A DNA stretch of 64,000 nucleotides. It comes from Eledone cirrhosa. Taxonomy: Eukaryota. The notes beneath the pieces were generated by a model. That model saw only the letters and a program-made list of their open reading frames with translations, searched no databases and was not told where the DNA came from. The position numbers and the translations under genes were made by a program. The stretch is taken from contig OZ024742.1 in assembly GCA_964016885.1 (NCBI GenBank), positions 262,260,001 through 262,324,000 of the forward strand, given 5' to 3'. Below are positions 1 through 64,000 of the stretch, one piece after another. The stretch's first letter is position 1; every line of letters begins with the position of its first letter.

Positions 1-734
1 TTAGCTGCTGTTATTGGATTTTTTCAGCACATCACCTCCTTAAATGAGGGTTGTTGCAGGCTTAATTTTTAATATAGGCCATGAATTTTGGGCCTAGGTA
101 CAGTTGATTTTACTAATCCATAGTAGTTGACAGTCACTTTTGTTTATTGACTTCACCATTTCAGAAAAATGAAAGGCAATATTAACTTCTGCTGGGTGAT
201 GAATGTTTTGTCCCATTCTCTACTGATACTGCATATCCACCAGACTTATAATAATAATAATACATACATAAATTTTTACTGTATAGATTTACAAGATAGG
301 AAGTTATTGTTTTTGTTTTCTTCAGTTCATAATTTTCATTATGTATAGATTATATCATGTCTCTGATACAGTGTTGACTAAGATCTTCATTGAAAAGTCT
401 CTGGTGCAAATGCTTTTTTTTTTCTGTTGTGGTTTTAATTTTAATTTTATTTGGCTGGGGAATTGTATTTTGTGTGGTGTGTTTTGGTTGATTTAAGCTT
501 ATTGTATTTTGTTGTTGGGCAGGGTTGTTTAATGAAAAATTATATACACTCTAATGGACTAAAATCCCCATTGAAAGGTCTCTCCTATAAAGAGTTTTTC
601 CAATGATAGGATTAAGTATTTAGTACACTGTAGGTTATATAGTACTAATTTATCTGTTAGCCACAACTCAACAGAAACCAGATATTGAAGGTGATTGTGG
701 CCTGTTTCATGTCTGTCTCAATCTCAGAGGCTCA

Positions 735-953
735 TCAGGCCAGTGCTTATCCCAGTTTCTATGGTATTAAGTGACTGAAAGTACAGGATGCCAGTCCATT
801 GCAGGGTTAAACCTTTAGCTATTACTGGTACTCATTTTCAGCTGAGTACACAAGAAGTGTTGTACTCAAGAACACAATGCACAATGCAATCCAAGAATCG
901 AACCCACAACATTATGATCATAAGTCCAACACCCTTACCACTAGGCCATGCTG
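735..953 (-). mobile_element. tRNA-derived SINE (Meta-domain-like), decayed
   Basis: The reverse strand begins GCATGGCCTAGTGGTAAG (A box) and contains GGTTCGATTC (B box). The central GGTACTCATTTTCAGCTGAGT resembles the SINE bodies at 23383 and 43659. Confidence 0.55.
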
Positions 954-1073
954 GGTATTTTGTGTGCTATGTTTTTTGGTTAGTTTTGGTTTGTTGTATT
1001 TAGTTGTTGGGTATGATTGTGTAAAGAAAAAATATATTTTATTTACTTTTGTTGTTGTTCTCACTTTTCACAG

Positions 1074-1206
1074 AATCCTTTCCCAGTTTGCATTCAACCT
1101 TTCACTTGACTGGGAGCTACCCAAGAAGAAAGTACCCCCAGATGGCCTTCGAGAAGGGGTCCGAGATATGCTTATCAAGCATCACTTATTCAGCTGGGAT
1201 CTCTGA
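1074..1206 (+). CDS. SGSM3: Last coding exon of small G protein signalling modulator 3 (RUN/TBC/SH3 protein); upstream exons lie outside the window
   Basis: Polypyrimidine tract plus CAG acceptor at 1071-1073. The exon reads (R)[43 protein letters not shown], matching from memory the SGSM3 C-terminus (FAFSLSQDWELP...[18 protein letters not shown]). Confidence 0.85.
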
Positions 1207-2671
1207 TATTCAATTAACTAATTAATAAGCATGTATCATTTAGACAAGGACATTCCTGTGTGTAGCTGTAGCACATGTGCACACACACACACATTCTCTT
1301 ATTGTCATACACATAGAGCTGACACCAGGCTAGCTCTACACTGTGTGTCCCCTTCCAGTGATGCACTCCATTCGCCGAAATAAAATAAATCCAACTTAAA
1401 GTTTGGCAAGCTGATGAACCTAGTTTTTGACACTTTTTGCTCTGACTACACAAAGAAAATTACTAAGCCAACATTTTCCACTACACAGTCCACACTCACC
1501 CATGTCAAATGTTTCAAGTCATAACACCATATGATCCTCTATATCACTTTGAATATTTCCACAATGCTGCTACTTAGCAAAGATATTTAGTGATTTATTT
1601 ATTGATTGCAGGAAATTATTTATATAATTATACAAATTTGTATAAAACTGTGATCCATCAAAGTTCACTAATGCTCCTTTCTGAGGTCTGTGTCCTAGGT
1701 GGCTACTTAGTTGGCTTTAATGATATTGCCATCCTTACATATACTTAAATGAACACATTTATACATACATGTATACTCACACACAATAATAATAGGGTTT
1801 GGTATGTTCTAGCAAAATAATTGTCCCTTTATTTATTTGTTAGCTGGTCTTGGAGTTAAGAATAAAAAACTGGAAATAAATGAACTTCAGTTTTTAAAGT
1901 TAATCATATACATGTATGACTGGTTGAGACCATTGACACCTCTCACCAGTGATGTCCTCATATTTTGACAGTACAAACCTTAACTGTAGTTAGGCAACCT
2001 GGAAAAAGATTAAATGAAATCTGTTTGCCAGTATGGAAAGGGGACATAAAATGATAATGATGATGCCAGGTATGTGGTAGCACAGATACATTCCAAAGAC
2101 CCAAATCTTTGATGGCACCACAGCGATAATAATAGCGATTCATATGTATACATACATGCTTGTATGTATATGATCATACATGTTCTTAAGCACATATCAT
2201 ACATATATACCCAATGGTGTCATTATTATTTCCATTATATGTCTGCATAAATGATAAAAATGCTCTTTTGTAAATAGAAGAAGAAAAAAAAATGAAATGA
2301 ATTTTCAAGAAGAAAACTACAAGAATCAGAAGGAGAAATGAAATCCAGATTTGGTATGCTTAAAAAAATAAAGAAAAAATAATCATGAATTAAAAGTTGT
2401 TATTGAAACTAAGAAATTCTTTTTCTTTTTATTTTTTAATGCTTAATGTCCTGTACCACACGAAACCAATAAGCAATACATTATTTAAATGTAGAAAACA
2501 TCACTGTGACTGCATCACATTAAAAATTGAAATCTGGTCTCTAATACTGCAAATTTCCACACTGATCTATCCATGAGTTTATATACTTTAAACATTATAT
2601 ATATGTACCGTCTAAACCCATGCTAGTGTGGAAGATAGACGTTAAACGACAATGATGATGATGATGATGAT

Positions 2672-2835
2672 AGTTATACTTTGAAAAGGTCATGCTGTTA
2701 ATAAAAACACAGCTCCAGTTGAGTTTCACTTCAATTTATTATTATAATTTTCTGTCAGTTTAATAACAAGATTGTGGTTTACTTGTTGATTGTCAAAACT
2801 CTTTTGTCACACATTCTGTGATCTCTTCAGGAACA
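2672..2835 (-). mobile_element. Decayed Penelope-like 3' end (pseudo-LTR) with a degenerate hammerhead motif
   Basis: GTTATACTTTGAAAAGGTCATGCTGTTAATAAAAACAC resembles 13630-13700 and the 3' end of the intact PLE. The reverse strand at ~2792-2835 reads CTGAAGA-GATCACA-GAATG-TGTGAC-AAAA. Confidence 0.55.
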
Positions 2836-2849
2836 GTAAGCAGCAAATG

Positions 2850-3848
2850 ACCACATGAAAGCAGGAAACAAGCGCTACCAAATTCTTGGAGGGCTCTGTA
2901 GAAATAGTAGTGCTACTTAGGTGACCAAATTAGCAATGGTGATGGGTGTTCTGAAAGTACAGTAGCCAGAGTAAGAACGGGATGGAGGATGTTCAGGGAG
3001 GTACTACCACTGTTGGCTACAAAAGGCTTCTCCCTCAGAATGAAAGGCAGACTGTATGATGCGAGCATACAAACAACTATGTTGCATCGTAGTGAGACCT
3101 GGGCACTGTGTGCAGATGACTTCCGTATTGGAAAGAAATGAAACTTGCATGCTCCGATGGATGTGTCATAGTAATATATCAGAACGGCAAAGCATAGGCA
3201 TAAGAGGAATCAAATATTGTGTGCAGGAGAGGAGATTGTGTTGGTGTGGACATGTGATGCATATGAAGAATGGCAGCTGTAAAAAAAGGTACAGAGCACT
3301 CAAAGTCGATGGAAGCCTTGGGGTGAGGTGATAAAAGCTGACCTTGCCCAATTGCACCTCTCAAAGGTGATGACACATGACCAGGATCTCTGGCAATACG
3401 CAGTAATACAGAAGACCCAATTTCCCACAAGCACAAGCTGAAGCATATATACAGTATGTCCCAATCCAACCCATCCTCCCATACACCCCCAGGAGGACAG
3501 GCCAAATTAAATGCATCCAGTGAAGGCCCCAGCCCACGCTGTAAAGTGCCTGTGATGGTGACATGGAAAAAAGTGCCCAGCCCACTCGGAAAAATGGTTG
3601 TGTAGGTGTTACGGCAAAAAGCACCCAGCCCACACCATAAAGTGGTTGCGTAGGCATCACAACAAAAAAGCACTCAGTACTCACTGTAAATTGAGGTTGA
3701 CGTTAGGAAGGGCATCCAGCTGCAGAAACTAGGCCAGAACCAGACCGGTATGAGCAAGACATGGTCTCCTGACCTACAATTGCTCACAAGACAACCCGTC
3801 TAACCCATGCTAGCGTGGAAAATAGACATAAGATGGAGGTGATGAGGA
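2850..3848 (+). mobile_element. 5'-truncated RTE-clade LINE (family B) with 3' UTR repeats
   Basis: Frameshifted RT C-terminal fragments (ERNETCMLRWMC, VQERRLCWCGHV). The 3' UTR has ~50-bp subrepeats and ends CCCGTCTAACCCATGCTAGCGTGGAA, followed by a degenerate (ATG)n. Confidence 0.75.
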
Positions 3849-4201
3849 TATGTGTATAAACACACAAAGATGTATATATAGACCATGTGTGTGTGTATAT
3901 ATATATACATACACACCATACATATATATAAATATGTGTGTGTATGTTATGTTGGTTCCACAAAACTTCCACTGTAAAGTGGTTGCGTAGGTGTCATGAC
4001 AAAAAGCACCCAACACACATTATAAATGTGGTTGGTGCTAGGAAGAGCATCCAACAGTAGAAAACCAGTCAGAAACAGTCCTATATGAGAGGGATATGGT
4101 CACCCGACCCAACTTGACTCTAAATGGGGCGAACCCATCTAACCCATGCTATTGTGGAAGATAGACATTAAACGATGATGATGATGATGGATATATATAA
4201 C

Positions 4202-4590
4202 AAATTATGAAGTAAGAAGAAGTAAAAGACACAGATATATACCTATTTTTTATTCAAAGTCCCGACTGTACAGTTTCGCTGGTCAGTGTGCAACAATTTT
4301 ACGTTATAGAGGTGCAATACCGTTGTGAGGCAAACCAGCTTTTCAAGGGAACTCCTCAGAGAAAGAGCGCTTTCCAGACACGTTTGCAGCAAGTGAGAAA
4401 ATGGTGTGCCTCACAACGATATTACACATCTATAATATAAAATTGTTGCAGACTGACCAGCGAAACTGTACAGTCAGGACTTTGAAGAAAAAATAGGTAT
4501 ATATCTGTGTCTATTACTTCTTCTTATTTTATAATTTATTACATAGATCTGATGTCGAGTCAATATAATTATTTTGATTATTTTGTATCT
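4202..4590. mobile_element. Fold-back (inverted) Penelope-like 3'-end remnant
   Basis: Arms ~4202-4340 and ~4397-4537 are imperfect reverse complements. Each contains GAAACTGTACAGTC (hammerhead stem III and GUC site). Confidence 0.6.
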
Positions 4591-5139
4591 CGTAGTCATA
4601 GGGCAAAACTGGTTATGGTCGACACCACACACACTCACATGCTTGTGAAAATATATATATATATACGTGTGTATGTATGTATACAATTATATGTGTGTGT
4701 CTCTCATTATATATATAGACATATATATACATGATGAATCTCAATTCACTACTCAGCGAACCGTCTGATGACTGCATGGAGTCGACATGGACACAGCAAG
4801 CCATAATGAAGGCAATCGTCTAAGAGAGTAGACATTCCAATTAAAAACTGATACAGGGTGGAGAAGACTCTTAAGTTTGGTAAGCCAACTTCTTTAGTGC
4901 TAGTGACATGAACAATGTGCCCAGTCTACGTTGTCAATTGCTTGGTGATAGGAAGGGCACCAGCCTGTAAAACCCAGCCAAAATCATGAAAGACACGACA
5001 AATATGATTTCCACTAGTTGTCAACACAGATCTAACACTAGTCATGTTAGTGCTGTGCATGGTAGTGGGGTGGCTAGAGTAGTCATGTGTGAGAACCCCT
5101 CGACTGTCACCAAGCAACCACACAACCTATTTCCCTTTC

Positions 5140-7927
5140 AGGTACAAAGAGCCTCTAACTAAAGAAGTAACAACAACTACAACCACGCTAAAAATCTCAG
5201 GACTGCCACCCTCAATGTTGGTACCCTGAAAGTGGAACTATTAGAGAGAAGAGGAGTAGATATATGCTGTGTACAAGAAGTGAGATGGAGAGGTGCCTCA
5301 GCAAGACTAATTACAGGCAAGCAACTTAGATATAAACTCTACTGGATAAGAAATGACAATGGGGTAGGAGGTGTAGCATCTTACTAGCTGAGAAATGTAT
5401 AGAGAAGGTGATAGAGTAAGTGACAGAATCATCAAGATTAGATTAATAGACTGTAGGAAATAGACTGGAGACAATTACATCTACCTAAGCTCTGCAGGCA
5501 GGACTGGGTAAAGAACAAAAGGACAGGTTCTATGAGGAACTTTTACAGATAACTTCAAGTACTGATAAAGGTGACATCATCCTAGCAGGCAAATTTAACG
5601 GACATGTGGGACAGTACCAGGATGGATTCAGTGGAGTTCATGGTGGCTATGGTTATGGCTCAAGAATTGAAGAGGGATTGAGGACCCTGGAATTCTGTGA
5701 TGCAAATGAACTAAACAAATTTCAGGAAACCAGCCGACCACCTAATTTCATATCAATAAGGTGAATACACAAACCAAATTGATTACTTACTTGTTTGACA
5801 ACAAGTAATAAACATTAAGGCCTTCCCAGGGGAAGAAAGCACTGCCCAGCACATTATTAGTGACATCAAAAGACAACAAGACATGCAGGAAAATATGGAG
5901 ACAGGTTTAGAAAGGCCCTACGGGATGTACTTGATGAGAGGGATGACGAGCTAGATACATACAACGTTGAGGATAACAGGGAATTCTTACACAGCACCCT
6001 TTTGTGAACTACTAATAAGGGTTGTGGCTAGAGCAAAGCATCAGCCAGGCAGAGGGTGACCTGGTGGTGGAACAGCACAGTAAAGGCAGTCATTACAGCC
6101 AAGAGAGAGGCATGGAAAGACTGGAAAAATGGGGTTAGCAGAGACCAGTACCAAATAGCTAAGAAAGAAGCTAGGTGACAGGTATACATAACTCGGAGAG
6201 AGGCTGAAGTATGTAAATTTGCTAATGTCTTGAGCTGTGAGGATCAGAGGCGGAAAATGTTCTGTATTGCAAGGCAGTGTGTTAGCATGCATATATACAT
6301 ACACACATATATACATACATATATGGCTCAAGAAATGAACAGATATGAGGCTCCTGGAAAAACTAGTAACCTGGATAGTCAATCAGGTAATACAGGACAG
6401 AGTCATACATAGTAACTGGTGCAGCAGTACAATTACAAATTGCTACAAAGGCAAAGGTGATGATCTAGAAAGAGAAACTACTGTGGAATAAAACTAATGG
6501 ACCAAGTTATGAAAATCACAGACAGTGTTATAGCACAACTAATTAGGGAAAAAATCAAATTAGATGAGATGCAATTTGATTTCATGCCTGGGAAAAGTAC
6601 TACAGATGCCTTCTTAGTGAGGCAACTACAAGATAAGTTCCTAGCCAAAAATAAACCTCTATATTTAGCTTTTGTTGATCTAGAAAAGACTTTCACAGAG
6701 TACCTTGATCTATTATCTGGTGGTCCTTAAGGAAACTAGGTATAGAAGACTGGCTTGTGAGATCAGAGCAAGCCATGTACAGATGAGCTGTCAGTAAAGT
6801 GAGAGTAGGAAGTTAGTTTAGTGAGGAATTCAAGGTACTGGTAGGAGTTCATCAAGGTTCAGTTCTTAGCCTACTGCTGTTCATCATTGTTCTCCAGGTC
6901 ATAGCAGGAAAGTTTAAAACTGGCTATCCATGGGAACTTCTGTAAGCGGATGATCTGGGCCTTATAGCAGAATCTATAAAAGAACTAGAAAATAAGACTA
7001 TGGAAACGGAATTTGGAATCAATAACCTAGCTAAGACTAAAGTGTTGATAAGTAGGAAAGAGGACAAGACTCTGATTCCATTAGGGAAATTGCCATGTTC
7101 GATATGTAGAAAAGGAGTTGGTATAACCTCTATAGAATGTACACAATGCAGATCTTAGGTACACAAGATGTGCAGTGGGATAGCAGGTAAACTAACAAGA
7201 AGGGAAAACTTCATATGTAGTAGATGTTCAGGGAAAATTGTTTGTAGAAGTGTCAGTGATAGGCACATTTATCAAATGCAGGTAGGATCTATAGGGGTGG
7301 GTGATAGCTTCTGATACCTAGGTGATCAGATTACCAAGGGAGGAGGGTGCTCCGAGGCCATAATAGCTAGAATAAGGACAGGATGGAAGAAGTTTAGGGA
7401 GTTGCTTTCTCTGTTGACAATGAAGGGTTTCTCCCTTAACGAACGAAAGGTCGGTTATATGATGCCTGTGTGAGATGCGCAATGCTTCATGGTAATGAGA
7501 CATGGGCAGCAACTGTGGAGGATATGTAACGGCTGGAGAGAAATGAAGCAAGCATGCTCCGTTGGATGTACAATGTCAATGTGCATGAACGACCAATCAT
7601 AGATGAGTTAAGAGTGAAACTGTGTATAAGAGGGATAAACTGTAGTGTGCGGGAGAGGAGACTGCGTTGGTATGGCCACATGACGTGCATGAAAGATGAC
7701 AGCTGGATGAAGTACTGCCAGGAAATCCCGGTGGAAGGAAGATGCAGTAGAGATAGACCACGAAAATCATGGGCGGAGGTGGTGAGAACTGACCTCAGAT
7801 CACTGAAACTCACAGAGGAGATGACGAAGGGCTGTGACGAATGGAGAGATGCTGTGCTGAAGAGGACCCGTCCCACACTTGCAAGCAGGGAAAAGCGGAA
7901 GTAAAATGATGATGATGATGATGAAGA
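5140..7927 (+). mobile_element. Near full-length decayed RTE-clade LINE (family A-like)
   Basis: AP-endonuclease start (TATLNVGTLK, CCVQEVRW), RT motifs (MQFDFMPGKSTTDA, LAFVDLEK) and [10 protein letters not shown], with many stops and frameshifts. Ends ...GCAAGCAGGGAAAAGCGGAAGTAAA(ATG)n. Confidence 0.85.
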
Positions 7928-7994
7928 ATATATATATATATATATCAAAAGCATGTATATGTGTGTGTGTGTGTGTCTGTCTGTCTGTATGTAT

Positions 7995-9465
7995 GGCTGA
8001 CACCTTGCATCCTCAATCAAGAGGACCCTAAACTCTAATCGAGCCAGTGACTGGGAGCACCTCTTCTATTTCGCTCCGCTCGACCTCAGCCTCCCCAACT
8101 CTAGCGCTAACTATGGCAGTCTGTCAATAACAGCTTTTGCCAAGGCTAACATTTTGTATATGTGTGCCCAATGATGCCACATCCTCTGCTTTCAAGTGCC
8201 CTCAATCCTCCACTCCCAAGGTCAGCACAAAGCGTTTACATGACTGTGTAAATGCCAAACTAATCGAGGGTGATGTCTTGGCAATGATCAGAGTTGTTGC
8301 CTCAGAGGACACCGTCCTCCACCCCACTGAGGAGGTCCTGGCTGCTCTTCGACCCAAGCATCCTAAGCTGCTCGCCAACCTCAGACCCATACCCCCACCT
8401 GATCCTTCCTTGCCCTTTGTAGCATCTGATGCAGACATCATGTCTGCCATTAAGTCTTTCCCTGCTAGCAGTAGTGGAGGTACTGATGGTTACTGACCTA
8501 GCCTCCTCACAGTGTTGCTATCCCCTCTCTCAGCCGAAGCCGGGCGCTGCCTTCTGAGTGCAGTTGTGGTACTCATCAATAGATTCACCCTGGACCCTTA
8601 TGCACGAGCCTCTTCTTTTTGGCCAGCCTGACTGCTCTCAGGAAGAAAGAGGGTGGCATATACCCCATCGCTGTGGGCAATGTCTTCCAGACGCTAGCTG
8701 CTAAGGTAGTCTGCAGGTTCATCACACCTGAACTGGACAAGGAGCTCAGATCGGTGCAACTGGAGGTCGGTGTGACTGGTGGGTGTGATGGGGCTGCACA
8801 TGCAGCTAGGCAGTTCTTCAACAGCTGCTCATCAGAACCAGCATTGAGGGACGCCAGGCACCTCATTGTCAAGCTTGACATGAGGAATGCATTTAACTAC
8901 CTCAAGGCCTGCTTCATCCAAGCCCCCTCTGCCTACTTGCTGGCCTACCTGTTGTATGGAGCCGCAAGCTTGCTCCATGCTGCTGTCACAGTGACACCTT
9001 CAGCCATTGGGTTTCAACAGGGTGACCTCTTTGATCTCAGGGTAGACCACATTGCTTGGAGCATCATGACCCCTTTCAACGTTTGGTACCCGGATGAGGC
9101 CATGTTGGGTGGGTCCATGGAGACTGTCTGCCGCAACCTGCAATTGGTGGTTCCTGCTCTCGCAAAATCAGCATTGAGGTCAACTTGTCCAAGTCGGAGG
9201 TGGTGAATGTCAACCATGACGCAGGCTTTGCAGCCTCCATCTTGGACGTGTGATTCATTCACCACAGAATGCAAATGATCCTGAAAGAGGATGTTCTCAT
9301 CCTTGGGTCACCGATCCTCCCGCCAGCAATCCGCTCCACCATCAGGTCCAGCCTCCTGCAGCTCACCAGTAGACTGGGCATGATTGATGCCCATGCAACT
9401 CTGTTCCTGTTAAGGAACTGCTTTGCTATGTCAAAGCTCCTCTACACTTTTCGTAGTGCTCGATA
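7995..9465 (+). mobile_element. Decayed CRE-clade-like non-LTR retrotransposon fragment (RT region)
   Basis: PIAVGNVFQTLAAKV, QLEVGVTGGCDGAAHAAR, VKLDMRNAFN, FQQGD and VWYPDE (degenerate YxDD), followed by ILGSPI and LFLLRNCF. Disrupted by stops and frameshifts. Confidence 0.65.
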
Positions 9466-9619
9466 CTTGTATCTCAGACAAAATTCGAAATAATATTGTA
9501 TTAATGCGGCAAAAGAATCTTTTAAAGATATATGTATAGCTCAGAAAGCATATGTAGACATTATCTATTATTTTCCAAATCAAGTTTTAATGAAAACACT
9601 ACATAATACTTTCTTTTCA

Positions 9620-9945
9620 TTTCAAATGTAGACTGACTGCATTTGAGGACTTCAGCGTCAATCACGTACATTTTTCCAATGGGTGCCCTGTATATGTCAA
9701 AGACACTGTAGGTGAAAGTGCTCTAATCTTTTGAGATGCTTTTGGTAAATGACCCAAGTCTCACATGCATACAGAAGAGAAGACAGAACACAGACATACA
9801 CTTTCAACTTTATCTCAATGGAAATACCATGCCGAGAACAAAGACGTCCGTCTAGTTTTCCAAATGCATCACATGTCTTCTTGATTCGTAGGGAGATTTT
9901 ATCATCCAGAGTATTGGTCATATTTACAGTATTGCCTAGATACAC
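9620..9945 (-). mobile_element. RTE/BovB-like LINE RT C-terminal fragment
   Basis: YLGNTV...ISLRIKKTCDAFGKL...KLKVY..LSSLLYACETW...LEHFHLQCL. Confidence 0.7.
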
Positions 9946-10170
9946 ACACAAAATTATTATGACTTTCGATATCTGGCCATAAATAATCTTTCACATCAAT
10001 CCCCCATCACTTTTAATACTACATCCAACACGGCTGGACACGTCACTAATGTTCTTTATGAAAGTATTTATTACCGATTATATCACTGATATTCTTCCAT
10101 ACTTAGAAATTATGAACGTCGACTGTTCATTAGCTGTGCATATTTTTAAGTTTCGCTCCCACAATTCATC

Positions 10171-10196
10171 ACCACTTCCGTTTCTTTATACCGAAA
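10171..10196 (+). promoter_or_regulatory. Putative core promoter / pyrimidine-rich initiator of eIF3h
   Basis: ACTTCCG (ETS-like) followed directly by TTTCTTT, ~15 nt upstream of the ATG, which lies in the strong context AAAATGG. Confidence 0.35.
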
Positions 10197-10256
10197 ATGG
10201 CGACCCGCAAAAGTGCCAAAGACAGCGTGATTGATTATGTCCAAATAGATGGACTT
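10197..10256 (+). CDS. EIF3H: Eukaryotic translation initiation factor 3 subunit H, coding exon 1 of 6
   Basis: MATRKSAKDSVIDYVQIDGL followed by a GTAAGT donor (phase 0). VQIDGL is the conserved start of the eIF3h MPN domain. Confidence 0.9.
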
Positions 10257-10769
10257 GTAAGTAATTAACAATGTTTTTTCACAGTTTCATTATGTATTAA
10301 CGGCGCTATCTTTTTACTCTGTATCTCCACTTATTTCATTTATGAAATATTGAACAGGCACATTGGCCATACGTTCTTCATTATCTTGCCGGATATGTGC
10401 CTAAGAAAGTATCATTAGAAAAAAAATGGAAGAGAAATACCGATTATAGAGTATTGTTTATTGACTCATAAACACTAGTATAATTTGTGGCGATCATTCG
10501 TATTAGGTAGACGGCTTTTGTGCATGTACGTGAAAAAGATATAAAATGATGTTACATGAATGTTACAATATTTTCTTTTCTGTCACTAATAAATCATTGG
10601 GAATGTACATGTACACAAATCAGGCACATTTCATTTTATTACGTAGGATGCTTATAGCCCCAGTGAAGTGTCTCAAATGTATAAAGCTTTGTATATGACC
10701 AGTGAGCGATTAGAAGAGGATTTCTCTTCGGATGTTTATCTGTTCTGTGCGATCTGATCAGTCTCCGTT

Positions 10770-10905
10770 TACGCCCTTTCCAATCTGAGTTCAAATCCCG
10801 CCGAGGTTAACTTTGCCTTTCATCCTTACGGGGTCGATAAAATAAAGTACTAGTAATACACTGGGATAATTGTTGGCCTTGTGCCAAAAGTAGAAACAGT
10901 TATTG
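10770..10905 (+). mobile_element. Nin/Deu-domain tRNA-SINE (further copies at ~12475-12640, 35790-35910, 38345-38500, 38538-38635, 48473-48570)
   Basis: B box GAGTTCAAATCC followed by GCCTTTCATCCTTACGGGGTCGATAAAATAAAGTAC and ending GTAGAAACA. The same sequence is seen repeatedly across the window. Confidence 0.75.
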
Positions 10906-11454
10906 AAGTTGTCACTTATATTATGCAAAACGATAGTAATGCTTTGATTAGAACCATCGGTTAGTAGTCGTATAGAAAGCTTCTATAGATTTAGGACACA
11001 TGGCACTACATTATAAATAGTTTGCAATAAAATGAACGTTACAGTGTCTGCCAATTTCATGATAATCGCATGCCTAGAACTTTCAGTAGCTGGTATTAAC
11101 GAGTTGCATAACCTGCAGATTGGAGTTTTTTCCTAACAGAGACGTGTTTGTTCCCCTTGTATATCATCATTTTACATCCACTTTATATGCTTGCATGTGT
11201 TGAACTAGTCATAGACAAGATGGGTTGGAGCGACATAATCTTGCTGATACGTTCCATATTTGCCATGGTTTCTACAGCAGGATACCCTTCCTAACGTCAG
11301 CTACCTTACTGGATACACCAATATATATATTTAAAATGAAGAAAGACCAAGGTTATCAATTTAAATCACTCTTTAATTTCTATACAGGTGATAATGGTAC
11401 ATATAGACAAGTTAATCAGAAACAGTTAATTAGCAATTATTTACACAAAACATA

Positions 11455-12245
11455 ATCATCATCATCATCATCATCATCACCGTTTTACGTCCGTTCTTCC
11501 ACGCTAGCATGGGTTAGACGGGTTGTCCTGTTGTGTGCAGTGTCTGGTCGGCTGACCATGCCTTGCTCATACAGGAACTGATCTGGCTTGATTTCTACAG
11601 CTGGATGCCCTTCCTAACACCAACCTCATTTACAGTGAGTGCTGGGTGCTTTTTCGTGGCGCCTACACGTCCACTTTACAGTGTGGGCTGGGTGCTTTTT
11701 TGCCGTGGCACCTCCACGACCACCTTGCGGTGGGGGGGGGGGGGGGCATATTGTTTATATGCTTCAGCATGTACCCATATCGTTAGGAATTATAAAAAAA
11801 GATAGTTTTATCAAATACAAATAAGAACAGACACAATAACAAATGTTGGACATTGGCAAACACCATCATCATCAACGTCCATTTTACCACGCTAGCATGG
11901 GTTAGATGAGTTGCTCTGTAAAACAAGCCAGAACTGATGACCATGTCTTGCTCATACAGAACTGGTTTTGGCTTGGTTTCTAATGCTGGGTGCTTTTTGT
12001 CATGACACCTACACGACCACTTTACAATGTGGGCTGAGCACTTTTTGTCCAGTCACCTACACGACCACTTTACAGTATGAGGTGGGGGCAGTAAATCTAG
12101 GTGTGTGTGTGAAGGGGCAGTGTGTTAGGACGTGGGCTGTGCAAGAGGGGGAAGGTAGTGCATACAAGATGCATGCTTCAACCTGTGCACATGTGAAGGC
12201 GGGTCTTCTGTATTATTACATAAAGCCAGAGATCTTGATCCTCAA
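11455..12245 (-). mobile_element. Two tandem 3'-end fragments of RTE family B or related SINE (similar fragments at ~22220-22840 and ~25728-26177)
   Basis: (CAT)n followed by CCACGCTAGCATGGGTTAGA and ~50-bp subrepeats (ACCTACACGACCACTTTACAGTG), matching the 3' UTR at 53657-54040. Confidence 0.7.
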
Positions 12246-13565
12246 AAGTATGTGAAGTGGGTTTAACATTCAAAGTTGTAAAAGATTGTGTGATTAGGTT
12301 AAGGTAAAAGGCAGTACTTTATTATTATTAATAATACTATTATAATTTCTTGTAATAGAATATTTATTGGTGGTTATGAGCGAGAAGTATGAAAAGTAGG
12401 AAGTGAAGCGAAATTAGTTCAGAGGCTGCAGTAATAATTAGTTTTTGCATACAAAATATGTAGGAAACACATAGAGAGTCGGACGCCATGCTTTCCAGCA
12501 TAGTTACGTCCCTTTAAGATCTGAGTTCAAATCCCGCCGAAGTTCACTTTGCCTTTCAATCCTTACGGAGTCGATAAAATAAAGTACCAGTAATGTACTG
12601 GGTAATTGCTGGCCTTGTGCCTAAAGTAGAAACAATTATTAGTCAAGTTCACCGTTCGAATATAAATGGAGATCGAAAGTAACTGATATATTTTTTACCA
12701 GTATTAAGCATTTGAAATTTTTATTTTTTTTGCGGCAAACTCAAACTGTGAAGTGGTGACACCAAATTTGACAGTGTTTTTCATAAAGTAGCCTGTTTAA
12801 TTTTTGTCCTAAGGTACAATATGTCTATTTATAATTATATTACTTAATGAATTGATCACCGTATAATTGGTAGTGTTGGTTTTGAAAGGTGTTTACAATA
12901 CAAGCATACTATGGATTATGTAAGTATAGTGGTGCCCAGATGTGTATATATATGCATACACACACATATAATATTTTATTTTTTAACTAAAACATGGCCA
13001 TGTAAATCATTACACTTGCGAATTAGGGGTGTATAATGTACTCAGAACAAGTCGCTAAGTGCAACATTATAAGTATATACAACCATATGAGACTTAGTTG
13101 CTATTAAATTGAGGTCTGTTTGCTAGGTTTATAGTTAAAGTACACCTATATTGCATTTAATTCCAGAATATATGGATCAAATATACACACATGCATTTCG
13201 AAAAAGATACATATACATACATGGCCACACATACGTATATAGATATATAACCCATGCTAGCGTGGAAAGTGGACGTTAAACGAGGAGGATGATGATGATG
13301 ATGATGATACACACAACCATAAGCATAAGTGCCTATCTATATATATATATGAATATAACACATTGAGTGCATGGAAAATTATTCCTACATCATATAGGAA
13401 GAAGAGATGGAGGAGGAGATGGATATTCACTAGGTTTGGGGATAAACCCCCCCCAAATAAAAAAAAAATTTATATATATATAGAAATTACATGAATCAAA
13501 GTTCTGTTCAAATCATTTATTCGCTTACAATTGTTTCCTTAATACTATATATATATATATATATA

Positions 13566-13770
13566 CACTTCGTTTTTGAATTTGTATTGCAAGATTTTTT
13601 ATCTGAAAACGTGTATTGAAACAGATATTGTTATACTTTGGGAGGGTCATGTTGCCAATAAAAACACACGCACCTGTTGGTTTTCACTTCAATTTATTAT
13701 ATAAGTTGAAGTGAAAACCAACAGCTGCATGTGTTTTTATTGGCGGCATGACCCTCCCAAAGTATAACTA
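13566..13770 (-). mobile_element. Minimal fold-back of a Penelope-like 3' end related to the intact element
   Basis: 68-bp arms 13630-13697 and 13701-13768. The reverse strand reads TGACCCTCCCAAAGTATAACAATATCTGTTTCAATACACG versus TGACCCTCCCCAAATATAACAATATCTGTTTCGACACACG at 21927-21966. Flanked by (TA)n. Confidence 0.75.
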
Positions 13771-13787
13771 TATATATATATATATAT

Positions 13788-14970
13788 ATATATTGGTAAA
13801 CGGAATAGAAAATGCTGACAAATTGTTCACAGTTGAAAAATGGTTTAATTAGGAATAAAAGAGTATTAGTGATTGTATGGGTTAGTATTCGGTTGTGGTT
13901 TTAAGTTTTTAAGTTTTTACCGGTTGCGCATTTCTAAATGCTTTTCAAAAATAATTTTGAGATAGAGTGTCCGTGCTGTTTGCTCTGATCTGATTAGTTT
14001 TGGGAATTCTACCTGTTTTTATGTTAAAAAAATTGGCTCCAGCGTTATTTTTGTGTTGCAAAAATGCTTGTGGTCAAAACAATTTTGATTGGTCGGTAGA
14101 GGTCATGTGGATAAAAAATTGGTTTTGCGCCAAGATTGAGAAATGACTCTTTCACAACAAATATGTGTGTGTGTGTGTAGTAAGGTATTCGATGCAGACC
14201 AAAAACAGCCTCCGCCAACGCATGACTGTCCATAGATCCCAAATTAAAATACGGGAATACAGGAAAATACCATTGATACCTGTGCCGCCCAAAATCATCC
14301 CAACTTCAGAATCTTTCCCCTCTACAAATTTAAAGATAATGCCACCCACACCCAGCGCATCAGCAAGGAATCTTACTTCATTAACAAATACGGACCCCGT
14401 CTAAACACTTCTCCCTAAGACAAACCCACAACATACACACGTCAACATACATACCTACATCAGCACACATCTCTACCCACATATAAACACAATGACACAC
14501 GTAAACACACATGCTCTATGGTGCAATACAAAAAAATATATGTGCATATATATGTATATATATATATATATATATGTAGTGAATATATGTGTGTGTGTAT
14601 GTGTGTATATATATATAGTGAATATCATTTCACACCTTTTATTGTTAAGATTTTTGATGTTCTATTAAGAGAACCGATTTTACTGAAAAAATCGAATAAT
14701 GTACACCATTTTACCAGGGGGAAAAAAATACTGCCCCCCCCCCCCCCCCCACATATATCCACAAACACACGCGTACATCAACATACAAAGAGACTTATAC
14801 ACACACACACACACACACACACGCACTTCTCCGTATAAGACAAAAGCTGAAAAATATCCTTTGACCTTCGAATGACTCTGCTGTATACACACACACACAC
14901 ACACACACTTATCTTAATAGCCATTTGACACACATCGCTGCTGGCTATTGTCGCAGCATCGGATACCTTA

Positions 14971-15054
<84 letters not shown>

Positions 15055-15448
15055 TTGTTGTGAAAGAGTCATTTCTCAATCTTGGCGCAAAACCAATTTT
15101 TTATCCACATGACCTCTACCGACCAATCAAAATTGTTTTGACCACAAGCATTTTTGCAACACAAAAATAACGCTGGAGCCAATTTTTTTAACATAAAAAC
15201 AGGTAGAATTCCCAAAACTAATCAGATCAGAGCAAACAGCACGGACACTCTATCTCAAAATTATTTTTGAAAAGCATTTAGAAATGCGCAACCGGTAAAA
15301 ACTTAAAACCACAACCGAATACTAACCCATACAATCACTAATACTCTTTTATTCCTAATTAAACCATTTTTCAACTGAACAATTTGTCAGCATTTTCTAT
15401 TCCGTTTACCAATATATAACTTGTGTGTTACACCTCTATTCTTTTAAC
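13788..15448 (+). mobile_element. 5'-truncated Penelope-like element (second family) with inverted 3' duplication
   Basis: Arms 13788-14195 and 14956-15418 are near-identical reverse complements apart from (CA)n length. The centre (14196-14418) encodes a frameshifted GIY-YIG C-terminus (QTKNSLRQRMTVHRSQI ... FRIFPLYKF...RISKESYFINKYGPRLN*). The right arm has a ~30-bp extra tail. (TA)n on both sides. Confidence 0.75.
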
Positions 15449-15671
15449 TATATATATATATATATATTGTTATATTTGGGGAGGGTCATATTTGCGTAAT
15501 ATTGCCAGAATTAATAACAGAACACACTCACTGTTTGGTTGGTTTTCGCTTCTCGCTGTCTTTTATATATATATATCTGCGATCTAACTTACTCGGTCCT
15601 CAATGTTGCCATTGACTGACCGGCGGTCAAAAATAAAATAATACAGATACAATATAGACAAACACATATAT

Positions 15672-15728
15672 ATATAGTTTACATAAATCTTTCGTTGCAC
15701 ATCTGCAACATCGTCAGTGGTGTTATAT
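15672..15728 (-). ncRNA. Candidate minimal type I hammerhead ribozyme (mirror copy)
   Basis: Exact reverse complement of 21687-21743. Confidence 0.55.
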
Positions 15729-15981
15729 TCATTGTTCCTCCTGTTGTGTTGTATGTCTACGCCATTTTTTTTTTTTTTTTGTTCAGTCCGTCTATATATT
15801 TATTTATTTATTTGCTTGTTTGTTTATCTTATTTTATTTTGTCTTCTTTGCGCATGCGTTTGCGTGTGTGATGTGTGACTAGTGTGTATAGTGTTGTGTC
15901 TGCTGGGTGACTAGTGTGTGTTTATGTGCTTGTGTATGTATTTATTTATCTTATTTTATTTAATTTAATTTACTTATTTAT

Positions 15982-18342
15982 TTATACTTCTCTTAGGTCA
16001 GTGTTGTTTGTTTGGGTGTTGTTGTTGTTCCACTCATTCTTTCTGTTTAGCTTTGGTCTTCTAATTTCTATTTCACTGGCCTCTCTGATTTGCCTATCTG
16101 CTGGGTCATTCCTATGTTTAGATATTATTCTAATTTCTATGTTGTCTATGTTACCGTCATGATGTTGTCTAGCATGTTCGTATAGTACTGACCCGTTTTT
16201 TCGTCCTTTTAGTTCCCCCCAGTGTTGGTCTATCCTTTCACCTATGCTACGAGCTGTCTCACCTATGTATGTTGTTGTCGTGTTTCTGCAAGTACCCTCT
16301 GTACATCTTATGCTATAGACTACGTTTCTAGTTTTACAGTTTATCCGGGGGTTCACCTTACATATGATACATTTCCTATTGGTACAGTGGGTTTTCTTAA
16401 AAGGGTAGGTTTTGCTGATCAGGGATTTTATGGTGGTTCCTGGCTTTTCTACCACCTTTATTTTTAAGTGGGTCTTTCTCAGGGCCTTTCTACACTGGTT
16501 AGCTAATTTCCCTCCAGGGGTGGCGTCCACAAACATGACACTCTGATATCTCTGGTTGTCGTACCATGATGTGGCCTTCCCTATCTTATGTCTAGCCCTA
16601 TCTAAGCTATTCCATGATTTGCTCCTGTATAGTGGGCAAATTCCTTTCATGTCCAGTTCTATGAGGGTCTTATACTTTTCCATGGCTCCTTCGTATACTC
16701 TGACTCTGTCTCTTTGGTTGTAGCCAGAGAACTGCATGCGGTTGATGAAGTGTTGGATGTGTCCTTCCATTTCTGTTGGGTCGCACATGCTGGACACATT
16801 CTTCATCACTCGTACCAAATCTGCGATCAGAATATTAAACTTAGCACTACTGGACATTGCTGAGTTTTTGAGTATCAGGTATTTGGAGGCCATGGGTTTA
16901 GCATAGTGTGAGTGGAGAATTTGGGCTCTCTCGTCTATAGTGTTAATCCAGAGTTCTGTGTCTAATACAGGTAGTCTATTGTTAGGGTGTTTGGAAGGGA
17001 AGTCTATAGTTACAGTTATACTCTGGTGTATGGAATTAGCTATCTGCTGGATGCTTTCCATCGTGCTACGTTCTAAATCAAACTTGTTAGTGCTCTCTAG
17101 TGGGGGTGTTCTTATAACTATATTGATATCGTCTACATAACGAGAGTACATGATGAGGTCTATGGAGCTTTCATTAAGGAGATCTTTAAGGCTCCTTTCC
17201 CACCATACCATGAAAAGGTTGGCAACATCGCCAGCTATGCTGACGCCGATGGCTGCTCCCTCATTTTGGGTGTAGATTTTCTCATTGAACTTAAATATGT
17301 GGCCCTTTAGGGTAGTTTTGATACTAGCCCCTATTGCATGTGCGACCATTTTTCTTACCTGATCAGTGTTTTGGGGGGTCCGTATAGCTTTGGTCCACCC
17401 AATCCACCTTCCTATGGGAGTCTTTTTAGCCATTGAGGTTATGGTGGGGGGTCTACCTCTTATAGGTCTACTAGGGCAGAAACATCTAAGGTCATGGCTG
17501 TCTAGGTAGTCAGTGTCGTAGGTAAGTCTAAGTAGGAGGCCCAGTTCGTCTGTGTCGACGTCGCAGAACTCCACCTCACTCTCAATGATCATCTCCACAC
17601 ATCTTTTCACAGCAAAATCAATGTTAATGGATGGGTACAGTGACACCACATCCATGCTGCCTATTATGCAGTTGGATAGGCTCCTGTTTTTGTTGCACTC
17701 ACTGATTCTGCTGAGGAGGTCCTCTGTACTTTCACATACATCTGGGGACATCTTGATTATGGGGCGTATAACCATTGAGAGGAAGTAGGAGATCCTGTAG
17801 TTGCTAGCTATATTAGCTCCGCATACAGGTCTTGTTGGTGGTCCTGTTGTCGGGTCGTCGACTGTCTTGTGGTCTTTGCGGAGCCCATACAAGGGTGGTA
17901 TGCCATTGTTAGACGCCTGGAAGTTGTTGGCAGTGCGTCTGCTTGGCTTTAGGATGTCAGTCCACATCATCATGTGAGCGTTGAGGATTTTTTCTCTCCC
18001 ATCGTGTGTTAGTTGCGCAACTTCGCTCGTGTTGGTGATGTGGGGTTGCATTGCCTCGATGTAGTTCGGCATGCTATCTATTGACATCCTACCAGACTTA
18101 TCTGTGGGTAGACACACTACCTCACCATCCCTTGTGCGCTGCTTGAGGCTAACCAAGCCTTCTACAGGTTTTATCCCAAGTTGTTGGGCCTCTGGTCTGC
18201 TCTGTCTCATAGTGTACCTGTCTACTACTTGTCTAATCTTATTTCTAGCTATGGTGAACTGTGCCTCCGTCTCGTCATCTATTTGTTGTGGTATGCAAAC
18301 TCTTTTATTAAAGGGTAACCTCGTAGGATAGATATTACCCAT
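15982..18342 (-). CDS. PLE RT-GIY-YIG ORF, inverted and more 5'-truncated copy (786 aa from an internal Met)
   Basis: Translation is identical to the C-terminal 786 aa of 18495-21446, with no stops. Confidence 0.85.
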   Translation of the reverse strand: MGNIYPTRLPFNKRVCIPQQIDDETEAQFTIARNKIRQVVDRYTMRQSRPEAQQLGIKPVEGLVSLKQRTRDGEVVCLPTDKSGRMSIDSMPNYIEAMQPHITNTSEVAQLTHDGREKILNAHMMMWTDILKPSRRTANNFQASNNGIPPLYGLRKDHKTVDDPTTGPPTRPVCGANIASNYRISYFLSMVIRPIIKMSPDVCESTEDLLSRISECNKNRSLSNCIIGSMDVVSLYPSINIDFAVKRCVEMIIESEVEFCDVDTDELGLLLRLTYDTDYLDSHDLRCFCPSRPIRGRPPTITSMAKKTPIGRWIGWTKAIRTPQNTDQVRKMVAHAIGASIKTTLKGHIFKFNEKIYTQNEGAAIGVSIAGDVANLFMVWWERSLKDLLNESSIDLIMYSRYVDDINIVIRTPPLESTNKFDLERSTMESIQQIANSIHQSITVTIDFPSKHPNNRLPVLDTELWINTIDERAQILHSHYAKPMASKYLILKNSAMSSSAKFNILIADLVRVMKNVSSMCDPTEMEGHIQHFINRMQFSGYNQRDRVRVYEGAMEKYKTLIELDMKGICPLYRSKSWNSLDRARHKIGKATSWYDNQRYQSVMFVDATPGGKLANQCRKALRKTHLKIKVVEKPGTTIKSLISKTYPFKKTHCTNRKCIICKVNPRINCKTRNVVYSIRCTEGTCRNTTTTYIGETARSIGERIDQHWGELKGRKNGSVLYEHARQHHDGNIDNIEIRIISKHRNDPADRQIREASEIEIRRPKLNRKNEWNNNNTQTNNTDLREV

Positions 18343-18494
18343 CTTATATGTTTTGTCAGCTGGGTTGAAAAATAGTTTCTCTAAGGGGTTGTCGTTATTT
18401 CTATCGTCATAGTTGTGTGTGTTGCTATTATTATTATCATGGTGGTTATTGTTGTTTCTATCATTAGCTTTAATATTACAAAAAGATTAACCCT

Positions 18495-21446
18495 ATGGAA
18501 TGCAAAACTGAACTGGAAAAGTGTTTCACAAAAATACGTTGGAATGCAAAGGTAAACAACAACAACAATAATAACGGTAGTAGTAATATAAACAATAACT
18601 CTGGGTATAGAAATAACAGCCATAACCATAACAATGGCAGGAAAGTGAGAAATAGTGATAATGGTAATAATACTAGCGATAGACAGAACAACAACAACCA
18701 CAATAATAATAATAATAGAAACGTTAACCACAGACACAGCAACAGTGACCACAGTAGTAATAACGGTAACAATACGAACAACAACAACAACAATAACCAC
18801 AGTGGTAATAATGGAAATAGTACATGTAGCAACATCAACAAAAACAAGAAACATAATAATAGTAACAACCACAATGGTAGAAATAGCAGTAACAACAACA
18901 ACAATAACGGTGAAGTAAACAACAATACATCTAGCAATCATAACAATAATAATATTAAAGCTAATGATAGAAACAACAATAACCACCATGATAATAATAA
19001 TAGCAACACACACAACTATGACGATAGAAATAACGACAACCCCTTAGAGAAACTATTTTTCAACCCAGCTGACAAAACATATAAGATGGGTAATATCTAT
19101 CCTACGAGGTTACCCTTTAATAAAAGAGTTTGCATACCACAACAAATAGATGACGAGACGGAGGCACAGTTCACCATAGCTAGAAATAAGATTAGACAAG
19201 TAGTAGACAGGTACACTATGAGACAGAGCAGACCAGAGGCCCAACAACTTGGGATAAAACCTGTAGAAGGCTTGGTTAGCCTCAAGCAGCGCACAAGGGA
19301 TGGTGAGGTAGTGTGTCTACCCACAGATAAGTCTGGTAGGATGTCAATAGATAGCATGCCGAACTACATCGAGGCAATGCAACCCCACATCACCAACACG
19401 AGCGAAGTTGCACAACTAACACACGATGGGAGAGAAAAAATCCTCAACGCTCACATGATGATGTGGACTGACATCCTAAAGCCAAGCAGACGCACTGCCA
19501 ACAACTTCCAGGCGTCTAACAATGGCATACCACCCTTGTATGGGCTCCGCAAAGACCACAAGACAGTCGACGACCCGACAACAGGACCACCAACAAGACC
19601 TGTATGCGGAGCTAATATAGCTAGCAACTACAGGATCTCCTACTTCCTCTCAATGGTTATACGCCCCATAATCAAGATGTCCCCAGATGTATGTGAAAGT
19701 ACAGAGGACCTCCTCAGCAGAATCAGTGAGTGCAACAAAAACAGGAGCCTATCCAACTGCATAATAGGCAGCATGGATGTGGTGTCACTGTACCCATCCA
19801 TTAACATTGATTTTGCTGTGAAAAGATGTGTGGAGATGATCATTGAGAGTGAGGTGGAGTTCTGCGACGTCGACACAGACGAACTGGGCCTCCTACTTAG
19901 ACTTACCTACGACACTGACTACCTAGACAGCCATGACCTTAGATGTTTCTGCCCTAGTAGACCTATAAGAGGTAGACCCCCCACCATAACCTCAATGGCT
20001 AAAAAGACTCCCATAGGAAGGTGGATTGGGTGGACCAAAGCTATACGGACCCCCCAAAACACTGATCAGGTAAGAAAAATGGTCGCACATGCAATAGGGG
20101 CTAGTATCAAAACTACCCTAAAGGGCCACATATTTAAGTTCAATGAGAAAATCTACACCCAAAATGAGGGAGCAGCCATCGGCGTCAGCATAGCTGGCGA
20201 TGTTGCCAACCTTTTCATGGTATGGTGGGAAAGGAGCCTTAAAGATCTCCTTAATGAAAGCTCCATAGACCTCATCATGTACTCTCGTTATGTAGACGAT
20301 ATCAATATAGTTATAAGAACACCCCCACTAGAGAGCACTAACAAGTTTGATTTAGAACGTAGCACGATGGAAAGCATCCAGCAGATAGCTAATTCCATAC
20401 ACCAGAGTATAACTGTAACTATAGACTTCCCTTCCAAACACCCTAACAATAGACTACCTGTATTAGACACAGAACTCTGGATTAACACTATAGACGAGAG
20501 AGCCCAAATTCTCCACTCACACTATGCTAAACCCATGGCCTCCAAATACCTGATACTCAAAAACTCAGCAATGTCCAGTAGTGCTAAGTTTAATATTCTG
20601 ATCGCAGATTTGGTACGAGTGATGAAGAATGTGTCCAGCATGTGCGACCCAACAGAAATGGAAGGACACATCCAACACTTCATCAACCGCATGCAGTTCT
20701 CTGGCTACAACCAAAGAGACAGAGTCAGAGTATACGAAGGAGCCATGGAAAAGTATAAGACCCTCATAGAACTGGACATGAAAGGAATTTGCCCACTATA
20801 CAGGAGCAAATCATGGAATAGCTTAGATAGGGCTAGACATAAGATAGGGAAGGCCACATCATGGTACGACAACCAGAGATATCAGAGTGTCATGTTTGTG
20901 GACGCCACCCCTGGAGGGAAATTAGCTAACCAGTGTAGAAAGGCCCTGAGAAAGACCCACTTAAAAATAAAGGTGGTAGAAAAGCCAGGAACCACCATAA
21001 AATCCCTGATCAGCAAAACCTACCCTTTTAAGAAAACCCACTGTACCAATAGGAAATGTATCATATGTAAGGTGAACCCCCGGATAAACTGTAAAACTAG
21101 AAACGTAGTCTATAGCATAAGATGTACAGAGGGTACTTGCAGAAACACGACAACAACATACATAGGTGAGACAGCTCGTAGCATAGGTGAAAGGATAGAC
21201 CAACACTGGGGGGAACTAAAAGGACGAAAAAACGGGTCAGTACTATACGAACATGCTAGACAACATCATGACGGTAACATAGACAACATAGAAATTAGAA
21301 TAATATCTAAACATAGGAATGACCCAGCAGATAGGCAAATCAGAGAGGCCAGTGAAATAGAAATTAGAAGACCAAAGCTAAACAGAAAGAATGAGTGGAA
21401 CAACAACAACACCCAAACAAACAACACTGACCTAAGAGAAGTATAA
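18495..21446 (+). CDS. PLE polyprotein: Asn-rich insert, reverse transcriptase, Cys linker, GIY-YIG endonuclease (983 aa; 5'-truncated)
   Basis: Motifs: PTDKSG, LYGLRKDHK, RPVCG, GSMDVVSLYPSI (motif A), YTQNEGAAIG (B'), RYVDD (C), LPVLD, CxxxxCxxC linker, NVVYSIRC...YIGETARSIGERIDQH...H...REA..I....PKLN. The frame is open back to the inversion junction (YKKINPM...). Confidence 0.92.
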   Translation: MECKTELEKCFTKIRWNAKVNNNNNNNGSSNINNNSGYRNNSHNHNNGRKVRNSDNGNNTSDRQNNNNHNNNNNRNVNHRHSNSDHSSNNGNNTNNNNNNNHSGNNGNSTCSNINKNKKHNNSNNHNGRNSSNNNNNNGEVNNNTSSNHNNNNIKANDRNNNNHHDNNNSNTHNYDDRNNDNPLEKLFFNPADKTYKMGNIYPTRLPFNKRVCIPQQIDDETEAQFTIARNKIRQVVDRYTMRQSRPEAQQLGIKPVEGLVSLKQRTRDGEVVCLPTDKSGRMSIDSMPNYIEAMQPHITNTSEVAQLTHDGREKILNAHMMMWTDILKPSRRTANNFQASNNGIPPLYGLRKDHKTVDDPTTGPPTRPVCGANIASNYRISYFLSMVIRPIIKMSPDVCESTEDLLSRISECNKNRSLSNCIIGSMDVVSLYPSINIDFAVKRCVEMIIESEVEFCDVDTDELGLLLRLTYDTDYLDSHDLRCFCPSRPIRGRPPTITSMAKKTPIGRWIGWTKAIRTPQNTDQVRKMVAHAIGASIKTTLKGHIFKFNEKIYTQNEGAAIGVSIAGDVANLFMVWWERSLKDLLNESSIDLIMYSRYVDDINIVIRTPPLESTNKFDLERSTMESIQQIANSIHQSITVTIDFPSKHPNNRLPVLDTELWINTIDERAQILHSHYAKPMASKYLILKNSAMSSSAKFNILIADLVRVMKNVSSMCDPTEMEGHIQHFINRMQFSGYNQRDRVRVYEGAMEKYKTLIELDMKGICPLYRSKSWNSLDRARHKIGKATSWYDNQRYQSVMFVDATPGGKLANQCRKALRKTHLKIKVVEKPGTTIKSLISKTYPFKKTHCTNRKCIICKVNPRINCKTRNVVYSIRCTEGTCRNTTTTYIGETARSIGERIDQHWGELKGRKNGSVLYEHARQHHDGNIDNIEIRIISKHRNDPADRQIREASEIEIRRPKLNRKNEWNNNNTQTNNTDLREV

Positions 21447-21686
21447 ATAAATAAGTAAATTAAATTAAATAAAATAAGATAAATAAATACATACATAAAC
21501 ACACACTAGTCACCCAGCAGACACAACACTATACACACTAGTCACACATCACACACGCAAACGCATGCGCAAAGAAGACAAAATAAAATAAGATAAACAA
21601 ACAAGCAAATAAATAAATAAATATATAGACGAACTGAACAAAAAAAAAAATGGCGTAGACATACAACACAACAGGAGGAACAATGA

Positions 21687-21743
21687 ATATAACACCACTG
21701 ACGATGTTGCAGATGTGCAACGAAAGATTTATGTAAACTATAT
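21687..21743 (+). ncRNA. Candidate minimal type I hammerhead ribozyme in the PLE 3' repeat
   Basis: CUGACGA-U-[GUUGCA gaug UGCAAC]-GAA-AGAUUU-A: perfect 6-bp stem II and a self-complementary (with G-U) stem III. Stem I is CA/UG, then an internal loop, then AUAUA/UAUAU. Confidence 0.6.
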
Positions 21744-21989
21744 ATATATGTGTTTGTCTATATTGTATCTGTATTATTTTATTTTTGACCGCCGGTCAGT
21801 CAATGGCAACATTGAGGACCGAGTAAGTTAGATCGCAGATATATATATATAAAAGACAGCGAGAAGCGAAAACCAACCAAACAGTGAGTGTGTTCTGTTA
21901 TTAATTCTGGCAATATTACGCAAATATGACCCTCCCCAAATATAACAATATCTGTTTCGACACACGATTTCATATAAAAAACCTCGCAA

Positions 21990-22027
<38 letters not shown>

Positions 22028-23382
22028 AATTTATCGAAGACTACTCCTCTGGATTTCAGTGGGAAAACATTTATTTCCTCGCTTTTTTTTTCGTCTATCA
22101 ACTAATCTAACCTCTAAAATGCTCACAATTGACTTTTTTCCTGGAAAACAGATAACCCTCTTGGAGTTTCCTCTAGGTAGTTTTTTTTTTTTTCACTTAT
22201 TTTGTATGTTATCAACGAATCATCATCATCTTCGTTTAATGTCCATCTTCCACGCTAGCATGGGTTAGACGGGAGTTGCCCCACTTGAGGCAATGTTGGT
22301 CGGGTGACCGTCTCTCACTCATATAGGACTACCTGGCAGGTTTTCTACGGCTGGATGCCCTTCCTAACCAACCACATTTACAGTGTGGAACTGGGAACTT
22401 TTTACCGTGTTACCTACACGGCCATATTACAGCGTGGACTGTGAGTTTTTTTGTCATGACACCTACACGATCTCGATCTCATTATCTCATTTATTTGGAC
22501 TGGATGTTGTGGTACCAACTTTACAGAGAGACGGTGGTGTTGGTGGGAGTGAGAGGATACGGTAGGGGTAGTGGATTGGGGTGTATATTTGGTTAATAGG
22601 TGCCTACTGACTGTAGGTTTCGCTTTGTACATAGGCAAGGTGGGTCTTCTGTATTACTGCGTAGCGCCAAAGGTCTCAGTCCAGTGACATTGTCTTAGAG
22701 AGGTGCAAGTGTCTAAGGTCGGAATTTATCAGATCGTCCCAGGTTTTTCTGGGTCTACCTAGTCCGTAGCTACCATAAATTTTGATTGCCCTGCACTTTT
22801 TTATACAGCTGTCGTCTTTCATGCGCATCACGTGCCCATGACCTCCAAACAAGTTGGAAATGACTATATTTGTAGAAAAATAAAAGTGAAAGAGGGCGAA
22901 AAGGCCATTGAATTTTCGTAGTTCACACCTCGCATTTGTTGGGAAATAATACCCCCCCCCCCCTTTTTTTTTTTTATTATATATATGCTATCAACTTTTC
23001 TGACCTCTTAAATGCTCACAATTGATTTTTTTTTTTTCATACGGAAACCCTAATCCTAATTCAGGAAAAAATGTCGATTGTGGCATCTAAGAGGTCTAGA
23101 AAAAATCAAGGAAAAATAATCATTTGTAAATAGTACTATGATGAAAGAACTGGTGTACTCTTTAGAGTTCAGGAATGTATGAAAGTGAAGTAGGACCCCC
23201 AACTCGTCTGTTATGTACTGACTTGCCCTATGACAAACTGTTCAACCTTTGGTAGTAGGAAAAGTAGATGATGATATACACACACACACATGCAATATGA
23301 CTGGATCTCCTTGTTATTAAAACACCTGAGAAAACTGAGGTGTAACCTTGTAGGCTAAACCTACATTGTGAGCTGCAGAAAT

Positions 23383-23650
23383 CATCATCATCATCATCAT
23401 TTTACGTCCGCTTTTCCCTGCTTGCAAGGGTGGGACGGGAACTGATTCTGGCTTGATTTCTACAGCTGGATGCCCTTCCTAACACCAACCACATTTACAG
23501 TGAGTGCTGGGTGATTTTTTTGCCGTGGCACCTCCATGACCACTTTGCAGTGGAATGATATGGACCCCAGTCCCTATCATCTCATTTCTACAGCTGAGTA
23601 AACTGGAGCAATGTGAAATAAAGTGTCTTGCTCAAGGAAACAACACATCA
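23383..23650 (-). mobile_element. SINE with RTE family A tail (near-identical copy at 43659-43933)
   Basis: (CAT)n-TTTACGTCCGCTTTTCCCTGCTTGCAAGGGTGGGACGGG is the exact reverse complement of the LINE end at 60686-60750. The body contains CAGCTGAGTAAACTGGAGCAATGTGAAATAAAGTGTCTTGCTCAAGG. Confidence 0.75.
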
Positions 23651-23663
23651 CCCTATATATATA

Positions 23664-24548
23664 CAGGGTGCGGACGACATTGGTTCGCAAGATTACTGTC
23701 TAGGAAAAAAATAACACAGTAGTTTTATTTTTTAAGATTTATTTATCAAACTTGGGTCAGTTTGTCTTCATGACTTGTTCTTTCGATCTCACTCGATAAA
23801 CCCGCCATTGGCTTTGATGACGGCCCCTAGGCGGCCTCGGAACCGGCTACAGGCCTTCGTCACTGTCCCCCCAACTTAGGCCCCTAAAGCACTTGTGATC
23901 CTGGCCTTCAGATCGTCTTTCGTATTGCAGCTAGATCTCTGTTGGTGTCTCATTCCACTGCGCCCCTCACAAAGAAGTCGAGGGGGTTGCAGTCAGGCGA
24001 GCTGGGAGGCCAGATGTCAGGTGAAGTGTTGTCGACAAAGTTTTCTGACAGCCAGGCTTGGGTCTTTCGGCTGGTATGGCAGGGCGCTGCGTCTTGCTGT
24101 CACACGTACGGCCTACCTGCAGCTACCTGGTCGATCTAGGGCTTTACTACTTCGCTCAGAACGCGGATGTAGCCATCGATGTTCAGCTTGAAGGAAAGAA
24201 GTGAGGTGGCATGACGTCACCTTGACTGCTGACGACACCTAAGACCAATGTTGTCGCTGGAAACTTTGTCTGCATGACTCTGGGCACGTCTTTGGATGAG
24301 ACAGCGAGCCACCTGTTCTGGGAGCTGATCTTCTGGTCTTATTTGTCCTCCTGGCGCGGATTCCAAGAAGAACTCCGTGTCTCTTCCACAAATTTGGAGG
24401 TTCAAAATTATTCATAATCGATTATTCTGAAAATAAATAATGGAAATATAGTCACTGTTTTTATGAAGACAAGAGTGACAACGGAAGTAAAAAAAATTTG
24501 CATAAAATTAGCAGTTGAAAATTGCGAACCAATATCGTCCGCACCCTG
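23664..24548 (-). mobile_element. Internally deleted Tc1/mariner DD37D (maT) element
   Basis: 27-bp TIRs CAGGGTGCGGACGA(C/T)ATTGGTTCGCAA flanked by TA. The reverse strand encodes QQDAAPCH...WPPSSPDCNPLDFFV, with 37 residues between the last two catalytic Asp. Confidence 0.88.
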
Positions 24549-24760
24549 TATATATATATATATATATAATGTGTGTGTGCTGTACTGAGAAGGACCTGTC
24601 CAACCCATACAAGCGTGAAACAGCGGACATAAAATGATGATATATACATACATATATACAGACACACACACGATATGACTGTCATTAAAACACCTACGGA
24701 AACTTGTAGGCCAGCCAAACCTATATATGAGCTGTAACAACAACGTTGCTTTATTTTTAG

Positions 24761-24917
24761 GTTGTGCTCAAGTTAGTAAAACATTGCCTTGACGAAGGAT
24801 CTGGAGGAGCTGATTTTGTCCAAGGTGTGTTGCTTGGGCTGGTTGTGGATAACAGACTTGAAATAACCAACTGTTTTCCATACCCACGGCATCAAGAAGA
24901 AGAAGATCTTGACGAGT
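24761..24917 (+). CDS. EIF3H: eIF3h coding exon 2
   Basis: TTTTTAG acceptor; [52 protein letters not shown]; GTAAGT donor (phase 1). Confidence 0.93.
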
Positions 24918-25167
24918 GTAAGTGAAACTTCATTCTTTCTTATTTTTCTACTGCTTTCAATCATTAGATTGTGGCATCATATTCTTTTATTCTTTTACTA
25001 GTTTCAGTCATTAAATTGCAACCATGAAGGGATTTTTACTGGGTCATATCAATCCTAAGACTTTTTTTTTAAAACTGGTTCTTATTTTATTCGTCTATTG
25101 TGTTTGGCCACTAAGTTGCGGCGCATAAACAAACATTTGGATATACTAGCACACACATGCATTTCTC

Positions 25168-25720
25168 TCTATATATATAAAACAGAGGATGTCTGTCTGT
25201 AAATCCCTAAAACTCGAGAAGTACCCAACCGATTTTTTTCAAACTTTACACATGCGTTACTTATATTTCTTGAAGTGCAATGGGCCCACATTAAGTGAAA
25301 AACTGTATTTTTTTAGGCTTTTTTGAGATGTAACTTAAAGATAATCAAGCCGATTTCCTTGAAATTTCTGATTCCATTAATGGTTTCTAGGAAATTTACA
25401 AATTAGCATTGGGCATTACATGCCATTTTCATTTTCAATATAAACGCTACTTAAACATCGTAAGTAACATATAATATTTCGTTAAAAATTTGGTTTATTT
25501 AACAGAGGACACAACACTTACTTACTTTTAAGCAGAACCATTTTCGAGGGATTGAGGAAATGAGGAGGACCTTAAAATTTATGTCGGCGCCCTGTTAATG
25601 CTTCGTGCTTTCATCACATGCAAATCTGGGCCCTGTGTACGTTGCCGTGTTATTGACACCGTAAAACTTACGTGTTATTTCACGTTTCCTACCCAGTGCA
25701 ACGCTGGGTCCTGCTGCTAG
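25168..25720 (+). mobile_element. Non-autonomous Helitron
   Basis: Starts TCTATATATATAAAA with GTCTGTCTGT nearby. Ends with the hairpin ACCCAGTG-CAA-CGCTGGGT (25691-25709), then CTAG followed by T. Confidence 0.75.
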
Positions 25721-26244
25721 TATTGTTGTCATCGTTTAACGTCCATCTTCCATGCTAGCATGGGTTAGACGGTAATTGTCCCACTTGAGGCAAGATTGGT
25801 CGGGTGACCGTGTCTCGCTCGTATAGGACTGTTTGGCAGGTTTTCTACGGCTGGATACCCTTCCTAACACCAACCACATTTACAGTGTGGACTGGGAGCC
25901 TTTTTACCGTGTTACCTACACGGCCACATTACAGCGTGGACTGTGTGTTTTTTTGTCGTGACTCCTACACGACCTCATTAGTTTGGACTGGATGTTGTGG
26001 TACCAACATAGCTTTACAGAGAAAGGTTGGTGTTAGTGGGAGGATGGAGTAGGGGTAGTGGGTTAGGGTGTATATTCGGTTAAGAGGGGCCTACTGACTA
26101 GGTGTCGCTTTGTACATAGGCAAGGCAGGTCTTCTGTATTACTGCGTGGTGCCAAAGATCTCGATCCAGTGACATTGGAAATATTAATACATCATCCTTG
26201 TTTAACCATTTATTGTTAACCACAAAAAGTTTCTATGTACAAAG

Positions 26245-26945
26245 CTTGCCAAAAAGGGGTTAGAAGAACCCTCCAGTTGTGTCAAAGACATAACAACCTC
26301 CCTAGTGTTGGTGATTTAGATAAATACACCCAGTACACTCTGTAAAGTTGTCGGTGATAGGAAGGGTATTCAGCTATAGAAAGTTTGTCAACCAAAGGGC
26401 TTGGGAGGACCCTTCATTTGTGTCAAAGACAACAACAACTCTAGTTCTGGTGGTAGAATAAAATACGCCCAGTACACTCTTTGTCGGTGATAGGAAGGAC
26501 ATCCAGCCATAGAAAGCTTGTCAAACAAATGGTTAGAAGAACCCTCCAGTTGTTTCAAAGACATAACAACCTTCCTAGTGTTGTGGATTTACATGATAAA
26601 TACACCCAGTACACTCTGTAAAGTTGTTGGTGACAGGAAGGGTATATCGAAACACAGAAAAACTAGACCAAACAAAGAGTTGGACGGACACTTTAGCTGT
26701 GTCAAAGACACAACAATCTCCCTAGTGTTGGTGATCTACATGATACATACACCCGTACACTCAGTAAAGTGGTCGGTGATAGGAAGGGCCTCCAGCTGTA
26801 GAAAGCTTGTCAACCAAAGGGTTAGGAGGTCCCTTCGGTTGTGTCAAAGACATAACAACTTCTCTAGTTCTGATGCTAGGATAAAATACACCCAGTACAC
26901 TCTAAAGTTGTTGGTGATGGGAAGAACATATCAAAACAGAAAACA
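26245..26945 (+). repeat. Tandem array of ~5 diverged ~140-bp units derived from the SINE/LINE 3' domain
   Basis: (G/T)TCAAAGAC recurs at ~26281, 26422, 26553, 26701 and 26843. Units contain CCCAGTACACTC...GGTGATAGGAAGG or close variants. Confidence 0.8.
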
Positions 26946-27217
26946 ATTCAATTCAGTTTGGCATTTGTGCTTATCGTTAACTAGGGTAATAAATCTTGGG
27001 TAGAGATTTAAAGGACCTTCACTGAGTACAGATTCAACAGAAGCCATGGCAAGCATGCTTTTCCCTGCTCAAACAATACAAGGGTTTCAGATGCTCCGAA
27101 ACCGTAGTGATTTCCAGAGGTTGATTGAGGAGATGGGCCTCTCCACCTTTCCGGTTTCTTTTTCTATTGTCTTTGTCTTGTGCGCTCCCTATTTGAATAT
27201 ATATATATACGCATGTA

Positions 27218-29780
27218 CAGGGTGCATCATTTTTTTAGGACTTGCATGAATTTAGAAAAAGACGTATAGCACATAAGAGAAATACTATATGTGATAGAAA
27301 TGGGTACAAATATTATTTACAATACATTTTGAGAAGGATATACAACCGCTAAGAGAGAAGCTAGACGTCGGGTGTACTTAGCATGCAGGGAGGCTGAGAG
27401 TAGGAGGTTTGCCAATGTTCTGCGACGGGAAGATCAGAGGCGTGCAGTGTTCCACATTGCAAGGCAGTGTGTCAATGCAAATCAGGATGTTGTTGAAGAT
27501 CAATGTGTCTGGAATGATGCCGGTGTACTTAGTGTCATGAATGATCAGAAAAAGGAGGCCTGGAAATGTCATTATGAGAGACTGATGAATGTGGAGAACG
27601 AATGGGAGAGAGAGAAATTACCCTCAGTAGATCCGACAGAGGGACCAGCTATTGAGATTGACGAATATAGGGTCCAAGAGGCGATTAAGGAAATGAAAAA
27701 TGGTAAGGCTGCTGGACCGTCGGGGATAGTTGCTGAGATGCTGCAGGCATCAGGGGACGTAGGCACTAAACTAGTTGCCCGCATCATCAATCAGGCTATA
27801 TATGGTGGTGTCATACCCAAAGACTGGTGCAGCAGTATTCTCATAAATTGCTACAAAGGTAAAAGGGATGCTCTGGAGAGGAGCAATTATAGGGGTATAA
27901 AACTGATGGATCAGGTTATGAAAGTGGCAGAAAAGATATTAGCACAACTAATTAGAGAAAGGGTCAAACTAGATGAGATGCAGTTTGGTTTTGTGCCTGG
28001 GAAGAGTACAACAGATGCCCTCTTCTTGGTGAGACAATTACAAAAGAGGTTCTGAGAGAAAAATAAGCCATTATACTTAGCCTTTGTTGACCTAGAGAAG
28101 GCCTTTGATAGGGTACCCCAATCTGTCATCTGGTGGTCCCTAAGGAAACTAGGTGTTGAGGAATGGCTTGTGAGGACAGTGCAAACTTTGTACAGAGGTA
28201 CTGTCAGTAAAGTCAGGGTAGGAATGGAGTTTAGTGAGGAATTCCAGATACAAGTAGGAGTACATCAAGATTCAGTCCTCAGCCCACTCTTGTTCATTAT
28301 AGTCCTCCAAGCCATAACAGAAGAGGAGTTTAAGACTGGCTGTCCATGGGAACTTCTCTATGCTGACGATCTGGTTCTTATAACAGAATCAGTAGAGGAG
28401 CTAGAGAATAAATTCTGGCTATGGAAACAGCAGTTGGAAGCAAGAGGACTGAGAGTGAACCTAGCTAAGACAAAAGTGTTGATGAGTAGAAAAGAGGACA
28501 AAACTCTGATTCCGTCAGGGAAATGGCATGCAGAAAAGGAACTGGCATAAATTCTATAAAATGCGCACAATGCAGATCCTGGGTACACAAGAGATGTAGT
28601 GGGATAGCAGGCAAACTAACAGGTAGGGAGAAATACGTATGCAGTAGATGTACAGGGAAATTAGACAGTAGAAGTCGCATTGATAGACACATTTTCAAAT
28701 GCAGGCGGGTGCTAGACCCAGCATGAATGTGTTGAGAGAGAAAATGTGTCTGAGAGGGATAGAATGTAGTGTACGGGAGAGGAGACTGAGGTGGTATGGA
28801 CATGTGATGCGCATGGAGGATGACTGATGGGTGAAAAAGTGCCAGGAAATGCCAGTTGAAGGAAGACGTGGTAGAGGTAGACCACGAAAAACATGGACGG
28901 AAGTGGTGAGAACAGACCTCAGATTGCTGAAGCTCACGGCGGAGATGACGAAGGACCGTGCGAAGTGGAGAGATGCTGTGCTGAATAAGACCCGTCCCAC
29001 CCTTGCAAGCAGGGTAAAGCGGACGTAAAATGATGATGATAATATCTATTCAAAGTGTTGGCATACCCAAATCAAATGACCTCTATCAATACTGGACATT
29101 GTGCTGGTAATAGCAGACTTGAAAGATTCTATAGTGTTGTGAGAGTGATGATTGACCTCTCTTTTCAACTACGCCCCAGTCCAGAGGATTGAGGTCTGAT
29201 GACCTAGGAGGTCATGTGTTTGGAAGAACGTGATCATGGAGATTGTCATGCATCCATGCTTGTGCCATTTAGGCCTTTCGAGATAGTGTGGAGTTTTGTT
29301 GGAAGATGAACAGTCTTCTGTTATTTATCCTGTCTGTCCAGGGCTTCAGAACTGTCTCTAACGCCTCTTTGTAAGCAGCAGCATTGACTCTTAAGCCCCC
29401 TCTACCCCCCCAATGCCGAGGCATGACATCTACCTTGTTGCTGACAACACCCAGAACAATTACAGTTGCTGGAAATTTGGTGTGCATGACCGTTGGAACC
29501 TCATTTGGGTCTCTATATAACCATCTATCTTTCCTTCAGTTTACTTTTTGGTCCTGATCAAAGTTTTTCTCATAAGAAAAGAACCAAAGCATTCCAGCTT
29601 CTTGATGCTTTATCCTAGTTCATAAGCGCTTTGCACACACCAAACGATTTTCTTTTGTCACATCCAACATAAACTGGCCTTTTAACACCACATACGACTT
29701 GTATCACATGTCTTCATGGACTCTTCTCATGGTGCATTCTGAAACTTTAAGGTCCTTTGTGATGGCTCTGATTAAATTTC
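27218..29780 (-). mobile_element. Decayed DD37D-type mariner interrupted by an RTE LINE
   Basis: TA-CAGGGTG end at 27216-27224. Transposase remnants on the - strand at 29040-29770 (TKFPATVIVLGVVS, LRVNAAAY, FQQNS, WPPRSSDLNPLD). Confidence 0.6.
27349..29040 (+). mobile_element. 5'-truncated RTE-clade LINE (family A), with a nonsense mutation, a frameshift and a ~0.3-kb internal deletion
   Basis: YRGIKL, QFGFVPGKSTTDA, VGVHQDSVLSPLLF and LLYADDL motifs, with an (ATG)n tail. Closely similar to 58743-60750. Confidence 0.9.
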
Positions 29781-29860
29781 CACATATGCAAAAACCAGAA
29801 ATGTATATTGATTTTTCTGTATGTATTCACCTGTGTCACACCTCTTAATGAACTTATATA

Positions 29861-30367
29861 TTGGGTATATTTTGTTGTAAATCTACTCAGTACATTGTGT
29901 AAGAGTACATTGCCCATTGACTGGTAGGGTTTTATACTTTTTTTTTCAATGAAAATATTTGCATGGGATGTAAAGAAAAACTAAATACCTGCATTTTAAT
30001 TAATTCACCTGTTCATGAAAAGTGGTAAAATTGTTGGAAGTCAACATTTAGGTTATTGTTGGATAATTTTTGCAACAAATTTGCACGTAAAGTTTAAATA
30101 TTTGTGTTTATCCATAAAGTCATTAATTTTACACCTGATAATTAATTTCACCTGCCCATAAAAATCAAATTTAATAAAAAAAAACACTCAGGTAAAAATA
30201 TATAATTGTAAATTATTGATATTTAAACATCTACTGACAAAATTTCATGTCTGCACATAGAAAATTAACATGACAAACAAATATAGTTGATAACCTCTTG
30301 AGTATGATTAACTCTAATGTAAATAGATAAATATGATATTTGACAGAGTAATGTAAATGCTAGAGGG
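29861..30367 (+). mobile_element. Isolated piggyBac 3' end (~500 bp)
   Basis: Homologous to ~33718-34262. Ends TGTAAATGCTAGAGGG followed by TTAA. Confidence 0.75.
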
Positions 30368-30597
30368 TTAATGCCAAGGCTGAAATTTTTAATTATAGAT
30401 GCACTCCATCTAATGGGCCTCCATACAATTGAAATTGATTTTGTTATACTCACACTTTACTGTTTGTGTTGGTGTGTGTATGTGAATATCTCCTCCTTAC
30501 TCTACCTTCCCCATCATATAACAATGAAACTGTCTATCATGCATCTATGTGTGTTTATCAATTTATCTTATTAATCACTTTAAATCTATTATTTCAG

Positions 30598-30765
30598 TTC
30601 GTTACCAGATTGAGATCTTTCGTAATCTTCGCCATGTCAACATTGATCATTTACATGTTGGTTGGTACCAGAGCACCTATTTCAATTCCTTCATCAACCG
30701 CACCCTTGTTGACTCCCAGTATAACTACCAACACTCCATTGAAGAGTCAGTTGTTCTTATTTATG
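30598..30765 (+). CDS. EIF3H: eIF3h coding exon 3
   Basis: TTTCAG acceptor; (F)[55 protein letters not shown]; GTAGGT donor (phase 1). Confidence 0.95.
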
Positions 30766-31213
30766 GTAGGTTACTATTGCTATTTCCTAACCCCCTTCAT
30801 TATCATTATCATCATACGTCAGTTTTTTGGATGGCTTTTTTCCAACATAACTTCCCTCCATTTGTTGTATTCCTTCATCATTGTCTCTCTGAGGTTTAGC
30901 ATGTTGAGATCAACTCTCACCACACTACCTTCAGTACTACTTCACTTCACCAAACGATCATCATCCATACCAGTGCAGTTTTATCTCTTCTACACTATAT
31001 CTGATGCCTTTTATTCTCAGTTTTTCCCTCAGCACATCCATTCTTTGCCATTCATACATACTAATATCACACATCCATTGAAGCATACTAGCTTCATTTT
31101 TCTCCAATAACATACTTCACATGCAGGCATCATATAATCTACCCTGTCATATGGTAAAATACCTTGAACCTTCCTATTAACCAGGTAATGTTTTCAACTG
31201 TGCTAAACCCTTC

Positions 31214-34200
31214 TTAACCGTGTTCAAAACAACCAGAACCGGCCTTATTATTTCCCCTTTATTTGTTCAAACTGGCCAATAACACCCACAGTAAAATATC
31301 GTTCTAAAAATAAACAATACCGTCATCAAAATCTCATCAATTCGAGATTACTGCGAGATTAGGCCCTTACCGCGAAAATTAACACTTAACATAGTGAAAC
31401 AACATGTGTTTTTTTAATTTTGAAAGTACAACAAATTGTTTGTGTGTATCAACATGGCTTATGAAAGTAGCGATACCGATTTTTAAGGTTTTACACACAA
31501 TGACATTTAAAATGAACAACAAAAAAACAATATTAGTGATTTATCTTCAAATGAATTAGATGTGTACATTTCTGAAATTTCATCCGACGATGATTGTTGT
31601 TTTGAAAGTGAAAACGGAGATCTCCAGGACGCCATTGAAGATATTGCAGCAGCGTGGTCGAAAAATACCATACCAATACATGTTCCCGATTTTATTGAAA
31701 ACACAGGTCCACAACATACATTACCTCCTGATGCTAAAGCACTGGATTATTTCTTTTTGTTTTTGCCACAAACTTTCTTCAAAGTTGTGGCAGAAGAGAC
31801 TAATCGATATGCCCAACAACAGATTTCAAATTGAGGAAAACTCGATCTGTTATGGCAACCGACAGATACTGCAGAAATGCAAGCGTTTTTTACCATAAAT
31901 ATTATATTTGGTATAAAACAATTTCCAAGACTGTGGAATTAGTGGAGCACTGATATAAGGTTTAGTGACCATTGTATATCAAGTATTATGGCAAAAATAA
32001 GGTATTTAAAATTAAACCAGTATTTGCACCTTGTTGATACTTCAAATGCCTCCGGTAGAAATGAATTGAATTATGACCCTCTGTATAAAGTTCAACCATT
32101 AATTAAAATGGTATATGAAAAATTTAAAACAGTGTATATATCTGGGGAAAATCTTAGTGTTGATGAAGCTATGATTGGGTATAAGGGTAGGGTACATTTC
32201 AGACAATATATGCCAGCTAAACCCACCAAATGGGGCATCAAGGTGTGGGAACTCTGTGAATTGGACACAGGCTACTGTGCAAACTTTGATGTTTACACAG
32301 GAAAGAAACACAATGGAGAGAGAAAAAATGGATTGGGGTACGATGTTGTGTGGTCTCTGACTGAACCCTTCCACTCTTAACACACACATATTTTGACCGT
32401 TTCTTTTCTTTAGTGCTTCTAGCAGAGGATCTTGAACTTGTAAATACATACACCTGTGGTACAATAATGGGGAATCGTAAAGGGCTACCCCAAGAAATAA
32501 AAGTCACAAAATTTAAAAAGACGGGGAACATTCTCCAAGTGCAAAAAGGGAACATGTTAGCCACATTGTACAAAGACAAACAGCAAATTTTGTTCCTATC
32601 TTCTAACCAACAACCAGGAGTTGGGGCTGAAGGTAAACCTTTAGTTAACCTCTCTTACAATAAATATATGGGTGGAGTCGACAAATCTGACCAGTATTGT
32701 GCCTATTACCCAGTTGGACTCCCTGGAAAGAAATGGTGGAAAGAATCTTGTGGTCTTTAGTGAAAATAACCGTTATGAATTCTTTTATTGTATTCACTAA
32801 AAGCCACAAGGATCCGCCACCACCAAAGGACTATTGCCACATAAAATTTAGTGTGGACGTCGCATCTCAACTACATGGAGGATATACTTCTCGCAAACAA
32901 AGCTGGGAGAAAGTCAAAATTATCTGAGGTGAACAAAGAAAATATTGATTTTCATAAAATGGAGAAAATTGATGGGAGGAGGAAGGTGTAGTGAATAAAT
33001 GTATTCTTTTGTGGATGAATCATAAAAAGAATAATGCCAGAATTGTGATGTAGACAATGTTTATTTTACAATAACAATATTCACTTGTTGGTACATTGAT
33101 CATCGAGCAATAAACGTGTGGCAGCAATTATCACTACATTATTTGCTGGCTAACTACTTCAAGCTAGCGTGTATGTATGTATCAATACAACGATATAACA
33201 ATAACAGGAAGACACAAGATTAGTGAAAAACATAAGTAAACCTACCGCGTGTGTGTTTATGTTTGTCTATCCTGTCGTTGGTCAAATTTTCCGTAGTAGT
33301 AGTAGTAGTAGTAGTCGATCTGTCAGGCTGGTATGAAATGTGAGAACATAGCAAACAGACTGGTTTTTCGGGAAGAGAAATTTCACAGTGTTAGCAGAAC
33401 CTTCTCTCATCTCTGTTATCACTATATCTCTTGGTTTTATAATGACGCGGCGACAATGTATTCATACGCGATCTAAAACGATTCGTATGTTTAACCAAAT
33501 CACGTATGAATACATTGTTGTTGCGATGTATGAAATAGTTCCGCTACAAAGGTTTTCCGAATGTGCTCTTTGCAAAAGAGAAAAACTGCTAAAGGTTATC
33601 GAATTGAAACCTCATTTATGTGTTCTTTTATGTAAAGGCTGTTTTGGCCAATTTCATGATAGAAATATTGTCTGACAATATTGAAAAAAATATTTAAAAA
33701 ATATATTGGAACACATATTGGGCACATTCTTTTATATAAATCTACTCAGTACATTGTGTAAGAGTGCATTGCCAATATTATTTTGACTGGTGAAAGGGTT
33801 TTATACATTTTTTTCAATGAAAATATTGCATGGAAGTTAGAGACAGACTAAAACCATGTACTGATTATACCCGCATTTTAAATTTATTCATCTGTTCGGA
33901 AAAGTGGTAAAATTGTTGGAAGTCAACATCTAGGTCATTGTTGGATATTTTTTGTAACAAATCTAACAGGTAAGGCAGATAAAGTTAAATTTTTTGTGTT
34001 TATCCATAAAGTCATTACTTTTACACCTGTTAATTAATTTCACCTGCTCATAAAAGTTAAATTTAACAAAAAAAAAAATCAGGTAAAAGTATATAATTGT
34101 AAATTATTGATATTTAAACATCTACTGACAAAATTTCATGCTTGCACATAGCAAATTAACAACATTACAAACAAATATAGTTGATAATCCTCTTGAGTAT

Positions 34201-34262
34201 GATTAACTCTAATGTAAATAGATAAACATGCCATTTGACAGAGTAATGTAAATGTTAAAGGG
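31214..34262 (+). mobile_element. Decayed piggyBac (PGBD4-like) transposon; the transposase is a pseudogene
   Basis: Fragments LSVDEAMIGYKGR...KPTKWGIKVW, YFDRFFS, YNKYMGGVDKSDQ and a Cys-rich tail, with stops and frameshifts. The right end is TAAATGTTAAAGGG. The left subterminal region resembles the MITEs at 40085 and 52465; the left TIR is degenerate. Confidence 0.85.
32987..33548. mobile_element. Probable solo LTR inserted in the piggyBac C-terminal domain
   Basis: TGTAGTG...CGCTACA termini with a 4-bp AAGG duplication on both sides. Removing the insert restores GRRKV-FRMCSLQKRKTAKGYRIETSFMC. Confidence 0.75.
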
Positions 34263-34681
34263 ACTTTTGAGTGTATTAACTCTTTTGATACGATCCTGCT
34301 CAAAACACATCCTTGTTCTAGCATACAAAACTGTTAATTTTAAAGAGTTCCTATTTAAATTTAAATTTCCTAACATAATAATTTGATATCAGAACTGAAG
34401 TTACAAATATGCATAAATAGATTTCAAGATATATTTAGTAGAGAGTTACTATTCCTCTCCCTTTGTAACATCTCATCCCTTAAACACCACTGTGAACTCC
34501 TGTCACATCTTGTCCCCTAAACACAACTTTGAACCTCTGTCACATCTTGCTCCTCGTCACTTCCCACTCCCTAAACACTACTGTGACCTCCCCTCCTTTT
34601 GTCACATTTCACCAGCACACCACTAAACATGAGTAAAACATACAAGACTAACTGTTTTATTTTCTTGAAATCTTTTCTCAG

Positions 34682-34931
34682 ATCCCCTGAAAACCTCTCA
34701 AGGGTTTCTATCCTTGAAAGCCTATCGGCTCACTGATGCCATGATGGAGTTCTACAGGGAAGGAGAATTCACACCAGAGTCAGTGAACAGATTGAAGTTA
34801 AACTTTGAGAATATGTTTACCGAGATCCCCCTTGTTATTAAGAACTCTCATTTGGTTAACGTACTCTTGTATGAACTGGAACAGAAAAACAAGAATGGAG
34901 AAAATTATCAATTCCTTGATTTGGCCACCAG
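34682..34931 (+). CDS. EIF3H: eIF3h coding exon 4
   Basis: TTTTCTCAG acceptor; (D)PLKTSQGFLSLKAYRLT...EIPLVIKNSHLVNVLLYELE...FLDLAT; GTATGA donor (phase 2). Confidence 0.93.
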
Positions 34932-35177
34932 GTATGACTTGGCTTGATTTTTGGAAGATTTTTCTATCATATTGGTGGTGTTAATTCAAATGTTTATAGT
35001 ATCTTTACTCGTAGACAGATTGTTGTGTAAATCATAAGTATTAGACTAAATTTTGAATGTGATGCAGTCATAGTGCTGTTTTGTACTTTTTGTGAATGTC
35101 TTGCTAATATGGTTTCATGTAATAGAGGATATTAAGAGTTTATTAACTTGTTTTATCTTGTACATTTTTACTTAAAG

Positions 35178-35313
35178 TTCTATGTTGGAAAAGAACCTTC
35201 GTCAGCTAATAGAATGTGTTGATGATGTGGCAGCAGACACCAATAAATATCTCACTTTCCAGAAGCATTTCCAAAGACAACAAGCAGCTAAGCAACAATA
35301 TCTTCATAAAAGG
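35178..35313 (+). CDS. EIF3H: eIF3h coding exon 5
   Basis: AAAG acceptor; (S)SMLEKNLRQLIECVDDVAADTNKYLTFQKHFQRQQAAKQQYLHKR; GTAATT donor (phase 0). Confidence 0.88.
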
Positions 35314-36659
35314 GTAATTCTCTTTTGATTTCACATTGCATTGCTTCCTTCTCTTCAACTATATTTAGTTTACCTTTGGTACAGTGGTTAGGGTGTTTGA
35401 TTCAAGGACTGGGTGATACATTGTGACCTTTCACATTGTCCCAGTTCATAAATGAGTAGTGATGATACTGATGCAAAGCTGTTTCAGTTTTTACCTTTCA
35501 CTTGAGGAGCATCAATGTCGTGGAAAAGGGAAACTGGCATACATGGGCGACTACTGATCTTCCATAAAACACCTTGCCCAGGCTTATACCTTGGAGAGTA
35601 ATTTTCCAAGTGCAAACCCATGATCAGTCGTGACCAATGGGGTCTTACATAAATTTCCTTCTCCAAATAGTAAATCCAACCAACACTGTCCTCACCACCT
35701 AAGCCTCATGTTTTCAATCTACTTAATATGCTGATATTTAAATTACAACTCTGAACCAAAATTTTGTAATTTGTGGAGGAGCTGTAGGGAATTTGCTTTT
35801 CATCCTTTCGGAGTTGATAAAATGAAGTACCAATGAAGTACTGGGGTCGATTTAATTGATTTTTTTCATCCCCTCAAATTGCTGTGCTTGTGCCTAAAAT
35901 TGAAATTATTTTTCATTTCTGGAGCAATGAAGGCAAGGCTGCTCACCTCACACTTCATCCCTCTTCCCTTCGGAACATGGCCCAGATACCAACATGGAGA
36001 TACAAGGTCAAGGAGGTGGATTCCATAACCCTGAGTAGGGGCCCATTCCAGATACTGTTAGCTGAACACAGTTGTGCCTGGGACTCATAAGGTGGGACTA
36101 TATAGGGTAATCACTCCAGGTAATGTCAGCTGAGCCTAAGTCTTGTGTAAGAGTGGTCATGCCCTGTAGTAATGATGGGTCATTGTCCACTGTCATCCTA
36201 GGAGTTGGTATTAGACTCATGATCATAAGCTGGTGAGTTTGATTCCTGGACTGGGCAGTGCATTATATTTTTGAGCAAGATGTTTCATTTTACATTACTA
36301 TAGTCAGAATCGGGGAAGAAAGAACAAAGTGTTTATATTTATCTAAACACCTTCCATAATAATTTTATGTTAGAAGCTTTGGTATGTTCCAAATGCCAAC
36401 TTAATAAGAAATTTATTTTACTAAATCACTAAATTATTTTCAAAACTTTTTGAAAATTACAAGTAGTGTCTTTCATTACATATATTGTATGAAAAGGCTT
36501 AAAACATACAAGAAACATTCTGAGATGCAGCCTTTTAGGTAGCCAGTTAAACTTACATAGGTGTTGGGTGTAAATTTCATTTTCATTTCAAGTTGTCCAA
36601 TGTCCCATAGAAGACAAAAAGAACTAGAAAAGATGATTATTATTATTATGTTGTTGCAG

Positions 36660-36884
36660 CAACAAGAAATGAATGCACGTGCGTCGAAAGGAGAGCCACC
36701 ATTGCCTGAGGAAGACGTTAACAAGCTATTTAAACCAATCCAGCCCCCAGTACGCTTAGAGACTATGCTGATAGCTGGACAGATTGATTATTATTGCACT
36801 CAAATAATGGACTTTACTTCACATAGTTTTGCCAAGTTATTCATGGCTGACAGCTTGCAAAAGGTTAACAACAACCTCAACTAA
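36660..36884 (+). CDS. EIF3H: eIF3h coding exon 6 (last)
   Basis: TTGCAG acceptor; [42 protein letters not shown]...KLFMADSLQ...*. The six exons sum to 996 nt = 331 aa plus stop. Confidence 0.93.
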
Positions 36885-36901
36885 CCAATCTGAATGTTTC
36901 A

Positions 36902-36926
36902 AATAAAAACTCAGTGATGTAATAAA
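36902..36926 (+). terminator. Two AATAAA polyadenylation signals of eIF3h
   Basis: AATAAA at 36902-36907 and 36921-36926, followed by a U-rich tract, just after the stop codon. Confidence 0.55.
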
Positions 36927-39640
36927 GGTTTGACTTTTCTTTCTTTTAAACCTTTTGATAGCAAGTCACCTGTATCAACCATACCTGATTCAAAGCTACA
37001 GAGCTGTTTATTTTAAAGTATTTGTATTTATCTAAAAACCTATTATAATTTTATGTAAGAACTTTTGTTAAATTAAGTTCCAAACACCAACTCAACCTTT
37101 CTGATTTCAAATTACCTGAAACCGCCCCTAATATAAAGCTGTTTATTTTAAAGTGTTTATATTTATCTAAAAACCTTCCCTCATGTAAGAACTGTGTCGT
37201 ATTCCGATTACCAACTTAATAATGAGAATGTTATTACTAAATCAATTCAAAATAATTTGAAAAATATACAGTTCCTTTATTTAGAAAAATGGTAACAAAA
37301 GCGTTAAAATATTTATATTTATCTAAAAACTTTCCATCATAATTTTATCAAAGAATCAAACACCAACTTGAGAAATCCTTACAAATTCTTGTTATTTTTA
37401 AAATCATAGGCAGTGTATTTCGTTAGAAATATGGAAATGAAAAGGTCAATTTAATTTGTTGTCCAGTTTAACACGAGTACCTGGGTACATTTAACCAGGT
37501 CACCCTGAAAATGGTAATGATCACTGCCCTTTCATCCCTGACTAAACAGTAAAAAGAATTTTCAAAATCTCAAAATTCAACAGTAAATTGAGTGGAAATA
37601 TATCAAATTTAGGTAGTGAATTGGCATAATTGTTTGTGTTGTAGAAAATGCTTTGTAGTATTTGTTCCATTCTAAATTCAGATCCTCTCGAAGTTAAATT
37701 TGCTTTTTATCCTTCCAGGTTTGATAAGTATTGATCCAAAGTGATGGACTGGCTAAATTGTTAGAACATTGGACAAGATAGCCTTGCAGTACTTGTTCCA
37801 GTTTTTATTTCTAAGTGGAAATCCTATAACATTTCTACACACGTTTTTCTATTAGTTATGAAATAGTATTAGTGAAAGCATGTGGGTAAGTGGTTAGGAT
37901 GTTTGGACTGAGGAGCATAAGGTTTTAGGTTCAGTTCCCAGACCAAGTGGTGCATTGTTTTCTTCTGCAAGATGCTTTATTTCATGTTGCTTTTCATGAT
38001 AGGACTGGTCCCTATCATTAAAACACTTGTGAAGCCTAAGATATGAAGTCATGTAGGAAGCCAGGAGAAACCTGTATAGGTGTGAGCTGCAAATTTCATT
38101 TCATTTTTAATTAATTTTGGGTTTACATATGTCCAGAGTTAACAAAGGTTGATAAACTACAGTTCATGGGCCAAGTTCTGCCCACAGTTTCATTTCATCC
38201 AGCTCTGGATTTCATTTATGTAATATTGTATACACAAATTCTTTATTTTCCTTCCCAATCTTTGGTACAATGTTTGGATTATGTTCACTGTTCTAATTAA
38301 TTTATATGCATTGGCATAATTGTTAAAGTATTTAATTAGAGCTCATTACATTCTGGGTTCAAATCCCACTGAGGTCAACTCTGCCTTTCATCCTTTGAGG
38401 GTTGATAAAATAAAGTACCAGTCAGGTTCTGGGGCTGATGTAACTTTCCTGTCATCCAAAATTGCTGGACTTGTGCCTAAATTAAGAACCATTAGAAATA
38501 TTTTTTATTAAGGTAATTAAACGATATTATATTAAGGAGGTTAACTTTGCCTTTCATTCTGACCGGGTCGATAAAATAAAGTACCAGTAATGAACTGGAT
38601 AATTGCTGGCCTTGTGCCAAAAGTAGAAACAATTATATTAAGAAACTTTTGTTCTTTTGGTTATTCTATATATCATCTGTGAAAATCATTCTACATTAAA
38701 TGCTTCGAAAGAAACGATCAAAATTATCTTTTTTAAATGTTTACATAGTCTTGTATGATTATGGTTTCATTTGTTATTTACTCAGACAAAAACATTTCCT
38801 ATCTGGCTCATCTCCAAAGAAGTTTGCTTAAGAATTAACTTTGTTCTTTCTGGGGAGGTAAAGGCATGTAGCCTAATGGTTAGTTTTCGACTTACAAGCA
38901 TAATGTCGTATTCTTCAGCAAGAGACTTTATTTCATGTTGCTTTTCATGGTTTTCATTAAAACATTTGAGTAACCTATAAGATGAAACCCTGCAGGAGGC
39001 CAGCGTAAGTGTCTGTTTTCCATCTCAGTTTGGTAGTATTGGATTGGATTTTTATCTCTGTAGAGTTATTTCCCATGTCATTGTAGTTCATGTTTCAATC
39101 ACTAGGCATAATATTTTTACTTTAGGCAAAAGGCTAACAATTTTTTAGGGTATGGAAAGTCGATTATACCAACCTCAGCACTTTATTGGTATTTCATTTT
39201 TATCAACCTCGGAAGAATGAGAGACAAAGTTGACTTTGGTGGAATTTGAGAATTCAGAACATAAAGAGTAAATAAAGTATTTTTACCAATGCTCTTATGA
39301 TTCTGCCCTTATGTACCTTCATAACTGAGAGCAGTCATTTTCAATCGCTGTGCTACAATGTTTGGAAAAAAATGCCAAATCTACTGACCTGGCCAAAACC
39401 AGCTCTGAGTCTTTTTAAACAAAGCCACCAATTTTAAGAATTCGTTTTTAAATTAAACTATATATTAAGAGCTTTTGTAGTAATTAAATAATTAATAATT
39501 TTAGTAAATGCCTCCAAATTCTTCACTAATTAGAATGTATATTATTAGAAATATTATTCCAAATGTGTTAAGGCTCTATGCAGAGGAATATATTCTTTGC
39601 AGCAAACTGCGATGTGTGTTCCCATCTTTGTTTTGAAAAG

Positions 39641-39881
39641 GTTAACCCTTTTGTTACTCTATTTCTAATGGAAGACACTACTTATAATTTTGAAAATATT
39701 TGAGAATTTGGAGTGATTTAGTAATTAATATAACTTTCTTTATTAAGCTGGTGTTTAGAGCATAAAGGTTCTTACATAAAATTATGATAGAAAGTTTTTA
39801 GATAAATCTAAACATTTTAAAATAAACAGTTTTGTGTTGTAGAAATGGACCGTTTCAAGTAGCTTGGTATCAAAAGCGTTA
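39641..39881. mobile_element. ~240-bp TTAA-type MITE (decayed relatives at ~34276-34450, 36947-37450, 39923-40358)
   Basis: Ends AACCCTTTTGTTAC / GTATCAAAAGCGTT. The internal sequence matches the 36947-37450 copies in reverse orientation. Confidence 0.5.
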
Positions 39882-40084
39882 TTTTTTTTTATGATAGTAG
39901 TGGTGATGAACTGTTTCCCATTTACCCCTTTTGTGACCATATTTTTAATGAAATATACTTTATATGGATTAAGGAATTTGGAAGTATTTCCTAAAATTAT
40001 TTTGTTAGTCTGGTATTTGAAACATAACTTGATAAAAGGTTATTAAATTATATGTACGATTTTAATTTAAATGGGAACCCTTAA

Positions 40085-40292
40085 CCCTTTAGCATTTAAA
40101 CCAGCCATATCCGGCCAGAATTTTCTCACTCCTTTCTGTTCAAACTGGCCATAGCCAGCTACTCATACTGATGTTAAGGTATTGTTTTCAAAATAAATAA
40201 TATTAAAATCTCATAGTTTTGATATTATGTGAAATAAAGTGTTTACCATGAAAATATAATAGTAAATATAGAGTAATGTAAATGCTAAAGGG
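40085..40292 (+). mobile_element. piggyBac-derived MITE
   Basis: Perfect 14-bp TIR CCCTTTAGCATTTA / TAAATGCTAAAGGG with TTAA duplication on both sides. Confidence 0.88.
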
Positions 40293-42429
40293 TTAAAAAT
40301 GAGTAATGTTTTATAGAACAAAAGGTGGTTTTCAGTGAGTTGATATGGAAGGGGTTAATTGTAGCTAGTTTAACTTATGTCTACATTTGATCCTAGTTCT
40401 ACCTATATCTGAACTGTTCCTTTAACCCTTTTGATACCTTAGTTTTATGATAGAAAATCATGTGTAAAAAAATTCATATCTATATGAACTAAACACTGGC
40501 TAAATATATCAAGTAATCAAAGTTTCACTGGAACATAGGACTATCATCAACATCATAATTCAATGCCCATTTTTCTATGGTGGCATGGGTTGGGTGGGTC
40601 ATCACAGACCAAATCACTACTTTATTGGAGCTACTGTCCTAGACAGGTTGTGGACCATATCTTATATACATTCCAGTTTTAGCATTATTTCTACAGTGGG
40701 ATGCTCTTCGTAACACCAACCACTTCACGTGGTTTACAGGGTGCACCAGGTCTAGGGAGGTAGATGTCTTTGACACAATTGAAAAGTTCTTTCAACTCTT
40801 TATTTGGCATCTTTTCTACTGCTTATGAAAAGGTTGACTGTAGTTAGTTGAGCATATATCTACATCTAGTCCCAATACTACCCAAGGATTGGGCTGTGAC
40901 ACACCATTATTCTTCTATTGTCATAATAGATTACTTGCAGCAAGGTCAGCTACACAGCACATAAATGTCTCCATTTGAACTGCTAATTAGTGTCACTAAT
41001 TAAATGTAGGTTCAATTCCAGAACTGTGCAGTAGGACACCTCATTTCACAGTGTGTATGATAGGCTAGGCTCCCTATCACAGAGGAATAGAAACAGTCTC
41101 TCTGATGGGCTTCTACACAGCTTCCATCTATCAAATTTTACTTTACCCCATGGGGCGCTGGGCAGTAGAGAGGATATAATAGTATATCAGATATCAAACG
41201 ATATATATAAATATAGTAAAAGAAAAATTATATATTTATTTATACATAGTATTGCGAGCAAGGAAAAGCGGACATAAAATGATGATATATATAAATTGAT
41301 TTTATTTATTATATATTATTTACATTTTGCGTGTAGACAGATCTCTCTGGAAATAGGGGTGGGGGTGCTGAGGGTATTACGTGGCCGCAAGAGGTTCATT
41401 GACCCCAAAAGTTTGAGAACCTCTCGTGTAAAGGGTTATGGTAGAAGACAACTATCAAATGTGCCAAGCAGTAGTATCAAACTAGAAACTACATAGTTAC
41501 AACACAAACTTCTTAATCACAGCATGCCATTGCATTTCATTGAAAATAAATACCAATAATATGTTGGGGGCAGATCTATCTGATCAATTCTCTCTCTCCT
41601 TAAATTTGCAGCTTTGTGTTTGCATTGGAAACCTTTAGTGAGATGAGTGAAGAAAAGATGTAGCAAACATAGTTTGATAGTTGAGATAAAAGATGTTGCT
41701 GGACCTTCGACAGTTCTGATGATGAGCGTTACAGTTGTTTGATCAACGGCACAGTTTTCCTATGAAGTTTATGTGCAATTAGCTGTGCATTCCACAGACA
41801 TGTACCTTCAACATAGTTCTCAGTGAGATTCAATGCAGACAAAGCTGTTCTTTGGAATTATAGGTATAACTAATTTTTTTTCAGCTGAATGAACTGGAGC
41901 AATGTAAGATAAAATGTTTTGTTCAAAGACAATGCACTATCTGGTTGAGGAGTGAACAACTCACAAGCTAACAATTGGGAGTCAAACATCCAAGCCATGC
42001 ACCTATACAGAAACATATAGTAATTGTAGAAAGATTGAGGATTGATGTCCGTGACCTAGTTTGAGTCTAGGATATGTAATTTTTATAACTTTGTTAGTTT
42101 TAATCATTAGACTATGGCTATGTCAGGTACTGAATTAAAGGGATTTAGTAAATCATGGATACCAGTACACTTTTTGTCAAACTGTGGCCATGAGCCAACA
42201 AATGACTCTGCAAATTTGCCTCTCTCTTGTATACCCTTTTACAGATATGACACACACAAGGCCTTTGGATAGCTTTGAATGTAACTTCTTCCTTATGCAC
42301 TCTCATGTGCCACTTGAGTCCAGCAGCAGACCTACAAAGTTTGTCACTAAATTGACAGACATTTCAGTGAGGACATGGTCATAATCGGCCTCAACTGCTG
42401 ATTACTGTAAGCTCTTAAATGATTAACAA

Positions 42430-43130
42430 GCCCAGCATGAGAAAGAACATTTCCGCAGATGTTATAGACATGCTCCGATTGGATATCTTCCGGGATTGAG
42501 TCTACATCACTTTTAATAAGTGCTCTTTTAAATACTGAATGCTCAATCCTTTTGACCTCAGAGCAATTACAACCATCATAAATCAGCCCTCTCCATCAGA
42601 TCTACTCTCAACCTTGTCTTCAGGTTGCTTTGACAACATCTCTGAAACGTTTCTTGGGTTTGTGTCTAGGGTGTTTACCAAGAGTTAACTCTCCATACCA
42701 AATTTGCTTAAGCAACCTCTCATCTCCCATCTACCTCAAATTTCCTGCCCAATGCAGTTGGTTTCAAATGAATGGTTTTTCTAAGCTGGATGTATTGGTC
42801 CACTGCAGAACAACGGTGTCCGGTGTAAATGACTGCCACTTAATGTTCAAAATACACCTTAGGCATTTTTGGTGGAATATTTCTAAAAGTTTGACATGAT
42901 GTTGGTATGTGTTCCAAGTTTCGGAAGAATACAAGGGAGCAGTCTGGGCACATGCTACCAATCTAGAAAAAGGTATATCCACCATCAACCTCCTGTAGCT
43001 AGTCTGGTTTCTGAGAGAGCAGCTATGCCAATGTTCTCTTTTAGGACTCTGGCAGTCAAAGCGATCTTATGTTTGAAGTTCTTGCTGTCTTGGCGAGTTA
43101 GCACATTCCAAGATCCAATGAATAGGAATT
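42430..43130 (-). mobile_element. Internally deleted RTE/BovB-like LINE
   Basis: An endonuclease start (WNVLT...IAALSETRL) is joined to an RT C-terminus (LYSSETW...FHQKCLRCILNIKWQ). Confidence 0.6.
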
Positions 43131-43457
43131 TTAATTTTAATTATTTTAGTGCATTTAATGACTGAGAGTGGTGGAATAAGCAATTTTTAGGTTACATTTT
43201 CTTGACCTTTCCTCCTTTGGAGGAAAGCAGTGACGTCCCAAACGGCTGCTTTAGACATGTGCAGACTTCCAGTGTCATCTTTCACCTGTTCCTGTTGCTA
43301 TAGGATTTTTTTTTATGGTATTTTACTGAACTACTGGCACATGACTTGTTTATAGTGGTCATTGCTGGTGCAGCACAATGCACACACTCTCCTTCAAGAT
43401 AGCATTTACTTGGGTGGATGCATGGTGTGCCACATGCCAGATGCTAAAATATATATA

Positions 43458-43491
<34 letters not shown>

Positions 43492-44239
43492 ACATGATAA
43501 TTCTCCCTCTCAAAAATTTTTCACTGGTAGCAGTCAGTTCAGAAAATTGTCCATTCACTGCCTGCATACCAATCGGTGAAACTCTGCAATCGGTACTTTG
43601 AAGGAAAAATGAGGTACATTTTTGTCTATTTGCTCTTCACACTTCTAATTGTTATATATCATCATCATCATCATCATCATTTTTACGTCCGCTTTTCCCT
43701 GCTTGCAAGGGTGGGACGGGAACTGATTCTGGCTTGATTTCTACAGCTGGATGCCCTTCCTAACACCAACCTCATTTATAGTGAGTGCTGGGTGCTTTTT
43801 TTCCGTGGCACCTACACGACCACTTTGCAGTGGAATGATAGGGACCCCCCCAGTTCCTATCATCTCATTTCTACAGCTGAGTAAACTGGAGCAATGTGAA
43901 ATAAAGTGTCTTGCTCAAGGAAACAACACATCATATAGTTCTGTTTAATTGATTATTTAATTCTTTTATTCATTGAGCAAAACTGGTAAAGAAGGGATAC
44001 TACACATATATATATATATATATATATATGTGTTTATACTTATGTATCTTATTAATTTGTTCTAACACCCTTATGGTTGAATAAAATTTAGGCTGAAACA
44101 GACTGCTTCCACTAGCAAATCTATTACTTGCCAACCATCCACCCTTTACTACCCTTCTGGTAGCTGTTATACCACATGATAATTCTCCCTCTCGAACATT
44201 TTTGACTAGTAACGTTCAGTTCAGGAAATTGTCTTTTCA

Positions 44240-45070
44240 TTGAGGGGTCTCTTGACAAGCTGATAAACTCATGACCTGATTGCACTTCAAGTAAGTAGAA
44301 GCAAAATCAGAACCGTGATCCCCTCAGTGAAATGGCCTACTCAGTATGTAGGAAAGGTGTAGGTAGAAATTGCACTGTCTACCCCAAATGCAAATTATGA
44401 GTCCGTAAGAGATGTAGTGGGATCTTGGGAAGTTTAGCTAAGAATGTAGGCTTTACATGTAGCAGTAAGCAGGAAACAAATTCCAGGAAGGCTCTGTAGG
44501 AGCAGTAGACAGTTTCTGCTACCTATCCAAGTAGCAGAAACTGTCCAAATTAGCAGTGGTGGTGAGAATGGAATGGAAGAAGTTCAAGGAGCTACAACTA
44601 CTGCTAGCTATGAAAGGTAGACTGTATGATGCATGCATACGAACAGCAATGTTGCATGGTAGTGAGACCTGGGTGCTGTGTGCAGAAGACTTGTGTTAGA
44701 TTGGAAAGAAATGAAGCTTACATGTTCTGATGGATGTGTAATAGAAATATATGTAAATGGCAAAGCATAAATGAACTGAGAGAGAAACTAGGCATAAGAG
44801 GAATCAAATGCAGTGTGCAGGAGAGGGGATTGGGTTGGTATGGACATGTGTTGCATATGAAGGATGGCAGCTGTATAAAAAGGGGCAGAGCACGCAAAGG
44901 CGATGGAAGCCTTGGAGTGGGGCATACCCAGGAAGACTGGACAAGGTGATAAAAGCTGACCTTGCCCATTTGCACCCGAAAGACAATGAGACAGGACCAA
45001 GATCTCTGGCGTTATGCAGTAATACAAAAGACCTGCCTTCGCACAAGCACAGGTCAAAGCTGAAGCATAT
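44240..45070 (+). mobile_element. Decayed RTE family B 3' fragment
   Basis: [18 protein letters not shown] and LREKLGIRGIKCSVQERGLGWYGHV remnants. Confidence 0.75.
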
Positions 45071-46644
45071 GATTTGGGCTTAAATTCAATATTTTTAATA
45101 CTTCTCCGAGTGGATTATTGGTTTATTAATATATCATCCTTTCATTGAGATGCTTACGTATTAGAAACAATTGCCTCTCAGACTGGCTGGGGGCTGCATC
45201 TCACATTCCTACACTTTACAGAGTGCACTAGTGGGGAGTTATCATTGATACAAATTTGAATTCTCTCAATCATTTTGCTATGGTTTCTACGGTTGGGTAC
45301 ACTATCACCAACCATCTTATGTGGTTTACTGGGTGCATTTTTTTTGTAGCACCAGCACTATGAAGGTTGTTGGTCATATATATTATTTGTGATGCATGTG
45401 GATCTCCCTCCTCTTTCTTTGTTGATTTGCTCACTACTTTACTACGATCTATCTCCCCTGCTTTCATGTGACTCTTGTCTCGTTCTTTCGTCTTAGTACA
45501 ACCACACTGTTCAAATGGAGATATTACTACTAGCCTACTTTTTCCTCTCTGCACATTATCTACCCTGTGTTTGTTTTGTCTCCATAAGTCTGACCATCTA
45601 CATCACACATTTAATTATACACATATTTTGTCCTCAATGTATTTTTATATAGGTTCTTCTCCGTCTTGTAACATACTCCATGACAGTGTTTCTCTATATT
45701 GTTGGATACTGTGTACCAAATTTCATTCACAAGTCATAAGACTATAACAAGACATTTCCCCTGGCATCACACAGTGGGAGTGAAACTGAAACCACGTGGT
45801 TGTGAAGCGAACTCCTTAACCACTCAGTCATACCTGTACCAGTATATAATAATTAATTTTAAATATTTCTGCTTAAACTGTTTATGTTTAATCAGGAAGT
45901 GAAGGCTGAAAGGACGAGGTGTAGTAGTTAGTATTGGGCGTTGGACGAAACATGAGTCTAGTGCCTAAGTGGGGTGGCATGAGATAAGCAAACCCAGAGA
46001 TTATTGTAGTAGTGGTGGGGGAAAAGAGTCAGCTCGTCTGTGGACAAGGAATTGGATAGTGTTAGTGAATGACTTCATACAGATTAGCTTTTGTCTGGAT
46101 GAGATTTGTGTCTAACAGTAGCAGCGTCACACCGCCTCACTAGATATGCGAACAGTATGAGTTATCTGAATGGCATCATACCATCTAGAGAGGTTGAGAG
46201 TTAAACTTTCTTATTCGGAGCGAGAGCATAGTGTACGTATGTCCACGCAGCTTAGCTTCTCGCCATCTATCGATTGAATCTAGTAGAAGCATGAAAAACA
46301 ACGGGAGATAACTGGCATATTTAATGTAAACAAAGTGTCTGATAAAATATTCCTGTTATAGCCGCATAGTTACCATGTAAACAAGGGGAGGTAAGTTGGG
46401 GTGGTTGTAGTGGTAGCGAAGGTGGAGGAGTGGAATGTTGTAAAAAGTCTCACACGTTCATAAACAATCTGCGTGGCCGATAACAACAAAGCAAGAGAAC
46501 TTTCTGCTGTGTGTGAAAGGAAAAACTATCAGTCTTGTATCGTCATCGACCTTACTTGGTCGATTTAAAAAACTTTATTCTCTCACCACCACCACCACCA
46601 CCAACTCATGTTAAACTTTATTTGCCAACAATTTAGTTGGGAAA

Positions 46645-47667
46645 ATGACGAACATACAGCCAAACTTACGAACTTCCAAACATATCTTTTACATAGTTTT
46701 GTTAATTCTGACTATTTATTTTCTCGTCATGGACATTATTTTATATGTTACCCTACAGAGATCCGTACTCTGCGAAAAGAAAGATGGCCTTTATTCGCCT
46801 CTACGTCCTCTCACAGTCAAACTTATAATGACCGATCCGTTTGACCATTGGATTATAAGTCCAGTGATGGAAATTTTCGATGAACTCACTGGATTCAGTA
46901 GTGTTTTTTATTTCATTACACCAAACATGATAAGTATTTTCCACATGTGCCTAACTATATTGGCTGGTAAACTGGTCTGCTCGCCTTCCTTACACACCCG
47001 CAGAATCGCTGTATTGCTCTACCAAATGCATGATCTTTTAGATGCCCTCGACGGGGTGGTTTTCCGCGCTAGATCAGGTAAAGTTCACTTATTTCAGTCG
47101 CATCGTTCTTCCATCGGCTATGTTGTGGACGGCCTCTGTGATACGATCGGTGGTACAGCCCTCTGTATTGGACTGGCCGTTAATTTGTGTCGCAACCCTC
47201 CATCCAAAAGACAACAGAATACCCTACCCTGGACAAAAGCTGACCTGTTGCTGGACAGTCCAAACGGGCCTGTTACAGCGACAGCTGAGAAACAAAACGG
47301 ACATGTCAGCAAATTCACTGCCTTTTTTCGCTGTTTTTCCTTTGGTATGCAGCTCCTTCTAGCTGCTGCCATGTGGGACAAAAGTGTTTCTAGACTTTCT
47401 GCTATTCTGCAAGTGCCCATTAAAGACCCTAGTTCTGCTGCTCTACAAGTACAACTTTTGCACTCAGCCAGTACATCCATTATATTTTGGCTGTGGCGTT
47501 TCTCCTCCGCCATGGCTCTGCTTCAGATGGTCCTCTTCTCTATTTTTATTGATAAAGTCTGGGAGTTTCTCACATTTATCATGTATGTCGGATGGCCTCT
47601 ATTAATTGCAGTCATTTTTGTTAGTGAACTACATATAAGGGCTCTACGAGAAAAAATGCACATGTAA
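46645..47667 (+). CDS. Cpes: Ceramide phosphoethanolamine synthase-like CDP-alcohol phosphotransferase (340 aa, uninterrupted ORF)
   Basis: N-terminal TM helix, VKLIMTDPFDHWI, ITPNMIS, and the CDP-alcohol motif DLLDALDGVVFRAR...GYVVDGLCD. Several C-terminal TM segments ending in D+.WEFL, an architecture recalled from insect Cpes. Confidence 0.8.
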   Translation: MTNIQPNLRTSKHIFYIVLLILTIYFLVMDIILYVTLQRSVLCEKKDGLYSPLRPLTVKLIMTDPFDHWIISPVMEIFDELTGFSSVFYFITPNMISIFHMCLTILAGKLVCSPSLHTRRIAVLLYQMHDLLDALDGVVFRARSGKVHLFQSHRSSIGYVVDGLCDTIGGTALCIGLAVNLCRNPPSKRQQNTLPWTKADLLLDSPNGPVTATAEKQNGHVSKFTAFFRCFSFGMQLLLAAAMWDKSVSRLSAILQVPIKDPSSAALQVQLLHSASTSIIFWLWRFSSAMALLQMVLFSIFIDKVWEFLTFIMYVGWPLLIAVIFVSELHIRALREKMHM

Positions 47668-48046
47668 ATGCATGCCAGTCCACATATATATGTATACACG
47701 CGCACACACATATAAACATGTTTTCAATCTCGTGGATGGAGTAAAAATGTTTATTTAGACTTTTAACAAACAAAAGTTTGTGCAAAACTACAAAACGTAT
47801 TTAACAAGAGTAACAAAGATATGTAATGTCGTAGTTTAAAGTCGTAAACTACAAATGGGAGGTTGGAATGATAGAGATACCCTAAACTACATTTTGGGAA
47901 TATCTAATATACTACAGTAGCTCAAAATATTCGAGGAATCGTGTATTACACACACACACGCGCGCGCGCGCGCATATTTATACGTACCTACATTTATGCA
48001 TAGTGCATATATATACATTTATACATATTTATACGGGTATCTATCA

Positions 48047-48099
<53 letters not shown>

Positions 48100-48129
48100 C
48101 ACATACACGTGTGTGTATGTATAATAAGG

Positions 48130-49287
48130 GACAGTTTTTCTATGAAACATAATATTGATTATTTTCCATTTTTATTTTTCCTATTTCCATATTAGTTCTT
48201 TATGCTTATTTTTGGAACAGTCGCGTTCCTGAATCCATCTATGTATTAACATTTCGAAGTCTTCACTGATCCATCTTCAGAATGATCATACTACTGGCGC
48301 ATTGGCCACTTGTTACGTGGACGTCTGATTAAAAGGATGTTCAATGGTTGAAACATGGCAGTTGTAATTGGTTTCGCGTATACTGTATTTGTGGTTTAAG
48401 TTTTAATTTATATTCTGATATTAGTAGAGCTTCCATAGTTGTTCGCCTTATTTCGTGTAGAATTGTGTATTATTTACCTTTTATCCTCACGGGGTCGATA
48501 AAATAAAGTACCAGTAATGTACTGTGTAATTGCTGGCCTTGTGCCAAAAGTAGAAACAATTATTATTATTTGCTTGTACTGTATGGCAGTGTGTTGTGAT
48601 AGCTCCTTATTGTATGTGCATAGTTAACCAACGGAAAGTGTAGTGCTTGTGTGACTCGCCTAACAATTTTGGTCATGAAGTTTGCAACTTTTATGTTTGC
48701 ATTGAAATTTATATATCACATTGGTCATTTGCAGTTTTAGCATTCTGTGGTGGCACATTAATGAGGGGTATTTTTGTAGTATATTTTAACTATGAGTTTG
48801 TGGTTAGGATTGATGCATATTTTATAATTATTTTTTTCTTGTGACTTGTTCACCCGTTCCATAGCCAGGGTGCATTAGTTCCTGTAGTGTACGAATTGTG
48901 AGGTTTGTGTATTATTCTCGGCGCTTCTGTTGTATCAGTGTGGCTAAATCTTTTCTTATATTGTTTTATATGATGGTCTATTAAACTTATTTGAATCGTC
49001 TTTAGTGGATGAGAATTTAAAAAGTTGTCTAATGACGATTTTAACTATCTATATTTTGAATCAGTGTGGGTACATGATAGTTTACGACCACAGCTAAACA
49101 TTTGACCAATAAGCCAGTAGTGTGACTTGTCTGATTCTGAAGATGGAGCCTTGAAGGTGTCGAAACGTTAATACACACAGATTTAGAAACACTACTGTTT
49201 CAAACTAAGCGTTAAGAACTAATAAGGAATTACAACAAAAACAAAAACCCTTCTTAAAATGATCAAAATAGAACATAAACATGTTTT

Positions 49288-49292
<5 letters not shown>
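48130..49292 (-). mobile_element. Old Penelope-like remnant with inverted 3' ends, each bearing a hammerhead motif
   Basis: The reverse strand encodes TNVIYKFQCKHKSC...TSTTLS..LTMH and RRTTMEALLISEYK (GIY-YIG). Regions ~48135-48285 and ~49130-49290 are diverged inverted homologues. (TA)n/(CA)n flanks; a SINE is inserted at 48473-48570. Confidence 0.65.
49134..49172 (+). ncRNA. Degenerate minimal hammerhead ribozyme motif (inverted relative at 48245-48283)
   Basis: AUU-CUGAAGA-U-[GGAGCCU uga AGGUGUC]-GAA-ACGU-U-AAU: palindromic stem III, 3-bp stem I, one mismatch in stem II. Confidence 0.5.
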
Positions 49293-49335
<43 letters not shown>

Positions 49336-49557
49336 AGAAGTGCGCTAACAATCAAAGTGTATAAAGTTATATCTGTATAAATACAGAGTATGTAATAAAT
49401 TGCACGAACGTGTATAGATACACACACATATGTTTATATTGTCTGCGATACATGGACCAGGAAGGCCACAAATCGATGTAGTACAGAGTGGGTATATTAA
49501 TGGGGTAGAGATTTGATCGCAAGCTTGAGTGGTGAAATCACTCTACCTCATTAATAT

Positions 49558-49746
49558 AGCGGTGGATTGGCAGTATCGGTAGAGGGTCGGACGCCATGCT
49601 TTCCAGCACAGTTACGTCTCTTTACGATCTGAGTTCAAATCCTGCCGAGGTTGACTTTGCCTTTCATCCTTACGGGGTCGATAAAATAAAGTACCAGTAA
49701 TGCACTGAGTAATTTGCTGGCCTTGTGCCTAAAGTAGAAACAATTA
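49558..49746 (+). mobile_element. Full-length Nin/Deu-domain tRNA-SINE
   Basis: A box TGGCAGTATCGG, B box GAGTTCAAATCC and core GCCTTTCATCCTTACGGGGTCGATAAAATAAAGTACCAG. Confidence 0.75.
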
Positions 49747-49763
49747 ATATATATGTATATTTG

Positions 49764-49798
<35 letters not shown>

Positions 49799-49861
49799 AT
49801 GCATATCATCTGATGATATATATGTGTGTGTGTGTATCTATATGCATATCATCATCTGATG

Positions 49862-49902
<41 letters not shown>

Positions 49903-52263
49903 TATATATATATATATACTCAGGAAACTTTCCCTCATCACTCCAGTCTTTCTCTTTAAAAAAAATCAAAAACACTACGACATTCCCCTAAAAAAAAAAA
50001 AAATCAAAACATGTTTCAATTGGAATTTCCCTGCGTACCTTCAACATTACCATACAAATTGATTTTGATTTTTTACGATGTGAAAATATTGAAGAACAAC
50101 GAAAAAAGACAATTCAACACCCCACAATGGCTGCAGTCTAATAATTGAAACAAGTAAAAGACTGTAAACCCTTCAGTTTCTGATGGATTAACATGTGGTT
50201 AGATATAAATAGTTGTAAACAGACATAAAGCACTCCACGACTTGGGTTCCTTAAAGTATTATCAATAAGGTATCAAAGGGAGAGTCACTATTATAAAGAA
50301 GAGAGACGGTTTTAAGTGTACAATAATACTATTATATAATAAACTGGATGTACAGTTAAAACCATCTCTCTTCTTTATAATATATATAGATAGATAGATA
50401 TGTGTATGCGTATATATATCTATATCTATATATTGACTGGAGTTGGGAGAGAAACTTTAAAAGATATACATACATACATACATACATACATACGTGTATT
50501 TATGTATATACATGTATGTATATATGCAATGTTGACTGAAGTTGGATGAGAAGCTCTCCGTGAAAGTGAAATGTTACTTTAATGTAAGTTATTCTTAAAT
50601 AATACTGTTTTTCCTACTTTCTAACTTAAGCTGAGCTCTTGTATAGTTATGATTCTATTTATTTTTGTCACCTAAGGTGACCACCATCAACACCATGACA
50701 GCAGCAACAATGACAAATTGGATTGTTAACTAAGTGTGGATTTATTTTTATCAAACTTCTTTTATTTAGCAGACTGAATCTGGTCTGGTCAGGTCAGTCT
50801 GGTCCTGGGCCATATTAACACATTCCTCTTGGCTTTCAGCCTCCTCTAGCACTACAATTTTTCACTCCACTACAGCAAAAAATAGATAAATAAATAAAAT
50901 GAGTTCCTTTGTCTCTATAGGGCTCCTAGTCTTCAGCTTTGTCAGGTCATGTCTAGTTATGTAACTCAAAGACTGCTAAAAAAAAAATCAACTAAAAGAA
51001 CCTCGCTATGTGGAGCTATGGAGGAGTTGCAACTCTGGTGACCACCACCATTTCACCTTATCTGTTTAAACCCTATGTATATATGTTTATATATTTAAAC
51101 ATCTAAATGGAATCTATGTGATGAATTGGCAGGGTCATTTGAGTGTTGAGTTAAATACCAAGCTATATATCCCAGCTCACTGCACTCTTTTCAGTTCAAA
51201 TACCACTGAGGTGATCTTCACCTTTAATTATTTTTTGAGGTGGGAGGGAGGGACGGAGGGCACGATACATTATCAGTACAGAGAGCAAAGATTAGTGGAA
51301 TCATTAAAGAATTAGATGGGACACTGCAATATCTGGCTCTGTATATTCTAGGTTCAAATCCTGCCTCCATCTGCCAGGAGTTGCAACTGGCAGATAGTAT
51401 TAGCAATGGAAATATTTCCTTGGTCTGATCTGATGATCAAATCCTTTTATATATATTTTCTGGATTAAACTACAGTTTTGTGCCTCCCCCTCTTCCTCAC
51501 ACACAACCACCTCAGCTTTTTTCCCCTTTATCTACTTTTAATAATGAATATTTTTTTTAAATGAAACTATGCAGAGATACATTTTCAGGTTATGTTTCTC
51601 TTTAGGTATATGACATAACAGTCACCAAAAGATGAAAGTAAATTATTACAGGGGCAGGCATGGCTGTATGGCTAAGTAGTTTGCTTTGCAACCACATTGT
51701 TTTGGGTCCAATCCCACTGCAAGTCACCTTGAACAAATGTCATCTACATACTATAGTCTTGGGTTAACAAATGCATTATGAGTGAAATTTGGTAGACAAA
51801 AACTGGAAGCCAGTTCATTATTAAAAAAAGAAAAATCAAAGAACAAATACACAAAGACTTATTAGTTTCACACCTGTGGGAAAAAGAAAAAAAACTCTCT
51901 TAACATATTGGGCATTAGTCCTTCATCTGGAAAAAGTAAAGTTAGGAGAATGAGGAGGCTGGAAGGTTGAAGAAAAAAAAAGGGGGCTGGTTATACCGAT
52001 TGTATGAAACAAATTTAAATTAATATCTTTCAACATGATTTGATATAAGAACCTTTCATTATGTTTCAAATATTATTTTTAGTATATCCCTCAAAATTTT
52101 TCTGTAATTCAAACACAGCATATTTTATTAGAAATATGGTCCCAAAAGGGTTAAAGGAGGAAGAGTACTGGACTGATTGATGATCATTGCTGGCCTTTCC
52201 AGAATGGTGAGATCATTACAGTTGTGTACATGTGTATATAAATATATGTTTATATGAAGTATT

Positions 52264-52303
<40 letters not shown>

Positions 52304-52464
52304 TATATAATTTATATGAAGCATTGTGAGAATTGTGGTTGATTGTTTTGGGAAAGCTAGCACAAGGCAAGTTAGAAAGATAAAAGTGAAATATATATAT
52401 ATATATATTTAGTTAGTTTTTGTATTTGTTTTGCAAAGTTCTTGATGTAAAATTCTGTGTTTAA

Positions 52465-52661
52465 CCCTTTAACATCTAAACTGGCCATATCTGGCCAGAA
52501 TTCTCTCACCTCTTTCTGACCGTAACTGGCCACTCATACTGATGTTAAGGTATTGTTCTCAAAATAAATATCAAAATCTCGTAGATTCGATATTATGAAA
52601 GATAAAGCCTTTACTGTGAAAATACAATAATAAATATAAGAGTAATGTAAATGCTAAGGGG
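52465..52661 (+). mobile_element. piggyBac-derived MITE inserted in a decayed PLE 3' end (~52410-52830)
   Basis: TTAA-CCCTTTAACATCTA ... TAAATGCTAAGGGG-TTAA, homologous to 40085-40292. The flanks rejoin to resemble 13566-13700. Confidence 0.8.
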
Positions 52662-53655
52662 TTAAACATATTCTAATACTTTAGGAGGATCATATTGCCA
52701 ATAAAAACCGTAGAGTTTTACTTTGGTTTTTATTATTAATCAGGTAATTAATCCATACATCAGTTGGTTTAGCAACCAAATGACTATATAATTGTCAAAG
52801 CGTTTTTGTTGTGACCACAATAACTTTAGGGGGCCTCCATATCTCCTTTTCATTTTGTTCTTGTGCCTCCATTTTTTTCTTCTCTCTGATACAAGACCCC
52901 CTTTGTTATCAATATCACAGCACTCTCAATTTCCTTTCTTTTGAAAAAGGGTTCCTAACCTCAAAATAACATGAAATACAAGGTAGAAGTGTAAATTGTT
53001 TTTTTGTTTTATTTTTTGTAAAGGGATAGTACAAAACACTACTTCTACTACTATTACTAGTTTTCAGTTTTGTATTTCTAACTTGTACTGGCTTTCCCAA
53101 AACAATCATAAACAGACTCACACACATATGTTAATTAGTGGTGGTGTGTTTCAAAAGCTCTTTTCTTGCCAATAAAATGGTCCTGTGATACTGCTGTTGT
53201 GGTAAATCTGGGGCAGGGTGGGAAACAATGAAAAGTTTATATTTTTTAAATAAATAAAATTGTCATCAACCCTTTTACAGCAAGTATGTATCCTATGTTG
53301 ATCTGAATAAATATTTAAAAACAAACTGATTTTCTATTTTTAAAAAATTATATTTGGCATAAATAATTTGTTCACAAATAAAGTTTTTTTCTGTTGGTAT
53401 TTAACCTAAAGTTAAGTCTAATTCACATGTGTGTTGTTATTTAAACCTATGTAAACTCTAATGCATCAGGCCTATCTATATTCAAAGACATTCCAATGGG
53501 TCAAGTAACCACATAAAGGCTGTGAAAATGGCTGGTATGTATATATGTTTGTTCTTAATTTTATGATTATTTTCACTGGCCACATTCCAACCTGGTAGCA
53601 AAGTTGGGAAGACAAGTAAAATACTGGTGTACTTTGTGCTGTGTATGTATGGATA

Positions 53656-56600
53656 CATCATCATCATCGTTTAACGTCCATATTCTACGCTCACATGGGT
53701 TTGGACGGGAGTTTTCCCACTTGAGGCAAGAGTGGTTGTCTTGCTCGCATAGGACTGTCTGGCGGGTTTTCTACGGCTGGATGCCCTTCCTAACACCAAC
53801 CACATTTACAGTGTGGAACTGGGAGGTTTTTACCGTGTTGCCTACACGGCCACATTACAGCGTGGACTGTGTGTTTTTTTGTCGTGACACCTACACGACC
53901 TCATTTGTTTCGGGCTGGATGTTGTGGTACCAACATAACTTTACATTGAAAGGGGTGGTGTGGATGGGGTGGGGGTAGTGGTACGGGGGGGGTATTTTGT
54001 TAGAGGTGCCTACTGACTGTAGTAGGTTTCACTTTGCACTTAAGTAAGGCGGGTCTTCTCTATTACTGTGTAGCGCCAAAGATCTCGGTCCAGTGACATT
54101 GTCTTGGAGAGGTGTAAGTGTGTGAGGTCGGAATTTATCAAGTCGTCCCAGGTTTTTCTGGGTCTGCCTACTCCATGGCTACCGCCTATTTTTATTGTCC
54201 TGCACTTTTTTATACAGCTGTCGTCTTTCATGCGCATCACGTGACCATACCAACGTAGTCTTCTCTCGAGTAAACAACATCTGATCCCCCTTATTTCTAA
54301 TTTCTCCCTTCACGTATATTACTATTACACATCCAGTAGAGCATGCAAGCTTCGTTTCTCTCCAGTCTGCGTATATCCTCTGCACACAATGCCCAAGTCT
54401 CACTGCCATGTAACATTGCTGTTTGTATGCAGGCATCATACAGCCTGTCTTTCATTTTTAGAGAGAACCCTTTAGCGGCCAATAGTGGTATAAGCTCTGA
54501 ACTTTTTCCATCCAGTTCTGACTCTAGCTACTGTACTTTCAGAGCACCCTCCCCCACTGCTGATTTTGTCACCCAGGTAACGGAAGCTGTCCACTATTTC
54601 TATAGAATCATCTGTGCAATGGAATGAGTTAGTATTCTGTGGGCACTTGCTGCTACTTACTGCACCAGAGCACCGGCCACATATAAAATCTATATTCTTA
54701 GTTAGCTTACCTGTGATCCCACTACATCTTTTATGTACCCATACTTTGCATTTGGGACATAAAATGGAGTTTCTACCTACTCCTTTCCTACACACTGAGC
54801 ATGGGCATTTCCCAGATGGGACCGGTGCTCTATTTTCCTTCCTACAAACTAGAACTTTAGTCATAGACAGGTTAATTTTAAGGCCTTTTGATTCTAGGCC
54901 ATGCTTCCATGTTTGGAATTTCTTCTCTAGTTCAGCTATGAGCGTTAGATCATCTGCATATAGGAGTTCCCATGGGCAGCCAGTCTTGAACACCTCTGTT
55001 ATAGCCTGAAGGGCAATAATAAATAGTAGCGGGCTAAGGACGGAGCCCTGATGAACACCAACTTTTACGCTAAACTCATCACTATATTCGTTGTTAATTC
55101 TAACCTTGCTGACTGTTTCTTTATACATGGCTTGTATAGCTCTCACAAGCCATTCATCAACACCTAGTTTTCTAAGGGCCCACCAGATAATCGAGCGGGG
55201 TACTCTGTCAAAGGCTTTCTCCAAGTCAACAAAAGCTAAGTATAGGGGTTTACTTTTAGCTAGGGACTTCTGTAGTTGTCGTACAATGAAAAGAGCGTCT
55301 GTTGTACTTTTACCTGACACAAACCTGAACTGCATTTCATCTAGATCAATTCGCTCTCTGATTAGTTGCGCTATTACTTTTTCTGTGACCTTCATGACCT
55401 GGTCAATTAATTTAATGCCTCTATAGTTTCCCCTATCTAGGGCATCACCTTTACCCTTGTAGCAGTTAATGATGATGCTGCTGCGCCAGTCCTTCGGAAC
55501 GACTCCATTCTGTATGATTTGGTTTACTATCCGGGTGACCATAGTGTGTCCCACCGTTCCAGATGCTTTCAGCATTTTGGCAACTATTTCCGAAGGCCCG
55601 GCCGCCTTGCCCGTCTTCATGTCTTTGATCACCTTACTTATTATACTACCTTCAACTTGCACTGCTGGTCCCTCTATTGGGTTGATGTGGGGGAGACTGT
55701 CTTTCTCCCAATTATTCTCCTCATTTAGTAGCCTTTCGTAGTGACACTTCCAAGCTACCTTCTTATCAGCGTCAGTGATGGCAAGTACACCATCATCATT
55801 AAGTACACACTTCTCCCCGATAATATCACTGTTTTCCTTGACACATTGCCTAGCAATCCTGAACACCTCACGTTTTTGGTCCTCGCGTTGTAGAACATGC
55901 TTGAACTTTCTTTCCTCTGCTTCCCTTCTTGCGAAGTACACTTCCCTCCTAGCTTCCCTCCTGGCCACTTGATAGTCTGCTCTACTTCCCCCATCCCGCC
56001 ATGCTTTCCAAGCCTGCTTTTTGGCCTTGATTAACCTCTCCACCTTACTGTTCCACCACCAAGTTACTCTCCTCCTGCCTATAGGCCTGCTCCAACCACA
56101 GGTTTCATCTGTCGCCTTCAGCAGGTTAGCTTTCAGGAATTCCCATGGTTCCTCTATATTGTACGACTCTAATTGCTCTTCCTTACTATCAAAAGCATCA
56201 AGTAATATGCTTTTAAATTTATTACTGATTGTGGGGTCCTTTAATTTCCATATTTTTCTCCTGAGGATAGTCCTCTTCTGTTGTCGAATACTTCTCGTCC
56301 TGACTATGAGGTCGCTAATTATGAGTATGTTGAGACGTGCATTCTTCATGGGGGAGGGATTTAGTGTTTAAACAGACACTCTGTCACGTCTCCTGGTAAG
56401 GATATAATCTACCTGGCTTGTGTGTTCCCCCGATCTATAGGTGATCAAGTGATTGTCTCGTTTTTTTGAAGTTAGTGTTACAGATAGTTAGGTTATTTGC
56501 GTCACAGAATTCCAGGATTCTGGAGCCTTCCTCATTTCTAGTACCAAACCCATAGCCTCCATGGATTCCGTCATAGCCTTCACAATGTTGTCCAACGTGA

Positions 56601-57738
56601 CCATTTAGGTCGCCAGCAATAATTATATAGTCACTGTCGGTTATTTGGGAGGTAGTGAGCATCAGTGTCTCATAGAATCTGTCTTTTATAGTGCCGGGCA
56701 GTCCGGATTGGGGTGCGTACGCAGATATTACTGTCACAGTAGTTCTATTGAGGACAAGTCTTATTTTAATTATTCTGTCGTTCACTCTCTTTACGTCTAT
56801 TATCTTATCTGCCCACTTTTCTGCTACCATGATTCCTACTCCACCCAGCCCATTGTCATTTCCCACCCAGAAAAGCTTATAACATCGTTGTTTACCCACG
56901 ATGAATCTAGCAGACCCACCCCTCCATCTGGTCTCTTGAATACAACAAACATCGACCTTCTTACGTTCAAGCATTTCTACAACCTCGTTAGAGCGACCCT
57001 TTAAGGTGCCTACATTCATGGTACCAACTCTGAAGTTTGGGATTGCGTTTGGAGGTTGGGAGCGGTGGGGCACAGGGGGGGATGGGGGAGATGGGGCTAT
57101 GTTAGCCATCCGCGGCCGAAACAAAGAGGAGGAGTCCTTGCATTCTCGTCCATGAGGTGAATTTGTCTTCATCTTTGGCATTGTCACTGAGTGTCCAGAT
57201 TTTTTCGTTTTAACTCTCCAGAATTCCGTAGTCCATCCATCATATCGAAAGGCAACCAGGTAAGCGATAGCACAGGCCGCTGACTTATGATTGGCCCACG
57301 TAATAATGGTGGTGTGTGGGGGCGGGTGGGAGGGATATTGGGTAGTTAGAGAGAAGGTTAAGGTTTAAATAAGATCCCCGTATTTTGGGCATAATTTAAC
57401 AAGCATAAAACAATAATACAAGATTTCTTTTGAAAAATACGCTAGAATTATCGAATAGAAAAGCAAAGATTGTATTTTGGGAGAAATGATACAGAATGAA
57501 GAATGGACTAGGGAATTAAAATGGTGAGAAGAGTGAAGAAATATTTGTACGTTACATTACACCATGATAGCCTGTCTAGGGTAGGCGATTTTTGAGGTTT
57601 CGTACTTGCAGGATTTATTTTATATTTGGAGAGAGAGGAAGGGATTGGTGGCGAACCAGCATGATATAGAGGGGGGGGGGGTGAAGATAGGAGGGAGCAG
57701 AGGTTAAGAGTTTAAATAAAGTCCTCATATTTGGGGCA
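53656..57738 (-). mobile_element. Near full-length RTE-clade LINE (family B), frameshifted
   Basis: AP endonuclease (GTMNVGTL, CIQETRW, ISAYAPQ, IAGDLNGH; 56435-57187) and RT (YRGIKL, LAFVDLEKAFD, GVHQGSVLSP, YADDL; 54472-56349), then a 3' UTR with subrepeats and a (CAT)n tail at 53656. The 5' boundary is uncertain. Confidence 0.88.
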
Positions 57739-57750
57739 TGTATGTATATA

Positions 57751-58542
<792 letters not shown>

Positions 58543-58742
58543 NNNNNNNNNNNNNNNNNNNNNNNNNNNNNNNNNNNNNNNNNNNNNNNNNNNNNNNNNN
58601 NNNNNNNNNNNNNNNNNNNNNNNNNNNNNNNNNNNNNNNNNNNNNNNNNNNNNNNNNNNNNNNNNNNNNNNNNNNNNNNNNNNNNNNNNNNNNNNNNNNN
58701 NNNNNNNNNNNNNNNNNNNNNNNNNNNNNNNNNNNNNNNNNN
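58543..58742. other. Assembly gap (200 N)
   Basis: Run of N. Confidence 0.99.
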
Positions 58743-62905
<4,163 letters not shown>

Positions 62906-62906
62906 T

Positions 62907-62977
<71 letters not shown>

Positions 62978-62993
62978 ATATATATATATATAC

Positions 62994-63028
<35 letters not shown>

Positions 63029-63031
63029 CAT

Positions 63032-63062
<31 letters not shown>

Positions 63063-63068
63063 TATATA

Positions 63069-63162
<94 letters not shown>

Positions 63163-63165
63163 CAT

Positions 63166-63207
<42 letters not shown>

Positions 63208-63210
63208 CAT

Positions 63211-63272
<62 letters not shown>

Positions 63273-63350
63273 CATTATATATATATATATATCATATATA
63301 TATATATATATATATACATTATATATATATACATATATATATATATACAT

Positions 63351-63738
<388 letters not shown>

Positions 63739-63740
63739 CA

Positions 63741-63884
<144 letters not shown>

Positions 63885-63944
63885 TACATATATATACATA
63901 TATATACATATATATCATATATATATATATATACATATATATAC

Positions 63945-63997
<53 letters not shown>

Positions 63998-64000
63998 ATA

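Follow-up and report, generated by a model that had tools for sequence, protein, structure and literature searches.

Anatomy of the insertion

We identified, in the window analysed here (64,000 nucleotides of Eledone cirrhosa DNA), two copies of an element lying head to head. The features of the locus are given below in window coordinates, with unit positions referring to the natural 4,126-bp unit and the truncation of the reading frames to the 1212-aa ORF of the natural full unit.

15449-15467: (TA)n target remnant, left side, read from the sequence; its final ATAT is common to the remnant and the element's tailless end
15464-18478, minus strand: left arm, a 5'-truncated copy (unit positions 1059-4068)
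15690-15717, minus strand: left pLTR, putative minimal hammerhead-like core found by eye, of the form CUGACGA-stem II-GAAA
15982-18486, minus strand: left open frame (RT-GIY-YIG, like the right one), stop-free, 834 aa from stop to stop, without aa 1-381
18471-18478: TAATATTA palindrome, native element sequence at the 5' breakpoint of the left arm rather than an added hairpin
18474-21446, plus strand: right open frame, stop-free, 990 aa, without the first 221 aa
18477-18478: head-to-head junction, where unit position 1059 of the left arm meets 580 of the right arm through 2 nt of TA microhomology
18477-21994, plus strand: right arm, a 5'-truncated copy (unit positions 580-4111)
18479-18949, plus strand: 471-nt "spacer" between the arms, native, Asn-codon-rich element sequence present in the right arm only
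18980, plus strand (left-arm counterpart 18448): private allele in both arms
19320, plus strand: DKSG motif in the translated right open frame
19770 and 20289, plus strand: RT core in the same translation, SMDVVSLYP and YVDD, respectively
21042, plus strand: short C-x4-CxxC linker, right open frame
21105-21170, plus strand: GIY-YIG endonuclease with CCHH, right open frame, from motifs
21698-21725, plus strand: putative minimal hammerhead-like core in the right pLTR (from the sequence, by eye)
21926-21994, plus strand: beginning of the ORF of the following unit, with its ATG at 21926, right arm
21993-22024: (TA)16 target remnant, right side, read from the sequence

The inverted arms are 3.0 kb each and, when the reverse complement of 15440-18520 is aligned with 18900-22030, differ in only four places, namely, two substitutions (18016/19412 and 15788/21632), an 8-bp indel at 15928-15935 and five extra A/T at 15776-15780. 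The aligned, duplicated part covers 15464-18478 on the left and 18950-21951 on the right, and since the sequence at 18479-18949 is native to the element, the right arm truly begins at 18477. The left arm terminates at the tailless site, +26 relative to the ORF ATG, and the right arm at the first tailed site, +69; the tail (41 nt at 21952-21992 in the arm alignment, or 21952-21994 when counted to the tailed site) consists of ORF-start sequence and is found on the right arm only. The left and right flanks of the locus are unrelated to each other. The locus is one recent Penelope-like insertion into (TA)n, with a tailless and a tailed 3' end facing outward. The (TA)n tracts of this neighbourhood have been struck repeatedly, with three elements within 13.6-22 kb. 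In Logan contigs from four sequencing runs, no contig or read spanning the junction was found; native upstream sequence is present, and the contigs at the junction carry other family alleles.

An earlier note on this DNA had listed exactly these arm differences, two uninterrupted but 5'-truncated ORFs, and outer ends set against (TA)n with a tail on one arm only, all of which the arm alignment and the translations bear out; Penelope-like identity, recency and the (TA)n target are likewise supported. The note also placed the junction on a palindrome, and TAATATTA indeed occurs at 18471-18478 and again at 18950-18957, but it is native and the true joint is the 2-nt TA overlap. The microhomology envisaged upstream of ACAAAAAG is limited to these 2 nt, because the native sequence 5' of ACAAAAAG is ...GCCATCT.

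The right open frame contains an Asn-rich block, ~170 aa in the N-terminal part with 49% Asn, and its match to the RVT_1 profile (E=1.9e-4) falls under the curated cut-off; a PDB search returned weak bacterial DRT matches only. The GIY-YIG domain was recognised from motifs and by comparison with a published alignment, the Pfam GIY-YIG match being weak (E=0.099, in one of four homologues scanned). Two Cys lie between GIY and YIG, and the CCHH arrangement reads VVYSIRC-x3-TC...YIGET...H...H in translation. The endonuclease is C-terminal, unlike the N-terminal EN of Naiad and Chlamys. Penelope and Poseidon are characterised by the lack of a Zn-finger-like linker between RT and EN, whereas this element has one at 21042; the linker is short (CX2-5CxxC form), without the Neptune-length insert before GIY, and in a visual comparison the spacing of CTNRKCIICKVNPRINCKTRNVVY agrees with the rows for Nematis but differs from those for Neptune. 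Tandem or partial-tandem pLTRs, an inverted copy and an optional tail overlapping the ORF start are all present. Judged from the single ORF in which a GIY-YIG endonuclease comes after RT, the CCHH motif and the organisation of pLTRs, inverted copy and tail, the element is a canonical EN+ Penelope-like element with a C-terminal EN.

Stem II of the putative hammerhead folds in the right-arm copy (z=-0.79), Rfam gave no hammerhead match at E<=1, and RNA folding of the start-site region is unremarkable (z=-0.16). Rfam miRNA matches at 13641-13757 merely reflect a hairpin.

Sister insertions across the assembly

The 3.0-Gb assembly contains 2,165 exact tail junctions of the family, and a ~1,210-aa ORF runs from 7 of 17 assessable full-unit starts. 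On these counts, the family appears large and very young and is probably still active, as the earlier note had suspected. The head-to-head layout was found in 60 of 84 consecutive loci; most of the remaining 24 appear single-armed, one of them adjoining an assembly gap and one being an array that runs off the examined stretch. Both arms measure at least 2.5 kb in 4 of 61. The structure is thus not the unusual one that it had been taken for, and the locus, though large, is unexceptional, with a Penelope-like architecture that has been published before.

The two ends of these insertions are differentiated. One tailless and one tailed end were present in 81 of 83 head-to-head insertions, two tailed ends in 2 and two tailless ends in none; on C1, none of the first 100 tailless ends was paired with another tailless end, against 36 tailless-tailed pairs among 85 tail clusters. 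Counted from the ORF start, ends pile up at +26 (77 of 166), +69/+71 (28) and +84 (53), each of these start sites closing with 2-4 nt that match (TA)n, and the perfect TATA at +47/48 is never used as an end. An apparent excess of target-site duplications against a between-locus null (16 of 74 vs 2.4) was gone against within-locus shifted controls, in which 4-11 short flank matches compare with 11 in 76 at the true positions. A single clean target-site duplication, of 11 bp, was seen at locus L072.

Junctions were counted after 10 of 88 rows had been dropped (internal BLAST splits, complex rearrangements, incomplete arrays). The typical junction shows a microhomology of 1-4 nt or a templated insert: microhomology of at least 2 nt occurs in 25 of 42 insert-free joints, against a null of 14.6% (p=2.5e-11), inserts are present in 36 of 78 junctions, and an 8-mer from near a breakpoint also occurs in 23 of 28 long inserts. 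Breakpoints have one hot bin, an A10 run (14 of 75 at 3749-3770), and are otherwise spread across the whole unit, with no pile-up of arm starts at the predicted hammerhead cleavage site (2 of 75 in the 3850-3874 bin).

Formation of the head-to-head insertion

We consider it likely that the insertion was made by two-ended target-primed reverse transcription of one template, with the cDNAs joined head to head. The GIY-YIG domain would cut both strands within (TA)n, as seen in vitro for a relative (PMC11167929), and, as the observed end positions suggest, one 3'-OH would prime at RNA site +26 and the other at +69, +71 or +84. Both cDNAs would copy the same template haplotype, to which the allele sharing described below points, from one RNA or from two RNAs of one donor. 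Each would stop independently, here at the observed unit positions 1059 and 580, and the cDNA 3' ends would be joined, here via TA, and filled in, the junction signature pointing to microhomology-mediated end joining, presumably by a host pathway. The large duplication results from the two start sites being just 43-58 nt apart. The second option of the earlier note had been that the two ends of a single break each primed a cDNA, and the sister insertions support it.

The heading of that note named fold-back. On such an account, a cDNA primed at the tail site would have run to unit position 580, folded at 1059 (TA, TAATATTA palindrome) and copied itself to the tailless site. The locus alone stays compatible with this account, being nested in the required direction (the tailless arm is contained in the tailed arm) and carrying a genome-private allele common to both arms, although a 479-nt loop on 2 nt of pairing would be needed. 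Across 80 insertions (L074 was left out of this test), however, the 5' extent of the tailless arm exceeds that of the tailed arm in 33 and falls short of it in 33, the two lying within 30 nt in 14; because the tailless arm is longer as often as shorter, fold-back is ruled out as the general mechanism. It cannot yield the 29 of 80 insertions in which a longer, single-unit tailless arm has sequence that the tailed arm lacks, nor L047, L147 and L149, whose arms do not overlap at all, and it leaves the repeated stop at +26 unexplained. Palindromes, to which the earlier note had assigned a role, are not enriched at breakpoints (7 of 158 vs 4.7 expected; 6-mers, 18 vs 13.5). Thus, fold-back as the general mechanism of the family is refuted. 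Near-symmetric breakpoints are nevertheless in excess (13 of 78 junctions vs 3.3 expected), several with small hairpins at the A10 run, and true palindromes underlie the junctions of L079 and L134; this excess looks like fold-back in a minority of insertions, and for the insertion studied here we regard such an origin as unlikely.

The two arms of a locus share alleles. After removal of variants lying 5 nt or less from an indel or a segment end, polymorphic-site comparisons were discordant in 7 of 638 cases within loci (1.1%) vs 8,631 of 40,560 between loci (21%), and 33 of 75 doubleton alleles were confined to one locus vs 0.57 expected. The 38-nt context of the allele at 18448/18980 has exactly two matches in the 3.0-Gb assembly, the locus's own two arms, and is found nowhere else. 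In L051+52 and L115+116, tandem units and the inverted arm carry common private alleles. Allele sharing could alternatively come from arm-to-arm gene conversion, a known general process between the arms of palindromes. It is quite improbable, in our estimation, that two independent insertions hit the same microsatellite, or that a later inverted duplication or gene conversion homogenised the arms. The three elements noted above show that (TA)n tracts are hit repeatedly, and L039 has two tailed arms with different haplotypes; but no (TA)n lies between the arms studied here, the joint is seamless, the strict one-tail pairing and low within-locus discordance would be unexpected for independent events, and gene conversion would not produce the asymmetry of the ends.

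Self-priming on an antisense transcript at built-in palindromes has been proposed for head-to-head rotifer Penelope insertions with palindromic junctions (PMC3846280), and L079 and L134 agree with it. Here, we judge it very improbable: palindromic overlaps of at least 6 nt occur in only 2 of 42 insert-free junctions, breakpoints are dispersed over the whole unit, and both outer ends lie at the fixed sites expected of priming on sense RNA. An assembly or fold-back read artefact is just as hard to credit. Mis-assembly is conceivable with ~2,000 near-identical copies, the junction and the element-flank boundary are spanned by no contig or read of the four runs, and L041 and L042 show the same junction 10 kb apart. 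Against this, the arms have four differences, a family-typical end difference, unrelated flanks, a native spacer and a genome-private allele that binds them to one locus, and 82 other loci have the same layout with different breakpoints.

Inverted insertion might, furthermore, be the family's default outcome. For this broader proposal we see even chances: a dimeric RT-endonuclease bound to a single RNA would cut both strands, each of the two adjacent start sites would be used exactly once, one per DNA end, the same RNA would be copied twice (sometimes more than once around, if the template is circular or re-entered), and the cDNAs would be fused by end-joining of the host. Two-ended priming itself has a parallel in a related protein, which cuts both strands and extends them, starts reverse transcription at two sites on either side of the tail and is predicted to form a dimer; it belongs to a Poseidon-clade element, its start sites are reported not to be homologous to the cut DNA, and the parts of the report considered here do not address inverted insertions (PMC11167929). 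We did not find the one-RNA dimer model in the literature searched. If true, it would account by a single mechanism for three features of Penelope-like elements: their inverted pLTR, their tail on one side and their tandem arrays.

Relation to known elements

The value of the locus is that it leads to a very young family, with roughly 2,000 tailed ends. Annotating the two arms as two events amounts to double-counting, and these elements would leave numerous multi-kb palindromes in the genome, where dsRNA, instability and assembly error are likely to arise.

In L1 twin priming, the opposite side of the cut primes a second time, which produces an inverted 5' segment with a microhomology joint, and the second site is variable and lies upstream of the first cDNA stop, so that little is duplicated. 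Unlike in L1, the two sites here are fixed and lie next to each other, which gives arms with kilobases of overlap. The contrast with twin priming had nevertheless been overdrawn in the earlier note, as the data fit a twin-priming-like event with start sites 43-58 nt apart and overlapping cDNAs.

The Penelope elements of Adineta vaga (Arkhipova et al. 2013; PMC3846280) likewise have head-to-head inverted pLTRs, an optional tail over the ORF start, Asn-rich in-frame inserts and microhomology at 5' junctions; palindromic junctions and antisense self-priming were proposed there, whereas palindromes are not enriched here. The Anolis carolinensis Poseidon element PAc (Frangieh et al. 2024; PMC11167929) also has a pair of adjacent RT start sites, located within the ORF start on either side of the tail, an AT-rich target and an ORF that starts within the pLTR. 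PAc belongs to a different clade, however, and its hammerhead overlaps the start codon, whereas the putative core here lies ~230 nt upstream; the start sites here, unlike those of PAc, end in 2-4 nt matching (TA)n. The portion of that paper considered here does not connect the pair of start sites with the opposite ends of an inverted insertion.

With the Nematis clade, the element appears to share a short C-x-CxxC linker ~7 aa before the next Cys, followed by VVY-I-C...C...YIGET, and a C-terminal EN (PMC8557442, supplement), a likeness suggested by visual comparison of motifs; the ~170-aa, 49%-Asn block in the N-terminal part is a difference.

The head-to-head architecture itself is known from earlier publications on Penelope-like elements. 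In EN+ elements, Craig et al. 2021 (PMC8557442) described an inverted, 5'-truncated copy next to the element and, at one end, a tail of 30-40 bp, and named the formation of tandem and inverted insertions as an open question. The family studied here resembles those elements in its partial tandems, pLTRs, inverted 5'-truncated copy at the 5' end, one-ended tail, (TA)n targets and C-terminal GIY-YIG with CCHH. In the sections of that paper considered here, the shape is described, the mechanism is left undefined and the tail is ascribed to EN-mediated resolution. The sister insertions, in contrast, provide counts from 83 insertions (one-tail pairing, independent arm lengths and shared alleles) that separate the models and link the two start sites known in vitro (PMC11167929) with the opposite ends of a single genomic insertion.

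Anatomy and family of the focal insertion

The head-to-head insertion of a Penelope-like element (PLE) at 15464-21992 has the structure that the earlier note had read from it: between the arms, 15464-18478 (-) and 18950-21951 (+), there are 2 substitutions, an 8-bp indel and a homopolymer that differs by 5 nt; the frames, of 834 and 990 aa, are both open, each arm meets (TA)n at its outer end, and a 41-nt tail occurs on the right arm only. A natural tandem copy in the same assembly (L031) yielded a unit of 4,126 bp, whose 1212-aa ORF begins within the terminal repeat, so that the "tail" is the ORF start. Comparison with this unit placed the arms as follows:

Left arm, - strand: unit positions 1059-4068
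Right arm, + strand: unit positions 580-4111

The 471-nt "spacer" between the arms is native sequence belonging to the right arm. The sequence natively 5' of the palindrome ACAAAAAG (18471-18478, repeated at 18950-18957) is GCCATCT; thus, the joint shares TA only, and the microhomology that the earlier note proposed to look for there goes no further. The palindrome itself, TAATATTA, is ordinary element sequence at unit position 1059. Because the 5' pLTR, which bears the promoter, and the start of the ORF are missing from each arm, neither is likely to be autonomous. No read was found to cross the locus, and assembled contigs of 4 sequencing runs compared with the junction do not bridge it.

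The closest protein match is an Octopus vulgaris protein (68% identity), which points to a probable octopod host. By eye, the linker spacing of the ORF matches the Nematis rows compared in a published alignment, unlike the Neptune and Penelope/Poseidon rows (PMC8557442). An in-frame block of 49% asparagine (18540-19040; residues 245-414 of the complete ORF) is reminiscent of the Asn-rich inserts described in rotifer Penelope ORFs (PMC3846280). A minimal hammerhead-like core was recognised by eye at 21698-21725; an Rfam search did not find a hammerhead there. The family is large and young: its tail junction has 2,165 exact matches in the assembly and its tailless end 2,104 (a pattern that also catches sister families), the best genome matches reach 99% identity, and a ~1,210-aa frame is present in 7 of 17 assessable full-unit starts, a count that leaves out 2 more cut by the stretch end.

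The window also holds long (TA)n arrays and the following features:

27333-28550, 54472-57364, 58937-60723 and 61300-62286: non-LTR retrotransposon RT/AP-endonuclease frame fragments, which we take to be RTE- and CR1-like
46615-47667, + strand: uninterrupted 350-aa frame with a DALDG...AR...G...DG.CD stretch resembling a CDP-alcohol phosphotransferase (ceramide phosphoethanolamine synthase-like); no Pfam match at E<=0.01
58543-58742: assembly gap, 200 N

Frequency of head-to-head insertions and pairing of their ends

Sister loci were sampled in 120 stretches, comprising 20 from the best matches, 86 covering 84 consecutive tail clusters on one contig (C1, 0-158 Mb; an 85th cluster was already among the best matches) and 14 of 52 tailless-only clusters. 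Head-to-head insertions were present at 17/20, 60/84 and 4/14 loci, respectively, and two further tailless-selected loci (L147 and L149) have a tailed arm of just 16-23 nt; about a quarter of loci appear single-armed. Insertions of the consecutive set have a median size of 1.8 kb, and both arms reach at least 2.5 kb in 4 of 61, one of these (L111) being longer than the focal locus, which therefore falls within the upper tail of an unexceptional size distribution. Inverted, 5'-truncated PLE copies adjoining the 5' end, often with a one-sided tail, have been published (PMC8557442; PMC3846280). The focal locus is a real feature and a new example of this known architecture, and the value of the analysis rests less on the locus than on testing, across the whole family, a mechanism that is still debated as an open question. 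Two loci (L074 and L093) are complex, with several orientation switches, and one junction occurs twice, 10 kb apart (L041 and L042, C1 36.13 and 36.14 Mb), through either local duplication or an assembly duplicate.

Among 83 head-to-head insertions (17+61+4 and the focal locus, L041/L042 possibly being a single event scored as two), one end is tailless and the other tailed in 81, both ends are tailed in 2 and both are tailless in none. Most of these loci were selected on a tail; in an independent list of tailless ends, used as control, the first 100 entries contained no opposed tailless pairs. At one doubly tailed locus (L039), the two arms have different haplotypes. Arm ends map to +26, +69/71 and +84 from the ATG, with 2-4 nt matching (TA)n at the end of each site; the +47 site, a better TATA match, is never used.

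A second head-to-head insertion, from a different PLE family, occupies the same (TA)n tract at 13792-15448, one end being tailless and the other bearing a ~38-nt tail. Fuller copies of that family have, by eye, a terminal Neptune-like EN (CxxC with long insert, YIGQT). Within 3.2 kb examined at each of 30 loci, 7 showed an opposed tailless/tailed pair and none an outward-facing pair of like ends; therefore, the pairing of one tailed with one tailless end may hold outside the focal family too. A ~150-bp near-perfect hairpin element at 13625-13773, with many similar hairpins across the genome, has ends resembling the focal tailless end and is possibly a non-autonomous PLE derivative; Rfam miRNA hits there are spurious products of the hairpin.

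Origin of the two arms

We consider two-ended target-primed reverse transcription the probable mechanism: reverse transcription would be primed from both sides of a cut in the target at two fixed, adjacent start sites, both cDNAs would be copied from one template, and their 3' ends would be joined through microhomology. Fold-back of a single cDNA is compatible with the focal locus taken alone, and it plausibly makes a minority of family insertions, near-symmetric junctions numbering 13 of 78 against 3.3 expected, many of them at an A10 run. As the family mechanism, however, it fails on arm length. Fold-back from a tailed cDNA demands a nested tailless arm, whereas among 80 insertions the tailless arm extends beyond the tailed arm in the 5' direction in 33, falls short of it in 33 and stops at about the same point in 14. 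In 29 of the 80, the tailless arm is the longer one and consists of one unit lacking tail sequence (2 of these lengths are approximate owing to BLAST splits), and at L047, L147 and L149 the arms do not overlap at all. Palindromes were not found to be enriched at the family's breakpoints, and the earlier note's "fold-back" label is thus unsupported by the family-wide tests.

With regard to the template of two-ended synthesis, polymorphic sites are discordant in 7/638 comparisons between arms of one locus versus 21.3% between loci, and doubletons fall within one locus in 33/75 cases versus 0.57 expected. The focal allele at 18448/18980 has 2 matches in the whole assembly, the locus's own two arms. 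Tandem units have private alleles in common with one another and with the inverted arm. Such sharing fits a single RNA copied twice, but also two RNAs of a single donor that the assembly lacks, or gene conversion. Two arrays of 3-4 tandem units (L051+L052, C1 ~14.39 Mb; L115+L116, C1 ~124.47 Mb) carry the same private alleles in all units and the inverted arm, hinting at one unit-length template, circular or re-entered, copied repeatedly.

The 78 clean joints comprise 36 with inserts and 42 without. Long inserts include an 8-mer from near a breakpoint in 23/28 cases, and insert-free joints show microhomology of at least 2 nt in 25/42, against 14.6% by chance, a pattern that we take to resemble polymerase-theta-type end joining. 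The A10 run (unit positions 3749-3770, window ~21632-21650) is a 5' truncation hot spot (14/75 breakpoints beyond 3600) and hosts several symmetric hairpin-like junctions. Target-site duplications were not demonstrated once properly controlled. This result counts against the two-ended model, as do the differing arm haplotypes at L039 and the loci that appear single-armed.

Comparison with known PLE systems

No published two-ended PLE model was found in the literature searched, although subscription papers or supplements may contain one. The two-ended model differs from antisense self-priming, as proposed in PMC3846280. In vitro results on the green anole Poseidon element accord with the two-ended model: both strands are cut and extended, two start sites bracket the tail and a dimer is predicted; the parts of that study consulted draw no connection from these cuts and start sites to inverted insertions (PMC11167929).
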